From Pontiella desulfatans (lineage in GTDB: Bacteria > Verrucomicrobiota > Kiritimatiellia > Kiritimatiellales > Pontiellaceae): a DNA stretch of 32,000 bases. How positions within the stretch are numbered: position 1 is the first letter of the stretch; the number at the start of each line of letters is the position of its first letter. The translations under genes were made by a program, and so were the position numbers. Of this stretch, positions 1 to 32,000 are shown piece by piece. The stretch covers positions 632,330 through 664,329 of the forward strand of contig NZ_CAAHFG010000004.1 of NCBI RefSeq assembly GCF_900890425.1. Direction: 5' to 3'. The notes below the pieces were generated by a model. That model was not told the origin of the DNA. It worked only from the letters and a program-made list of their open reading frames with translations, and ran no database searches.

Positions 1-3000
1 TGGTCGCGGTATCCACTGAGCAGCAGCACGGGCAGGGCGGGGTTTCTCTTCCGCAGTTCATCGGCCAGTTCGTCGCCCCGCAGGCCGGGGAGTTCCATAT
101 CGCTGACCAGCAGGTCGATGTTGCCATCCACATCCCGGAAATGTTCCATGGCCTCTTCGGCGCTGATGGCGAGGATGGGATCGTGTCCTGCGTTTAGCAA
201 AATTTCCATACCCATGGTGGCCAGCTCGGGATCGTCCTCCACCAGGAGGATGGTTGCGCGGCCATGTGCCTGATGGCGGTGTGCCGGTTCTTCCGGGGAT
301 GCTGGCGAGGCCGCGATCGCCGGGAAATAGATCTTGAAGCAGCTCCCCTTTCCGGTTTCGCTGTAGACGTTGACCCATCCCTTGCTTTGCTGGGCGATTC
401 CGTACACGACGGACAGCCCAAGCCCTGTCCCTTCGCCAACCTCCTTCGTGGTGAAGAACGGTTCGAACAACCGTTTTTTGGTGTCTTTGTCCATCCCGCA
501 GCCGGTATCGGTGATCGAAAGGCACACAAAGCTTCCCGCCTGGGCCTCGGGAATGAGTGCGGCATCTTCGGGCTGGAACGTGCCGCTGTCGGTCGAAATG
601 GTCAACCGTCCGCCTTCCGGCATGGCGTCGCGCGCGTTAACCGCCAGATTGATGATGACCTGGGTCAGCTGGCCGGGGTCGGCATGGATGGGGGGCAGTT
701 GCTGCTGAAGATCCAGGACAATGTCGTATTTTTCGCCCAGCAACATGTTGAGCAAGGCCAGGGCGTCATGGACGGTGTTGTTCAGGTCCACGGTTTCGAA
801 ATGGGAGGGTTGCTTCCGGCTGAAGGTCAGCAGCTGGCGCGTCAGCTGAGCCGCTCGCTTGGCCGCCTTGTGGATCTCCACGGCTCCGTCGTATTCCGGG
901 GATTGGGCATCGAGTTCCATCTGCAGCATCTCGCTGAAGCCCATGATGCCCTGGAGGATATTGTTGAAGTCGTGGGCGATGCCGCCGGCCAGCTGCCCGA
1001 CGGCGTCCATCTTCTGGGCCTGCCGCAACTCTTCCTCCCGGATCAGCTCTTCGGAAATGTCGCGCTTGACGGCCACGTAGTTGGTAATGGTTCCGGTGGC
1101 ATCCTTCACCGGGGCGATCGAGGCTTCCTCGGTGTAGAGCGTGCCGATTTTCCGGCGGTTGACGATCCGCCCCTCCCAGATCCCTCCCGAAGCGATGGTA
1201 TCCCAGAGATCGGCATAATAGGCTTCGTCATGCTCCCCGCTGCTGAGCATATTCGGGTTCATCCCAAGAACCTCTTCCCGGGCAAAGCCGGAAGCCCGCT
1301 CGAAGGCGGGGTTCACATATTGGATTCTTCCCTCCAGATCAGTAATAACCACGGTCTCCGGCGACTGCTCAATGGCCGTGGATAGGCGTAGCAGCTCGTT
1401 TTCGGATGCCCTGCGTTCGCTGATATCCTCGAACATCCACAGGGAGCCCGACTCCAGCGGACTTTTCGGATCAAGCGCACTCCCGATCAGCCGGCACCAG
1501 AACAACGAACCGTCGCCGCGCTGGAACTGAAGCGTGTGTTCGAAGCGGTTGCCTTGCTCCAGCACGGCATACGCCTTTGCCCCGTTTTCCAGAAAGTCCT
1601 CCTCCGAGGCGTACAACAGGCGGGTCGAAGCGCCCTGCAATTCCTGTTCCGGAATGTTGAACAGTTCGGACATGCGGGGGTTTACCCATTTGAAGGTGCG
1701 GTTTTCAAGCAGGGCGATGCCCACCGTGCTGTTGTCGAGAATCAGGCCTTGCACTTCGGCAAGGTCCTTAAGGGTTTGTTCCGCCTTTTTCTGCGCGGCA
1801 ATGAAGCGGGCCTGCTGGATGTTCTGGTAGGCCGTGGCCGAAAGCTGGTTGGCCAGCGTGAACAGCACATCCGCGACCTTCGTGAAGCGCTCGCGGGGCA
1901 TGACCGGCACGCGGTGGAACGCATCCATGAACGCGTCTTCATCGGCACCGATTTCCCGGGCATAGCGGCGCATGTCTTCATCGGATTGCGACTCGTCCCG
2001 CACCTGCCCGATCAGCCAGTTGGCGATATGCCGGCCGCCCACCTCGATGCTGGCTCCCGCATCCCAAAGACCGCCGCTTAGGCAGCACTGGACAATCGGC
2101 CCTTCCTGGTGGTGCCGCCCGAGTTCGGCATCGGATTTATGGCAGTTGGCACGGCCCTTTTCCGTTTTGCGGATAATATCGTAGCACAGGCTGGTGAAAT
2201 TGCTCGGCTCGGTGATGGGGGTGCCATCGGGGTGGGTAATGATGGAAGCCACGCCGGTGGCCGCGGCAAACCCATCCTGGATGCGCTGGATGGCATCCCG
2301 GCTGAAGAGATCGTCGAAGGCGATTTCCGCGTCGTCGTCCAGCGGCCGCGTCAGGGCAACAATCCTTTTCTCCAGCGCTTCCTCCATCTGCTTGCGCGCG
2401 GTGATGTTGCGCCAGGCCGTGTGGATCATGGGGCGGCCTTCGTTGTCGGTGAGCGCGGTCAACGTGACGGCGACCGGGAACACCTCGCCATTGGCCTTCT
2501 TGTGGTGCCATTCGAAACGGAGGCTCTGGCTGGTTTCCATGGCAGCGAGCATATCCTGGGCTTTTTTACCCGAATCCAGTCCATCGGGCTGAGTTGTTGG
2601 GGAAAGGTCGCCCGGAGATTTCCCGATGACATCCTCCTTGGCCGAATAGCCGAGCATATCCACGGCCGCCATGTTGCAGTCGGTAAACCGGCCCTCTTGG
2701 ATGATGAGGAAGGCATCCGCCGAGTGCTCGAACAATTCACGGTATTTCGCTTCGCTCGCCGCCAGCACCTGCTCAGCGTGTTTCCGGTCGCTGACATCGT
2801 GGAAAATCACGGCGAACTGGCCCGGTGCCGGGCGGAAGGCGCGTGTTTCGAAATGCTTGTTCAGATCCTGGGAATAATCCTCGATAATGGCCGGTTCCCC
2901 GGTTTCCTCCACGCGGCCAAACTGGTTGATCCACGCCGGTTCAATTTCGGGCAGCAGTTCCCTGACGGTGCGCCCAACCACGCGTTCCGCCGCGAGGCCG

Positions 3001-3785
3001 GTCAGCTTTTCGAATCCGGGATTGACCTGGATGTACCGATAATCAATGGGGTTTCCCTTTTCATCGCGGATCATTTCATGCAGGGCGAAACCGGAGGTCA
3101 TGTTGTCGAACAACTGCCGGTAGCGCGCCTCGCTCTCCCGCAGTGCGTGTTGGGTTTGTTCGCGCTCAGTGATGTCGCGGATGTTCACCACGCTGACGCG
3201 CTCCCCGTTTTGGTCGTAGTAGGTGGCCTTGATTTCAACCGGGAAGACCGTTCCGTCTTTCTTGCGGTGGTAGCGAAGCGGCGCAACCTGAAGCTCCTGC
3301 CTGATCGCGCTGCTGGTTTTGTCCGGTTCGGCAGAAAGGTCGGTGTTCTTCAACTGCCTGAATTCATCATGGCTGTAGCCATACAGTGCTGCCGCCGCTT
3401 CGTTCGATTCAAGAATGGTTCCGCTGCCCTGGTCGAGCAGGAACATCGCGTCTCCTGCGGTGGCGAACACCAGCGTATAGCGCTCCTCGTTTGCGCGCCA
3501 TTCAGCGGTTTGCCTTCGGGCTTTTGAGTTGAGAGCCCAGCTGCAAGCCAGCAACGCCATGGCCGCAAAGATAACCAGCCCAATCACTCCCCATAGCCAT
3601 AGGGGAATGCCGTCCGCCTGTGCAACCGGAACAAGCGCCAAGGCGGCGCCAATCCCGTTGATGGAGAAGAAGGGTTCCATGGGGGAGGGCCCAACGTGGC
3701 GAGCCGAAGCTGTTTCGGCATGGCTTTGCAGCGTCACCGCCGTTGGCGGCAACCCGTGCAATCCGATCCTAAACAACTTTTTCAT
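1..3785 (-). CDS. Hybrid sensor histidine kinase / response regulator (TM - PAS repeats - PocR - PAS - HisKA - HATPase - REC); C-terminus runs off the window edge
   Basis: Not in the ORF track because it has no stop inside the window. My translation of the minus frame from ATG 3785..3783 gives MKKLFRIGLHG..., then a TM helix (LWLWGVIGLVIFAAMALLACSW). It also gives PAS-end text WMFEDISERR (rc of ~1411..1440), a PocR-like block CYDIIRKTEKGRANCHKSDAELG (rc of ~2118..2186) and the H-box GGIAHDFNNILQGIMGF (rc of ~940..986). A receiver domain ILLVEDDPELATMGMEILL...DLLVSDMELPGLRGDELADELRKRNPALPVLLLSGYRD is the rc of 1..~260. No listed minus ORF uses this frame over 3.8 kb. The + ORFs 264..1385 and 2109..3527 are its antisense shadows. 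Confidence 0.85.
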   Translation of the reverse strand, partial: MKKLFRIGLHGLPPTAVTLQSHAETASARHVGPSPMEPFFSINGIGAALALVPVAQADGIPLWLWGVIGLVIFAAMALLACSWALNSKARRQTAEWRANEERYTLVFATAGDAMFLLDQGSGTILESNEAAAALYGYSHDEFRQLKNTDLSAEPDKTSSAIRQELQVAPLRYHRKKDGTVFPVEIKATYYDQNGERVSVVNIRDITEREQTQHALRESEARYRQLFDNMTSGFALHEMIRDEKGNPIDYRYIQVNPGFEKLTGLAAERVVGRTVRELLPEIEPAWINQFGRVEETGEPAIIEDYSQDLNKHFETRAFRPAPGQFAVIFHDVSDRKHAEQVLAASEAKYRELFEHSADAFLIIQEGRFTDCNMAAVDMLGYSAKEDVIGKSPGDLSPTTQPDGLDSGKKAQDMLAAMETSQSLRFEWHHKKANGEVFPVAVTLTALTDNEGRPMIHTAWRNITARKQMEEALEKRIVALTRPLDDDAEIAFDDLFSRDAIQRIQDGFAAATGVASIITHPDGTPITEPSNFTSLCYDIIRKTEKGRANCHKSDAELGRHHQEGPIVQCCLSGGLWDAGASIEVGGRHIANWLIGQVRDESQSDEDMRRYAREIGADEDAFMDAFHRVPVMPRERFTKVADVLFTLANQLSATAYQNIQQARFIAAQKKAEQTLKDLAEVQGLILDNSTVGIALLENRTFKWVNPRMSELFNIPEQELQGASTRLLYASEEDFLENGAKAYAVLEQGNRFEHTLQFQRGDGSLFWCRLIGSALDPKSPLESGSLWMFEDISERRASENELLRLSTAIEQSPETVVITDLEGRIQYVNPAFERASGFAREEVLGMNPNMLSSGEHDEAYYADLWDTIASGGIWEGRIVNRRKIGTLYTEEASIAPVKDATGTITNYVAVKRDISEELIREEELRQAQKMDAVGQLAGGIAHDFNNILQGIMGFSEMLQMELDAQSPEYDGAVEIHKAAKRAAQLTRQLLTFSRKQPSHFETVDLNNTVHDALALLNMLLGEKYDIVLDLQQQLPPIHADPGQLTQVIINLAVNARDAMPEGGRLTISTDSGTFQPEDAALIPEAQAGSFVCLSITDTGCGMDKDTKKRLFEPFFTTKEVGEGTGLGLSVVYGIAQQSKGWVNVYSETGKGSCFKIYFPAIAASPASPEEPAHRHQAHGRATILLVEDDPELATMGMEILLNAGHDPILAISAEEAMEHFRDVDGNIDLLVSDMELPGLRGDELADELRKRNPALPVLLLSGYRD

Positions 3786-3909
3786 TCGCCTTTCTTTCCC
3801 TTTGCAGCGAGCTCGAAAGCTAGCTGGTTCCATCCATACCGTTGAGCAGAACTAGCACGAACCGTGCAAAAATCGCCAGTTCCCGCCCGGCTGATAACAT
3901 GGACGGAAA

Positions 3910-4515
3910 CTATTCCAACCCCTCCAGGTGCGAGGTGAGGAGCTGGCCGGTGTGGTCGATGGCGTCGGGATAGGCGGTGCGGAGCTCCTCGAAAAGCCTT
4001 TTGGCCTCGCCGTCCTTGCCGTCGTGTTTGAGGCGCATGCCGAGGTAGAGCCGGGCGTAGGCGCCAACCTGCACGCCGTTGGCGTAGAAACACATGTTGT
4101 GTGTTTCAATCGCCTGTTCCAGCAGCTTGATCTGCGCATCGCCTTCGGAGGCCTGCGCCAAGGCGAGCACGGCGCAGCCGGTACGGTTGGCGCGCGGATA
4201 TTTTTCGGTCAGCACGGCCACCGTCTTCTTGGCTTCTTCCGTTTTCCAGTCCTGGTTGGCGGCGTGGTAGCCCTTTTCAATCAGGTTGAGGTCGTTTCGG
4301 GAAAGGTATTCGCCATCCATCATCATGCGGGTACGCGCCAGTTCCTTTTGCCGGGCGGCGACTTCTTTCACGCGCTCTTCCTCCAGCACCGGGGCCAGCC
4401 TGGCCTCCAGTTCGGCCACGCGTTTTTCGAGTGCGACGATGCGCTGGAGCAAAACCCCTTCGTCGGCATGTACCGCTGCGGCGAACACGAATGGCAGGAT
4501 GAAGGCTCTTTTCAT
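3910..4515 (-). CDS. Hypothetical secreted protein (signal peptide, coiled coil, helical repeats)
   Basis: 201-aa ORF. It has a signal-peptide-like N-terminus MKRAFILPFVFAAAVHA, coiled-coil text LEKRVAELEARL and a helical remainder. Its ATG lies 1 nt after the end of the upstream small ORF. No family recognised. Confidence 0.6.
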   Translation of the reverse strand: MKRAFILPFVFAAAVHADEGVLLQRIVALEKRVAELEARLAPVLEEERVKEVAARQKELARTRMMMDGEYLSRNDLNLIEKGYHAANQDWKTEEAKKTVAVLTEKYPRANRTGCAVLALAQASEGDAQIKLLEQAIETHNMCFYANGVQVGAYARLYLGMRLKHDGKDGEAKRLFEELRTAYPDAIDHTGQLLTSHLEGLE

Positions 4516-4516
4516 A

Positions 4517-4711
4517 TTAATTTCCAGTCGTTGCAGGTTGGAAGAGGCCCGCTTGTTGCAGGAAGTAGATCACGAGCAGGGCCATCACGGCGATCACGGC
4601 CAGTTTCATCGTCGCCTTGATGGCTTTGTTGAACAGCACGGCAATGCTGATGGCGATCGCTACGATTAAAATGATCCAGGTCATGGGGCTGAGGGTCTGC
4701 AAGGCTTCCAC
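4517..4711 (-). CDS. Small two-helix membrane protein (hypothetical)
   Basis: 64-aa ORF with two hydrophobic helices (WIILIVAIAISIAVLF and LAVIAVMALLVIYFL). It is tightly abutted to the downstream ORF. It is short, so uncertain; an internal Met (MTWII) is an alternative start. Confidence 0.45.
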   Translation of the reverse strand: MEALQTLSPMTWIILIVAIAISIAVLFNKAIKATMKLAVIAVMALLVIYFLQQAGLFQPATTGN

Positions 4712-4724
4712 TTCATTCTCCGGG

Positions 4725-5834
4725 TTAAGAAAGCGTAAGCTTAAAGGTTGCCCGCCCGAATGTCTTTCCGTTTATCAGGATTTCCACGGCATGCCCGCCC
4801 GGATAGTAGTTGCGCGTGGAGATCGGCTTGATGGCATGCCGCTTGGCCAGTTCAACCGTTTCCCCGGGGGCGATCTCCAGGGAGCGGAATTTGAACACCT
4901 TCGGGCTGGTTTTCCCATTCGCCTTCCTGTGGTGGAGCGCGTAGTCGACCACCACCTTCTGGGTGGTTTTTGCCGTGGATTCGATCATCGCGTTGAACTC
5001 GATCGCTTCCCCCAGGCGGATGGCCCCAGGGGAAACCTTGAGCGACTTGAGAGCGAGCTTGGGGTTTTCCGTGTAGCCGAGCAGGCCGAACACCGCCGGA
5101 TGCCCGGCCTTCACCAGGGTACGCGTGGCATGCCGGATGATCCACTGCCGCTCCGGGCCGGCCCCCTGCCGCCACCGCTTGCAAACCTTGATGACGGTTT
5201 CCGGATGATCCTTCGAAATATCGTTCAGGTTGTTGGCGACCGAGCGGCGCACAGTTTCGCTGGGATCGTCCTTCAGGTTGTCCAGCAGCTGGAGAACCGG
5301 GGAGGGATCGGCAATGAATTGCGGCAGTTGCCGCCCCCACGGCAGGCGCGGCCGGATGCCCTCGGAAACCAACCGCCGCACCTGCTCGTCCGGATCGTCC
5401 GCCCATTGCCCCAAGGTGCGGAACGTGGCCTCGAAATGTTCAGTGATGAATGGACGGATGGCAAATTCGGCCGAAAAGAACGAAGTGAGCTCCTTCAGCA
5501 CCTTCAAGGCGGTTTCCGGATGGCCAAGACCGTGCTCGCCGACATAGTCGAGGATCGGCCAGGCGGCGAAGCCCTGCAGGTTGTCGTCCGGATCGCCGGG
5601 AATCCAGTTGCCCTTCAACCGGATGAGGATTGCGGCGGTTTCTTCGAAATCATCTGGAAGATACGTGTTCAGCACCCCGATCAGGTGCCGCACCCGATCC
5701 TTCAGTTCCAACTCCTCGATGCCCGCCATCGCATCCGCAATGAAACGCTGTTCGGGAAAACCCGGAACCGTACGCGCCAACGACCCGGCCATCCGTTCCA
5801 CCGCCGCCTTCCCGAGGCCGTCTTTCATCAGCAT
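4725..5834 (-). CDS. DNA alkylation repair-like HEAT-repeat protein (AlkD/YhaZ-type)
   Basis: 369-aa ORF. The helical repeat text with DDPSETVRRSVANNLNDISKDHPE resembles the DNA_alkylation family as I remember it. Its ATG shares one base with the stop of the upstream ORF (TGATG). Confidence 0.6.
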   Translation of the reverse strand: MLMKDGLGKAAVERMAGSLARTVPGFPEQRFIADAMAGIEELELKDRVRHLIGVLNTYLPDDFEETAAILIRLKGNWIPGDPDDNLQGFAAWPILDYVGEHGLGHPETALKVLKELTSFFSAEFAIRPFITEHFEATFRTLGQWADDPDEQVRRLVSEGIRPRLPWGRQLPQFIADPSPVLQLLDNLKDDPSETVRRSVANNLNDISKDHPETVIKVCKRWRQGAGPERQWIIRHATRTLVKAGHPAVFGLLGYTENPKLALKSLKVSPGAIRLGEAIEFNAMIESTAKTTQKVVVDYALHHRKANGKTSPKVFKFRSLEIAPGETVELAKRHAIKPISTRNYYPGGHAVEILINGKTFGRATFKLTLS

Positions 5835-6232
5835 CAGAACAACTCACTGATCTTGAGCACCATTTGGCCGATGCCCTGGTGGAAATAGAGGCCGATCTGC
5901 GCAACCAACGACCAGGCCACGGCAAACTGCGCCAGCGCATACCCCGCAAGCGTGAACTGGCCGATGCCGACCAGCCCAACCCCGAACTGTGCCAGGGTAA
6001 CCACGCCCACGCCGAACTGGCCAATGGCAATGATGCCGTAGGCCGGCACCGGTTTGCGGTCGCGGTATTTGAAGGAAACGTGAACCAGCGGCACGCCCAT
6101 CACGGTGGCGGCGGACTTATACTCGAAGCCGTAGCCATCCCATTCATCCTTGGCGGGGAAGGGCGCCCCGCACTGCGGGCACGCCCGGGCCTGTTCCGAA
6201 ATTTCATGGCGACACGCTCTGCACGGTTTCAT
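5834..6232 (-). CDS. Zinc-ribbon domain membrane protein (hypothetical)
   Basis: 132-aa ORF with an N-terminal CxxC...CxxC ribbon (CRACRHEISEQARACPQCG). This is followed by Gly-rich hydrophobic repeats (IGQFGVGVVTLAQFGVGLVGIGQF). Confidence 0.55.
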   Translation of the reverse strand: MKPCRACRHEISEQARACPQCGAPFPAKDEWDGYGFEYKSAATVMGVPLVHVSFKYRDRKPVPAYGIIAIGQFGVGVVTLAQFGVGLVGIGQFTLAGYALAQFAVAWSLVAQIGLYFHQGIGQMVLKISELF

Positions 6233-6273
6233 GGGAAAGACCCTCGCGTTTGTGCCCGAATGGTCGAGTTTGC

Positions 6274-7635
6274 CTATCTTTCCGGCCGCGAGCGGGCGAC
6301 GAGCTTAATGAAGATCGGCGCGCCTTCGAGGCCGAACGCCTCGCGGAACTGGTTCTGCAAATATTTCAGCCAGTTGGAGCGCGAATAGGTTGGATCGTTC
6401 ACGAACACCTTGAAATAGATCGGGTTGGTGCCGGACTGCGTGGCATAGAACACCTTCAGGCGCTTGCCCTTCGCGATGGGCGGCGGATATTTCTCGACCG
6501 CCTGCTGGACGACGCGGTTCAACACGCCGGTGGTGATTTCGACGCGCGTCTGGGCGGCGACATAGTCGATCGCTTCCACGGAACGCTTGATGTTGTAGCC
6601 GTCCTTGGCCGAAACGAACAACACGGGGGCGAAGCCCATGAAGGGCAGCGCCTCGCGCAGGGCCGGCAAATATTTGGTCTGCGTAACGTCCTCATCGGCG
6701 TCTTTCGCCAGGTCCCACTTGTTGATGAGCAGGATGCACCCCTTCTGGGCTTCGATAATCTTGGCGGCCACCTTCTTGTCGCGGGTGGTCGGCCCGGTTT
6801 CGCCGTCCAGCACCATCACCACCACGTCGGCGCGTTCGATCGCCTTGTCGGTGCGCAGGTTGCTGAACCAATCCACCGCGCTTTTGCCGCGGGTGTCCTT
6901 CTGGACGCCGGCGGTGTCGATCAGCTGGTAGTGGCGGGCGGTTTCGCCTTTGCCGATGGTGAAGGGGATTTCGATGCTGTCGCGGGTGGTGCCCGGAATA
7001 TCCGAGACAATCACGCGTTCGTCCTTGAGCAGGCGGTTGATGTAGGACGATTTCCCGGCGTTCGGCCGGCCCACCACGGCCACCCGGAGCGGTTCTTCCT
7101 CCGTTGGGTTTTCCTCTTTCGGCAGCTCGGGGATCAGCGCCTCCATCAGGGTGACGATGCCGCGGTTGTGGACGGCGGAAACGGGGAAGACGGGGAAGCC
7201 GAGCTGGTCGAAGTCGTACGCGCCCTCTTCCCGGTCTTCATTGTCGGCCTTGTTGGCCGCGAGGAATACGGTGCGCCCGCTCTGATGCAGGATGCGCGCC
7301 ACCTCTTCATCCAGCGGGGCGAGCCCGGCCGAGATGTCGACCACGAAAATAATGAACGAAGCATCCGCAATGGCCACTTCCGCCTGCGTTTCGGTTCCTT
7401 CAACGATTTGGTCGGGGGAAACCTGCTTGCCGAAATGGCCCAGTCCGCCGGTATCGATCAGCTCGAACCGCTCGCCTTCCCAGTTGGCCTCGCACACAAT
7501 GCGGTCGCGCGTTACGCCTTCCTCTTCGTGCACGATCGACACGCGCCGCCCCACCAGCCGGTTGAACAGCGCCGACTTCCCTACGTTCGGGCGACCCACG
7601 ATCGCCACAACCCTTTTGCTCTTCGTCTCTTCCAT
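6274..7635 (-). CDS. der: Ribosome-biogenesis GTPase Der (EngA)
   Basis: Two tandem GTPase domains. P-loops are GRPNVGKSALFNRL and GRPNAGKSSYINRLL, G3 motifs DTGG and DTAG, G4 motifs NKAD and NKWD, with a KH-like C-terminus. The ORF-track start at 7725 adds a 30-aa non-homologous leader. I prefer ATG 7635..7633 (MEETKSKRVVAIVGRPNVGKS). Confidence 0.9.
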   Translation of the reverse strand: MEETKSKRVVAIVGRPNVGKSALFNRLVGRRVSIVHEEEGVTRDRIVCEANWEGERFELIDTGGLGHFGKQVSPDQIVEGTETQAEVAIADASFIIFVVDISAGLAPLDEEVARILHQSGRTVFLAANKADNEDREEGAYDFDQLGFPVFPVSAVHNRGIVTLMEALIPELPKEENPTEEEPLRVAVVGRPNAGKSSYINRLLKDERVIVSDIPGTTRDSIEIPFTIGKGETARHYQLIDTAGVQKDTRGKSAVDWFSNLRTDKAIERADVVVMVLDGETGPTTRDKKVAAKIIEAQKGCILLINKWDLAKDADEDVTQTKYLPALREALPFMGFAPVLFVSAKDGYNIKRSVEAIDYVAAQTRVEITTGVLNRVVQQAVEKYPPPIAKGKRLKVFYATQSGTNPIYFKVFVNDPTYSRSNWLKYLQNQFREAFGLEGAPIFIKLVARSRPER

Positions 7636-7839
7636 AGTGCGGAGGGTGATACACGAATCCCCCAACCGGCACAACGGCAAAGGGTGGAAAGATTGACGGC
7701 AACCGCCGCCTCCCTGGCCGATCAACTATTTGGTATTGCGGCTCGACGGAAGTCTTTAATGTCAATATGATCTTTGGCAGATACTTAATCAGGCCCTGCT
7801 TTTGGGGATGCCGGGCCAACGGAAACCCAGGGGTGGAAC

Positions 7840-8091
7840 GTGGTTGACGAAGCTTTGATCGAACACCTGGCGGAAGCGGTGCATGTCCGCTGGATGGAAG
7901 GGCGTCTGGCCGAGGGCTGGACGCATGGGCCGGTGCGCGATGAAGCCGCCAAACAGCATCCGTGCCTCGTTCCCTACAACGACTTGCCCGAAAGCGAACG
8001 GGAATACGACCGCGCCACCGTCCGCGCCACGCTGGATGGGCTGAAGAATCTGGGGTATCGAATCCAGGGGGCAGGGGATGGAAAAGAATAG
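7840..8091 (+). CDS. Stand-alone RyR (ryanodine-receptor repeat) domain protein
   Basis: 83-aa ORF with a GTG start preceded by AGGGGTGGA. The text LAEAVHVRWMEGRLAEGWTHGPVRDEAAKQHPCLVPYNDLPESEREYDRATVRATLDGLKNLGYRI matches the bacterial RyR-domain pattern (H.rW...GW..G......HP.LVPY..L.e.ek.yDR). It is clearly paralogous to the C-terminus of the 14091..15965 product. It overlaps the next ORF start by 14 nt. Confidence 0.75.
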   Translation: MVDEALIEHLAEAVHVRWMEGRLAEGWTHGPVRDEAAKQHPCLVPYNDLPESEREYDRATVRATLDGLKNLGYRIQGAGDGKE

Positions 8092-11000
8092 ACGACCGGT
8101 TTTTAGGATATTCGTGAGTTCGCCCTCCGACGTAGTCGAGGAGCGGCGGGTGGTCGATACCGTGGTTGCCGAGCTGTGCGAACGGTATGCTTCTTGGGTG
8201 CATATCGAACGGGTGCTCTGGGAAAAGGAACTACTGTGCGCCAATCGGGGTGGTTTTCAGGATCAGATTGTTCCCATTGAGCAAACACACCTCGTGGTTT
8301 CCATCCTTTGGTCGAAGATTGGTTATCCGCTGGGAGAAGGAAAGACGGAGGACATTAAACCGGTGTTTCATCCGCCCACCTGGCAAGGGCGGAATCCGAC
8401 TGGAACCGAGCTGGAGATCGTAAGGGCGTTGCAGGCTTATGACGATACCCCCTCCTCCGAGCGCTTCCCCGACCTGCTCGTCTACCGCAAAACCGGGCGC
8501 GAACCTTTGGTTCCCATTGAGGAGGCGGAGGATGCCAGCCGGCAGCTCCGCGAAACGCGCACCTTTTTCGACTGGCTAACCAAAAACGAAAGCGATGGCA
8601 GCTTCTCTGCCGCCTTTCACCAATTCGAGTCGCTCAACCAGTTCGAGGAACTGCTCAAGGAGCACCTGCCGCGGTGGATCGAGGATCGGCTCGGGGTCGG
8701 GCGCGAACAGAGCAAGCTGCACCTCACCTGGCCGCATGGTTCGCCCTTCCGCGCGCTCGAACCGTTCGACGTCCACCACCATCCCGTCTTCTTCGGGCGT
8801 CAAAAGGAAACATTCGGCATCTTGGAACGCTTCCGGATGCTGGACGAACAGGGCATGGCGTTTCTGATGGTACTGGGCATGAGCGGTAGCGGAAAGTCCT
8901 CGCTCATCCGGGCGGGGGTTATAGCACGTCTCGATGCCCGTCGGGATGAGCGCTGGTGCTATGCCATCATGAATCCCGGCTTGGAAGCGAATCTGGCCGG
9001 GGCATTGATTGAGGCGTTGCACAATGAAACCGCCTTGCCGGAATTGAGTGGTAATGAAACCCTTGCCAACATCGCCAAGGATAGTCCGCAAAGTCTCGGC
9101 CTGATGGTCGAGGATTGCTTGGAAGCGAAAGAGGCGAATCTATTCCTCTTCATTGACCAGTTCGAGGAATTGTTCACGGGAACCAGGAATGCCGCAGAAC
9201 GCAAGGCGTTTGCCCGAATCCTCTTGGAACTCGCACGCAGTAAGCGGGTTTGGGTGTGCGCCACCATGCGTAGCGATTTCTACCATCGACTCGAAGCGTT
9301 GCCCGACCTGCTCGATGCCTCGGGTAGCGATGGCCTTTTCCATCTGCAGTCTCCCTCGCTCTCCGCGATCGACCTGATCGTCCGCCGTCCCGCCCTGGCC
9401 GCCGGGCTCCGCTATGAAGAGATTGACGGCGTCGGGCTCGACCAAGCCATGATCGACGACGCCAACGGACTGGGCGACTGCCTCCCGTTACTGGAATTTA
9501 CCCTGCATCGCCTTTATGAAGTGGGTTACGAGGATGGAATACTCGCATACGACGAATACGAATCCATCGGCAAGATCGGCGGCGCGGTTGACCAGCACGC
9601 CCGATCCGTCGTCGCCTCGATGGACAAGGAGGAGCAAAGGGCGCTGCCGCGAATTTTCGATGAGCTGGTTGGGCTGGACAGCGACGGCAAGGCTGTCCGC
9701 CAATATCCCCGGCGCAAATTTTTCGGGCAGGATACTCCTGCCGACCGCATGATCAAGCGACTGGTTAAAGAACGATTGCTGATTGCCGGGGAGGACGCCG
9801 AACACGAGCCCACGGTCGCCCTTGCCCATGATCTGTTGCTGGTGCACTGGTCGGAGGTGGGGCTTCACATCGAACAGAACCGGGAACGCATGCAGCAGCG
9901 CCAATGGCTCCGCGAATCCGCCCGGCAGTGGGATGCCGAACACCGCAACCGCGCCCTGCTGCTCGAAACCGACCGGCTGGTCGATCGCGCGGAAATCCAA
10001 TGGGTGTATGCCGGTGGTGCATTAGGCGACCTTGAGCGCGCATTCGTCGAGGCATCGGTCAAGCGGCGGGGCCGCAAGAGTGTGCTTGGCTGGGTCGCTA
10101 TCGGTACGATGGATATTATTTTGCTGGTATGTATGGGAATTCTTGTTGCAGGGATCGTTTTTCCATCGTTCCGCGATGTAGTGGTGGAAAACGATTCGAT
10201 GGAGATATGGGTGGATTTCTATGCAACCCCCTTGGCCATTCTTCTGGCCTGGATGCCTGCACTCCTGTTCATGGGTTGGCTAACGTGGCGCAAGGTCATG
10301 CCCGTACCTTCGGTCAAATGTGTAACGACAGACCTGAGGGTTGCATTGGTTGGACTTGGCTTGGATCTGGCGGGATATGCCACATGTTTTACCGATGGAA
10401 CGGATTTGTCCGATAGCCTGGCGTTCGGGATTCCCGTCACCCTGCTGTGGGGGCTCTGGATTGGAAATAGCCTTCGAACCAAGCGGCAGATTGCCGGATG
10501 GAGCAGGAAGCGTAATCCAATCCGGCGCCTGAACGTGTTGCGCGTATATTTCAAGCCGTTGTTACGGGGGATGGTCTATGCCGCTGCAACGGTGTTTATT
10601 ATTGCCATCATTGCCGTCGCCATGGAGGAGACCTCCACCGAGCAGGCGCAGTGGAATCTCGACAAGGTGATGGCCGAATCCTGGAATTACAATGGCGGTG
10701 CCATGCTCTCGCTCGTCGAGGACGGGGCGGGGGTTGACACCCGCAATGCGTACGGGAGCTCACCACTGCATTTGGCCGCCTTATACAACGACACGGCCAC
10801 GGCGCAATCGTTGCTGGATTTGCATGGGGCGGACATTGATGCCGTCGACAAAGCAGGCAACACTCCGCTGTTTCTTGCTCTCCAAGGAAGTTCGACCGCA
10901 CACACGAACGATGTGGTTTGGGCGTTGCTTTCCCACGGGGCGGATTTGGAGCATCGGAACTATATCGGGGGAACCCCGCTGGGATTTGCCACCGAACTTG

Positions 11001-12133
11001 GAAAGGTCGATCTGACCGAGCTCCTCCTGAGGCAGGGGGCGGAAACAGAGGTGCGCACCCATCTCGGCGCAACTCCGGCCTATTCGGCGGCCATGAACGG
11101 CCATCTACATGTGCTGTCGCTGTTGTGGGGCTGTACACAGGAAGAGGTGGCCCGATCGCTTTCAGCGTCGGCGCAAAAACAGGACGGCCTGGATTTCGAC
11201 CGGCTTTGCTGCGCGGCCGTGTGGCACCGGTGGAAAGGGGCATTGGAGGAATCGCGCAGGCTCTATGCCGCCGCGCTTGCCTTGGCGGAAACCGAAGGCA
11301 ACGGCCTTGAGGCGTTCGTGCTATCGGAATACGCACAAACCTATTTTGTGGTTGATCCCTCTGCGGCTGCCGGCATCGACCTTGTTGAGCGGGCATGCGA
11401 AGAGGAATCCTCCGGTTTGATGAGGGAGAACCTCGTGGGCAACCTGCTTTGGCACTATGTTCAGGGCGGGCGTTTTGACGATGCGAACAAGCGGGCGCAG
11501 GAAATGATGCCGACCCTGGACGAGTCGGATCCGTCTCCCTTGTGGATGAATTGTGCGCACGCCCTCTTGTTTACCGGCGACAAGGAGGGGGCACGCGAAA
11601 TCTATGCCCGGCATTGGAACGAGACGTTTGTCGATGGCCGGAACTGGGGAAATGAAGCCGTTTCCGACTGGTCGCAGTTGGAATGGCTGGAGGTGGACAC
11701 CGATATCCTTCACTCGGCCAAAACCGAGTGGGAGGTGCATACTCCCGACCTCTCCTTCATGAGAAAACCGGAAGGGTGCGACACCGGAGAGCTGAAAACC
11801 TTGCGGGATCGCATGGTCGGAAGGTGGCGATGTGAAGAGCTGTTCGAAGGCCGGGTTTTCATTCTTGAGTGGACGATTCTTCCCGATGGCCGATGCAGCT
11901 ACAACTTTTTCCGTGCCGCCGATAGATCACTTCACCAAACCTCCTATTCCACTTGGAAGATAGGCATCCACGACGGCATGAATATTTGGGGCGAACAAGG
12001 CGGTATCGACGGTGCTGTCACGTTGGCAAGCATACAGTTCGGGGCGGATGGCGACGAACTTGTTCTCACCCGCGCGGAAACCACATCCCAGTGGAACAAT
12101 TTCCAGCAAAGGCTCTACAGAAGGATCAAATAA
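8078..12133 (+). CDS. DUF4062-like (TIR-fold) - nSTAND-type P-loop NTPase - 4-5 TM block - ankyrin repeats - unknown C-terminal domains
   Basis: 1351-aa ORF. The N-terminus RIFVSSPSDVVEERRVV...GTELEIVRAL...LLVYRK (~8099..8498) looks like DUF4062/TIR-fold. The text ALEPFDVHHHPVFFGRQKE plus Walker A GMSGSGKSS (8876..8902) and Walker B LFLFIDQFEELF (from 9140) fits a STAND NTPase. PLLEFTLHRLY and ALAHDLLLVHW fit its winged-helix part. Hydrophobic helices span 10082..10624. Ankyrin text (GSSPLHLAALYNDTATAQSLLDLHGADIDAVDKAGNTPLFLA, GGTPLGFATELGKVDLTELLLRQGA) spans ~10690..11130. About 330 aa of unassigned sequence follow. Confidence 0.85.
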   Translation: MEKNRRPVFRIFVSSPSDVVEERRVVDTVVAELCERYASWVHIERVLWEKELLCANRGGFQDQIVPIEQTHLVVSILWSKIGYPLGEGKTEDIKPVFHPPTWQGRNPTGTELEIVRALQAYDDTPSSERFPDLLVYRKTGREPLVPIEEAEDASRQLRETRTFFDWLTKNESDGSFSAAFHQFESLNQFEELLKEHLPRWIEDRLGVGREQSKLHLTWPHGSPFRALEPFDVHHHPVFFGRQKETFGILERFRMLDEQGMAFLMVLGMSGSGKSSLIRAGVIARLDARRDERWCYAIMNPGLEANLAGALIEALHNETALPELSGNETLANIAKDSPQSLGLMVEDCLEAKEANLFLFIDQFEELFTGTRNAAERKAFARILLELARSKRVWVCATMRSDFYHRLEALPDLLDASGSDGLFHLQSPSLSAIDLIVRRPALAAGLRYEEIDGVGLDQAMIDDANGLGDCLPLLEFTLHRLYEVGYEDGILAYDEYESIGKIGGAVDQHARSVVASMDKEEQRALPRIFDELVGLDSDGKAVRQYPRRKFFGQDTPADRMIKRLVKERLLIAGEDAEHEPTVALAHDLLLVHWSEVGLHIEQNRERMQQRQWLRESARQWDAEHRNRALLLETDRLVDRAEIQWVYAGGALGDLERAFVEASVKRRGRKSVLGWVAIGTMDIILLVCMGILVAGIVFPSFRDVVVENDSMEIWVDFYATPLAILLAWMPALLFMGWLTWRKVMPVPSVKCVTTDLRVALVGLGLDLAGYATCFTDGTDLSDSLAFGIPVTLLWGLWIGNSLRTKRQIAGWSRKRNPIRRLNVLRVYFKPLLRGMVYAAATVFIIAIIAVAMEETSTEQAQWNLDKVMAESWNYNGGAMLSLVEDGAGVDTRNAYGSSPLHLAALYNDTATAQSLLDLHGADIDAVDKAGNTPLFLALQGSSTAHTNDVVWALLSHGADLEHRNYIGGTPLGFATELGKVDLTELLLRQGAETEVRTHLGATPAYSAAMNGHLHVLSLLWGCTQEEVARSLSASAQKQDGLDFDRLCCAAVWHRWKGALEESRRLYAAALALAETEGNGLEAFVLSEYAQTYFVVDPSAAAGIDLVERACEEESSGLMRENLVGNLLWHYVQGGRFDDANKRAQEMMPTLDESDPSPLWMNCAHALLFTGDKEGAREIYARHWNETFVDGRNWGNEAVSDWSQLEWLEVDTDILHSAKTEWEVHTPDLSFMRKPEGCDTGELKTLRDRMVGRWRCEELFEGRVFILEWTILPDGRCSYNFFRAADRSLHQTSYSTWKIGIHDGMNIWGEQGGIDGAVTLASIQFGADGDELVLTRAETTSQWNNFQQRLYRRIK

Positions 12134-12234
12134 TGAAGAAAAAAAGCACATTCAGGTGGTGGTCGCAGATGGTTTACTTGGGCGAGGAGTTCTGCTCCAG
12201 GCAATTGTTCCGTTTTATCCCGGAGTTTGTTTAA
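12133..12234 (+). pseudogene. Relic copy of the 5' end of the downstream channel-like gene (33 codons)
   Basis: Its ATG overlaps the STAND stop (TAATG). It encodes MKKKSTFRWWSQMVYLG..., compared with MKKNAFGCWWSQMVYRA... at 14091. A 20-nt perfect core, tggtggtcgcagatggttta, occurs at 12157..12176 and 14115..14134. The core sits inside ~100 nt of diverged similarity with compensating indels, and the relic ends at an early TAA. Confidence 0.5.
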
Positions 12235-12285
12235 TGGCTCTGATGGGAATCATGTAGTGGAACCCATTTAGCGGAAAGATAGAAG

Positions 12286-14079
12286 ATGAGTGAATCCAAA
12301 CCGATGAGACTTTTCATTTCCTATTCATCGAAATCCGGCGAGGCCGCCCGCTCGTTCGCGGACAAGCTGCGAACCCTGGGCTACGACACCTGGCTCGCGC
12401 CGGAGGAGATCCATGGCGGGCAGGATTTTGCCGAGCAGATTATGGAAGGCTTGGATCAATGCCACGGATTCGTGCTGTTGCTGACGGCCGAGGCCAACGA
12501 GTCGCCCCATGTGAAGAGCGAGCTGAACCAGGCCTTTGGCCGCAAGATGCCGATCCTGCCCGTCCTGTTGGAAGAGTTTGAGCTATCGCGGAGCTATGTC
12601 TACTATCTTTCCCACGCCCAATGGGTGGATGCCTCCAACGGCGCGGACGGTTGCTGGGATGAGGTAACCACGGTGCTGGATGCCTGGCGCGCGGGGCGGA
12701 CGCCGACAAGAACCGTCCAGCCCCCCTTGCCCTTCAAGCGGGTTAGGGCGTGGCCGAAGGTGGCCGCAGGCGTGGCGGTGGCGGGGCTGCTGGCTCTGGG
12801 GGTCTGGAAACTCGCCCCGAACGACGCTCCGAGTCCGGAAGACGAAAACCAGGTACGGCGCGTGGCCTCGCACATGCTGTTCATGCTGGTTTGCTGGGAT
12901 CAGCAGTTCGGATCCTTCGAGCGCTATACGGAATATCTTGAAGGTAAGGTCATATCCGGCTCGGACTATCCGATGGATATGCAGATCAAGGAGCTGGAAG
13001 GTCAGGCGGCACATGTTGCGGGCGAAATGCAAAATACCGGTGCGAAAATACACCCGTTCCCGGAAGGCCTGCTCGCGTGGATTCAGGGATCGCCTTTGAA
13101 CGCGGCCGACGCCGATGCGTTCGTGCCCTTTGCTTCCACGATGACCGAGGAGTTGGTGAACAATGTCGGCTTCCTGCGGAATTGCGTCGATCCGCGGTTC
13201 GTGATGAGTCCGGCCAACAAGCGCGAGCTGCTTGTCCAATACCGGAAGTGGAACCGCGAAAGCGCCGCGATGGCGTGGTATGGCGCAGCGGAATTCCTCG
13301 CGCCGCTGAACCAGGATACGGAAGGGTTCCGGAAGGCCTTCCGTGAGCCGCTCTCCACCTGCGCCTATCTGGCCAGCCTCAACCTGCTTTGGTTGGACGA
13401 CCAGGCCGAATGCGAACGCCTGGCGAAAAGCGCCGAGGAGCGGATGAACCGCATCATGAACGAAATGGCTGCGCTGGTGGGCGAAGAGCAGGCCAACCTC
13501 AGCCGCCAGGAAGATGCGATGCTTCCGCTTCTTCAAAAGGCCGAAGAGGTGGAGCAAATGGAAAAGCAGTTGGCGGAGCTGGAGGCCATGCTTGCCGAAC
13601 AGGAACCCGCCATCCGCGCCGACTGCACGCTCCTGCCCGACGACGATCCGGGCATCATGTGGGGCAAGATTATCCGGCTGATGGCCTGCGGCATGCATGC
13701 CGATGCCTCCCTGCAAATGGATCGGTTCCTGGAATTCAACCCGGACTCCACCTCTGCCCCCCGCGTGGTCAAGGCGGTCAAGGCCTATGCAACGGAAGCC
13801 GCAAAAACCGGCATGCGGCACGGGGCCGTGGTGTGGGGCACCGAGAACGATGTTGTGCACTCCGTGCTTCGTCCGGGCGACATTGTGGTTGAGCTGAACG
13901 GTGAGCAGGTTCTTGGCGGGGCGTCTTATGTCGCAATCAAACAAAAGAGCGGTGCGGAGAACAGCGACTTTCGATACCTGCGGTTGGATTCCAACGGGCT
14001 TCTAATGGAGCATGTGGATAAAGGAAATTCCAACGAGCCCCGCATCAGCATTACGGATATCGTGGAACAGATGGATTGA
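12286..14079 (+). CDS. Membrane-anchored TIR-domain protein with large C-terminal (predicted extracytoplasmic) region and PDZ-like end
   Basis: 597-aa ORF. The TIR_2-type text is RLFISYSSKSGEAARSFADKLRTLGYDTWLAPEEIHGGQDFAEQIMEGLDQCHGFVLLLTAEANESPHVKSELNQAF (~12304..12661), including a candidate catalytic Glu in SPHVKSEL. A single TM helix WPKVAAGVAVAGLLALGVWKL (12751..12813) has basic residues before it and acidic residues after. A coiled coil (EEVEQMEKQLAELEAMLAEQE) follows. PDZ-like text LRPGDIVVELNGEQVLG lies at ~13819..14017. Confidence 0.85.
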   Translation: MSESKPMRLFISYSSKSGEAARSFADKLRTLGYDTWLAPEEIHGGQDFAEQIMEGLDQCHGFVLLLTAEANESPHVKSELNQAFGRKMPILPVLLEEFELSRSYVYYLSHAQWVDASNGADGCWDEVTTVLDAWRAGRTPTRTVQPPLPFKRVRAWPKVAAGVAVAGLLALGVWKLAPNDAPSPEDENQVRRVASHMLFMLVCWDQQFGSFERYTEYLEGKVISGSDYPMDMQIKELEGQAAHVAGEMQNTGAKIHPFPEGLLAWIQGSPLNAADADAFVPFASTMTEELVNNVGFLRNCVDPRFVMSPANKRELLVQYRKWNRESAAMAWYGAAEFLAPLNQDTEGFRKAFREPLSTCAYLASLNLLWLDDQAECERLAKSAEERMNRIMNEMAALVGEEQANLSRQEDAMLPLLQKAEEVEQMEKQLAELEAMLAEQEPAIRADCTLLPDDDPGIMWGKIIRLMACGMHADASLQMDRFLEFNPDSTSAPRVVKAVKAYATEAAKTGMRHGAVVWGTENDVVHSVLRPGDIVVELNGEQVLGGASYVAIKQKSGAENSDFRYLRLDSNGLLMEHVDKGNSNEPRISITDIVEQMD

Positions 14080-14090
14080 AAGGTGGAACA

Positions 14091-15965
14091 ATGAAAAAAA
14101 ATGCATTCGGATGTTGGTGGTCGCAGATGGTTTATCGGGCGTGGAGTTCGACGCCGCGGCAAATTATCGTTTTGATCGGGGCGTTTGCACTGATTGTGGC
14201 CTTCGGGGCCGTGTTGCTCTGCCTGCCGTACTTCGAGTTCGGCGCGAAGGATCTCGGCGACAATCCGTGGTGGGTCTCGTTCATGCATGCAACGTGCCCG
14301 GACTATCTCGGCGAAACGACCGGCTGGAGCCGGGTGCTCGACTTCTTCGTGACCTACGGCGGATGGTTCGTGCTGCAAGGGGTGTTCGTGTCGATCCTCG
14401 TCAACGCGCTCGACCGCCGGGGCCAACGCACCTTGGAGGGCGATGCCCGCTGCCGGTTCAAGGACGGGCACGGCGTGGTGCTGGGCTGGGGCGCCATGGG
14501 CGTCTCCGTGGTTGAAAAGCTCGCCAAGCCCGGCCGCAAGGTCATCATCCTCTCGCAGGAAAACGCCGAGGAGGTGCGCGAACAACTGCGCACCGAGTTC
14601 GATTGCCCCGAATGTGCGGTCGATCCGCGCAAGGTCTTCGTCTTCCGCGGCTCGCTCGATTCCAACACCGATCTCAAGGCCTTGAATGTTGCCGGGGCCG
14701 ACGAGGTGGTGGTGTTGGGCGACCGCAACGTGCGCGGCAACGATAGCCGCAACCTGCAGGCCGCCACCCGCATCGCCGAGCTGCGCGATGCGCGGAAGAT
14801 GGAAGGGAAAGTCACCATCCATATCCATATCGACGATCTGCGTTCCTACGACCTGATCCAGGACATCGACATTCCCTCGGGCAGGCAGGGGGTGGCCAAC
14901 TTCCACCCCTTCAACTTTTGCGAGGACTGGGCGCGGCGCATCTGGTGCGCCATTCCGGGTGGCTCAACGGCCCATGTGTATCCGCCCTTGGCCTATGCTC
15001 CCGAAGTTGCCCGGAAGGAATCCTCCGCCTATGTGCATCTCTTCGTGCTCGGTTTCGGCCAGATGGGCCAGGCCATCGCCGTGCAGGCCGCACGGATTGC
15101 CCACTATGCCTCCGGCAGGAAAACCAAAATCACCGTCGTTGATTCCAAGCTCGAAGCCCGCGAGGTCTCCTTCCGCAGCCATTGTGCCATCGATGCCATG
15201 CCGGACATCGAATTCACCTTCCTCAAGGCCTATGCCGAATCGGCCACGGTACGCGACAAGCTGGCCGAAGCCGCCGACGATCCGAACCAGATCCTCAGCG
15301 TCGCCGTCTGCTTCTCCGACCCCGACGCGTCCATGAGTACCGCGCTTTCGTTGCCGGCTCCCGTCATTACCGGCGACAATCCCGTCTACGTCCGGCAGGA
15401 AACCCGCTCCGGCCTCTCCTCGCTTGCGCAGAAAATCAAGGACCAGAAGCGGTGGAAGGATATCCGTTTCTTCGGCACCCTCGACGAATGCTACGGGTTG
15501 GTTCCCGGGCAAGACAAGATTGCCGAACAGATCCACAACAGCTACATCGAGCAGGCCAAGGCCGAAGGCTGGTACGATCCCGAAAAGCCCAGCTTCCATC
15601 CCTGGAAATCGCTCGCCGAGCACTACCGCTGGTCGAACCGCTACCAGTCCGACGCCTTCCTCGAGCGCATCCGCGCCTTCGGCTACTCGCTCCAGCCGGT
15701 CTCCGCTTCCGAAACCATCTCCCGCTTCCCCCTGGAGCAACTCGAGCTCCTGGCCGAAACCGAGCACGACCGCTGGTGGGCCGAGCGCCTTCTCGCCGGC
15801 TGGACTCCCGGCGACCGCAACGACGACCTCCGCCAGCACCCCAACCTCGTCCCCTACGAAGGGCTCGACGAACCCACCAAGGAATACGACCGCGACGCCA
15901 TCCGCAACATGCCCTCCCTCATCCAGGACAACTTCGGGATGGGGTTGGTTCGCGGAGGTTCGTAA
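14091..15965 (+). CDS. 2-TM pore-like (Trk/Ktr MPM-like) module fused to two KTN/RCK-type Rossmann domains and two RyR-like domains
   Basis: The ORF track starts at TTG 14076. I prefer ATG 14091, which lies 4 nt after AGGTGG (14081..14086). M1 is IIVLIGAFALIVAFGAVLLCLP (14163..14225). An acidic loop NPWWVSFMHATCPDYLGETTGW follows, then M2 FFVTYGGWFVLQGVFVSILVNAL (14343..14411). GxGxxG motifs are VVLGWGAMG (~14475) and FVLGFGQMG...ITVVDSK (~15039). A degenerate RyR-like stretch is IAEQIHNSYIEQAKAEGW (~15516..15700). A clear RyR domain LAETEHDRWWAERLLAGWTPGDRNDDLRQHPNLVPYEGLDEPTKEYDRDAIRN lies at ~15740..15930. Confidence 0.8.
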   Translation: MKKNAFGCWWSQMVYRAWSSTPRQIIVLIGAFALIVAFGAVLLCLPYFEFGAKDLGDNPWWVSFMHATCPDYLGETTGWSRVLDFFVTYGGWFVLQGVFVSILVNALDRRGQRTLEGDARCRFKDGHGVVLGWGAMGVSVVEKLAKPGRKVIILSQENAEEVREQLRTEFDCPECAVDPRKVFVFRGSLDSNTDLKALNVAGADEVVVLGDRNVRGNDSRNLQAATRIAELRDARKMEGKVTIHIHIDDLRSYDLIQDIDIPSGRQGVANFHPFNFCEDWARRIWCAIPGGSTAHVYPPLAYAPEVARKESSAYVHLFVLGFGQMGQAIAVQAARIAHYASGRKTKITVVDSKLEAREVSFRSHCAIDAMPDIEFTFLKAYAESATVRDKLAEAADDPNQILSVAVCFSDPDASMSTALSLPAPVITGDNPVYVRQETRSGLSSLAQKIKDQKRWKDIRFFGTLDECYGLVPGQDKIAEQIHNSYIEQAKAEGWYDPEKPSFHPWKSLAEHYRWSNRYQSDAFLERIRAFGYSLQPVSASETISRFPLEQLELLAETEHDRWWAERLLAGWTPGDRNDDLRQHPNLVPYEGLDEPTKEYDRDAIRNMPSLIQDNFGMGLVRGGS

Positions 15966-16044
15966 GCGCGAACCGAGCCACGAAGCCCCTTTTAAGGGTT
16001 AAAGGTCTCCGGTGCCCCGGCTCCGGATTTTGCCGGATTGCCGC

Positions 16045-16073
16045 TTGACGGCGCGGGGCGGGAAGCGTACTTT
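16045..16073 (+). promoter_or_regulatory. Candidate sigma70-type promoter of nusA-infB
   Basis: TTGACG (16045..16050), a 17-nt spacer, then TACTTT (16068..16073), about 110 nt upstream of the nusA ATG. Motif match only. Confidence 0.35.
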
Positions 16074-16104
16074 GCTCGACTTGTTGATAGTTTGGCTCTG
16101 GATG

Positions 16105-16130
16105 AGAGTGGCCCCTGGCCGCTCTTTTGT
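16105..16130 (+). terminator. Terminator-like hairpin: nusA leader attenuator or terminator of the upstream operon
   Basis: agagtggcc-cct-ggccgctct forms a 9-bp stem with one G-T pair (16105..16125). It is followed by tttgttctct. Confidence 0.4.
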
Positions 16131-16182
16131 TCTCTATGGGCCTGTTATTTGATTTATTGAAGGTTGAGCAAGGAGGTGGCGA

Positions 16183-17373
16183 ATGAATGCTGCGGAACTG
16201 AAAGCCGTTGTGGAATACATGGAAAGCGAACGGGGCGTGGAGCGCGAAACGATTATTCGTGCCATCGAATCCGCCCTGCAGAGTGTTGCCGAGAAAAACG
16301 GGGACGAAGTGGACGAGGATTTGCGCATCGAGATCGATCGCCGCACCTTCGAGCGCAAGGCCTACCGGAAACTGTCGGATGGCTCCGAAATCGAAACCAC
16401 TCCTCCGCGCATGGGCCGCATCGCCGCGCAGACCGCCAAACAGGTGATCATGCAGAAGATCCGCAACGCCGAGAAGGAAATCATTTTCGACGAATACAAG
16501 GATCGCCTCGGCGAAATCACCACCGGAACCGTGACGCGCTTCGACCGCTCGGACGTGGTGATCGAGCTGGAGCACGGCGAAGCCATCATGCCTTCCAAGG
16601 AACGCGTTCCGACCGAGGAATATGAGATTGGCGAGCGTGTCCGGGCGCTCATCCTTAATGTCCGCGAGCGCGAGCGCGGCCCCGAGATCGTGCTTTCGCG
16701 CAACCACCCCGATTTTGTCCGCCGCCTTTTCGAACTGGAGGTCTCGGAGATTTCCGATGGCACGATGGACATCAAGGGCATTGCCCGCGAGGCCGGCTAC
16801 CGCAGCAAGGTGGCGGTGATTTCGCACGATGAGCGCGTGGATCCCGTTGGCGCCTGTGTTGGCATGCGCGGCATGCGCGTGAAGAACATTGTGCGCGAAC
16901 TCTCCGGCGAAAAGATCGATATCGTCCGCTGGAGCGACGATATCCACACCCTGATAACCAACGCCCTCGCACCGGCCCGGCTGAAGCATGTCGAAGCCGA
17001 TGCGGATACGCAGACCGTCAAGGTTACGGTCGAGCCCGACCAGCTTTCGCTGGCGATCGGCAAGCGCGGCCAGAACGCGCGGCTGACCTCCAAGCTGACC
17101 GGCTGGCGCGTGGACATCCAGAAGGATGAAGAGAGCATGGACTTCGAGGAGCGCGTTGCCGTTGCGGTAACCAAGCTCGCTGCCATCGAAGGCATCGGCG
17201 ACGAATACGCCGACAAGCTGGTATTCTCCGGCTTCCTGACGCTGGAAGGTATCCTGGCCGCCGAGATGGGCGACCTCTCTTCCATCGAAGGCATTTCCCC
17301 CGAGCAGGCCAGGGCCCTCTGGTATGCGGCAGAGGCGGAATACATTAAAGAACACGGTGAGATTACGGAATGA
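16183..17373 (+). CDS. nusA: Transcription termination/antitermination factor NusA
   Basis: 396-aa ORF with RBS AGGAGG 6 nt upstream. The N-terminal text LKAVVEYMESERGVERETIIRAIESAL, an S1 region and KH text (RSKVAVISHDERVDPVGACVGMRGMRVKNIVRELSGEKIDIVRWS, LAIGKRGQNARLTSKLTGWRVDI) are classic NusA. Confidence 0.92.
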   Translation: MNAAELKAVVEYMESERGVERETIIRAIESALQSVAEKNGDEVDEDLRIEIDRRTFERKAYRKLSDGSEIETTPPRMGRIAAQTAKQVIMQKIRNAEKEIIFDEYKDRLGEITTGTVTRFDRSDVVIELEHGEAIMPSKERVPTEEYEIGERVRALILNVRERERGPEIVLSRNHPDFVRRLFELEVSEISDGTMDIKGIAREAGYRSKVAVISHDERVDPVGACVGMRGMRVKNIVRELSGEKIDIVRWSDDIHTLITNALAPARLKHVEADADTQTVKVTVEPDQLSLAIGKRGQNARLTSKLTGWRVDIQKDEESMDFEERVAVAVTKLAAIEGIGDEYADKLVFSGFLTLEGILAAEMGDLSSIEGISPEQARALWYAAEAEYIKEHGEITE

Positions 17374-19517
17374 TGACAGTACAAGAGACAGCTAAAGATG
17401 TCGGCGTATCCGCCGAGGAATTGATCGAGATTCTGGGGGATATCGATATCGTCGTTGATGGCCCGGAATCCGAACTGACCAAGGATCAGATCACCCAGGT
17501 TTGCGACGAGCTGGGCTACGGCTCGATCGAGGACGCGCGCGAGGATAATGTCTCGGCCGAGGAAGAAGAAGAGCCCGAAGCGGCTCCTGCCGAAGAGGTG
17601 AAGGAAGAGGCCGCCCCGGTGGCCGCCGCCGAGGAAGCCCCGGTTGAAGAGGCCGCCGCCGAAGAGGTGGTTGCCAAGGAAGCTCCGCCCGCCGCCTCCG
17701 ACGAACCGGCGAAGGACCCGACCCTGATCGAGTTGAAAAAGCCGAAGGTGATCGTTAAGGACTTTGCCGAAATGATGGGTATGAAGCCCAACATGGTGAT
17801 TGCCGAGTTGATGCGGATGAACGTGTTCGCCTCCATCAACGCCGAGATCGATTTGAAGATCGCCAAGCAGATTGGCGAGAAGCACGGCTTCACCGTACGC
17901 AAGGAAGAGAAGAAAAAGGCCGCGCCGCAACAGCCGAAGACCAGCAAGAAAGTCCAGGCCAAGAAGCTGGCTGAAGCTCCGGACACGCCCGACGCCCTGC
18001 TGCCGCGGCCGCCGGTCGTCACCTTCATGGGGCACGTCGACCACGGCAAGACCTCCCTGCTCGACAAGGTGCGCAACACCCGCGTCACCGCCGGCGAGTC
18101 CGGCGGCATCACGCAGCACATCGGTGCCTATACGGTCGAACTCAACGACCACAAGATTACGTTCCTCGACACCCCCGGCCACGCCGCCTTCACGGCCATG
18201 CGTGCCCGCGGTGCAAACCTCACCGATATCGCCGTGCTCGTTGTTGCGGCGGACGACGGTGTGATGCCGCAGACGATCGAAGCCATCAAGCACGCGAAGG
18301 CGGCCGGCGTTTGCACCATCATTGCAATGAACAAGATGGACTTGCGCGCCGCCAACCCCGACCGCTTGAAGCAGCAACTTCAGGAAAACGAAATCATGGT
18401 CGAGGACTGGGGCGGCGACATCGGCTGCATTCCGGTGAGTGCCGAAACCGGCGAAGGAATCGATTCGCTTCTCGAACGCATCCTGCTCGAGTCCGAAATG
18501 CTCGAGCTCAAGGCCAACCCCAACAAGCCGGCAACCGGTTTCGTGGTGGAGGCCCAGATGGAGCCGGGCATGGGCCCGACCGCCAGCGTGCTCGTCAAGA
18601 GCGGTACGCTTAAGGTGGGCGACAACGTGATCTGCGGCAATTATTGGGGCCGCATCAAGGCGCTCATCAGCGACCAAGGCAAGAAGATCCGCACGGCCGG
18701 ACCGTCCACCGCCGTGAAGATTCTCGGGCTCACCAACGTGCCGGGTGCCGGCGACGAATTCCAGGTGCTGGCCTCCGACAAGGAAGCCAAGGCGCTTTCC
18801 GAGGAGCTGCAGGCCGAAGAACGCGCCGCGCAGCTGGGTGGCGGAGCCGCCCCGAAGAAGATGTCGCTCGACGACCTGTTCGGAGCCGGCGCAGGGGACG
18901 AGAAGAAGGAACTCAAGGTGATCATCAAGGCCGACGTGCAAGGTTCGGTCGAAGCCATTGCGCATTCGCTTGGCGGCATCAAGAGCGACAAGGTGGAGAT
19001 CAACATCATCACCAACGATGTCGGCAACATTACCGTCAACGACGTCATGCTGGCGAGTGCATCGGATGCCATCATTCTCGGTTTCCACACCGGCAACGAA
19101 AACGGAACCAACGCCGCCGCCAAGCGCGAAGGGGTTGAGATCCGCTTGTACAGCATCATCTATGAATTGATCGAAGATGTTGAGAGCGCCATGAAGGGTT
19201 TGCTGGAACCGGAACTGCGCGAACAGGTGATCGGCGAAGCGGAAGTCCGCGAAGTATTCGAGCTCAGCAAGAAGAGCAAGATTGCCGGTTGCATGGTGAT
19301 GAGCGGTCGCATTACTTCGAAGGCGAGCATCCGAATCAAGCGCGGTCGCGACATTCTTTTCGAAGGCCTCATTGGTTCGCTCAAGCGTTTCCAAAACGAT
19401 GCCGCCGAAGTGCGCCAAGGGCAAGAGTGCGGCATACGTCCGGAGAACTTCACGAACTTCGAAGCAGGCGACACGATCCAGGCCTACATCGTCGAAAAGA
19501 TCACGCAGGAATTATAG
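17370..19517 (+). CDS. infB: Translation initiation factor IF-2
   Basis: 715-aa ORF whose ATG overlaps the nusA stop (ATGA). It has an acidic/Ala-rich linker, then GTPase text [29 protein letters not shown], and IF-2 C-terminal domains. Confidence 0.95.
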
Positions 19518-19530
19518 CGCGTACAACCAT

Positions 19531-19552
19531 GGCGATTTCGGAATCGCCTTTA
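19531..19552 (+). terminator. Rho-independent terminator-like hairpin after infB
   Basis: ggcgatt-tcgg-aatcgcc forms a perfect 7-bp stem (19531..19548), followed by ttta. Confidence 0.55.
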
Positions 19553-19586
19553 TTCATCGGGTCATCCCCGATGTCCGGCAAAAAAA

Positions 19587-19613
19587 GCCGTCCGCGATGC
19601 GGGCGGCTTTTTT
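19587..19613 (+). terminator. Rho-independent (possibly bidirectional) terminator
   Basis: gccgtccgc-gat-gcgggcggc forms a 9-bp stem with one G-T pair. An A7 run precedes it and T6 follows. Confidence 0.75.
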
Positions 19614-19706
19614 GTTGTGCACCGCACCGATATTTCATTGCTTGTGATCCCATAAATTCATTGATGCAACTTCATATGAGACATGCGTTTTTATAAAGCA
19701 AACGGG

Positions 19707-19735
19707 TTGCATAACATTCGCTTTGTGCTTATAAA
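19707..19735 (+). promoter_or_regulatory. Candidate sigma70-type promoter for the H1-like gene
   Basis: TTGCAT (19707..19712), a 17-nt spacer, then TATAAA (19730..19735), inside an unusually AT-rich 330-nt intergenic region. Motif match only. Confidence 0.4.
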
Positions 19736-19846
19736 CGTTTTTCAGAAGGGCGATCATTGATACTTCTTTGAAGGATTGCAAACTCGTTTGGGCAATGGAG
19801 ATGCATCGATGGTTGCTTGTCAGGAGTAATAACCAAGGAGGCTACA

Positions 19847-20296
19847 ATGGCAGCGAAGAAGAAAGCAGCAAAGAAGGCACCGGCTAAGAAGGCCGCGAAG
19901 AAAGCACCGGCTAAGAAAGCCGTAAAGAAAGCACCGGCCAAGAAAGCACCGGCCAAGAAGAAGGCCGCCGCCAAGAAGGCACCGGCCAAGAAGAAGGCCG
20001 CGAAGAAAGCGCCCGCCAAGAAGGCTGCGAAGAAAGCGCCCGCCAAGAAGAAGGCTGCGAAGAAAGCGCCCGCCAAGAAGAAGGCTGCGAAGAAAGCGCC
20101 TGCCAAGAAGAAAGCCGCCAAGAAGGCACCGGCTAAGAAGAAAGCAGCCAAGAAGGCACCGGCTAAGAAGGCTGCCAAGAAGGCACCGGCTAAAAAGAAA
20201 GCCGTGAAGAAAGCGCCGGCCAAGAAGAAAGCCGCCGCCAAGAAGGCACCGGCCAAGAAGAAGGCTGCGAAGAAAAAAGCCGCTAAAAAGAAATAA
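19847..20296 (+). CDS. Histone H1-like Lys/Ala/Pro repeat protein (Hc2/AlgP-like nucleoid-associated candidate)
   Basis: The ATG at 19847 lies 6 nt after AAGGAGG. The track start at TTG 19817 is less likely. The 149-aa product is made almost only of K, A, P and V, in about 14 copies of KKAPAKK(K)AA. It is flanked by terminators on both sides. Confidence 0.75.
19853..20293 (+). repeat. Tandem 27/30-nt coding repeats
   Basis: The 30-nt unit agaaagcgcccgccaagaagaaggctgcga is identical at 20031..20060 and 20061..20090 and continues to 20100. Degenerate 27- and 30-nt versions fill the whole CDS. Confidence 0.85.
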
Positions 20297-20320
20297 GGCG
20301 TGCTTCTGACAAAGTCGAAA

Positions 20321-20347
20321 ACGTCCCGCATCTGCGGGGCGTTTTTT
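20321..20347 (+). terminator. Rho-independent terminator after the H1-like gene
   Basis: acgtcccgc-atct-gcggggcgt forms a 9-bp stem with one G-T pair, followed by tttttatt. Confidence 0.7.
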
Positions 20348-20407
20348 ATTGTTCGGACTCGTCCATTAAGTCTATGTTCTGCGCAACCTAGGGAAGGGGT
20401 ACGCTCC

Positions 20408-20863
20408 ATGAGATGTCCAAAATGTGAAGGCCGGGAAAACCGTGTAATCGATAGCCGGGAAGTGCGCAACGGCGATGCCATCCGACGGCGGCGCGTATGT
20501 GTTGGCTGCGGGCACCGCTTCACCACCTACGAAGAGATCCAGCGTGCCCAGCTCCAGGTGACCAAGCGCGATGGCCGGCGGGAAGAGCTCAGCCGCAGCA
20601 AACTCGTTAAGAGCCTCAACATTGCCTGCCGCAAACGGCACATCAGCGTCGAGCAGATCGAACGTCTGGCCGACTCGATTCTCTTGGAAGCCGAGTCGGA
20701 ATTCGAAAAGGAAATCCCGAGCATCATGCTGGGTAAAAAAGTGATGGCCGCACTCGAGAAGCTCGATGAGGTTGCCTATATCCGCTATGCCTCCGTCTAT
20801 CGCCGCTTCCGCGATGCCGGCCAGTTCATGAACGAGGTCGAGCGCCTGATTGGACGCGAATGA
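20408..20863 (+). CDS. nrdR: Transcriptional repressor NrdR
   Basis: [43 protein letters not shown] (zinc ribbon) plus ATP-cone text ([14 protein letters not shown]..., [13 protein letters not shown]). The track start at 20300 adds 36 non-homologous residues that run through the terminator. ATG 20408 is preferred. Confidence 0.9.
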
Positions 20864-21537
20864 GAGCCGCGGCCTTTCACACCCTGGAACGGCAGGATCC
20901 CTGGAAGGTACATCTGCAGGAGGTTTTCGCCGCGTTGGAAATCCCCCCCGGAACCATGGCGGACAATGTGGCGGCGAGCGTTGCCATGTATTGCCGCGAA
21001 TTCCATCCGGGCGGGGTGCAGCGCACCGACCTGGCCCTGTTGATTGCCCGCGCGTTCTGCGCCGTGAACGACCGTGCCGCCGCCGAGCGGGTGCTCGGCT
21101 CCATGCAACCCCACAGCCGGCACGTTGCCCGATGGCTTGAAATCCTTTCCGAGCTCCACCATTTCCCGTTGTTGCTTCCCTACTTTTCACTCGGCATCAT
21201 CCGTCCGGCCGAGTGGGCGGGGGCGCAGGTCGACCGGATGTGGACGCTCGATTTCGGGCGGCTTGCCCTTTCCGAATCCGAACGGCATGAGATGATGCTC
21301 TACCGATCCATCCGCGCCATCATCGAGAACATGTTTGTCTTCTGGGATGCCACCGAAGGCGAGGGGGTGCTTGGGCTCAAGGGGTTGGCCGCGCTGAATG
21401 TCGAAGAAGGTTCGCGGTGCAAGCAGACGCTCACCGCAACCGACGACCTGCTCGAATACATGGCCGATCTATTCCGCCAGCAGATGCAGCACCGCAATTG
21501 GCAATCGGTTCCCTCGCTGATGAACCTCGACTTTTAA
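20860..21537 (+). CDS. Hypothetical protein translationally coupled to nrdR
   Basis: 225-aa ORF whose ATG overlaps the nrdR stop (ATGA). It fills the gap to lnt exactly. No domain recognised. Confidence 0.55.
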   Translation: MRAAAFHTLERQDPWKVHLQEVFAALEIPPGTMADNVAASVAMYCREFHPGGVQRTDLALLIARAFCAVNDRAAAERVLGSMQPHSRHVARWLEILSELHHFPLLLPYFSLGIIRPAEWAGAQVDRMWTLDFGRLALSESERHEMMLYRSIRAIIENMFVFWDATEGEGVLGLKGLAALNVEEGSRCKQTLTATDDLLEYMADLFRQQMQHRNWQSVPSLMNLDF

Positions 21538-21551
21538 CGAATGGATTTCGC

Positions 21552-23228
21552 ATGATAGGCTCGTTCAAGGAAATGGACAAGAAGCGGCAGAAATACGATG
21601 CCGAACGTCCCGCCATAAATCTCAACAACCCCATTTTCCAGTCGATCTGGTTCGCGGTCTTCGGCAGCATCCTATCCGGCGTGTTGCTGGCATTGGGCTT
21701 TCCGGGCTTTGGCAACTCGACCTTGATTTTCGTGGCGCTGGTTCCGCTCATGTTTGCCGTGCAAGGCGCGTCCATCAAAAAGGCGTCGTGGTTGGCGTTG
21801 CTCTCCGGCTTTGTCTTTTTCATGATGTCGCTCTCGTGGTTGCACAACCTCACCGGCACGGTCGAAGGGGTTGGCATGAAGGCCAGCGCGTTGGTGGGCT
21901 ATGCCCTGCTCGCGCTCTACTGCGGCCTCTACTTCATTCCGTTCGCCATCACGGTCACGCTCGGGGTGCAACGATGGGCGGGCGAGAACGTTTGGAAAAA
22001 CGTACGCTTCATGTTTGCCGTCACCATGGTGTGGGTCGGGGCCGAATACGTGCGTGGTTTTTTGCTGACGGGCTTCCCGTGGAATCCGCTCGGTGTTTCG
22101 CAATACGCGAACCCCACCATCATCCAGATCGCCGAGTGGGGCGGGGTCTCCATTGTGTCGGCCTACATTGTTTGGATGAACGCCGGCGCCTTCATCACCT
22201 TCCGCCAATACACCCACGGTTCGCGGATGAAAAAATACCGACCGCATTTCGAGCTGATGATCGGCATCGTTCCGCTCGCGCTCTCGATCGCGCACGGCAT
22301 GAACGTGCTCTTCAACCGTCCCGAATTCTACGAATCGGTCAACGTTGCCCTCGTGCAACCCAACATTCCACAGGTTGAAAAATGGGACACGGAGATGGAT
22401 CAAATGATCCGCGACCGGTTGGCCGAGCTGGGCAGCACCGCCCTGCGGCTCGAGGGGATCGACCTGATGATCTGGCCCGAAACCGCCGTGCCCGATTTCC
22501 TCCGCACCAGCCGCGCCAGCTACGACCTCGTGAAAAGCATGACCGCCACCGGAACGCCGTTGCTGCTGGGCAGCATGGATGTCGAATTCACCGAGGCCGG
22601 CCGCATCTACTACAACAGCTCCATGCTGTTCGGCAAGGATGGCGAAGAGCTCGGAAAATACGACAAGCAGCACCTCGTCCCGTTCGGTGAATATGTTCCG
22701 TTCCCCGGCCTCATGCGCAAGTTCACGCCCATCGAAGTCGACTTCCGCCACGGCGCGGGAAGCACCATCCTGCCGCTGCGCGGCAACGCCTCCTTCTCCG
22801 CCCTCATCTGTTTCGAAGACATCGTGGCCCCGCTTTCCGTCAACGCCACCCGCGCCGGCGCGCGCTGGTTGGTCAGCCAAAGCAACGATGCCTGGTTCGA
22901 TCCCTCCGCGCAGTCGGAGCAGCACCTGGCCCACGCCATCTTCCGCTGCATCGAAAACCGCATTCCCATGGCGCGCTGCTGCAACACCGGCGTCTCCTGC
23001 ATCATCGATGCCTACGGCAACGTGCAGCGCAATCTCGAGCCCCTCACCAAGGGCTTCACCACCGGTCAACTGCATCCCCGCCCCATCGGCCTCGAAAAAA
23101 CCTTCTACACCCGCAACGGCAACGTCTTTTCCAAGGTCGCCCTCATTGCCGGCGCCACCGTCCTCTTTGTGCTTCGTTCCAAAGGCTGGAAATTCCGGAG
23201 GAAGAAGGATGTGCCTGAAGTCGAATAG
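21552..23228 (+). CDS. lnt: Apolipoprotein N-acyltransferase
   Basis: Multi-TM N-terminal half (LLALGFPGFG, FPWNPLG). The CN-hydrolase half has WPETAVP, YDKQHLVPFGEYVPF and LICFEDIV (catalytic Cys). The start at ATG 21552 (MIGSFKEMDKK) is chosen because the track start at 21417 overlaps the previous gene. Confidence 0.85.
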   Translation: MIGSFKEMDKKRQKYDAERPAINLNNPIFQSIWFAVFGSILSGVLLALGFPGFGNSTLIFVALVPLMFAVQGASIKKASWLALLSGFVFFMMSLSWLHNLTGTVEGVGMKASALVGYALLALYCGLYFIPFAITVTLGVQRWAGENVWKNVRFMFAVTMVWVGAEYVRGFLLTGFPWNPLGVSQYANPTIIQIAEWGGVSIVSAYIVWMNAGAFITFRQYTHGSRMKKYRPHFELMIGIVPLALSIAHGMNVLFNRPEFYESVNVALVQPNIPQVEKWDTEMDQMIRDRLAELGSTALRLEGIDLMIWPETAVPDFLRTSRASYDLVKSMTATGTPLLLGSMDVEFTEAGRIYYNSSMLFGKDGEELGKYDKQHLVPFGEYVPFPGLMRKFTPIEVDFRHGAGSTILPLRGNASFSALICFEDIVAPLSVNATRAGARWLVSQSNDAWFDPSAQSEQHLAHAIFRCIENRIPMARCCNTGVSCIIDAYGNVQRNLEPLTKGFTTGQLHPRPIGLEKTFYTRNGNVFSKVALIAGATVLFVLRSKGWKFRRKKDVPEVE

Positions 23229-23256
23229 GGAAGTTCGCAAGAAATCTGTCTTGGAG

Positions 23257-23302
23257 GGCCCGGTTCCACCCGGGCCAATGGAGCGTCCGGTTCCACCCGG
23301 AC
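23257..23302. repeat. Two tandem hairpins with identical loops (REP-like)
   Basis: ggcccgg-ttccac-ccgggcc (23257..23276) and gtccgg-ttccac-ccggac (23285..23302). The 14-nt string ccggttccacccgg is directly repeated. Confidence 0.6.
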
Positions 23303-25020
23303 ATCCCCGCAAGGCAAGGTGGAACTTGCCCCTCCAGTCGTCGAGGAGGAACTCGACTCTCCTTTTTTGCTGTTCCGTCATCGCCCTGATGGTTGCCGCC
23401 AACACCCATGCATCCATCACGCTCTCCAACGTGTCCGCCGCCCAGCGCGAAGGAACCAGACTGGTAGACATCCACTACGATGTTTCCAGCATCTCCGGTT
23501 CAAGCGTCCATGTTTCACTCATTGTTTCAAACGGTTCAACCCGGGTATCAACAACCGATCTGGGCACCGTGTCCGTAGGCACCGGCCTGCATGCGTTCTG
23601 GGAGGGCGGCACCGAGCTGAATGGCGTTGTGGTCTCCAATCTTTCCATCACGGTGCAGGCCTCCGATCCCGTTCCATCCGAAATGGCGCTTGTTCCAGCG
23701 GGAGATCCTTTTTTCATGGATGCGTTCGAAGTGGATAAGGAGCTCTGGCAATCCGTTTACAACTGGGCCGTGGCCAATCAGTTTTCCATAAACACAACTT
23801 TTGAATCTCGCGCATCCGGGCATCCAATCGTGAAGGTCGATTGGTACGACGCCGTCATCTGGTGCAACGCCCGTAGCCAGAAGGAAGGGCTGGTTCCCGT
23901 TTATGAAACTTCAACCGGATCCGTTTACAAGAACCGTCTTTTTGGCGAACCGGAAATCGGCTCGGGCAATGGATTCCGGCTGCCCACCAACGGGGAATGG
24001 GAATTTGCCGCGCGCGGCGGCTTGCAAAACCAACGTTTCCCGTGGGGCGATGAAATTGCGCACACCAACGCCAACTATCAAAGCTCATCCTCCTACAGCT
24101 ACGATGTGAGCGATACCTCTCCTCCCGGATGGCATCCGGACTTCGACGATGGCTCCCGTCCGCACACCAGTCCCGTCGGCTATTTCGAAGCCAACGGATA
24201 TGGCCTATACGACATGGCCGGCAACGTATACGAGTGGTGCTGGGGAACAGGATTGTCGAGAGCCATTCGCGGCGGAAGTTGGGATCATTATGCACCCTAC
24301 GCGCGATGTAGCGATGTCAGTACGACAGCACCCTCCATTTTTCAGGACACGATCGGTTTCCGCACCGTCCGTGACACAACGTTGGCCTCGGAATCCGTAT
24401 CTGTAGTTTTCGACGCGCGCGATTATGAACTCACCGTCGTGTCCGATTTCGGCTCGCCGGTTCCCGCTGCTGGAACCGCGGCCTATGCCTGGAGGTCGAC
24501 GGTCACCTGTTCCGTGGATACCGTTGTTGATGTCGGCGGCACCAATTTCACCTGCATCGGTTGGACGGGCACCGGCAGTGTTCCGGCATCCGGCAGTTCC
24601 AACCGCATCGTGGTGGTCTTGGACGACCTTGCCTCCTCCATCGTTTGGAGCTGGGCCAGCGACGACACCGACGGCGATGGCCTGAACGATGACTGGGAAC
24701 GCGATTATTTCCTGAACCTCTCCCAGGCCGCCACCAACGATTTCGATTCCGACGGCCAGGACAACCTGTCCGAATACATTGCCGGAACCATCCCCACCAA
24801 TCCCGCCTCGCTGTTCAAGCTCTCGGCCAGCCCCGTCTCCGGCAACTTCATCCTCGAATGGCCGACCGCCTCCAACCGCGTCTACAACATCCACTGGACG
24901 CCCAATCTCAAGCACACGCAGTTCACCCCCTTCGAAACCAACATCGCCTACCCCCGCAACTCCGCCACCGTCACCCCGACCCAGGCACAAGGCTTCTTCA
25001 AGGCCGATGTGAAGAAATAG
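23278..25020 (+). CDS. Secreted FGE-sulfatase (SUMF1/formylglycine-generating-enzyme family) domain protein with acidic DxDxDG repeats
   Basis: Signal peptide RRNSTLLFCCSVIALMVAANTHA. FGE-family text: VDWYDAVIWCNARSQKEGL, FRLPTNGEWEFAARGG, GLYDMAGNVYEWCW, IRGGSW. C-terminus: DTDGDGLNDDWERDYF...DSDGQDNLSEYIAGTIP. The start is ambiguous between ATG 23278 (no SD) and TTG 23326 (after AAGGTGGAAC). Track residues upstream of 23278 overlap lnt out of frame and are rejected. Confidence 0.8.
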   Translation: MERPVPPGHPRKARWNLPLQSSRRNSTLLFCCSVIALMVAANTHASITLSNVSAAQREGTRLVDIHYDVSSISGSSVHVSLIVSNGSTRVSTTDLGTVSVGTGLHAFWEGGTELNGVVVSNLSITVQASDPVPSEMALVPAGDPFFMDAFEVDKELWQSVYNWAVANQFSINTTFESRASGHPIVKVDWYDAVIWCNARSQKEGLVPVYETSTGSVYKNRLFGEPEIGSGNGFRLPTNGEWEFAARGGLQNQRFPWGDEIAHTNANYQSSSSYSYDVSDTSPPGWHPDFDDGSRPHTSPVGYFEANGYGLYDMAGNVYEWCWGTGLSRAIRGGSWDHYAPYARCSDVSTTAPSIFQDTIGFRTVRDTTLASESVSVVFDARDYELTVVSDFGSPVPAAGTAAYAWRSTVTCSVDTVVDVGGTNFTCIGWTGTGSVPASGSSNRIVVVLDDLASSIVWSWASDDTDGDGLNDDWERDYFLNLSQAATNDFDSDGQDNLSEYIAGTIPTNPASLFKLSASPVSGNFILEWPTASNRVYNIHWTPNLKHTQFTPFETNIAYPRNSATVTPTQAQGFFKADVKK

Positions 25021-25035
25021 GCTTTTCAACATGGG

Positions 25036-25078
25036 GCAGGCTTTCCAGCCTGCGCCGGGCAGACAAGAATGTCCGCCC
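25036..25078. repeat. Pair of REP-like GC-rich hairpins
   Basis: gcaggct-ttcc-agcctgc (25036..25053) is a perfect 7-bp stem. gggcagaca-agaa-tgtccgccc (25057..25078) is a 9-bp stem with one mismatch. Both lie just after the FGE-family stop codon. Confidence 0.5.
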
Positions 25079-25113
25079 CACTGTCCTCCAACCCCGATCC
25101 GCCGCCCCGGACA

Positions 25114-25149
25114 TTAAATCCAGATTGACGATCGTCAATCTGGATTTAA
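25114..25149. repeat. 36-bp perfect palindrome
   Basis: ttaaatccagattgacga|tcgtcaatctggatttaa forms 18+18 nt with no mismatch. It is AT-rich relative to its surroundings and sits in non-coding sequence. Confidence 0.9.
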
Positions 25150-25200
25150 CATTCCCGCAAAAACCGCCGCCGCGCGCTTCCATGGGGAGGGGGATTCGGG

Positions 25201-25875
25201 GAATACTTTTCCATTGTTTGGAAACAGCTGAACAACCGGGATTTTAACCGTGTCGAATTCGGCACGGTTAGAAATGAAGCGGGCAGCAACGCCTTTGTTA
25301 TGACCCCGTCCAAGTGGATCCTGCCGACAGGAGCCATCGGCATTGTTTCAAAGGCGGGTCGCTACGGGGGGACGTTTGCGCACAAGGATATTGCGTTCGC
25401 GTTTGCCTCGTTGGTGTCGGTGGAGTTCAGGCTGTACTTGATCAAGGAATTCCAGCGCCTCAAGGAAATCGAGCAGAAGCAGTTGGGGTGGGATATCCGG
25501 CGCAACCTGGCGAAGATCAACTACCGCATCCATACGGATGCGGTGCAGGCCAACCTGATTCCGCCGGAGCTGACCCCGCAGCAGATCAGTTTTGTCTACG
25601 CGAACGAGGCCGATGTGCTCAACACGGCACTTTTCGGCATGCCGGCGAAGTAGTGGCGCGAAAGCCATCCCGATGACAAGGGGAACATCCGCGACCACGC
25701 CAATGCGGCGCAGCTGGTTTGCCTGGCCAACCTCGAAAACCTGAATGCGCTTTTCATCGCCGAGGGTATGGATCGAAAGGATCGGTTGGTGAAGCTCAAC
25801 CAGACCGCCATCCGGCAGATGCAGTTGCTTACCGAAGATACCGCTGTCCGGCGGTTGGACGAAAAGAAACACTAG
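25201..25875 (+). pseudogene. Decayed KilA-N-family gene: 5'-truncated, with an in-frame TAG
   Basis: The frame reads EYFSIVWKQLNNRDFNRVEFGTVRNEAGSNAFVMTPSKWILPTGAIGIVSKAGRYGGTFAHKDIAFAFASLVSVEFRLYLIKEFQRLKE...INYRIHTDAV...YANEADVLNTALFGMPAK*WRESHPDDKGNIRDHANAAQLVCLANLENLNALFI...LNQTAIRQMQLL. From memory this matches the C-terminal two thirds of the widespread KilA-N domain-containing protein family. The N-terminal KilA-N core is missing. A TAG at 25651..25653 sits where that family has Gln (TAKQWR). Confidence 0.75.
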
Positions 25876-25896
25876 CTTTTTTCTTCAATGCAGGGT

Positions 25897-25924
25897 TTGG
25901 CATCGGGGAAGGTTGGGCTATATT
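25897..25924 (+). promoter_or_regulatory. Candidate sigma70-type promoter of prfB
   Basis: TTGGCA (25897..25902), a 16-nt spacer, then TATATT (25919..25924), about 30 nt upstream of the prfB ATG. Motif match only. Confidence 0.35.
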
Positions 25925-25952
25925 GCGCCCTTCCAACGATTGGACTGAACCG

Positions 25953-27047
25953 ATGACCCAAGACGAACTGAAAAACAAGATAGATGAATTCCGGGGCCAG
26001 CTTTCCGAGATGGAGGGCTATCTGGCGATTGCCGCCAAGCGCGCGGAGCTTGAAGCGCTCGAGGCCGAGGCGGCCGGGCCGGATTTCTGGAACGACCAGA
26101 ACAAGGCGCAGGCCAACATTGCCGCGACCAAGGGGCTCAAGCTGGTGCTCGACCCGTTCGATGCGATCAGCGCCGGGCTCGACGATGCAGGGGTGATGCT
26201 GGAGCTGGCCGAGGCGGGCGAGGATGAGGCGCTGGCCGAGGCCGCCGCCGAAATCGCCAAGGTCGAGAGTGGGTTCCAGTCGCTGGAAATGCAGTCGCTG
26301 CTCGGCGGCGAGTTCGATGGCAACGGGGCCTACCTGACGTTGCACGCCGGGGCGGGGGGCACGGAGAGCTGCGACTGGGCGGATATGCTCTACCGCATGT
26401 TCACGCGCTATGCCGAGCGCAAGGAGTTCAAGGTTCAGATCATGGACTACCAGGCCGGGGATGAAGCGGGCATCAAGAGCGTGTCGGTGTTGATTTCCGG
26501 TGCGTATGCCTATGGCCTGCTGAAGTCCGAACGCGGGGTGCACCGGCTGGTGCGCATCAGCCCGTTCGATTCGCAGTCGCGCCGCCACACCTCGTTTGTC
26601 GCTGTCGACGTGACGCCGGAGATCGATGACGACATCGATATCGAAATCGTGGAGTCCGAGTTGCGCATCGATACCTACCGGGCCCAAGGTGCGGGAGGGC
26701 AGCACGTCAACACCACCGATTCGGCGGTGCGTATCGTCCACTTGCCGACCGGCACGGTGGTGCAGTGCCAGGCCGAGCGTTCGCAGCATAAGAACAAGGC
26801 CGCCGCCATGAAAATGCTCAAGGCGCGGCTCTATGAACACGAGCAGGACAAGCAGCGCCAGGCCGTCGAACAGCTCTACGGCGACAAGGGCGAAATTGCC
26901 TGGGGCTCGCAAATCCGCTCCTATGTCCTTCAGCCGTATACGCAGGTGAAGGACCACCGCACCGACGAGGTGGTCGGCAACGCCCAAGGGGTGCTCGACG
27001 GCAACCTCGATCCGTTCATTGAGGCGTATCTCAAGAAGAATAGATAG
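25953..27047 (+). CDS. prfB: Peptide chain release factor 2, encoded in a single frame
   Basis: MTQDELKNKIDEFRGQLSEMEGYLAIAAKRAELEALE...FWNDQNKAQ, the SPF tripeptide (RISPFDSQSRRHTSF) and GGQ (RAQGAGGQHVNTTDSAVR). The GYL region is read straight through (ggc tat ctg gcg att) with no CTT TGA shift site. Track residues before 25953 overlap the pseudogene and are rejected. Confidence 0.92.
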   Translation: MTQDELKNKIDEFRGQLSEMEGYLAIAAKRAELEALEAEAAGPDFWNDQNKAQANIAATKGLKLVLDPFDAISAGLDDAGVMLELAEAGEDEALAEAAAEIAKVESGFQSLEMQSLLGGEFDGNGAYLTLHAGAGGTESCDWADMLYRMFTRYAERKEFKVQIMDYQAGDEAGIKSVSVLISGAYAYGLLKSERGVHRLVRISPFDSQSRRHTSFVAVDVTPEIDDDIDIEIVESELRIDTYRAQGAGGQHVNTTDSAVRIVHLPTGTVVQCQAERSQHKNKAAAMKMLKARLYEHEQDKQRQAVEQLYGDKGEIAWGSQIRSYVLQPYTQVKDHRTDEVVGNAQGVLDGNLDPFIEAYLKKNR

Positions 27048-27084
27048 CCACGAAAAGGCTCAAAAAGCACGAAGACTACGAATC

Positions 27085-27858
27085 ATGAACATTCTCGAAC
27101 AAATCTGCGCGGACAAGCGTGTTGAAATTGAAGAACGGAAGAAGCTCGTTTCGCTCGCTGACCTGCAGGCGCAGGCGGTTGAAAGCCGCCCAGACTTCGT
27201 TGAGGCGCTGCGGGCAACGCCGATGGGGCTGATTGCGGAAGTGAAGCGTAAGTCGCCGTCGGCCGGGCTGATCCGCGATCCGTTCAGTCCGTCGGGCATC
27301 GCCCGGGGCTACGAGGCCAACGGGGCCAGCGCGGTTTCGTGCCTGATGGACCACACATATTTCGGCGGCGGGGCGGAGGATTTTGCGGAGGTCCGCGAGG
27401 CCATTGGCTTGCCGATGCTCTACAAGGAGTTCGTGGTTGATTCCTGGCAGATTGCCCATGCCAAGACCATGGGGGCGTCGGCGGTGCTGCTGATTGTGGG
27501 CGCGCTGACGGATGGCGAACTGGCCACCTTCCTGAAGGAAATCCGAGGAATCGGGCTCCAGCCGCTGGTGGAGGTGCACGACAAGGAGGAGATGCTCCGC
27601 GCCATCGATGTGGGATCGGACTGCATCGGCATCAACAACCGCAACCTGAAAACCTTCGTGACCACGCTCGACACCACGTTCGAGCTGGCGGCCATGGCGC
27701 CGGCTGGCTGCACCCTGGTTAGCGAAAGCGGTATAAAGGCTCCGGAGGACGTCGTGCAGCTTAAAGAGGCCGGCGCGCATGCGATCCTGGTGGGCGAAAG
27801 CCTGCTGCGCGAAACCGATCCCGGCGTGGCGGCGGCACATCTGTTGAGTCTGATTTAA
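27085..27858 (+). CDS. trpC: Indole-3-glycerol-phosphate synthase
   Basis: MNILEQICADKRVEIEERKK..., LIAEVKRKSPSAG, SCLMDHTYFGG, LYKEFVVDSWQIAHAKTMGASAVLLI, GINNRNLKTF, SESGI. The start is at ATG 27085 rather than the track start 27019. Confidence 0.9.
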   Translation: MNILEQICADKRVEIEERKKLVSLADLQAQAVESRPDFVEALRATPMGLIAEVKRKSPSAGLIRDPFSPSGIARGYEANGASAVSCLMDHTYFGGGAEDFAEVREAIGLPMLYKEFVVDSWQIAHAKTMGASAVLLIVGALTDGELATFLKEIRGIGLQPLVEVHDKEEMLRAIDVGSDCIGINNRNLKTFVTTLDTTFELAAMAPAGCTLVSESGIKAPEDVVQLKEAGAHAILVGESLLRETDPGVAAAHLLSLI

Positions 27859-27918
27859 CCTCTTTTTTCTTTTTATACCCCCCATGCGGTAGCATCATTC
27901 CCAACTGCTGGACAAAGG

Positions 27919-29364
27919 ATGGGAAATGTGAAAGCGGACAGGTTCATAGCACTGGATATAGGCGCGGATTTCATCCGGTTGGGTGTTTTTGCCCGCCATG
28001 CCTCCGGCCAGCTTGAACTGCTCGACCACGGCAGTGTGGCGATCGATTCCGACCCGCATATCGAGATGGCCCGCGAGGCCGTTGTGGCCACGGCGCTGAA
28101 GCGGCTGCTGGACGAGCGCAAGCCGACCGTGCGCAAGGCCGTTGTTTCCATCGAGGGCCAATCCGTCTTTTCCCGGCTGGTCAAACTGCCGCCGGTCGCC
28201 GCCGACAAGGTTGCGCAGACGATCCGCCATGAAGCCGTTCAGAATATTCCTTTCCCGATCGACGAGGTGGTCTGGGACGCCCATATCGTCGATGCATCGG
28301 CCCCGGAACCCGAAGTGCTGCTGGTGGCGGTCAAGGCCGAGCTGGTCGATGGGTTGGTGCATGCGGTCAGTGCCAACGGCCTGCTGGTCGAGCGGGTCGA
28401 TGTGGCCCCGGCGGCGCTGGCCAATGCCGTGCGGGCAACACAACCCACCGGTACCGGGCCCAGCCTGCTCGTCGATGCCGGCAAGCAATCGACCAACCTC
28501 GTCTTCATCGATGGCGACCGCACCTTTTTCCGTACGTTGCCGGTGGCGGGCAGCATGGGGCAACGGCTGGTGCAGGAGATCGAGCGCTCCATCACCTTTT
28601 ATCGGAGCCAGCAGGGGGGCAATGCCCCGCAGCGCATCCTGCTGGCGGGCGGGCTCGGCCATCTTGGCGAAACGGAGAGCCGGCTCGGCATCCCCGTGGA
28701 AGCGTTCGACCCGTTGCTGGGCGTTCAGCAAAGCGTAGTGGTTGCCGATCCTGGCAACATCGCGGTTTTGGCGGGCTTGGCCCGGTCGGGCGGGATGGAA
28801 ATCAACCTCGTGCCGGAAGCGCTGGAAAAGGCGCATAGCTTCCGCCGGAAGCAGCCGCTGTTCGTCGCCGGTGCCGCCGCCGCTGTGCTGGTGGCCGGCA
28901 CATGGATTGTTGGACTCAACCGGCTGGCTGCCCTTGCGGAGATCGAGAACCGCGAGGTGCGTGCCCGAATCCAGGCCTTGGAGCGCGTTGAAAAAAAGAT
29001 GCTACCCCTGGAGCGCAGGATTGCCGAATTGCAGCGCCAATCCGAAGTCTATGAGGGCGCCATTGAGCGCCGTACCTTCTGGCTGGATGTGCTGGTGGAT
29101 ATCCGCGGTTGTCTGGCCGAAGGCATGTTCGTGCTCGGAAGCGAGCCTATCCTGCAGGATGAAAGCACCATCGGGCAGCGAATTACGGTGGTGAGCTATC
29201 TCGACCGGGAGGGCAAGGGAGAGGATGCCATTATCCAGCTCCGCGACCGCCTGCGTGCGAAGGATCGGTTCAGTGAAAAAACGAAGGTGTTCAAGCGGCC
29301 GACCAAAAAGCGGTTTGCCCGGGAGTTTGTGCTCGATGTCCATTTCGAGGAGGGCTCGGAATGA
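27919..29364 (+). CDS. PilM-like actin-fold pilus assembly protein fused to a PilN-like TM/coiled-coil segment (Amuc_1101-like)
   Basis: FIALDIGADFIRLGVF..., AVVSIEGQSVFSRLVKLPPV, IPFPIDEVVWD, VERVDVAPAALANAV, LLVDAGKQSTNLVFID, ILLAGGLGHL. Then INLVPEALEKAHSFRRKQPLFVAGAAAAVLVAGTWIV plus a coiled coil. Confidence 0.8.
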   Translation: MGNVKADRFIALDIGADFIRLGVFARHASGQLELLDHGSVAIDSDPHIEMAREAVVATALKRLLDERKPTVRKAVVSIEGQSVFSRLVKLPPVAADKVAQTIRHEAVQNIPFPIDEVVWDAHIVDASAPEPEVLLVAVKAELVDGLVHAVSANGLLVERVDVAPAALANAVRATQPTGTGPSLLVDAGKQSTNLVFIDGDRTFFRTLPVAGSMGQRLVQEIERSITFYRSQQGGNAPQRILLAGGLGHLGETESRLGIPVEAFDPLLGVQQSVVVADPGNIAVLAGLARSGGMEINLVPEALEKAHSFRRKQPLFVAGAAAAVLVAGTWIVGLNRLAALAEIENREVRARIQALERVEKKMLPLERRIAELQRQSEVYEGAIERRTFWLDVLVDIRGCLAEGMFVLGSEPILQDESTIGQRITVVSYLDREGKGEDAIIQLRDRLRAKDRFSEKTKVFKRPTKKRFAREFVLDVHFEEGSE

Positions 29365-30341
29365 ATTTCGAGAAAAACAAACTGTTGATCATGGGCGGCG
29401 GCCTCTGTGCCATGCTCCTCGTTGCCGAATTGGTTTTCCTGGTTCTGGGCAATGTCAGGCTGGGCAACGAGAAGCGGGCGCTGAAAAGCAGCTATCGCCA
29501 ACTTGAGCGGTTGCACGACCGTCAGCCCTTCCCTTCGGAGGAAAATATCGGAGCCGTGCAGGAAAACCTGGACAAGCTGGAATATGAAGCCGGCGAGCTG
29601 GCGGCGGCCCTCATGCGGGATCCGCTTCCGCAGGACAGCATCGAGGCGGCCGATTTTTCGGCGCGTGCGCAGGATGTGATTGAACGGTTCCGGAAAATGG
29701 CGCTGCAGGAGGGGGTCGTTTTGCCGGATTCGCTGGAGGTCGGGTTTGCCCAGTATGCCAGTGGCGGTTCCGTGCCGGCCAACCCGCACGTGCCGCGCCT
29801 TTCGCGCCAGCTCTATTCGGTCGAGCGCGTTGCCGAGGTGCTGGTTCGTAGCGGTGTGGGCTCCATCGACAGCCTCACGCGCGAAACGTTCGAGGAGGAA
29901 GCTTTGCCGCCGCCGAACCAGGAGCGTCGCCGCCGGCCAAGCCGTCCGGCCAATCCAGAGGAGAGACCCCGGGCGCGTATGTTGCTGGCCTCGGAAGTCC
30001 ATCCCGAAGGCCTCTACTATACGGAGCGCGTGGGGGTTTCCTTCACGGCCAAGGAGGATGTGGTTTGGCGCGTACTCGACCGGTTCGCCGCCGCCCCGCA
30101 TTTCATCGTTGTATCCGGGTTTTCGCATACCACGAAATCGAACATCCTCGCCTACAATCCCGACCTGGTGAAGCGCGCCGGCGAAACGGACGATGAAACC
30201 CTGCGCTATCTTTCCGAGGGCATCCTGGTCGGGAAAAAGGCGCTCTCGCGTCCCGAGCGGATTATCGCCGGCAATGATGACGTTCAGGTGTCCATGGTGG
30301 TGGATGTCTACAACTTCGGTGCGGAAGGGGAGGGCCGATGA
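29361..30341 (+). CDS. PilO-like / Amuc_1100-family-like pilus-associated protein
   Basis: The ATG overlaps the upstream stop. It has an N-terminal TM anchor (LLIMGGGLCAMLLVAELVFLVLG). The size (326 aa) and C-terminal text DVQVSMVVDVYNFGAE resemble my recollection of the A. muciniphila Amuc_1100 C-terminus (VFVQVSLNLVHFNQP). The assignment is tentative. Confidence 0.5.
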   Translation: MNFEKNKLLIMGGGLCAMLLVAELVFLVLGNVRLGNEKRALKSSYRQLERLHDRQPFPSEENIGAVQENLDKLEYEAGELAAALMRDPLPQDSIEAADFSARAQDVIERFRKMALQEGVVLPDSLEVGFAQYASGGSVPANPHVPRLSRQLYSVERVAEVLVRSGVGSIDSLTRETFEEEALPPPNQERRRRPSRPANPEERPRARMLLASEVHPEGLYYTERVGVSFTAKEDVVWRVLDRFAAAPHFIVVSGFSHTTKSNILAYNPDLVKRAGETDDETLRYLSEGILVGKKALSRPERIIAGNDDVQVSMVVDVYNFGAEGEGR

Positions 30342-31387
30342 AGACGTCCCGCAAGGCTTTCCTGGGGATCGAAGGCATGGTGTTGCTTTGCCTGTTGATC
30401 GCTTTGGTTGTGTCGTTGGTTGCCGTTGGCAGGCAGGTCGTCTCGGGCAAGGCCCGCCTGGCCGCCCGCGCCTGGGCAAGCCCAAGCCGTGAACGCCCGG
30501 CCGAAGCGTTGGATTTCGGAGCCCTGGAACGTGCCGTCGCCGCAACGGAGCGCCCGGTTCAGTCGGATGCTTCCCATCTGGGCCTGTTGGTCAGTGAATT
30601 GCGGGTTGTGGCGATCGGCAGCGCCTACCCCATTCCCTACGAGGCGGAGGTCTGCCCCTATTCGAACATCCCACAACCCGCAATGAACCAACTGGATCGC
30701 GACGGCGACGGCATTACCGACGACTGGGAGCTTAAATATGGACTGGACAAATATAATGTCGCGGACGCGCTGACCGATCTGGACGGCGATGGGTTTACCA
30801 ATCTTGAGGAGTTCCGTTTTAAGAGCGACCCCCGGGATGCCGGCTCCCATCCCCCGTATGCCTTGAAGCTGCGGTTTGTCAAACGGCGCGATATTCCGTT
30901 TCCGGCCGTGTTCCAGGGGGAGAGCGAATTGCCCGATGGGAAGCTGGTTTTCCAGATAAACACACCTTCCGACGGCAACACCTATTTCAAAATGGTGGGC
31001 GAGGATCTGGGTGAAGGGCTGCGTGATGAGATCCATGAGGATTTGAAGAGCGCCCTGAAAGGCATTGTCGTTCAACGCTTTATCCCCGGGCAGGCATTCG
31101 GTGAAACCGGACGGCTTGTGGTCCGGCGCGGCGAATCGGAAATTGTGCTCGAAAAGGGCAAAACGACCGCCGATCCAGAAAGTGAAGTTGAGTTGATTAA
31201 TATTCTTGATCGCACTCCCATAATCGCTACTATGGGCGCGTTATTATCTTTGCATAGTGACGAGTACACGGTTCTGAGTGTGCATCCCGACAAGGTCGTG
31301 GTGAAGCATTTGGAAACCGAAGAAGTGTTCGACATTGTCGGTTTGGCCGAAGGCGGGCTAGGTGGTTCGCCGGAGGATTTAGAATAG
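30338..31387 (+). CDS. Pilus-system protein with DxDxDG Ca-binding-like repeats (Amuc_1099-like)
   Basis: The ATG overlaps the upstream stop. It has an N-terminal TM helix (MVLLCLLIALVVSLVAV), then DRDGDGITDDWELKYGLD and DLDGDGFTNLEEFRFKSDP. Its position between the Amuc_1100-like gene and the secretin-type gene fits this call. The family assignment is tentative. Confidence 0.5.
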   Translation: MKTSRKAFLGIEGMVLLCLLIALVVSLVAVGRQVVSGKARLAARAWASPSRERPAEALDFGALERAVAATERPVQSDASHLGLLVSELRVVAIGSAYPIPYEAEVCPYSNIPQPAMNQLDRDGDGITDDWELKYGLDKYNVADALTDLDGDGFTNLEEFRFKSDPRDAGSHPPYALKLRFVKRRDIPFPAVFQGESELPDGKLVFQINTPSDGNTYFKMVGEDLGEGLRDEIHEDLKSALKGIVVQRFIPGQAFGETGRLVVRRGESEIVLEKGKTTADPESEVELINILDRTPIIATMGALLSLHSDEYTVLSVHPDKVVVKHLETEEVFDIVGLAEGGLGGSPEDLE

Positions 31388-31473
31388 GGTGATAGTTGTT
31401 GGTAAATGCTTTCCGCGGGCCCTGGTCAACACGCGGTTGAGTTGGCATTTAAATAGAAGTAGAGGGGAAGGAA

Positions 31474-32000
31474 ATGAATAGAACCTATATCTCATCTCTT
31501 TTGGTTGTATCTCTTGTTGGAGTACAAACGATTCGAGCCCAGGAAAGCCTGGATGACGTATTCGCGCAGCTGGATGCTGCCCAGGGCACCGAAGCCGCTG
31601 CACCCGCAGCCGCTCCGGAAGCCGCACCCGCGCCTGCCGCGGTTGAATCCGCGCAACCTGCAACGGTAGAAACCGCGGCCGTAGCTCCTGCTCCGGTGGC
31701 CGTCGCTCCCGCTGAAGTTGAATCCGACATGTTCTCCCGGGCTGTCGCATTCTATCGCGCTGGTGACTTGGTCAAGGCCGAAGCCGCTTTTGAAGCTGTT
31801 TTGGACGAAGACCCGTTCAACCGCAAAGCAATGGAATACCTGAAACGCACCGCACAGAAGATTGCTTCCAACGAAGTTCAGAAGCAACGTTCCAGCCGTG
31901 CACAGGCCATGGCCAGTGTGGATACCGCATGGAATCCGGAAAGCACGGTTCTTAACGTCGACCTCGGTGAAACCGAAGTTAAGGTTAAGTCCCCGGAGCA
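31474..32000 (+). CDS. N-terminal part of a secreted protein, probably the pilus outer-membrane secretin-type component; runs off the window
   Basis: Not in the ORF track because it has no stop in the window. The ATG at 31474 follows GAGGGGAAGG. My translation is MNRTYISSLLVVSLVGVQTIRAQE (signal peptide), then an Ala/Pro-rich linker, then TPR-like text FSRAVAFYRAGDLVKAEAAFEAVLDEDPFNRKAMEYLKR. The secretin assignment rests on gene order only. Confidence 0.5.
   Translation, partial: MNRTYISSLLVVSLVGVQTIRAQESLDDVFAQLDAAQGTEAAAPAAAPEAAPAPAAVESAQPATVETAAVAPAPVAVAPAEVESDMFSRAVAFYRAGDLVKAEAAFEAVLDEDPFNRKAMEYLKRTAQKIASNEVQKQRSSRAQAMASVDTAWNPESTVLNVDLGETEVKVKSPE

Follow-up and report, generated by a model that had tools for sequence, protein, structure and literature searches.

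Gene organization of the locus

The window, a stretch of 32,000 nucleotides from Pontiella desulfatans, carries four co-directional, tightly coupled genes at positions 7840–15965 of the plus strand, on which all features described below are located unless stated otherwise. Read 5' to 3', the block comprises a stand-alone RyR gene (solo RyR), a STAND gene, a relic of a channel gene, a TIR gene and the channel gene itself. All ORFs and junctions of the preliminary description were confirmed: the RyR gene (7840–8091) overlaps the STAND gene (8078–12133) by 14 nt, TAATG at 12131–12135 combines the STAND stop with the next ATG, and the stop of the TIR gene (12286–14079) lies 11 nt ahead of the channel ATG at 14091. 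The der gene (6274–7725, minus strand) runs divergently from the block, and the 114-nt der/RyR intergenic region contains the only sigma-70-like match within 7600–16300, a candidate promoter by its consensus match (7743–7771). An intrinsic-terminator-like hairpin with a 10-bp stem and a T tract (16104–16136) closes the block ahead of nusA. Gene coupling and this single promoter/terminator pattern favour one operon.

The block had been described as inserted between der and nusA. It does lie between both genes, but a mobile island was not supported: the GC content is close to that of the flanks, a tRNA scan around the block and a search for repeats at its borders yielded none, and the flanking genes that were scanned include no integrase-like ORF, as had been noted before. 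A mobile-element reading was rejected on the flank-like GC and the missing tRNA and edge repeats. The neighbours are housekeeping genes (der, nusA, infB, nrdR) and not a recognised defence island.

The solo RyR protein and the channel-like protein

The first gene has a GTG start with GGGGTGGAAC just upstream and encodes an 83-residue Repeat12-type RyR protein (Pfam RyR, 4.4e-22), bearing out the initial call of a stand-alone RyR domain. A PDB sequence search matched it to 6uhi and 3nrt as well as to animal RyR repeats. In an alignment with the phage RyR Tad, its residues H15/W18/R33/H40/D57 occupy the ligand-binding positions, corresponding one-to-one to H129/W132/K147/H154/D171 of gp68, and the His/Asp dyad known from the glycosidase RyDEP is retained. 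Homologues occur in 254 phage records. RyR/Repeat12 proteins from phages either bind 2'/3'cADPR, with affinities in the nanomolar range, or hydrolyse these isomers, and those tested block Thoeris signalling (PMC13232231; 10.64898/2026.06.04.730250, 2026 preprints); these two preprints now back the cADPR–RyR echo that was initially termed speculative.

The last gene (14091–15965) encodes a channel-like effector of 624 residues, for which Pfam, AF2 and Foldseek corroborated the proposed module composition of two TM helices, tandem RCK domains and two RyR repeats. TM1, a pore-helix-like segment and TM2 occupy residues 20–115 (14148–14435), the two TM segments being recognised in a hydrophobicity scan, and are followed, all within 14091–15965, by RCK/KTN 1 (residues 128–283, GWGAMG), RCK/KTN 2 (residues 314–467, GFGQMG) and the two RyR repeats (residues 474–621; Pfam RyR 7e-17). 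Both Rossmann domains thus exhibit GxGxxG, and the Asp after β2 is kept in the second. The Pfam scores for TrkA_N and the Slo-like RCK lie exactly at the gathering threshold. The AF2 model reached a pLDDT of 74 overall and a moderate 50–70 in the pore region, and Foldseek matched it to CASTOR/DMI1, Slo1, GsuK, MthK and TrkA and, for the RyR module, to Bt-hRyR_12, together indicating a tandem-RCK channel-like fold with an RyR Repeat12 module. The K+ filter T-V/I-G-Y/F-G was sought in the channel and not found, the corresponding segment being HATCPDYLGE (HATDPGYL in homologues). K+ selectivity is therefore not to be assumed, and given the missing canonical TVGYG filter and the pore pLDDT of 50–70 ion conduction is putative. 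The channel family is sparse and patchy: a word-based search of 5.8 billion proteins yielded 12 homologues.

Residue mapping revealed that RyR repeat 2 of the channel keeps H559/W562/R576/H583/D600, again matching the phage binding residues one-to-one, and that repeat 1 is degenerate with H482 as the sole pocket residue retained. Based on profile match and pocket residues (H-x-x-W, H, D), both the solo protein and the channel module belong to RyR Repeat12 (PF02026). As these residues are common to the whole PF02026 family, including animal RyRs binding ATP/ADP, they are no proof of cADPR specificity; a pocket-tetrad regular expression applied to all RyR matches (45 of 205) is uninformative, mixing degenerate first repeats and variable loop lengths. 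The solo RyR may serve as a signal buffer, either sponge or glycosidase, or act in trans as a subunit of the channel RyR module.

The STAND protein

The STAND protein comprises 1351 residues with an nSTAND1 NTPase, a TM block and ankyrin repeats. Its P-loop NTPase (residues 223–625; 8744–9952) matches Pfam PF20703 at 3.5e-86 and contains the Walker A motif GMSGSGKSS, placing it in the nSTAND1 clade, which is cited in PMC8195603 on NTP-dependent conflict systems (Kaur, Burroughs, Iyer, Aravind). A Kyte–Doolittle scan indicated at least three hydrophobic helices in the TM block (residues 667–853; 10076–10636), followed by ankyrin repeats (residues 875–1016; Ank_2/Ank_4/Ank, 1e-16 to 1e-14) and an uncharacterised C-terminal region (together 10700–12133). 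This ankyrin and C-terminal architecture recurs in the orthologues P0017–P0019 and presumably forms the sensor or interaction part of the protein.

The initial STAND call holds for these three modules. For the proposed DUF4062/TIR-fold amino-terminus, residues 1–221 (8078–8740) yielded no Pfam match, DUF4062 (PF13271) and TIR included, even at E ≤ 1, and a PDB sequence search was empty. AF2 predicted an α/β flavodoxin-like fold (pLDDT 85), for which Foldseek returned weak matches to flavodoxin, nucleoside 2-deoxyribosyltransferase and TIR-STING, while hhalign gave a weak match to four DUF4062 amino-termini (probability 33%, E 4.6e-4) and a probability of 8% against a TIR alignment. On Pfam grounds neither DUF4062 nor TIR could be assigned, and the TIR fold is unproven; the domain is best described as flavodoxin-like and weakly DUF4062-like. 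It contains a conserved SGTExE motif and is a candidate output or signal-generating domain. At E ≤ 1e-3 it matches 2041 cluster representatives, almost always at the amino-terminus of long proteins and, where annotated, of nSTAND1-TPR/WD40 proteins.

The TIR protein and a relic of the channel gene

The TIR protein (597 residues, 100% identical to PDESU_05750) shows the architecture first described, a TIR_2-type domain (residues 10–119; 12313–12642; Pfam TIR_2 1.2e-19), a single TM helix (residues 155–178; 12748–12819; hydrophobicity scan) and a large C-terminal part. The catalytic-type Glu79 (12520–12522) is kept, aligning with the conserved TIR-motif Glu in Cat1, and the protein matches PADLOC TIR models including ThsB; the locus hence contains the TIR domain with catalytic-type Glu expected of Thoeris. 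The carboxy-terminal region of 420 residues includes a coiled coil, is predicted from TM helix and charge bias to lie outside the membrane, and is nearly orphan, with three homologues in a word-based search and one Ignavibacteriaceae protein (L012, 14355–16304). The PDZ domain considered at its end was dropped, as the PDZ_6 match (Pfam, E 0.037) is a weak hint at best.

Directly behind the STAND gene lies a frame-broken sequence (12133–12234; MKKKSTFRWWSQMVY...) that aligns with 14091–14190 and is linked to the channel gene by an exact 20-nt repeat at 12157 and 14115. The preliminary description had noted this relic ORF and its TAATG junction with the STAND stop; its identity is now corrected to what, by alignment, is a decayed duplicate of the channel 5' end, marking the old STAND-to-channel junction. 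The relic shows that the TIR gene arrived later, between STAND and channel. The STAND-to-channel order is seen in two orthologous loci, L099 and L101.

Conservation of the core and linkage of RyR to TIR genes

A KTN(-RyR) channel gene lies near each of the three full-length STAND orthologues (50%, 45% and 42% identity). STAND, channel and solo RyR genes follow one another directly and in this order in L099/L100 and L101. All three are also found in L007, and a solo RyR gene thus occurs again at L007, L099 and L101. In L098, the channel lies ~7 kb from the STAND gene with TIR, DUF4062 and M48 genes between, and channel homologues from Hydrogenedentota and Cloacimonadota adjoin TIR and STAND genes. 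The best-conserved core is thus STAND–channel–solo RyR, and no TIR_2 gene was present in the available DNA of either L099 or L101. The core may hence be able to do without the TIR, which, considering also its secondary insertion, represents one input and need not be an indispensable source of the signal. As in nSTAND conflict systems, CHAT, TPR-S/MAP3K_TRAF_bd, TIR and DUF4062 occur in these neighbourhoods.

Among 84 RyR-domain loci (mostly KTN-RyR), the RyR-domain gene has a TIR gene no more than 10 kb away in 49 and no more than 300 nt away in 29, counts that are not phylogenetically independent because the loci were picked by an RyR-motif pattern and about ten stem from closely related Promicromonospora species. 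The TIR density decreases from 1.5 per 10 kb beside the RyR gene to 0.05–0.15 at 6–10 kb. All ten TIR calls sampled with Pfam matched TIR_2, nine above the gathering score and one weakly (E 3e-4). Of 64 RyR-linked TIRs, 63 retain the catalytic-type Glu, and 25 of 41 adjacent TIRs exhibit the layout of TIR, TM helix and large carboxy-terminus. In the same neighbourhoods, Pfam identified RyR domains fused carboxy-terminally to NUDIX-RelA/SpoT-SLOG, AAA and cyclase proteins. The co-occurrence in other genomes on which the preliminary description had made its reading depend is thus conserved, both as TIR–RyR linkage and as the core in the orthologues. These data support a strong and specific linkage between RyR-domain and TIR genes in many phyla, and that the genes of the locus form a conserved, apparently unnamed conflict-type module.

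Comparison with known systems

In agreement with the earlier view that this is not a named defence system, PADLOC, whose models cover neither the channel nor the solo RyR, names no system here. Besides the TIR models, its matches were all weak (PDC-M72A for the ankyrin part, PDC-S60 for the amino-terminus, Ankyrin, mad8, MzaA), and no PADLOC Avs/AVAST or bNACHT NTPase/effector model and no Thoeris effector model matched. The preprint by Yirmiya et al. (2025; 10.64898/2025.12.03.692087) describes Thoeris types I–XI, gives 29 putative effectors, reports TIR-signal-gated membrane-disrupting effectors as established for types II and V, and names as effector families ThsA SIR2-SLOG, Macro-TM, caspase-like, DUF2270, DUF6650, SLATT, CMP hydrolase, TIR-SLOG, Ion_trans_2 ThsK and HIT. 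The labels RyR, TrkA and RCK are absent from its text and from the table rows covered, and by this comparison and PADLOC the channel effector falls outside the named families.

The locus shares with Thoeris a catalytic-Glu TIR gene beside an effector with a putative nucleotide-sensing domain and, with types II, V and X, a membrane or ion-channel protein as output together with the proposed logic of abortive infection. It differs in its sensor, an RyR Repeat12 instead of the SLOG, Macro or DUF2270, DUF6650 and SLATT effector sensors in the covered part of the preprint, in its TM-anchored TIR of 597 residues, and in the additional STAND NTPase and solo RyR protein. Type X (TIR and ion channel, ThsK) was rejected as a match: the effector of the published locus (L091, 3358–3984) has 208 residues with Ion_trans_2 only and no RCK or RyR. 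The type X TIR falls into a ThsB/type II-like cluster, another clade than the TIR here, and the plasmid matches found with it are type II (TIR and Macro).

The phage proteins RyDEP (PMC13232231) and RyR Tad gp68 of Pectobacterium phage CB1 (10.64898/2026.06.04.730250) have the PF02026 fold and the aligned pocket residues in common with the solo RyR, and all are small and probably dimeric. Whereas the phage proteins are viral counter-defence removing a host signal, the RyR here is host-encoded within a TIR operon and is additionally fused to the channel as presumed receptor. GsuK, MthK, Slo1/BK and CASTOR/DMI1, the best Foldseek matches of the channel (E 1e-9 to 1e-6), likewise combine a 2-TM pore with two subsequent Rossmann RCK/KTN domains carrying GxGxxG; the channel here deviates by HATCPDYLGE in place of TVGYG, by its carboxy-terminal RyR Repeat12, by its conflict-system context and by TrkA_N and RCK Pfam scores at threshold only. 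Animal ryanodine receptors are also ion channels and contain Repeat12 domains ~50% identical to the solo RyR, but their pore, a 6-TM giant tetramer, is unrelated to the 2-TM RCK channel, leaving Repeat12 alone as homologous. With nSTAND conflict systems and Avs/bNACHT, the locus shares a STAND NTPase that combines repeat sensor domains with an effector-type domain at its amino-terminus; in contrast to these, the STAND here is membrane-embedded and has a KTN-RyR channel and a solo RyR as close partners. Literature searches returned nothing joining RyR with conflict systems or Thoeris with TrkA, and a search for ryanodine receptor, TIR domain and TrkA retrieved one unrelated neurological review.

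A putative TIR-to-channel signalling operon

Since phage Repeat12 binds TIR-made cyclic ADP-ribose, the operon probably represents an undescribed immune signalling system. On sequence grounds, the best reading is a Thoeris-like variant in which a TIR-made, possibly STAND-made, nucleotide would gate a membrane channel via its RyR domain. The TIR protein, anchored by its TM helix, would probably use its large carboxy-terminal region to sense a cue from the envelope or from infection, with the membrane-embedded nSTAND1-ankyrin NTPase as a likely second sensor. By analogy with its family, the activated TIR (Glu79) would convert NAD+ into an ADPR-derived nucleotide, e.g. 2'cADPR, 3'cADPR or cADPR, and the flavodoxin-like domain of the STAND protein may generate a second signal or act by protein contact. 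The nucleotide would bind the putative pocket of the second RyR repeat, a module predicted to sit under the tandem-RCK gating ring and a 2-TM pore that, with its degenerate filter, is probably non-selective. Channel opening would dissipate the membrane potential, leading to growth arrest or abortive infection. The solo RyR would most likely serve to buffer stray signal or to degrade it, or else dock on the channel RyR module, a docking that would be required in loci where the channel has a single RyR repeat. The proposal of a TIR signal acting on the channel, already part of the preliminary description, is favoured by the catalytic Glu, the RyR pocket and the conserved TIR–RyR linkage, but is weakened by the two core loci lacking TIR_2. 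We give the whole reading, one operon for membrane-located, Thoeris-like conflict or immune signalling, against which the housekeeping surroundings also speak, slightly better than even odds (roughly 55%).

The foremost alternative, which we consider unlikely, is metabolite sensing: the TIR would be a plain NADase effector, and the RCK and RyR domains would gate the channel by reading NAD+ loss, a rise in linear ADPR or the ATP/ADP ratio. RCK/KTN domains of GsuK and TrkA, both Foldseek matches of the channel, bind NAD/ADP/ATP, and the GxGxxG motifs with the β2 Asp of the second Rossmann domain fit such a role. Furthermore, RyDEP retains linear ADPR after cleavage (PMC13232231), and animal Repeat12 binds ATP/ADP (cited in 10.64898/2026.06.04.730250). 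The phage RyR proteins tested, however, bind cyclic ADPR isomers with nanomolar Kd and block Thoeris signalling, an in-operon solo RyR buffer fits a dedicated signal better than bulk metabolites, and most TIR partners look receptor-type (TIR-TM-sensor), as expected of signal producers.

Next in rank, and likewise improbable, is activation by protein contact, in which the STAND protein, once it senses its trigger, would oligomerise and switch on the channel within the membrane by direct contact via TM block, ankyrin repeats or amino-terminal domain, the RyR domains being regulatory or assembly elements and the TIR an independent, later-acquired NADase unconnected to the channel. The TIR-less core of L099 and L101, the relic indicating later TIR insertion, the membrane-embedded STAND protein and the lack of a demonstrable enzymatic family for its amino-terminal domain all agree with it, yet it leaves unexplained the adjacency-peaked TIR–RyR linkage in dozens of loci lacking this STAND, the RyR fusions to unrelated outputs and the intact ligand pocket of both RyR proteins. 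That there is no system at all, the KTN-RyR protein being a housekeeping nucleotide-regulated cation channel beside unrelated STAND and TIR neighbours, would suit the core-gene surroundings, the flank-like GC and a PADLOC set without channel or solo RyR models, but is highly improbable and already disfavoured by the overlapping or abutting genes, the linkage conserved in other phyla, the sparse and patchy family and the TIR density peaking beside the RyR gene.

Wider implications

In animals, a link between cADPR, a product of ADP-ribosyl cyclases and TIR enzymes, and ryanodine receptors has long been proposed and is disputed. Returning to the TIR-to-channel reading, we put forward only tentatively that the operon belongs to a widespread unnamed axis of bacteria and some archaea, in which TM receptor-like TIRs and/or STANDs would produce a cADPR-type nucleotide acting on a Repeat12-gated RCK channel with solo RyRs as buffers, and from which the phage RyR anti-Thoeris proteins and animal Repeat12 would originate. 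The operon is then a possible prokaryotic forerunner of cADPR-to-ryanodine-receptor signalling. If true, it would offer a simple bacterial model in which to examine Repeat12-mediated channel gating by cADPR-family nucleotides, and a small, tractable prokaryotic channel for the decades-old disputed idea of their direct action on this domain of ryanodine receptors. RyR-Repeat12-gated RCK channels would join TIR-based bacterial immunity as a new effector/sensor class, and the sponges and glycosidases of the RyR type described from phages in 2026 would gain a cellular context. In-operon buffering by a host solo RyR would introduce a regulatory principle new to Thoeris-like systems, comparable to the ring nucleases of type III CRISPR. 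The partner TIRs, mostly TM-anchored with large, variable carboxy-termini, are reminiscent of Toll-like receptors, an analogy that suggests envelope-side sensing.

Organization of the gene block

The block comprises four long ORFs, all co-directional on the plus strand at 7840–15965, namely the solo RyR gene (7840–8091; 83 aa), the STAND gene (8078–12133; 1351 aa), the TIR gene (12286–14079; 597 aa) and the channel gene (14091–15965; 624 aa counted from the ATG). Direct reading of all three junctions bore out the ORFs and junctions of the preliminary description, with a 14-nt overlap between the solo RyR and STAND genes, a TAATG common to the STAND stop and a short ORF (12133–12234), and 11 nt separating the TIR stop from the channel ATG. 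One promoter-like site (7743–7771) lies upstream of the block and the strongest terminator-like hairpin (16104–16126) follows its last gene. The Shine–Dalgarno-like string GGTGGAAC occurs both before the solo RyR GTG (7830–7839) and before the channel ATG (14081–14089), and a GTGGAAC (12257–12263) precedes the TIR ATG by 31 nt.

Core genes flank the block as previously described, except that the housekeeping gene der (6274–7725) is located on the minus strand and is thus divergent from it; the housekeeping genes nusA, infB, nrdR, trpC, pilM and a release factor gene are found downstream. The GC content of the block equals that of its flanks. No tRNA was detected around the block and no repeats at its edges, so that the earlier statement on the absence of a tRNA or att-like repeats there is upheld.

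The short ORF behind the STAND gene starts with MKKKSTFRWWSQMVY and the channel with MKKNAFGCWWSQMVY. About 100 nt of this relic can be aligned with the channel 5′ end, including an exact 20-mer, with an indel breaking the frame, indicating that the STAND gene was once directly followed by a channel gene. Judged from this alignment, the TIR gene arrived later than the original STAND–channel junction, probably along with the present channel copy. A 32-nt stretch of the solo RyR gene (8001–8032) is 81% identical to the second RyR repeat of the channel (15881–15912; EYDR... segment), as the two are homologous; recombination between both genes could occur here.

Domain architecture of the encoded proteins

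Pfam searches confirmed the main domain assignments, yielding RyR in the solo RyR protein (4e-22) and the channel (7e-17), nSTAND1 (3.5e-86) together with ankyrin repeats in the STAND protein and TIR_2 (1e-19) in the TIR protein, while TrkA_N and Slo-like RCK scored exactly at threshold in the channel. The STAND and TIR proteins are 100% identical to PDESU_05748 and PDESU_05750 of Pontiella desulfatans (Kiritimatiellota), respectively. Hydrophobicity scans revealed a TM block in the STAND protein (aa 667–853), a single TM helix in the TIR protein (aa 155–178) and two TM helices in the channel. The residues before the TIR-protein helix are basic and those after it acidic, which predicts a location outside the cytoplasm for its 420-aa C-terminal region. 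In an alignment with Cat1, a solved TIR, Glu79 of the TIR domain coincided with the conserved TIR-motif Glu.

The amino-terminal domain of the STAND protein (aa 1–221) is common, with 2041 cluster representatives in an exhaustive search, and resides nearly always at the N-termini of long proteins, the annotated ones being nSTAND1-TPR/WD40 NTPases. It gave no Pfam match even at E ≤ 1. AlphaFold2 modelled it as an alpha/beta flavodoxin-like fold (pLDDT 85), for which Foldseek returned weak matches to flavodoxin/ArsH, nucleoside 2-deoxyribosyltransferase and TIR-STING, and hhalign gave a probability of 33% against DUF4062 N-termini and 8% against TIRs. On this mixed evidence, the DUF4062/TIR-fold proposed in the preliminary description is unproven.

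In the AlphaFold2 model of the channel (pLDDT 74), TM1, a short segment resembling a pore helix and a long inner helix are followed by two Rossmann domains and two RyR repeats. The PDB entries that Foldseek ranked best for this model were tandem-RCK channels and gating rings (CASTOR/DMI1, Slo1, GsuK, MthK, TrkA), and the tail of the model matched a B. thetaiotaomicron/human RyR Repeat12 chimera. As the filter position reads HATCPDYLGE instead of TVGYG, we term the protein channel-like and do not claim K+ selectivity. The block is of high interest because bacterial TIR enzymes are here genetically tied to a channel bearing the ryanodine-receptor Repeat12 domain.

RyR ligand pocket and proposed signalling

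Two phage RyR proteins served as reference: RyDEP, with an H75/D117 catalytic dyad and W78 and H100 in its pocket (PMC13232231), and the RyR Tad gp68, which uses H129/W132, K147/H154 and K170/D171 and has a Kd of 43 nM (10.64898/2026.06.04.730250). Neither preprint mentions host-encoded RyR effectors. Aligning the gp68 sequence with the solo RyR and the channel repeats mapped gp68 H129, W132, K147, H154 and D171 onto H15, W18, R33, H40 and D57 of the solo RyR and onto H559, W562, R576, H583 and D600 of channel repeat 2; repeat 1 retains the first His (H482) alone of the aligned pocket residues.

We favour, with a probability of roughly 0.55, a membrane-located, Thoeris-like system whose RyR module gates the channel by an ADPR-derived nucleotide. 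Domain identities, pocket residues, gene coupling and conserved linkage are established by the analysis. In the scheme that we infer for its trigger, signal chemistry, ligand binding, ion conduction and phenotype, the TM-anchored TIR protein and the membrane-embedded STAND NTPase would act as sensors, the TIR domain, and possibly also the STAND amino-terminal domain, would make the nucleotide, and its binding to the channel RyR module would open, via the RCK ring, a probably non-selective pore. The solo RyR would either buffer or degrade stray signal or complete the channel RyR module. Sensing of bulk NAD, ADPR or ATP in place of a dedicated messenger appears unlikely to us.

Conserved linkage in other genomes

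Each of the three full-length STAND orthologues, which show 50%, 45% and 42% identity, has a channel gene linked to it. Loci L099/L100 and L101 share the order STAND, KTN channel, solo RyR, and the STAND gene of L098 has within 9 kb the genes of a KTN-RyR channel, a 233-aa TIR, a DUF4062 protein and an M48 peptidase. Channel homologues are rare (12 proteins in a word-based search). Their contexts fit this pattern: channel, SIR2-TIR and nSTAND1, in this order, in Hydrogenedentota; a channel flanked on both sides by DUF4062-STAND genes, close to AAA-RyR and TIR genes, in Cloacimonadota; and, again in this order, solo RyR, channel and a 1453-aa STAND in L007.

A survey of one genome per GTDB species gave 80 loci, or 84 non-duplicate loci with the earlier ones added, from many phyla and including one Methanoregula archaeon. 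TIR and STAND genes were searched by local profile HMMs and a sample was checked with Pfam, where TIR_2 was matched by 10 of 10 hits, one of them weakly. Among these 84 loci, which were picked by RyR motif and of which about ten come from closely related Promicromonospora species, 49 harbour a TIR gene at most 10 kb away, 29 a TIR gene at most 300 nt from the RyR gene, and 21 encode a STAND NTPase. Within these motif-chosen loci, TIR density falls from 1.5 per 10 kb at up to 1 kb from the RyR gene to 0.05–0.15 per 10 kb at 6–10 kb. Nearly all of these TIRs (63/64) possess a catalytic-type Glu. In adjacent TIRs, the TIR domain is frequently followed by a TM helix (25/41), and more than 250 residues lie past it (33/41), comprising WD40, TPR plus FGE-sulfatase or beta-propeller.

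In the stretches of DNA covered, L099 and L101 contain no TIR_2 gene. For such STAND–channel–RyR loci, either the ligand is made by another domain or the contigs missed the TIR gene. They speak for a further explanation, that the STAND protein activates the channel directly and the TIR is unrelated, which we regard as unlikely in view of the TIR density around RyR genes. That the genes of the block have no functional link at all is highly improbable, given their coupled junctions and conserved linkage.

In the loci of the closest STAND orthologues (L099 14255–16649 and L101 4623–6879), the KTN channel has only one weak RyR repeat and a solo RyR gene overlaps the channel stop codon, which suggests that the two-repeat Repeat12 module is divided between two proteins and assembles in trans. 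RyR also ends other neighbourhood proteins (NUDIX-RelA/SpoT-TPR-(SLOG)-RyR, AAA-RyR and adenylate/guanylate cyclase-RyR), hence behaving as a modular ligand sensor, and suggesting several RyR-controlled outputs besides channels. Multidomain RyR-ended proteins near TIR and STAND genes are encoded at L014 1734–4646, L016 5724–8705, L077 7844–10486, L002 17628–20570 and L042 7982–10489. A Peptidase_M48 (HtpX-like) gene, absent from the window, recurs beside the STAND or channel genes of three loci that are not related to each other (L004 11961–12857, L098 6651–7493, L099 8291–9169).

Comparison with Thoeris systems

A December 2025 preprint (10.64898/2025.12.03.692087) lists 29 putative Thoeris types, with types V–XI verified, and describes type X as TIR plus "ion channel" with a signal that is not known; its text and the portions of its tables that were covered carry no RyR, TrkA or RCK labels. 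A published type X locus (L091 3358–4495; TIR Ga0209021_100090619) has its effector directly upstream of the TIR, and its contig also contains a DNA methyltransferase-like gene. As this effector is a 208-aa Ion_trans_2 protein without RCK or RyR, with the pore motif FTLTYGGF, and the type X TIR falls in a type II-like cluster, identity of the present system with type X is ruled out. PADLOC run on the block products named no system, matching the earlier view of an unnamed gene combination, and other literature searches returned nothing relevant. We would best place the system within TIR-based signalling immunity, as a novel variant that lies outside every named type. Overall, the observation of the preliminary description stands with corrections and its interpretation is supported in part.

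Other features of the window

Upstream of der, 264–5888 contains several long plus-strand ORFs without Pfam match; at 4617–5888, the minus-strand ORF 4725–5834 (HEAT/DNA_alkylation-like) is the likelier gene. At 19000–20500 GC falls to 0.52 with strong AT skew, and the ORF 19817–20296, just before nrdR, shows a weak HC2 histone-H1-like (Lys/Ala-rich) match. An 813-aa FGE-sulfatase-domain protein is encoded at 22579–25020; in a Brocadia MAG (L023 782–3133), a TIR-TM protein encoded beside a KTN-RyR gene has this domain as its presumed sensor part, probably by coincidence.

What the first reader, a model, noticed from the sequence alone, without database searches (positions are those of the whole stretch)
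12125..14190. Duplicated 5' end of the channel gene brackets the TIR gene: footprint of a cassette insertion or swap
Seen: directly after the STAND stop (TAATG at 12131..12135) a 33-codon ORF begins MKKKSTFRWWSQMVYLG. The real channel gene at 14091 begins MKKNAFGCWWSQMVYRA. The two loci share a 20-nt perfect core (12157..12176 and 14115..14134). That core lies within ~100 nt of recognisable similarity, for example gggcgaggagttc versus gggcgtggagttc and cgttttatcccgg versus cgttttgatcgggg. Small indels put the first copy out of frame and into an early TAA. Inference: the ancestral order was STAND followed by a translationally coupled channel gene. The TIR gene (12286..14079) then arrived between them, or replaced a paralogous channel gene, leaving a relic start. 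This would be direct evidence of modular shuffling inside the system, and it suggests TIR-less variants exist elsewhere.
Basis: partly seen in the sequence, partly recalled or inferred. Interest (0 to 1): 0.7.

Follow-up and report, generated by a model that had tools for sequence, protein, structure and literature searches.

The report
Leftover gene start marks operon rearrangement
Right after a bacterial immune-sensor gene lies a decayed 100-base copy of the start of a membrane-protein gene found two kilobases downstream. It is a real but ordinary gene remnant that records how a TIR gene came to sit between the two.

Summary
Window 12129-12229 and 14087-14187 are collinear direct repeats: 82 of 107 alignment columns match, the local score is 74 against 16.5 +/- 2.4 for shuffles, and blastn gives E 4.5e-10. 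They share a perfect 20-mer, and each flank is better than chance on its own. Copy A starts at the stop codon of the nSTAND1 gene (TAATG). Copy B is the true start of the TM-RCK-RyR gene. The TIR gene lies between them.

The window is Pontiella desulfatans, and the 33-codon ORF is PDESU_05749. That ORF is a singleton among 15 billion proteins and has no credible match among 1.84 billion representatives. Its transmembrane-helix residues are replaced by R, P and E.

Full-length STAND homologues elsewhere have the membrane gene directly downstream with no TIR gene (L010, L012), or with a PIN gene in that slot (L025). Other loci have a TIR gene 6 nt upstream of the membrane gene (L027, L029). The best reading is a remnant left when a STAND-to-channel unit was joined to a TIR-to-channel unit.

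The TIR protein is a recurrent partner of this gene family, not a stray gene. Direction and mechanism stay inferred. Interest is modest.

The parts
7840..8091 (+). Small stand-alone RyR-domain protein (83 aa, PDESU_05747), first gene of the operon. It overlaps the STAND start by 14 nt.
   Evidence: Pfam RyR E 4.4e-22. It is 53-54% identical to the small RyR genes that follow the channel in L010 and L012. Named.
8078..12133 (+). nSTAND1 NTPase (1351 aa, PDESU_05748). Domains: flavodoxin-like N-domain, NTPase, transmembrane region, ankyrin repeats, conserved C-terminal domain ending QRLYRRIK*.
   Evidence: Pfam nSTAND1 E 3.5e-86 and Ank. The C-terminus is conserved in L009 and L012, so the stop position is native. 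N-domain model pLDDT 85.
12129..12229 (+). Copy A of the duplicated segment: a decayed 5' end of the TM-RCK-RyR gene.
12133..12234 (+). 33-codon ORF (PDESU_05749). Its start overlaps the STAND stop (TAATG). It is collinear in frame with the first 33 codons of the channel gene.
   Evidence: It is a singleton cluster with only the submitter's accession listed, where its neighbours also list a WP_ accession. Among 1.84 billion representatives it matches only itself and one spurious repetitive protein.
12157..12176 (+). Perfect 20-nt core, copy A. It begins at codon 9, position 1.
   Evidence: Codon phase read from the sequence.
12230..12285 (+). Spacer between the relic and the TIR gene, with no similarity to the channel gene. 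The right-hand breakpoint lies at about 12229/12230.
   Evidence: score 12 against a shuffle mean of 10.8.
12286..14079 (+). TIR-X protein (597 aa, PDESU_05750). Domains: TIR_2, one transmembrane helix, coiled-coil region, PDZ-like C-terminus.
   Evidence: Pfam TIR_2 E 1.2e-19. Weak PDZ_6 hit. Homologues at 22-25% identity in L019, L043 and L092. C-domain homologues in L009, L110 and L112.
14087..14187 (+). Copy B of the duplicated segment: the functional 5' end of the channel gene.
14115..14134 (+). Perfect 20-nt core, copy B. It also begins at codon 9, position 1.
14091..15965 (+). TM-RCK(TrkA_N-like)-RyR membrane protein (624 aa, PDESU_05751), the 'channel' gene. It starts 11 nt after the TIR-X stop.
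   Evidence: Pfam RyR E 6.9e-17, TrkA_N and Slo-like RCK. Homologues P0002-P0010.

Best explanation
Window 12129-12229 is a non-functional remnant of the 5' end of a TM-RCK-RyR ('channel') gene. It covers the start codon, the cytoplasmic tail and half of the first transmembrane helix. That gene once began at the stop codon of the nSTAND1 gene.

The remnant was left when a STAND-to-channel unit was joined to a TIR-X-to-channel unit. One illegitimate junction lies at about 12229/12230. Three routes would give the same footprint:
- deletion between two tandem paralogous units;
- replacement by a donor cassette;
- single-crossover integration of a circle carrying TIR-X plus a homologous channel 5' end.

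Today the remnant lies on the same strand in the gap between STAND and TIR-X, with no separate promoter-like site nearby. It may be translated by stop-start coupling, but it has no demonstrated function.

Shown: the duplication, its boundaries, the lack of homologues of the small ORF, and the gene orders in relatives. Inferred: which order is ancestral, the mechanism and the age.
For: 1. **Real collinear similarity.** Searches give the statistics.
2. **Geometry.** Copy A begins within 4 nt of the channel start codon and sits in a TAATG overlap with the STAND stop. That stop is native, because the C-terminus QRLYRRIK* is shared with L012 and L009. A randomly placed copy would need two coincidences to look like this.
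3. **Relatives.** L010 and L012 (STAND 45% and 42% identical over full length) have STAND, then channel, then small RyR, with no TIR gene between them. In L010 no TIR domain was detected anywhere in the 24-kb locus. L025 has nSTAND1, PIN, channel and small RyR, so the slot between STAND and channel is variable. L027 and L029 have a TIR gene 6 nt upstream of the channel gene.
4. **Decay.** Residues R, P and E replace B's transmembrane residues. There is a +1/-1 indel pair around codons 16-22, where A's other frame reads WARSSAP against B's RAWSSTP.
5. **No independent homologue of the 33-aa ORF**.
6. **No RNA structure signal** (z = +0.5) and no Rfam-type element found.
7. **Another gene-start fragment in a relative.** A 54-aa TIR N-terminal piece lies just upstream of the closest STAND homologue in L009.
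Against: - No close relative exists to reconstruct the event. Channel homologues are 40% aa or less, STAND homologues 50% or less, and TIR-X homologues are only remote.
- STAND and channel are not stop-start coupled in relatives.
- About 23% divergence with 9 indel events implies either an old relic or pre-existing divergence between paralogues. An old relic is odd given deletion bias in bacteria.
- The 33 codons are still open and in register, which leaves room for some function.
- Composition gives no sign that TIR-X arrived later.
- Among 84 loci scanned, no other locus shows a 5'-end duplicate. The process is therefore not visibly recurrent.
Confidence: 0.62

Rival explanations
1. Dispersed or templated duplication. 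The ancestral order was already STAND, TIR-X, channel. About 100 nt of the channel 5' end was copied into the STAND/TIR-X spacer, for example as filler DNA during break repair or by template switching.
For: TIR-X is a recurrent partner of channel and RyR genes and matches the host in composition. There is therefore no independent sign that it arrived later. Only one short copy exists.
Against: The copy starts within 4 nt of the start codon and lands exactly in a TAATG overlap with the native STAND stop. Those are two coincidences. Two of the three full-length STAND homologues lack a TIR gene at this position.
Confidence: 0.12
2. The 33-codon ORF is a working element, co-opted from the relic. 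Either it is translated by stop-start coupling to keep ribosomes on the mRNA across the 152-nt gap before TIR-X, or it is a micropeptide that mimics the channel's N-terminal tail.
For: The ORF is open and in register over 33 codons, with a TAATG overlap and a GAAGGA Shine-Dalgarno-like motif upstream. Gene callers call it in every assembly. L010 and L012 also carry a small 27-aa ORF between STAND and channel.
Against: It has no homologue anywhere. About one random sequence in five stays open for 33 codons at this composition (own estimate). It has no similarity to the L010/L012 small ORF. No WP_ (RefSeq) accession is listed for it, unlike its neighbours.
Confidence: 0.12
3. The repeats form a recombination switch. 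Crossing over at the 20-nt cores deletes 1958 bp, including TIR-X, and recreates an in-frame hybrid channel gene coupled to the STAND stop. This would give TIR-less subpopulations.
For: Both cores start at codon 9, position 1. The deletion product would therefore read MKKKSTFRWWSQMVY|RAWSS... in frame.
Against: No deletion variant appears in the 15 assemblies examined. The channel's 90% cluster holds only the 624-aa and 612-aa forms. Twenty nt of identity is a poor substrate, and nothing suggests selection for it.
Confidence: 0.05
4. Chance similarity or an assembly artefact.
For: None beyond the short length.
Against: Score 74 against a shuffle maximum of 31. E 4.5e-10. The flanks are significant on their own. 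The sequence is identical in independent assemblies.
Confidence: 0.01

Closest known systems
Displaced 'orphan' fragments in Rhs and CDI polymorphic-toxin loci (C-terminal displacement; PMC2935791, found; mechanism recalled from own knowledge)
   Same: A truncated piece of a gene stays beside its replacement after a recombination that swaps modules. It keeps a stretch of homology with the functional copy.
   Different: In those loci the displaced piece is a 3' toxin tip with its immunity gene, lying downstream. Here it is a 5' start fragment lying upstream, it is only 101 nt long, and the interposed gene belongs to a different family (TIR).
nSTAND1 conflict systems described by comparative genomics (PMC8195603)
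   Same: A central nSTAND1 NTPase sits with variable effector and adaptor genes such as TIR. Displacement of modules is a described feature of this class.
   Different: That paper does not mention RyR or TrkA partners (one search found no occurrence of either term). The ankyrin/transmembrane STAND with a TM-RCK-RyR partner is not described there.
Thoeris-type TIR signalling and phage RyR-domain proteins (RyDEP; PMC13232231)
   Same: A TIR protein with the conserved glutamate (E79, invariant) is encoded beside RyR-domain proteins. RyR domains were shown to bind or cleave 2'/3' cADPR made by TIR enzymes. A TIR-to-RyR signal relay is therefore a reasonable working model.
   Different: No ThsA-like effector is present. 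The RyR domains here are host-encoded, one of them fused to a membrane RCK protein. No biochemistry exists for this system, so the link is inference only.
Target-site duplications of transposable elements
   Same: Direct repeats bracket an inserted gene.
   Different: Those repeats are 2-15 bp and perfect, with element ends and a transposase. Here the repeat is 101 nt and 77% identical, with no inverted repeats or transposase.

Membership tests
Gene remnant (truncated pseudogene from a rearrangement) | Significant nucleotide similarity to a functional gene in the same genome | tested here: met
Gene remnant (truncated pseudogene from a rearrangement) | Truncated relative to the parent gene | tested here: met
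   101 of 1875 nt. No similarity beyond 12230.
Gene remnant (truncated pseudogene from a rearrangement) | Disabling changes or loss of the parent's functional features | tested here: met
   R, P and E replace transmembrane-helix residues. There is a +1/-1 indel pair and a stop at codon 34. The short ORF itself, however, stays open.
Gene remnant (truncated pseudogene from a rearrangement) | Not conserved as an independent gene | tested here: met
   Singleton cluster. It matches only itself and one spurious repetitive protein among 1.84 billion representatives. No tblastn hit in 100+ related loci apart from the channel start. Caveat: no close relatives are available.
Transposon target-site duplication | Short perfect direct repeats flanking an element with terminal inverted repeats and a transposase | tested here: not met
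   The repeat is 101 nt at 77% identity. There are no flanking inverted repeats. The only gene between the repeats is TIR-X.
Leader peptide or attenuator uORF | Conserved small ORF with alternative RNA structures controlling the downstream gene | tested here: not met
   Fold z-score +0.5. The terminator-like hit at 12207-12226 is weak and the number of such hits equals chance. No conservation.
nSTAND1 NTPase conflict system (the operon) | Central nSTAND1 P-loop NTPase domain | tested here: met
   PF20703 E 3.5e-86, covering the full profile.
nSTAND1 NTPase conflict system (the operon) | Linked effector or adaptor genes that vary between relatives | tested here: met
   TIR-X, TM-RCK-RyR, small RyR, PIN and TPR-S partners occur in different orders.
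Thoeris-like TIR signalling | TIR domain with the catalytic glutamate | tested here: met
   TIR_2 E 1.2e-19. E79 is invariant in the TIR-X alignment. Its identification as the catalytic residue rests on own knowledge of TIR NADases.
Thoeris-like TIR signalling | Effector activated by a TIR-made cADPR-type signal | not testable with these tools
   There is only the analogy to RyDEP RyR domains that bind cADPR. PADLOC has no model that matches the channel or the small RyR protein.

The most novel reading that the evidence does not exclude
The remnant records the step at which a two-part system became a relay. Before, a STAND sensor was directly coupled to a RyR-bearing membrane effector. After, a membrane TIR enzyme makes a cADPR-type signal that is read by the effector's RyR domain and buffered by the small RyR protein. 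Host RyR domains would then be receptors for TIR signals in a widespread, undescribed family of STAND/TIR/TM-RCK-RyR immune operons.
Probability: 0.18. Interest if true: 0.65.

Novelty: new member of a known kind. Interest (0 to 1): 0.3.

Why it matters
The remnant is a small, clean example of how candidate immune operons are rebuilt. It fixes one breakpoint to within a few bases. With the relatives, it shows that the slot between the STAND sensor and the membrane effector can be empty or can hold a PIN gene or a TIR gene.

That slot is useful for anyone designing experiments on this uncharacterised STAND/TIR/RyR system. Natural TIR-less versions exist, and an in-frame TIR deletion can be made at the 20-nt cores.

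The remnant itself does not change any general view. Gene fragments left by module exchange are well known.

Tried and rejected
- **Rfam, permissive thresholds, on L012** (which holds the conserved intergenic element): no match.
- **RNA folding of 12120-12310:** no better than shuffles.
- **Promoter and terminator scan of 7500-16300:** nothing significant near the relic.
- **Metagenome scan with the STAND C-terminal domain:** no relative found.
- **Search for 5'-end duplicates of the channel gene in 84 loci:** only the window has one.
- **Search for other fragments of system genes in the window:** none.
- **PADLOC:** no system-level match, only domain hits for STAND and TIR.
- **Composition and codon usage:** no sign that TIR-X is foreign.
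- **Length of the perfect core:** not unusual (p = 0.07), so no special crossover or constraint argument is built on it.
- **Fold search for the STAND N-domain:** only weak flavodoxin-fold hits (best E 4.5e-3, TM about 0.3). TIR and nucleoside deoxyribosyltransferase are among them, so the result is inconclusive.
- **Exhaustive search with the 33-aa peptide:** only itself and a spurious repetitive protein.
- **Literature search for a Pontiella desulfatans transcriptome:** nothing usable.
- **L004 upstream partial gene:** not related to TIR-X.
- **L009 TIR fragment:** not a copy of the nearby TIR gene.
Full report
**1. What is in the sequence**

The window is from Pontiella desulfatans (Kiritimatiellota). 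The proteins match PDESU_05747 to PDESU_05751 exactly.

Between der (minus strand) and nusA-infB lies a five-ORF, same-strand block:
- a small RyR-domain protein, 7840-8091;
- a 1351-aa nSTAND1 NTPase with a transmembrane region and ankyrin repeats, 8078-12133;
- a 33-codon ORF, 12133-12234;
- a 597-aa protein with a TIR_2 domain, one transmembrane helix and a long C-terminal region ('TIR-X'), 12286-14079;
- a 624-aa membrane protein with TrkA_N/RCK-like and RyR domains (the 'channel'), 14091-15965.

**2. Checking the observation**

- The local alignment joins 12129-12229 to 14087-14187 and scores 74. Dinucleotide shuffles give 16.5 +/- 2.4 with a maximum of 31. Nothing else in the window exceeds 27.
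- blastn gives E 4.5e-10.
- With the perfect 20-mer removed, the 5' flank is reached by 27 of 2000 shuffles and the 3' flank by 1 of 2000. Both flanks are collinear with the core. Beyond 12230 there is nothing.
- The alignment has 82 matches, 13 mismatches and 9 indel events in 107 columns. A run of 20 matches is not exceptional at that identity (p = 0.07).
- The 15 Logan contigs examined share the same gene order and identical products. The eight aligned to the window are 100% identical at the DNA level.

One statement needs correcting. The indels cancel, so copy A stays in register with copy B across all 33 codons: MKKKSTFRWWSQMVYLGEEFCSRQLFRFIPEFV against MKKNAFGCWWSQMVYRAWSSTPRQIIVLIGAFA (14 of 32 identical). 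The differences fall into three groups:
- Codons 4-8 can be read as whole-codon indels.
- Codons 16-22 lie between a +1 and a -1 indel. There A's other frame reads WARSSAP against B's RAWSSTP.
- Codons 25-33 carry R, P and E where B has its first transmembrane helix.

The stop therefore arose by local change, not by a frameshift.

**3. Is the small ORF a gene?**

- It forms a cluster of one among about 15 billion proteins. Only the submitter's accession is listed for it, whereas its neighbours also list a WP_ accession.
- An exhaustive HMMER search of 1.84 billion representatives returns only itself and a spurious repetitive protein.
- tblastn against all fetched loci finds only the channel start.
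- The region has no unusual RNA structure (z = +0.5) and no convincing terminator or promoter.

The caveat is that no close relative exists in which conservation could have been seen.

**4. Relatives**

*Level of similarity.*
- Apart from its own 612-aa form (P0001, 100%), the channel has homologues at 40% identity or less.
- TIR-X has none detectable by word-based search beyond its TIR domain.
- The STAND has three full-length homologues at 50, 45 and 42%.

*Contexts of the three STAND homologues.*
- L010 and L012: Zn-ribbon gene, STAND, a spacer of about 180 nt, a TM/TrkA_N channel-like gene, then a small RyR gene. There is no TIR gene between STAND and channel.
- L009: a 54-aa TIR N-terminal fragment, STAND, then a TPR-S protein. 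A channel homologue, a DUF4062-X protein, a TIR gene and an M48 peptidase lie within 9 kb upstream.
- The STAND C-terminus (QRLYRRIK*) is conserved, so the stop at 12131-12133 is native.

*Wider scan.* A scan of species-representative genomes with a channel alignment gave 80 loci. I built iterated HMMs over their ORFs.
- Of 82 loci with a long channel homologue, 26 have a TIR gene within 10 kb, 31 have a STAND NTPase, and 15 have both.
- A STAND lies directly upstream of the channel in L010, L012 and L025. In L025 a PIN gene sits between them.
- A TIR gene lies directly upstream in L027 and L029 (6-nt spacer; TIR plus WG repeats), and also in L073, L088 and L092.

*The TIR-X C-terminal domain.* It is a real family. 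It occurs in L019, L043 and L092 (22-25% identity over full length) and fused to DUF4062 in L009. In the metagenome loci long enough to show flanking genes (L106, L110, L112) it lies beside channel or small RyR genes.

The four gene types are therefore recurrent partners with a very variable order.

**5. Best explanation**

The remnant's geometry fits a gene start still in its original place. It begins at the channel start codon and overlaps the native STAND stop.

Both STAND-to-channel and TIR-to-channel pairs exist as natural units. The simplest history joins one of each, with an illegitimate junction at about 12229/12230 inside the first transmembrane helix. A deletion between tandem paralogous units, a cassette replacement, or a single-crossover integration would all give this picture. 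I cannot separate them.

Against a recent event:
- composition of all genes matches the host;
- the copies differ by about 23% with many indels.

This means either an old relic or divergence that already existed between two paralogous channel genes.

The alternative is that the start was copied into an existing STAND/TIR-X spacer. That needs two positional coincidences, and I rate it lower.

A present-day role is possible but unsupported. It could be ribosome hand-over across the 152-nt gap, or a peptide that mimics the channel's tail.

One consequence follows directly from the sequence. Both 20-nt cores start at codon 9, position 1. Recombination there would remove 1958 bp and give an in-frame hybrid channel gene coupled to the STAND stop. 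No such variant is present in the available data.

**6. How the system may work (inference)**

A 2026 preprint shows that phage RyR-domain proteins bind or cleave the 2'/3' cADPR signals made by TIR enzymes (PMC13232231).

Here a TIR protein with its invariant glutamate (E79) is encoded next to two RyR-domain proteins. A relay from STAND sensing, to TIR signal production, to a RyR-gated membrane effector is therefore a reasonable model. The small RyR protein could act as a buffer.

The STAND N-domain folds confidently (pLDDT 85). It matches known structures only weakly, as a flavodoxin-like fold. TIR and nucleoside deoxyribosyltransferase are among those weak hits. Whether TIR-less relatives make their own signal is therefore open.

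**7. Comparison with the known, and verdict**

Gene fragments left by module exchange are familiar, for example displaced Rhs tips (PMC2935791). Module displacement is also a described property of nSTAND1 systems (PMC8195603).

This is a new instance, not a new kind. It is not a transposon footprint and not an attenuator. The direction and mechanism of the event remain inferred. Interest is modest (0.3).

Noticed in passing
L010:14087-14236 and L012:4449-4598: A 150-nt intergenic element between STAND and channel is 94.7% identical between two loci whose STAND proteins are only 41% identical and whose channel proteins are only 34% identical. The upstream gene (83% nt) and the small RyR gene (77% nt) are also conserved. 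The element holds a hairpin followed by a T-run (CTACCCTCCGTGGAGGTAGTTTT) and a 27-aa ORF (MIKKCW..VNLRETE). This looks like hypervariable cassettes between conserved linkers. There is no Rfam match.
   Followed up: partly
L009:9768-9932: A 54-aa ORF just upstream of the closest STAND homologue matches only the first 47 of 122 positions of the TIR_2 profile (E 2.3e-4, below the Pfam cut-off). There is no room for the rest of the domain before the STAND start. It is probably another gene-start remnant. It is not a copy of the nearby TIR gene.
   Followed up: partly
L025:4195-4587: A PIN-domain gene (E 5.7e-13) sits between an nSTAND1 gene and the channel gene. This is the same slot that holds TIR-X in the window and nothing in L010 and L012.
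   Followed up: partly
window 7840-8091, compared with L010:16377-16649 and L012:6559-6879: The small RyR gene (53-54% identical to its counterparts) lies upstream of the STAND in the window. It lies downstream of the channel in L010, L012, L025 and L029. The gene order is rotated, as if derived from a tandem array.
   Followed up: partly
window 7652-7960 to 16553-16627 (loci L013-L017, L002): Five of the twelve ~8.6-8.9 kb Logan contigs from runs ERR48702xx (the ones fetched) start at 7652-7960. Three of those start at 7792-7801, just after the only promoter-like site (7743-7771). All five end 370-445 nt into nusA. These could be transcript assemblies or a strain-variable island. The nature of the runs could not be checked.
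   Followed up: partly
window 14115-14134 and 14127: Twelve of 15 automatic gene calls start the channel at M13 (ATG at 14127), giving 612 aa. The 20-nt core then reads as GGTGG, 6 nt, ATG, a possible internal ribosome-binding site. Homologue N-termini (FFQKV in place of WWSQM) favour the 14091 start.
   Followed up: partly
window 12286-14079; L019:14358-16301; L043:18045-19982; L092:4689-6596; L009:2901-5441: TIR-X is an unannotated family: TIR (or DUF4062 in L009), one transmembrane helix, a coiled-coil region with an invariant WGK motif, and a PDZ-like C-terminus. In the loci with enough flanking sequence it lies near TM-RCK-RyR or small RyR genes.
   Followed up: partly
window 8078-8770: The STAND N-terminal domain is shared across the nSTAND1 proteins sampled (invariant positions include F12, S14, S15, D18, W48, E49, G109, T110, E111). 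It has no Pfam or PDB sequence match and folds as a flavodoxin-like domain with pLDDT 85.
   Followed up: partly
window 16104-16126: A strong hairpin followed by a T-run lies between the channel stop and nusA. A TTGACG...TACTTT promoter-like pair lies just upstream of it. This may be the operon terminator or part of a nusA leader.
   Followed up: no

Follow-up and report, generated by a model that had tools for sequence, protein, structure and literature searches.

A RyR-repeat protein with a tandem-RCK channel fold beside a TIR gene in Pontiella desulfatans: candidate effector of a Thoeris-like cassette

A four-gene cassette upstream of nusA

The 32,000-nucleotide stretch of the Pontiella desulfatans genome analysed here (hereafter the window) carries, between the core genes der and nusA-infB, a cassette encoding in order an RyR-only protein, an nSTAND1 NTPase, a receptor-like TIR protein with a transmembrane (TM) segment, and a channel (Table 1). 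The cassette is missing upstream of nusA in two other Pontiella genomes, and in the collection searched, relatives of its proteins at 90% identity are confined to P. desulfatans. The spot upstream of nusA in P. desulfatans is variable and the cassette is accessory. The first gene runs 14 nt into the nSTAND1 gene, and 11 nt separate the TIR stop codon from the start codon of the channel gene. That start codon is an ATG preceded 6-7 nt upstream by an AGGTGG Shine-Dalgarno sequence, and it coincides with the NCBI start of WP_136082650.1. Since the channel sequence is identical in 12 independent assemblies, the gene is not a decaying one.

Table 1. Features of the cassette and of the encoded channel, numbered from the first nucleotide of the window
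Feature	Position	Strand	Description
Stand-alone single-repeat RyR protein	7840..8091	+	83 aa, PDESU_05747; Pfam RyR E = 4.4e-22
nSTAND1 NTPase	8078..12133	+	1351 aa; Pfam nSTAND1 E = 3.5e-86 at 223-625; Ank_2 at 875-960
33-aa ORF	12133..12234	+	Diverged duplicate of the channel gene 5' end
TIR protein	12286..14079	+	597 aa, PDESU_05750; TIR_2, single TM, large C-terminal domain; Pfam TIR_2 E = 1.2e-19 at 10-119
Channel gene	14091..15965	+	624 aa, PDESU_05751, WP_136082650.1; 2TM pore, two tandem RCK domains, RyR repeat pair
M1 outer TM helix	14151..14240	+	Residues 21-50; hydropathy peak 24-46, AF2 helix 21-50
Pore helix and filter-like segment	14265..14324	+	Residues 59-78; W60-W-V-S-F-M-H-A-T68-C-P-D71-Y-L-G74
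M2 inner helix into RCK1 linker	14325..14435	+	Residues 79-115; conserved G91 and G97; from hydropathy and AF2
RCK1	14469..14990	+	Residues ~127-300; motif H127-GVVLGWGAMG, CASTOR-like
RCK2	15030..15500	+	Residues ~314-470; classical dinucleotide fingerprint G321-F-G-Q-M-G326 ... I-T-V-V-D351
RyR repeat 1	15504..15698	+	Residues 472-536; degenerate relative to Pfam RyR, with its own conserved motif
RyR repeat 2	15732..15953	+	Residues 548-621; canonical; H559, W562, H583, D600; best Pfam stretch 550-607
Terminator-like hairpin	16104..16126	+	10-bp stem then T-run, between channel gene and nusA; consensus match only

With the C-domain of phage RyR Tad gp68, which has been validated as a 3'cADPR sponge, the stand-alone RyR protein shares 37% identity (E = 2e-15), and with the second RyR repeat of the channel 50%; the ligand residues H..W, HP and YDR are all present. 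An ungapped repeat search of the window also finds RyR-to-RyR similarity at the DNA level. The nSTAND1 protein has TM segments, ankyrin repeats and a TPR-like C-terminus, and its N-terminus matches the PADLOC model PDC-S60 (E = 4.4e-6). In the TIR protein, the TM segment lies ~32 residues past the TIR domain. Glu78 is the only invariant column among 56 channel-linked TIR domains, and from its position in an S..V..E motif we infer that it is the catalytic glutamate; PDESU_05750 is the putative signal-making enzyme. No convincing Pfam assignment was found for the N-terminal domain of the nSTAND1 protein or the C-terminal domain of the TIR protein. The 33-aa ORF is ~72% identical in DNA to the 5' end of the channel gene over ~100 nt, with a 20-nt exact run and indels, and its peptide reads MKKKSTFRWWSQMVY... 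against MKKNAFGCWWSQMVY... in the channel. Rfam and tRNA scans of the window found nothing, and a promoter and terminator scan gave counts not above those of shuffled sequence. PADLOC and NCBIfam yielded no model for the channel or for the small RyR protein.

Architecture of the channel protein

The domain order proposed in the first-pass annotation (a pore module, two Rossmann/RCK domains and a pair of RyR domains) is confirmed. Hydropathy gives exactly two TM segments (~24-46 and ~85-107), and the AF2 helices of the membrane part (21-50, 59-68 and 79-115) agree with the single membrane-pore-membrane (MPM) unit described there. Basic residues before TM1 and after TM2, on either side of a net acidic loop, agree with an N-in/C-in topology; the KTN and RyR domains had been placed in the cytoplasm. 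The second AF2 monomer model has a pLDDT of 90.2 and a pTM of 0.86. A Foldseek comparison with KtrAB, MthK and RyR repeat structures had been recommended. With the two AF2 monomer models, every match has probability 1.00 and is either an RCK-gated channel or an RyR R12 domain; among them are Slo1, Slo2.2, GsuK (among them ADP- and NAD-bound entries), LjCASTOR, MtDMI1, MthK and TrkA. When the N-terminal profile was compared with 177,635 PDB sequences, all of the 60 matches listed were K+-channel pores (best E = 1.9e-4). Because the N-terminal matches listed are all K+-channel pores while the models find RCK-gated channels and R12, the right comparison is a tetrameric tandem-RCK channel. The protein would be built from four subunits forming a cation pore under a ring of eight RCK domains.

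The N-terminus had been likened to the start of Trk/Ktr transporters, a resemblance that gives way to the pores of 2TM tandem-RCK channels (GsuK, CASTOR/DMI1, BK and MthK) in both profile and fold. In Trk/Ktr systems, as in the channel, KTN/RCK domains regulate a K+-channel-derived pore, and TrkA (4g65) is among the fold matches. TrkH and KtrB, however, have four MPM repeats per chain and a separate TrkA/KtrA ring subunit, whereas here a single MPM is fused in cis to two RCK domains, the arrangement of MthK, GsuK and BK. An identity as Trk/Ktr was rejected on these grounds.

What kind of pore is it? The loop WWVSFMHATCPDYLGETTGW at residues 60-79 is without TVGYG, as first noted, and has T68-C-P-D-Y-L-G74 in its place; the signature T-[VI]-G-[YF]-G was not found in the channel, nor was there a Pfam Ion_trans_2 match. 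In the profile-to-PDB alignment, the pore helix and filter are nonetheless in register with the TTVGYG of Lmo2059, Kv (Kv4.2), KvAP and KcsA, and the pore helix, the M2 glycines and the M2-RCK linker are conserved across the subfamily. The family's filter consensus is (D/E)69-(S/P)70-G71; the Pontiella protein has C-P-D, with D/E69 replaced by Cys and the conserved Gly71 by Asp (D71). AF2 draws residues 70-75 as a short helix and not as an extended filter. With so non-canonical a filter sequence, the protein should not be labelled a K+-selective channel, and the Pontiella ortholog, whose filter glycine is replaced, may conduct differently or not at all.

Both GxGxxG motifs reported at the outset are present, G132-W-G-A-M-G137 in RCK1 and G321-G326 in RCK2, the second followed by I347-T-V-V-D351. 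Against Pfam, RCK1 scores 23.8 bits for TrkA_N, equal to the cut-off, and 24.1 bits for Slo-like_RCK (cut-off 24); the TrkA_N E-values of relatives range from 1e-13 to 1e-22. Most family members have GxGxxG followed by VVIE as their RCK1 motif, and the acidic residue after beta2 has been lost in the subclade of the Pontiella channel. RCK2 is nearly invariant, with G321 found in 133/133 family members, G326 in 128/133 and D351 in 129/133, and its fold matches the second RCK of GsuK, CASTOR and Slo1. This GxGxxG...D fingerprint suggests dinucleotide binding. Weak Pfam matches to enzymatic Rossmann families (F420_oxidored, Sacchrp_dh_NADP, 3HCDH_N and ApbA) extend no further than the GxGxxG turn, and the enzyme reading was dropped because all structural neighbours are RCK channels; enzyme families are not among the top Foldseek matches, and the assignment of the Rossmann domains to KTN/RCK holds.

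The C-terminal part matches Pfam RyR (PF02026) in two stretches with 61.9 bits (cut-off 27.4), one degenerate and one clear, as originally described. Repeat 1 keeps H482, has Y485 for W and SNR for YDR, and can be aligned with the stand-alone RyR protein (E = 2e-7); it is conserved in its own manner (H482 in 114/133, Y485 in 124/133 and W505 in 133/133 members, together with S515-N516-R517 and Q519). In repeat 2, E558 (133/133), H559 (132/133), W562 (120/133) and D600 (113/133) are widely conserved, and H583 in just 62/133. Against PDB sequences the RyR part finds RyR1-3 R12 and BtRyR, down to E = 1e-22. Foldseek alignments span both repeats, as expected of a pair that packs as a single pseudo-symmetric domain (6uhi, 169 columns, TMt 0.64; 6uhh, RyR3-ATP, 190 columns, TMt 0.56). 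The role of such domains had been called essentially unknown, a view superseded by two 2026 preprints. In these, the phage RyR proteins RyDEP and RyR Tad use H, W, H and D residues to bind or cleave TIR-made 2'/3'cADPR (PMC13232231; 10.64898/2026.06.04.730250). H559, W562, H583 and D600 of the channel align with H75, W78, H100 and D117 of RyDEP and with H129, W132, H154 and D171 of RyR Tad. RyDEP is a glycosidase using a His/Asp dyad that is also present in the channel, and most of the phage RyR homologues tested bind and do not cleave (PMC13232231). The contact residues are common to binders and glycosidase, and therefore do not distinguish sensing from degrading. A tblastn search of phage genomes with an RyR repeat returned only two weak unannotated matches.

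Linkage to TIR genes and relation to known systems

A word-indexed homology search returned 12 relatives and gave the impression of a rare family, which was overturned by an exhaustive profile search (4,287 representatives at E <= 1e-30). The family comprises more than 150 full-length clusters at 50% identity. Its closest members adjoin SIR2-TIR, TIR and STAND genes. The first-pass annotation had pointed out that a genetic link to TIR enzymes would be informative; the link is real and extends across many bacterial phyla. Beyond the 11-nt gap in the window, a TIR gene lies within 3 kb of the channel in 42 of 72 loci, or in 26 of 46 lineages once these are de-replicated at 50% identity. The association falls off steeply with distance, with 29 TIR domains in the 246 kb lying 0-3 kb from the channel vs. 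2 in the 294 kb at 5-10 kb (p = 1.8e-8). About 40% of the lineages have no TIR within 5 kb, some of them having only STAND/DUF4062 genes or truncated flanks. Nearly all of the linked TIR domains (55/56) are Pfam TIR_2, and most of the partner proteins are membrane-anchored and carry large domains of the WD40, TPR or FGE-sulfatase type. Characterised Thoeris systems, in contrast, have a soluble ThsB. Long family members have two or three RyR pairs, resembling R12 and R34 of the animal receptors, and no TIR-channel fusion occurs among ten of them. Among the TIR-linked loci, RyR pairs also occur fused to NUDIX+RelA_SpoT+SLOG proteins, to AAA ATPases and to a nucleotide cyclase.

Several known systems share parts of this design. 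In GsuK, too, a single polypeptide carries one 2TM pore unit and then a tandem pair of RCK domains; GsuK is among the best Foldseek matches (4gx0, 4gx1, 4gx2 and 4gx5; E = 4e-8, target TM-score 0.56-0.58), with ADP and NAD entries for its RCK domains (4gx1, 4gx2). It differs in having a canonical K+ filter, no RyR repeats and no known TIR link, and is only ~13% identical. The gating rings of CASTOR/POLLUX/DMI1 (6o7a, 6o6j, 7vm8) are the top structural match of the first model (E = 7e-10), and a non-canonical acidic filter is a further likeness. A bacterial Castor_Poll_mid relative (P0011) matches the N-terminal quarter of the channel at E = 3e-9, and from this alignment and the CASTOR sequence, we take the 'LGW(G/S)' start of RCK1 and the ...SN..ERR... 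linker after M2 to resemble that family. Castor_Poll_mid itself (PF06241) has no Pfam match in the channel at E <= 0.1. The likeness is one of fold and motifs only, and the CASTOR channels differ in having more TM helices, Ca2+ sites and no RyR repeats, and in serving symbiosis signalling at the plant nuclear envelope.

In the animal ryanodine receptors, as predicted for the channel, tandem RyR repeats form one globular domain on a tetrameric cation channel (R12; 6uhh, RyR3-ATP, and 6uhi). The RyR pair and R12 share the H/W/H/D residues and superpose with a fold TM-score of 0.56-0.64, but their pores are of unrelated architecture, the animal pore being of the 6TM RyR/IP3R type and the bacterial one a 2TM pore with an RCK ring in a protein ~8 times smaller. 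Phage RyDEP (DyoEdafos gp78) and RyR Tad (vB_PatP_CB1 gp68) have PF02026 and the ligand-contact residues in common with the channel; they are soluble anti-defence proteins, homodimers of single repeats, whereas the repeats of the channel are host-encoded, in tandem, fused to a channel and located beside a TIR gene.

A precedent is type X Thoeris, a validated anti-phage system made of a TIR and a K+-channel-like membrane effector, ThsK (10.64898/2025.12.03.692087). The window cassette likewise pairs a TIR gene with a K+-channel-like putative effector. A metagenome scan recovered a type X locus (L097) whose TIR is 100% identical to that of type X. The ThsK beside it is a membrane protein of 208 aa; its pore reads TLTYGG, and RCK and RyR domains are absent. 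A homology between the channel and ThsK was thus rejected, and the type X TIR belongs to a different, ThsB-like cluster from the channel-linked TIRs. The accessible parts of the type X paper and its supplements make no mention of RyR, PF02026 or TrkA (10.64898/2025.12.03.692087). Plasmid TIR candidates for type X turned out to be type II (Macro) systems. No prior description of RyR+TrkA, RyR+nSTAND, Thoeris+RCK or R12+TIR combinations was found in the literature.

A proposed mechanism and its rivals

As its relatives adjoin TIR genes across many phyla, the channel is probably opened by a TIR-made ADP-ribose signal. In fuller form, our proposal is that an RyR-sensed, RCK-ringed cation channel acts as the effector of a Thoeris-like TIR cassette and opens on the TIR signal to bring about arrest or death, a reading in which our confidence is evenly balanced. 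A trigger, which may be sensed by the extracytoplasmic domain of the TIR protein, by the STAND NTPase, or by both, would make the TIR domain convert NAD+ into a cyclic or otherwise modified ADP-ribose. The RyR pair, perhaps together with the Rossmann site of RCK2, would bind this signal, the RCK ring would open the pore, and the membrane potential would collapse as cations flow through it. The depolarised cell would then be arrested or killed, whether as abortive infection or as regulated cell death. The 83-aa RyR protein would probably buffer or hydrolyse stray signal, and so set the threshold. A more specific version, put forward tentatively as something possible, makes the protein a 'mini-RyR' of bacteria, in which cyclic ADP-ribose made by the TIR enzyme binds an R12-type RyR domain and so directly opens a tetrameric cation channel.

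Could the nucleotide be read elsewhere? Gating might reside in NAD(H) or ADP at the Rossmann sites of the RCK domains and not in the RyR pair: the TIR protein would then be mainly an NADase, RCK2 would read falling NAD+ or rising ADPR, and the RyR pair and small RyR protein would be glycosidases or sponges clearing cADPR-type by-products or resetting the system. We consider this unlikely, even though the RCK2 fingerprint is the most conserved feature of the family (133/133, 128/133 and 129/133 at its three positions), crystal structures of GsuK, a top structural neighbour, hold ADP and NAD in the RCK domains (4gx1, 4gx2), RyDEP is an RyR-domain enzyme whose His/Asp dyad recurs in the channel, and many bacterial TIRs are NAD+-depleting effectors (10.64898/2025.12.03.692087). 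The phage RyR homologues tested mostly bind and do not cleave, RCK1 has lost the acidic residue after beta2 in the Pontiella subclade, and in TIR loci the RyR pair also forms the C-terminus of unrelated effector-like proteins, a portability that fits a sensor better than a housekeeping hydrolase.

Two further readings do without gating by a TIR signal. The substitutions in the filter (the conserved glycine to D71, the family D/E69 to Cys) and the helix modelled past the pore helix would suit an N-terminal module that is merely a membrane anchor or a membrane-disrupting element in Pontiella, the protein being a tethered nucleotide sensor, scaffold or signal sink for the TIR and STAND proteins. 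The nSTAND1 and TIR partners both have TM segments of their own, and other Thoeris effectors kill by non-channel membrane mechanisms. This is quite improbable given that the subfamily conserves its pore helix, M2 glycines and M2-RCK linker, that the whole-chain fold matches bona fide channels with their pore domains (MthK, GsuK and Slo1), and that the identical sequence in 12 independent assemblies is not that of a decaying gene. Still harder to credit is an ordinary housekeeping K+ or cation channel regulated by nucleotides or Ca2+ in the manner of GsuK or Kch, with a TIR neighbour of no functional meaning. Tandem-RCK 2TM channels are common in bacteria, the distant match P0012 is annotated 'voltage-gated potassium channel Kch', and the gene does sit between core genes (der, nusA-infB). 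Against this, TIR proximity depends strongly on distance and recurs in lineages of many phyla, sister Pontiella genomes lack the cassette at the same spot, the K+-selective filter is absent, and modules like the RyR pair have now been connected with TIR products.

The effector reading bears on an old question, as a direct action of cADPR on ryanodine receptors has been argued over for decades, and the TIR-linked RyR channel is a probable bacterial counterpart of this debated link. To our knowledge, no cellular protein with an RyR domain had been wired to both a channel and a TIR enzyme; in this family the domain is joined to a channel and genetically paired with a presumed TIR signal generator. 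Small, rich in soluble domains and widespread, the family offers a tractable system for RyR-domain ligand gating, and a new class of effector and sensor for TIR (Thoeris-like) immunity would follow. It also suggests an origin for the phage RyR anti-defence proteins and the animal R12/R34 domains. If the 'mini-RyR' reading is true, the animal RyR repeat domains would have their ancestor in a module that sensed cADPR in prokaryotic immune or cell-death channels, and phages would have captured their RyR sponges and glycosidases from a host sensor or buffer. The receptor-like partner TIRs (TIR, one TM helix, then WD40, TPR or FGE-sulfatase domains) hint in turn at transmembrane sensing upstream of bacterial TIR signalling.

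The cassette and its genomic setting

The four cassette proteins, like NusA and IF-2, match RefSeq proteins of Pontiella desulfatans (Kiritimatiellota) exactly. The cassette is located between der and nusA-infB, with its genes on one strand, and ends with the channel gene, which begins 11 nt past the TIR gene. The ATG of the channel gene is also the NCBI start and has a ribosome-binding site, AGGTGG, immediately 5′ to it; the sole annotation of the product is "RyR domain-containing protein."

Features of the cassette and of the channel protein (window positions, or residues where so marked)
Feature	Position	Strand	Remarks
Single-repeat RyR protein, 83 aa	7840..8091	same as channel	first cassette gene
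nSTAND1 NTPase with TM segments and ankyrin repeats	8078..12133	same as channel	14-nt overlap with RyR gene
TIR_2 protein with one TM and a large C-terminal domain	12286..14079	same as channel	
Channel, 624 aa (WP_136082650.1)	14091..15965	+	start ATG at 14091
Strong hairpin followed by a T-run	16104-16126		3′ of channel gene
Channel RyR repeat 1	residues 472-536		degenerate relative to Pfam
Channel RyR repeat 2	residues 548-621		canonical

The active domain of RyR Tad, the anti-Thoeris sponge gp68 of phage CB1, shares 37% identity (E = 2e-15) with the 83-aa RyR protein, and repeat 2 of the channel shares 50%. The 83-aa protein is host-encoded and may be a built-in signal buffer or hydrolase, and its gene is possibly of the kind captured by phages. 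Pfam recognizes nothing in the N-terminal domain of the nSTAND1 protein (residues 1-220; window 8078-8737, RIFVSSPSDVVEERRVV...). In PADLOC, however, this domain resembles the beginning of candidate PDC-S60 (E = 4.4e-6); it also occurs in two other loci (L022 and L060), and by eye looks DUF4062/TIR-like. Directly past the nSTAND1 stop codon, a 33-aa ORF (12133-12234) repeats the 5′-end of the channel gene (14091-14190) in diverged form, with ~72% identity over ~100 nt and a 20-nt exact run (peptide MKKKSTFRWWSQMVY, vs. MKKNAFGCWWSQMVY at the channel start). The TIR gene is thus flanked by two copies of the channel gene start, a duplication that looks like the scar of a TIR-gene insertion or of a cassette exchange.

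In a collection of 15 billion proteins, NusA has relatives at 90% identity outside P. desulfatans, whereas the cassette proteins have none. Two other Pontiella genomes carry other cargo or none immediately 5′ of nusA, where P. desulfatans has the cassette (region compared: window 7700-16180). The cassette is therefore accessory and lies in a variable spot. In Pontiella strain S94, a GerE regulator, an 1848-aa protein and a Y1 transposase are encoded just upstream of nusA, where P. agarivorans has nothing.

Architecture of the channel

Hydropathy gives exactly two TM segments (~24-46 and ~85-107). Basic residues lie N-terminal of TM1 and C-terminal of TM2, and the loop between them is acidic, a charge pattern that predicts a cytoplasmic location for both termini, in agreement with the placement of the KTN and RyR domains in the first-pass annotation. 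A pore profile was built from the first ~130 alignment positions (query residues 1-128) of 26 subfamily members and compared with all PDB sequences. All 60 listed matches are K+-channel pore domains, the best being Lmo2059 (E = 1.9e-4), followed by Kv4.2, KvAP, Shaker, KcsA, MloK1, and SthK. The alignment keeps pore helix and filter in register ("..lWWvllhfidPGn.." opposite "..lWWaivtattvGYG.."). By fold and sequence profile, the N-terminal module therefore belongs to the K+-channel superfamily. The K+-channel filter signature itself is absent from the query and from the channel family, in which the filter reads (D/E)-(S/P)-G, with the glycine present in 97 of 133 members. In the query (T68-C-P-D71-Y-L-G74), an aspartate replaces this conserved glycine. 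M2 has two near-invariant glycines, G91 and G97. K+ selectivity should not be assumed, and the protein could plausibly form a cation pore that is non-selective or lets divalent ions through.

The pore is followed by two RCK domains. Pfam places TrkA_N exactly at threshold (23.8 bits) and Slo-like_RCK just past it (24.1 bits vs. a cut-off of 24), and enzyme Rossmann families match at the GxGxxG level only. Two AF2 models were made, one from a 10-sequence alignment (pLDDT 74) and the other from 60 sequences (pLDDT 90.2, pTM 0.86). In Foldseek against the PDB, the non-RyR part of both retrieves only RCK-gated channels: Slo1/BK, Slo2.2, GsuK (ADP- and NAD-bound entries included), the gating rings of LjCASTOR and MtDMI1, MthK, and TrkA. 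Since no enzyme family appears among the PDB matches of either model, the earlier reading of the Rossmann domains as KTN, as opposed to an enzyme family, holds. The RCK2 dinucleotide fingerprint is near-invariant (G321 in 133/133 members, G326 in 128/133, and D351 in 129/133). In most of the 133 members, RCK1 carries a canonical GxGxxG...VVIE, and in the query's subclade it reads LGWGAMG...IILSQ, which we take to resemble CASTOR. A single 2TM unit followed by two tandem RCK domains per chain is also the layout of GsuK, CASTOR, and BK. These are the proper analogues, rather than the TrkH/KtrB implied by the Trk/Ktr-like N-terminus first proposed.

At the C-terminus, Pfam recognizes RyR (PF02026) in two stretches, with 61.9 bits vs. 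a cut-off of 27.4, and Foldseek retrieves the RyR R12 domain (6uhi, TMt 0.64; 6uhh is human RyR3 848-1055 with ATP). Although degenerate vs. Pfam, repeat 1 has a near-invariant motif of its own (H482, Y485, W505, S515-N516-R517, and Q519). The features observed in the first-pass annotation are thus all present: the ORF, two TM segments, two GxGxxG motifs with the ITVVD strand, and one degenerate and one clear RyR domain.

Two 2026 preprints change the meaning of the RyR domain. RyDEP, the cADPR-cleaving gp78 of phage DyoEdafos, contacts its ligand through H75, W78, H100, and D117; most of the other phage RyR homologues tested bind 2′/3′cADPR, the two characterized in detail with nM affinity (PMC13232231). 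RyR Tad, from a Pectobacterium phage, is a 3′cADPR sponge acting via H129/W132, H154, and D171 (10.64898/2026.06.04.730250). Alignment with gp68, BtRyR, and RyR3 gives the channel equivalents as H559 (conserved in 132/133 family members), W562 (120/133), H583 (62/133), and D600 (113/133). As RyDEP and the sponges have identical contact residues, sequence cannot separate sensing from cleavage. Three longer homologues of 900-1300 aa (P0014, P0018, and P0021) carry two or three tandem RyR pairs, with up to 4 Pfam stretches, recalling the R12 plus R34 of animal RyRs.

A large family linked to TIR proteins

The channel family is large. A word-indexed search found 12 relatives only; the neighbors of the closest are SIR2-TIR and nSTAND1 (Hydrogenedentota), DUF4062-STAND and TIR (Cloacimonadota), and DUF4062-nSTAND1 and NUDIX. 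An exhaustive profile search yielded 4,287 representatives at E <= 1e-30; among clusters at 50% identity, over 150 full-length matches score below 1e-118. Linkage was studied in 80 genomic loci, on contigs from one genome per species, spanning Actinomycetota, Chloroflexota, Gemmatimonadota, Planctomycetota, Verrucomicrobiota, Bacteroidota, Bacillota, Ignavibacteria, Nitrospirota, and one Methanoregula. Locally iterated HMMs were run on all six-frame ORFs. A TIR is present in 42 of the 72 non-redundant loci having a channel homologue, and a TIR or STAND NTPase in 58; Pfam confirms TIR_2 for 55 of the 56 TIR matches, all 56 of which share one invariant Glu column. The genetic link to TIR enzymes, which the first-pass annotation had thought worth knowing, is borne out after de-replication at 50% identity: a TIR lies within 3 kb in 26 of 46 lineages and within 5 kb in 28. 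Measured against the outer flanks of these loci, an internal rather than genome-wide background, TIR density falls from 29 TIR domains in 246 kb at 0-3 kb to 2 in 294 kb at 5-10 kb (binomial p = 1.8e-8). In many cases the TIR and channel genes lie under 200 bp apart, in co-directional or head-to-head arrangement. Actinobacterial examples of a compact version with just two genes are the Mycolicibacterium and Promicromonospora loci L052 and L047.

Partner TIR proteins typically begin with a TIR_2 domain; 40-95 residues further on comes a single TM helix, followed by a large C-terminal region of repeat or sensor type, either a WD40 propeller or FGE-sulfatase plus TPR. This layout resembles a transmembrane receptor, unlike soluble ThsB. 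The WD40 form is found in L028, L031, L033, L038, and L080 and the FGE-sulfatase-TPR form in L022; the cassette TIR has the same general layout. Other TIR-linked proteins also end in an RyR pair: NUDIX plus RelA_SpoT plus SLOG (LSDAT_prok) proteins, AAA ATPases (one with NUDIX too), and an adenylate/guanylate cyclase (L013 1734-4646, L015 5724-8705, L025 7943-10447, L076 7844-10486, L051 4443-7067, and L002 17628-20567). A YAcAr-type SLOG protein does so as well. Small RyR-only genes recur in the same loci. The RyR pair thus behaves as a portable ligand module of nucleotide-signaling conflict systems. In one actinobacterial-type locus (L007), a gap of 48 nt separates the channel homologue from the end of a NUDIX hydrolase gene (9540-9953), another ADP-ribose-related neighbor of the family; a DUF4062-nSTAND1 gene is found at a distance of 8 kb.

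Gating, alternatives and precedents

In the proposed mechanism, the best supported of those considered, the TIR enzyme would produce an ADPR-derived signal, to be sensed by the RyR pair, possibly with a contribution from the dinucleotide site of RCK2. The ring of RCK domains in a presumed tetramer would then open the pore, and the resulting cation flux would depolarize the cell; the small RyR protein would act as a buffer or hydrolase for stray signal. Architecture, residue conservation and genetic linkage are established here, whereas the tetramer, ion conduction, the identity of the ligand, the direction of gating and the biological outcome are inferred. Taken as a whole, this specific gating mechanism seems to us about evenly poised between right and wrong. 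Its main rival, in which NAD+ depletion is detected at the Rossmann sites while the RyR modules serve as hydrolases or sponges, is rather unlikely. That the P. desulfatans channel is not a conventional pore, as its degenerate filter with D71 might suggest, is more doubtful still, and a housekeeping K+ channel is very improbable given the TIR linkage and the accessory distribution.

The pairing of a TIR with a channel has a precedent. A systematic survey of TIR systems lists 29 putative Thoeris types, among them a type X with an "ion channel" effector and an unknown signal (10.64898/2025.12.03.692087). A metagenomic type X locus (L097) was recovered via its TIR, 100% identical to that published. 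Its architecture differs: the type X channel (L097 3358-3984) is a 208-aa multi-TM membrane protein with the pore motif TLTYGG, no RCK or RyR domains and, by eye, no cytoplasmic sensor domain. RyR, PF02026, and TrkA go unmentioned in the accessible portions of the survey's text and supplements (10.64898/2025.12.03.692087), host RyR-channel fusions are undescribed in both RyR-phage preprints (PMC13232231; 10.64898/2026.06.04.730250), no PADLOC 2023 model covers the channel, and full-text literature searches found no prior description of the family. We therefore rate the system as TIR signaling with a new sensor-effector combination, of high interest because one operon physically unites an ion channel with an RyR domain and a putative TIR cyclase. 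The initial interpretation is supported, apart from its Trk/Ktr comparison and its view that the role of bacterial RyR domains is essentially unknown.

Outside the cassette, 3′ of infB, Lys/Ala repeats of the AKKAAKK type make up nearly the whole of a 159-aa ORF (window 19817-20296), which is similar in this to histone H1 or HU tails.
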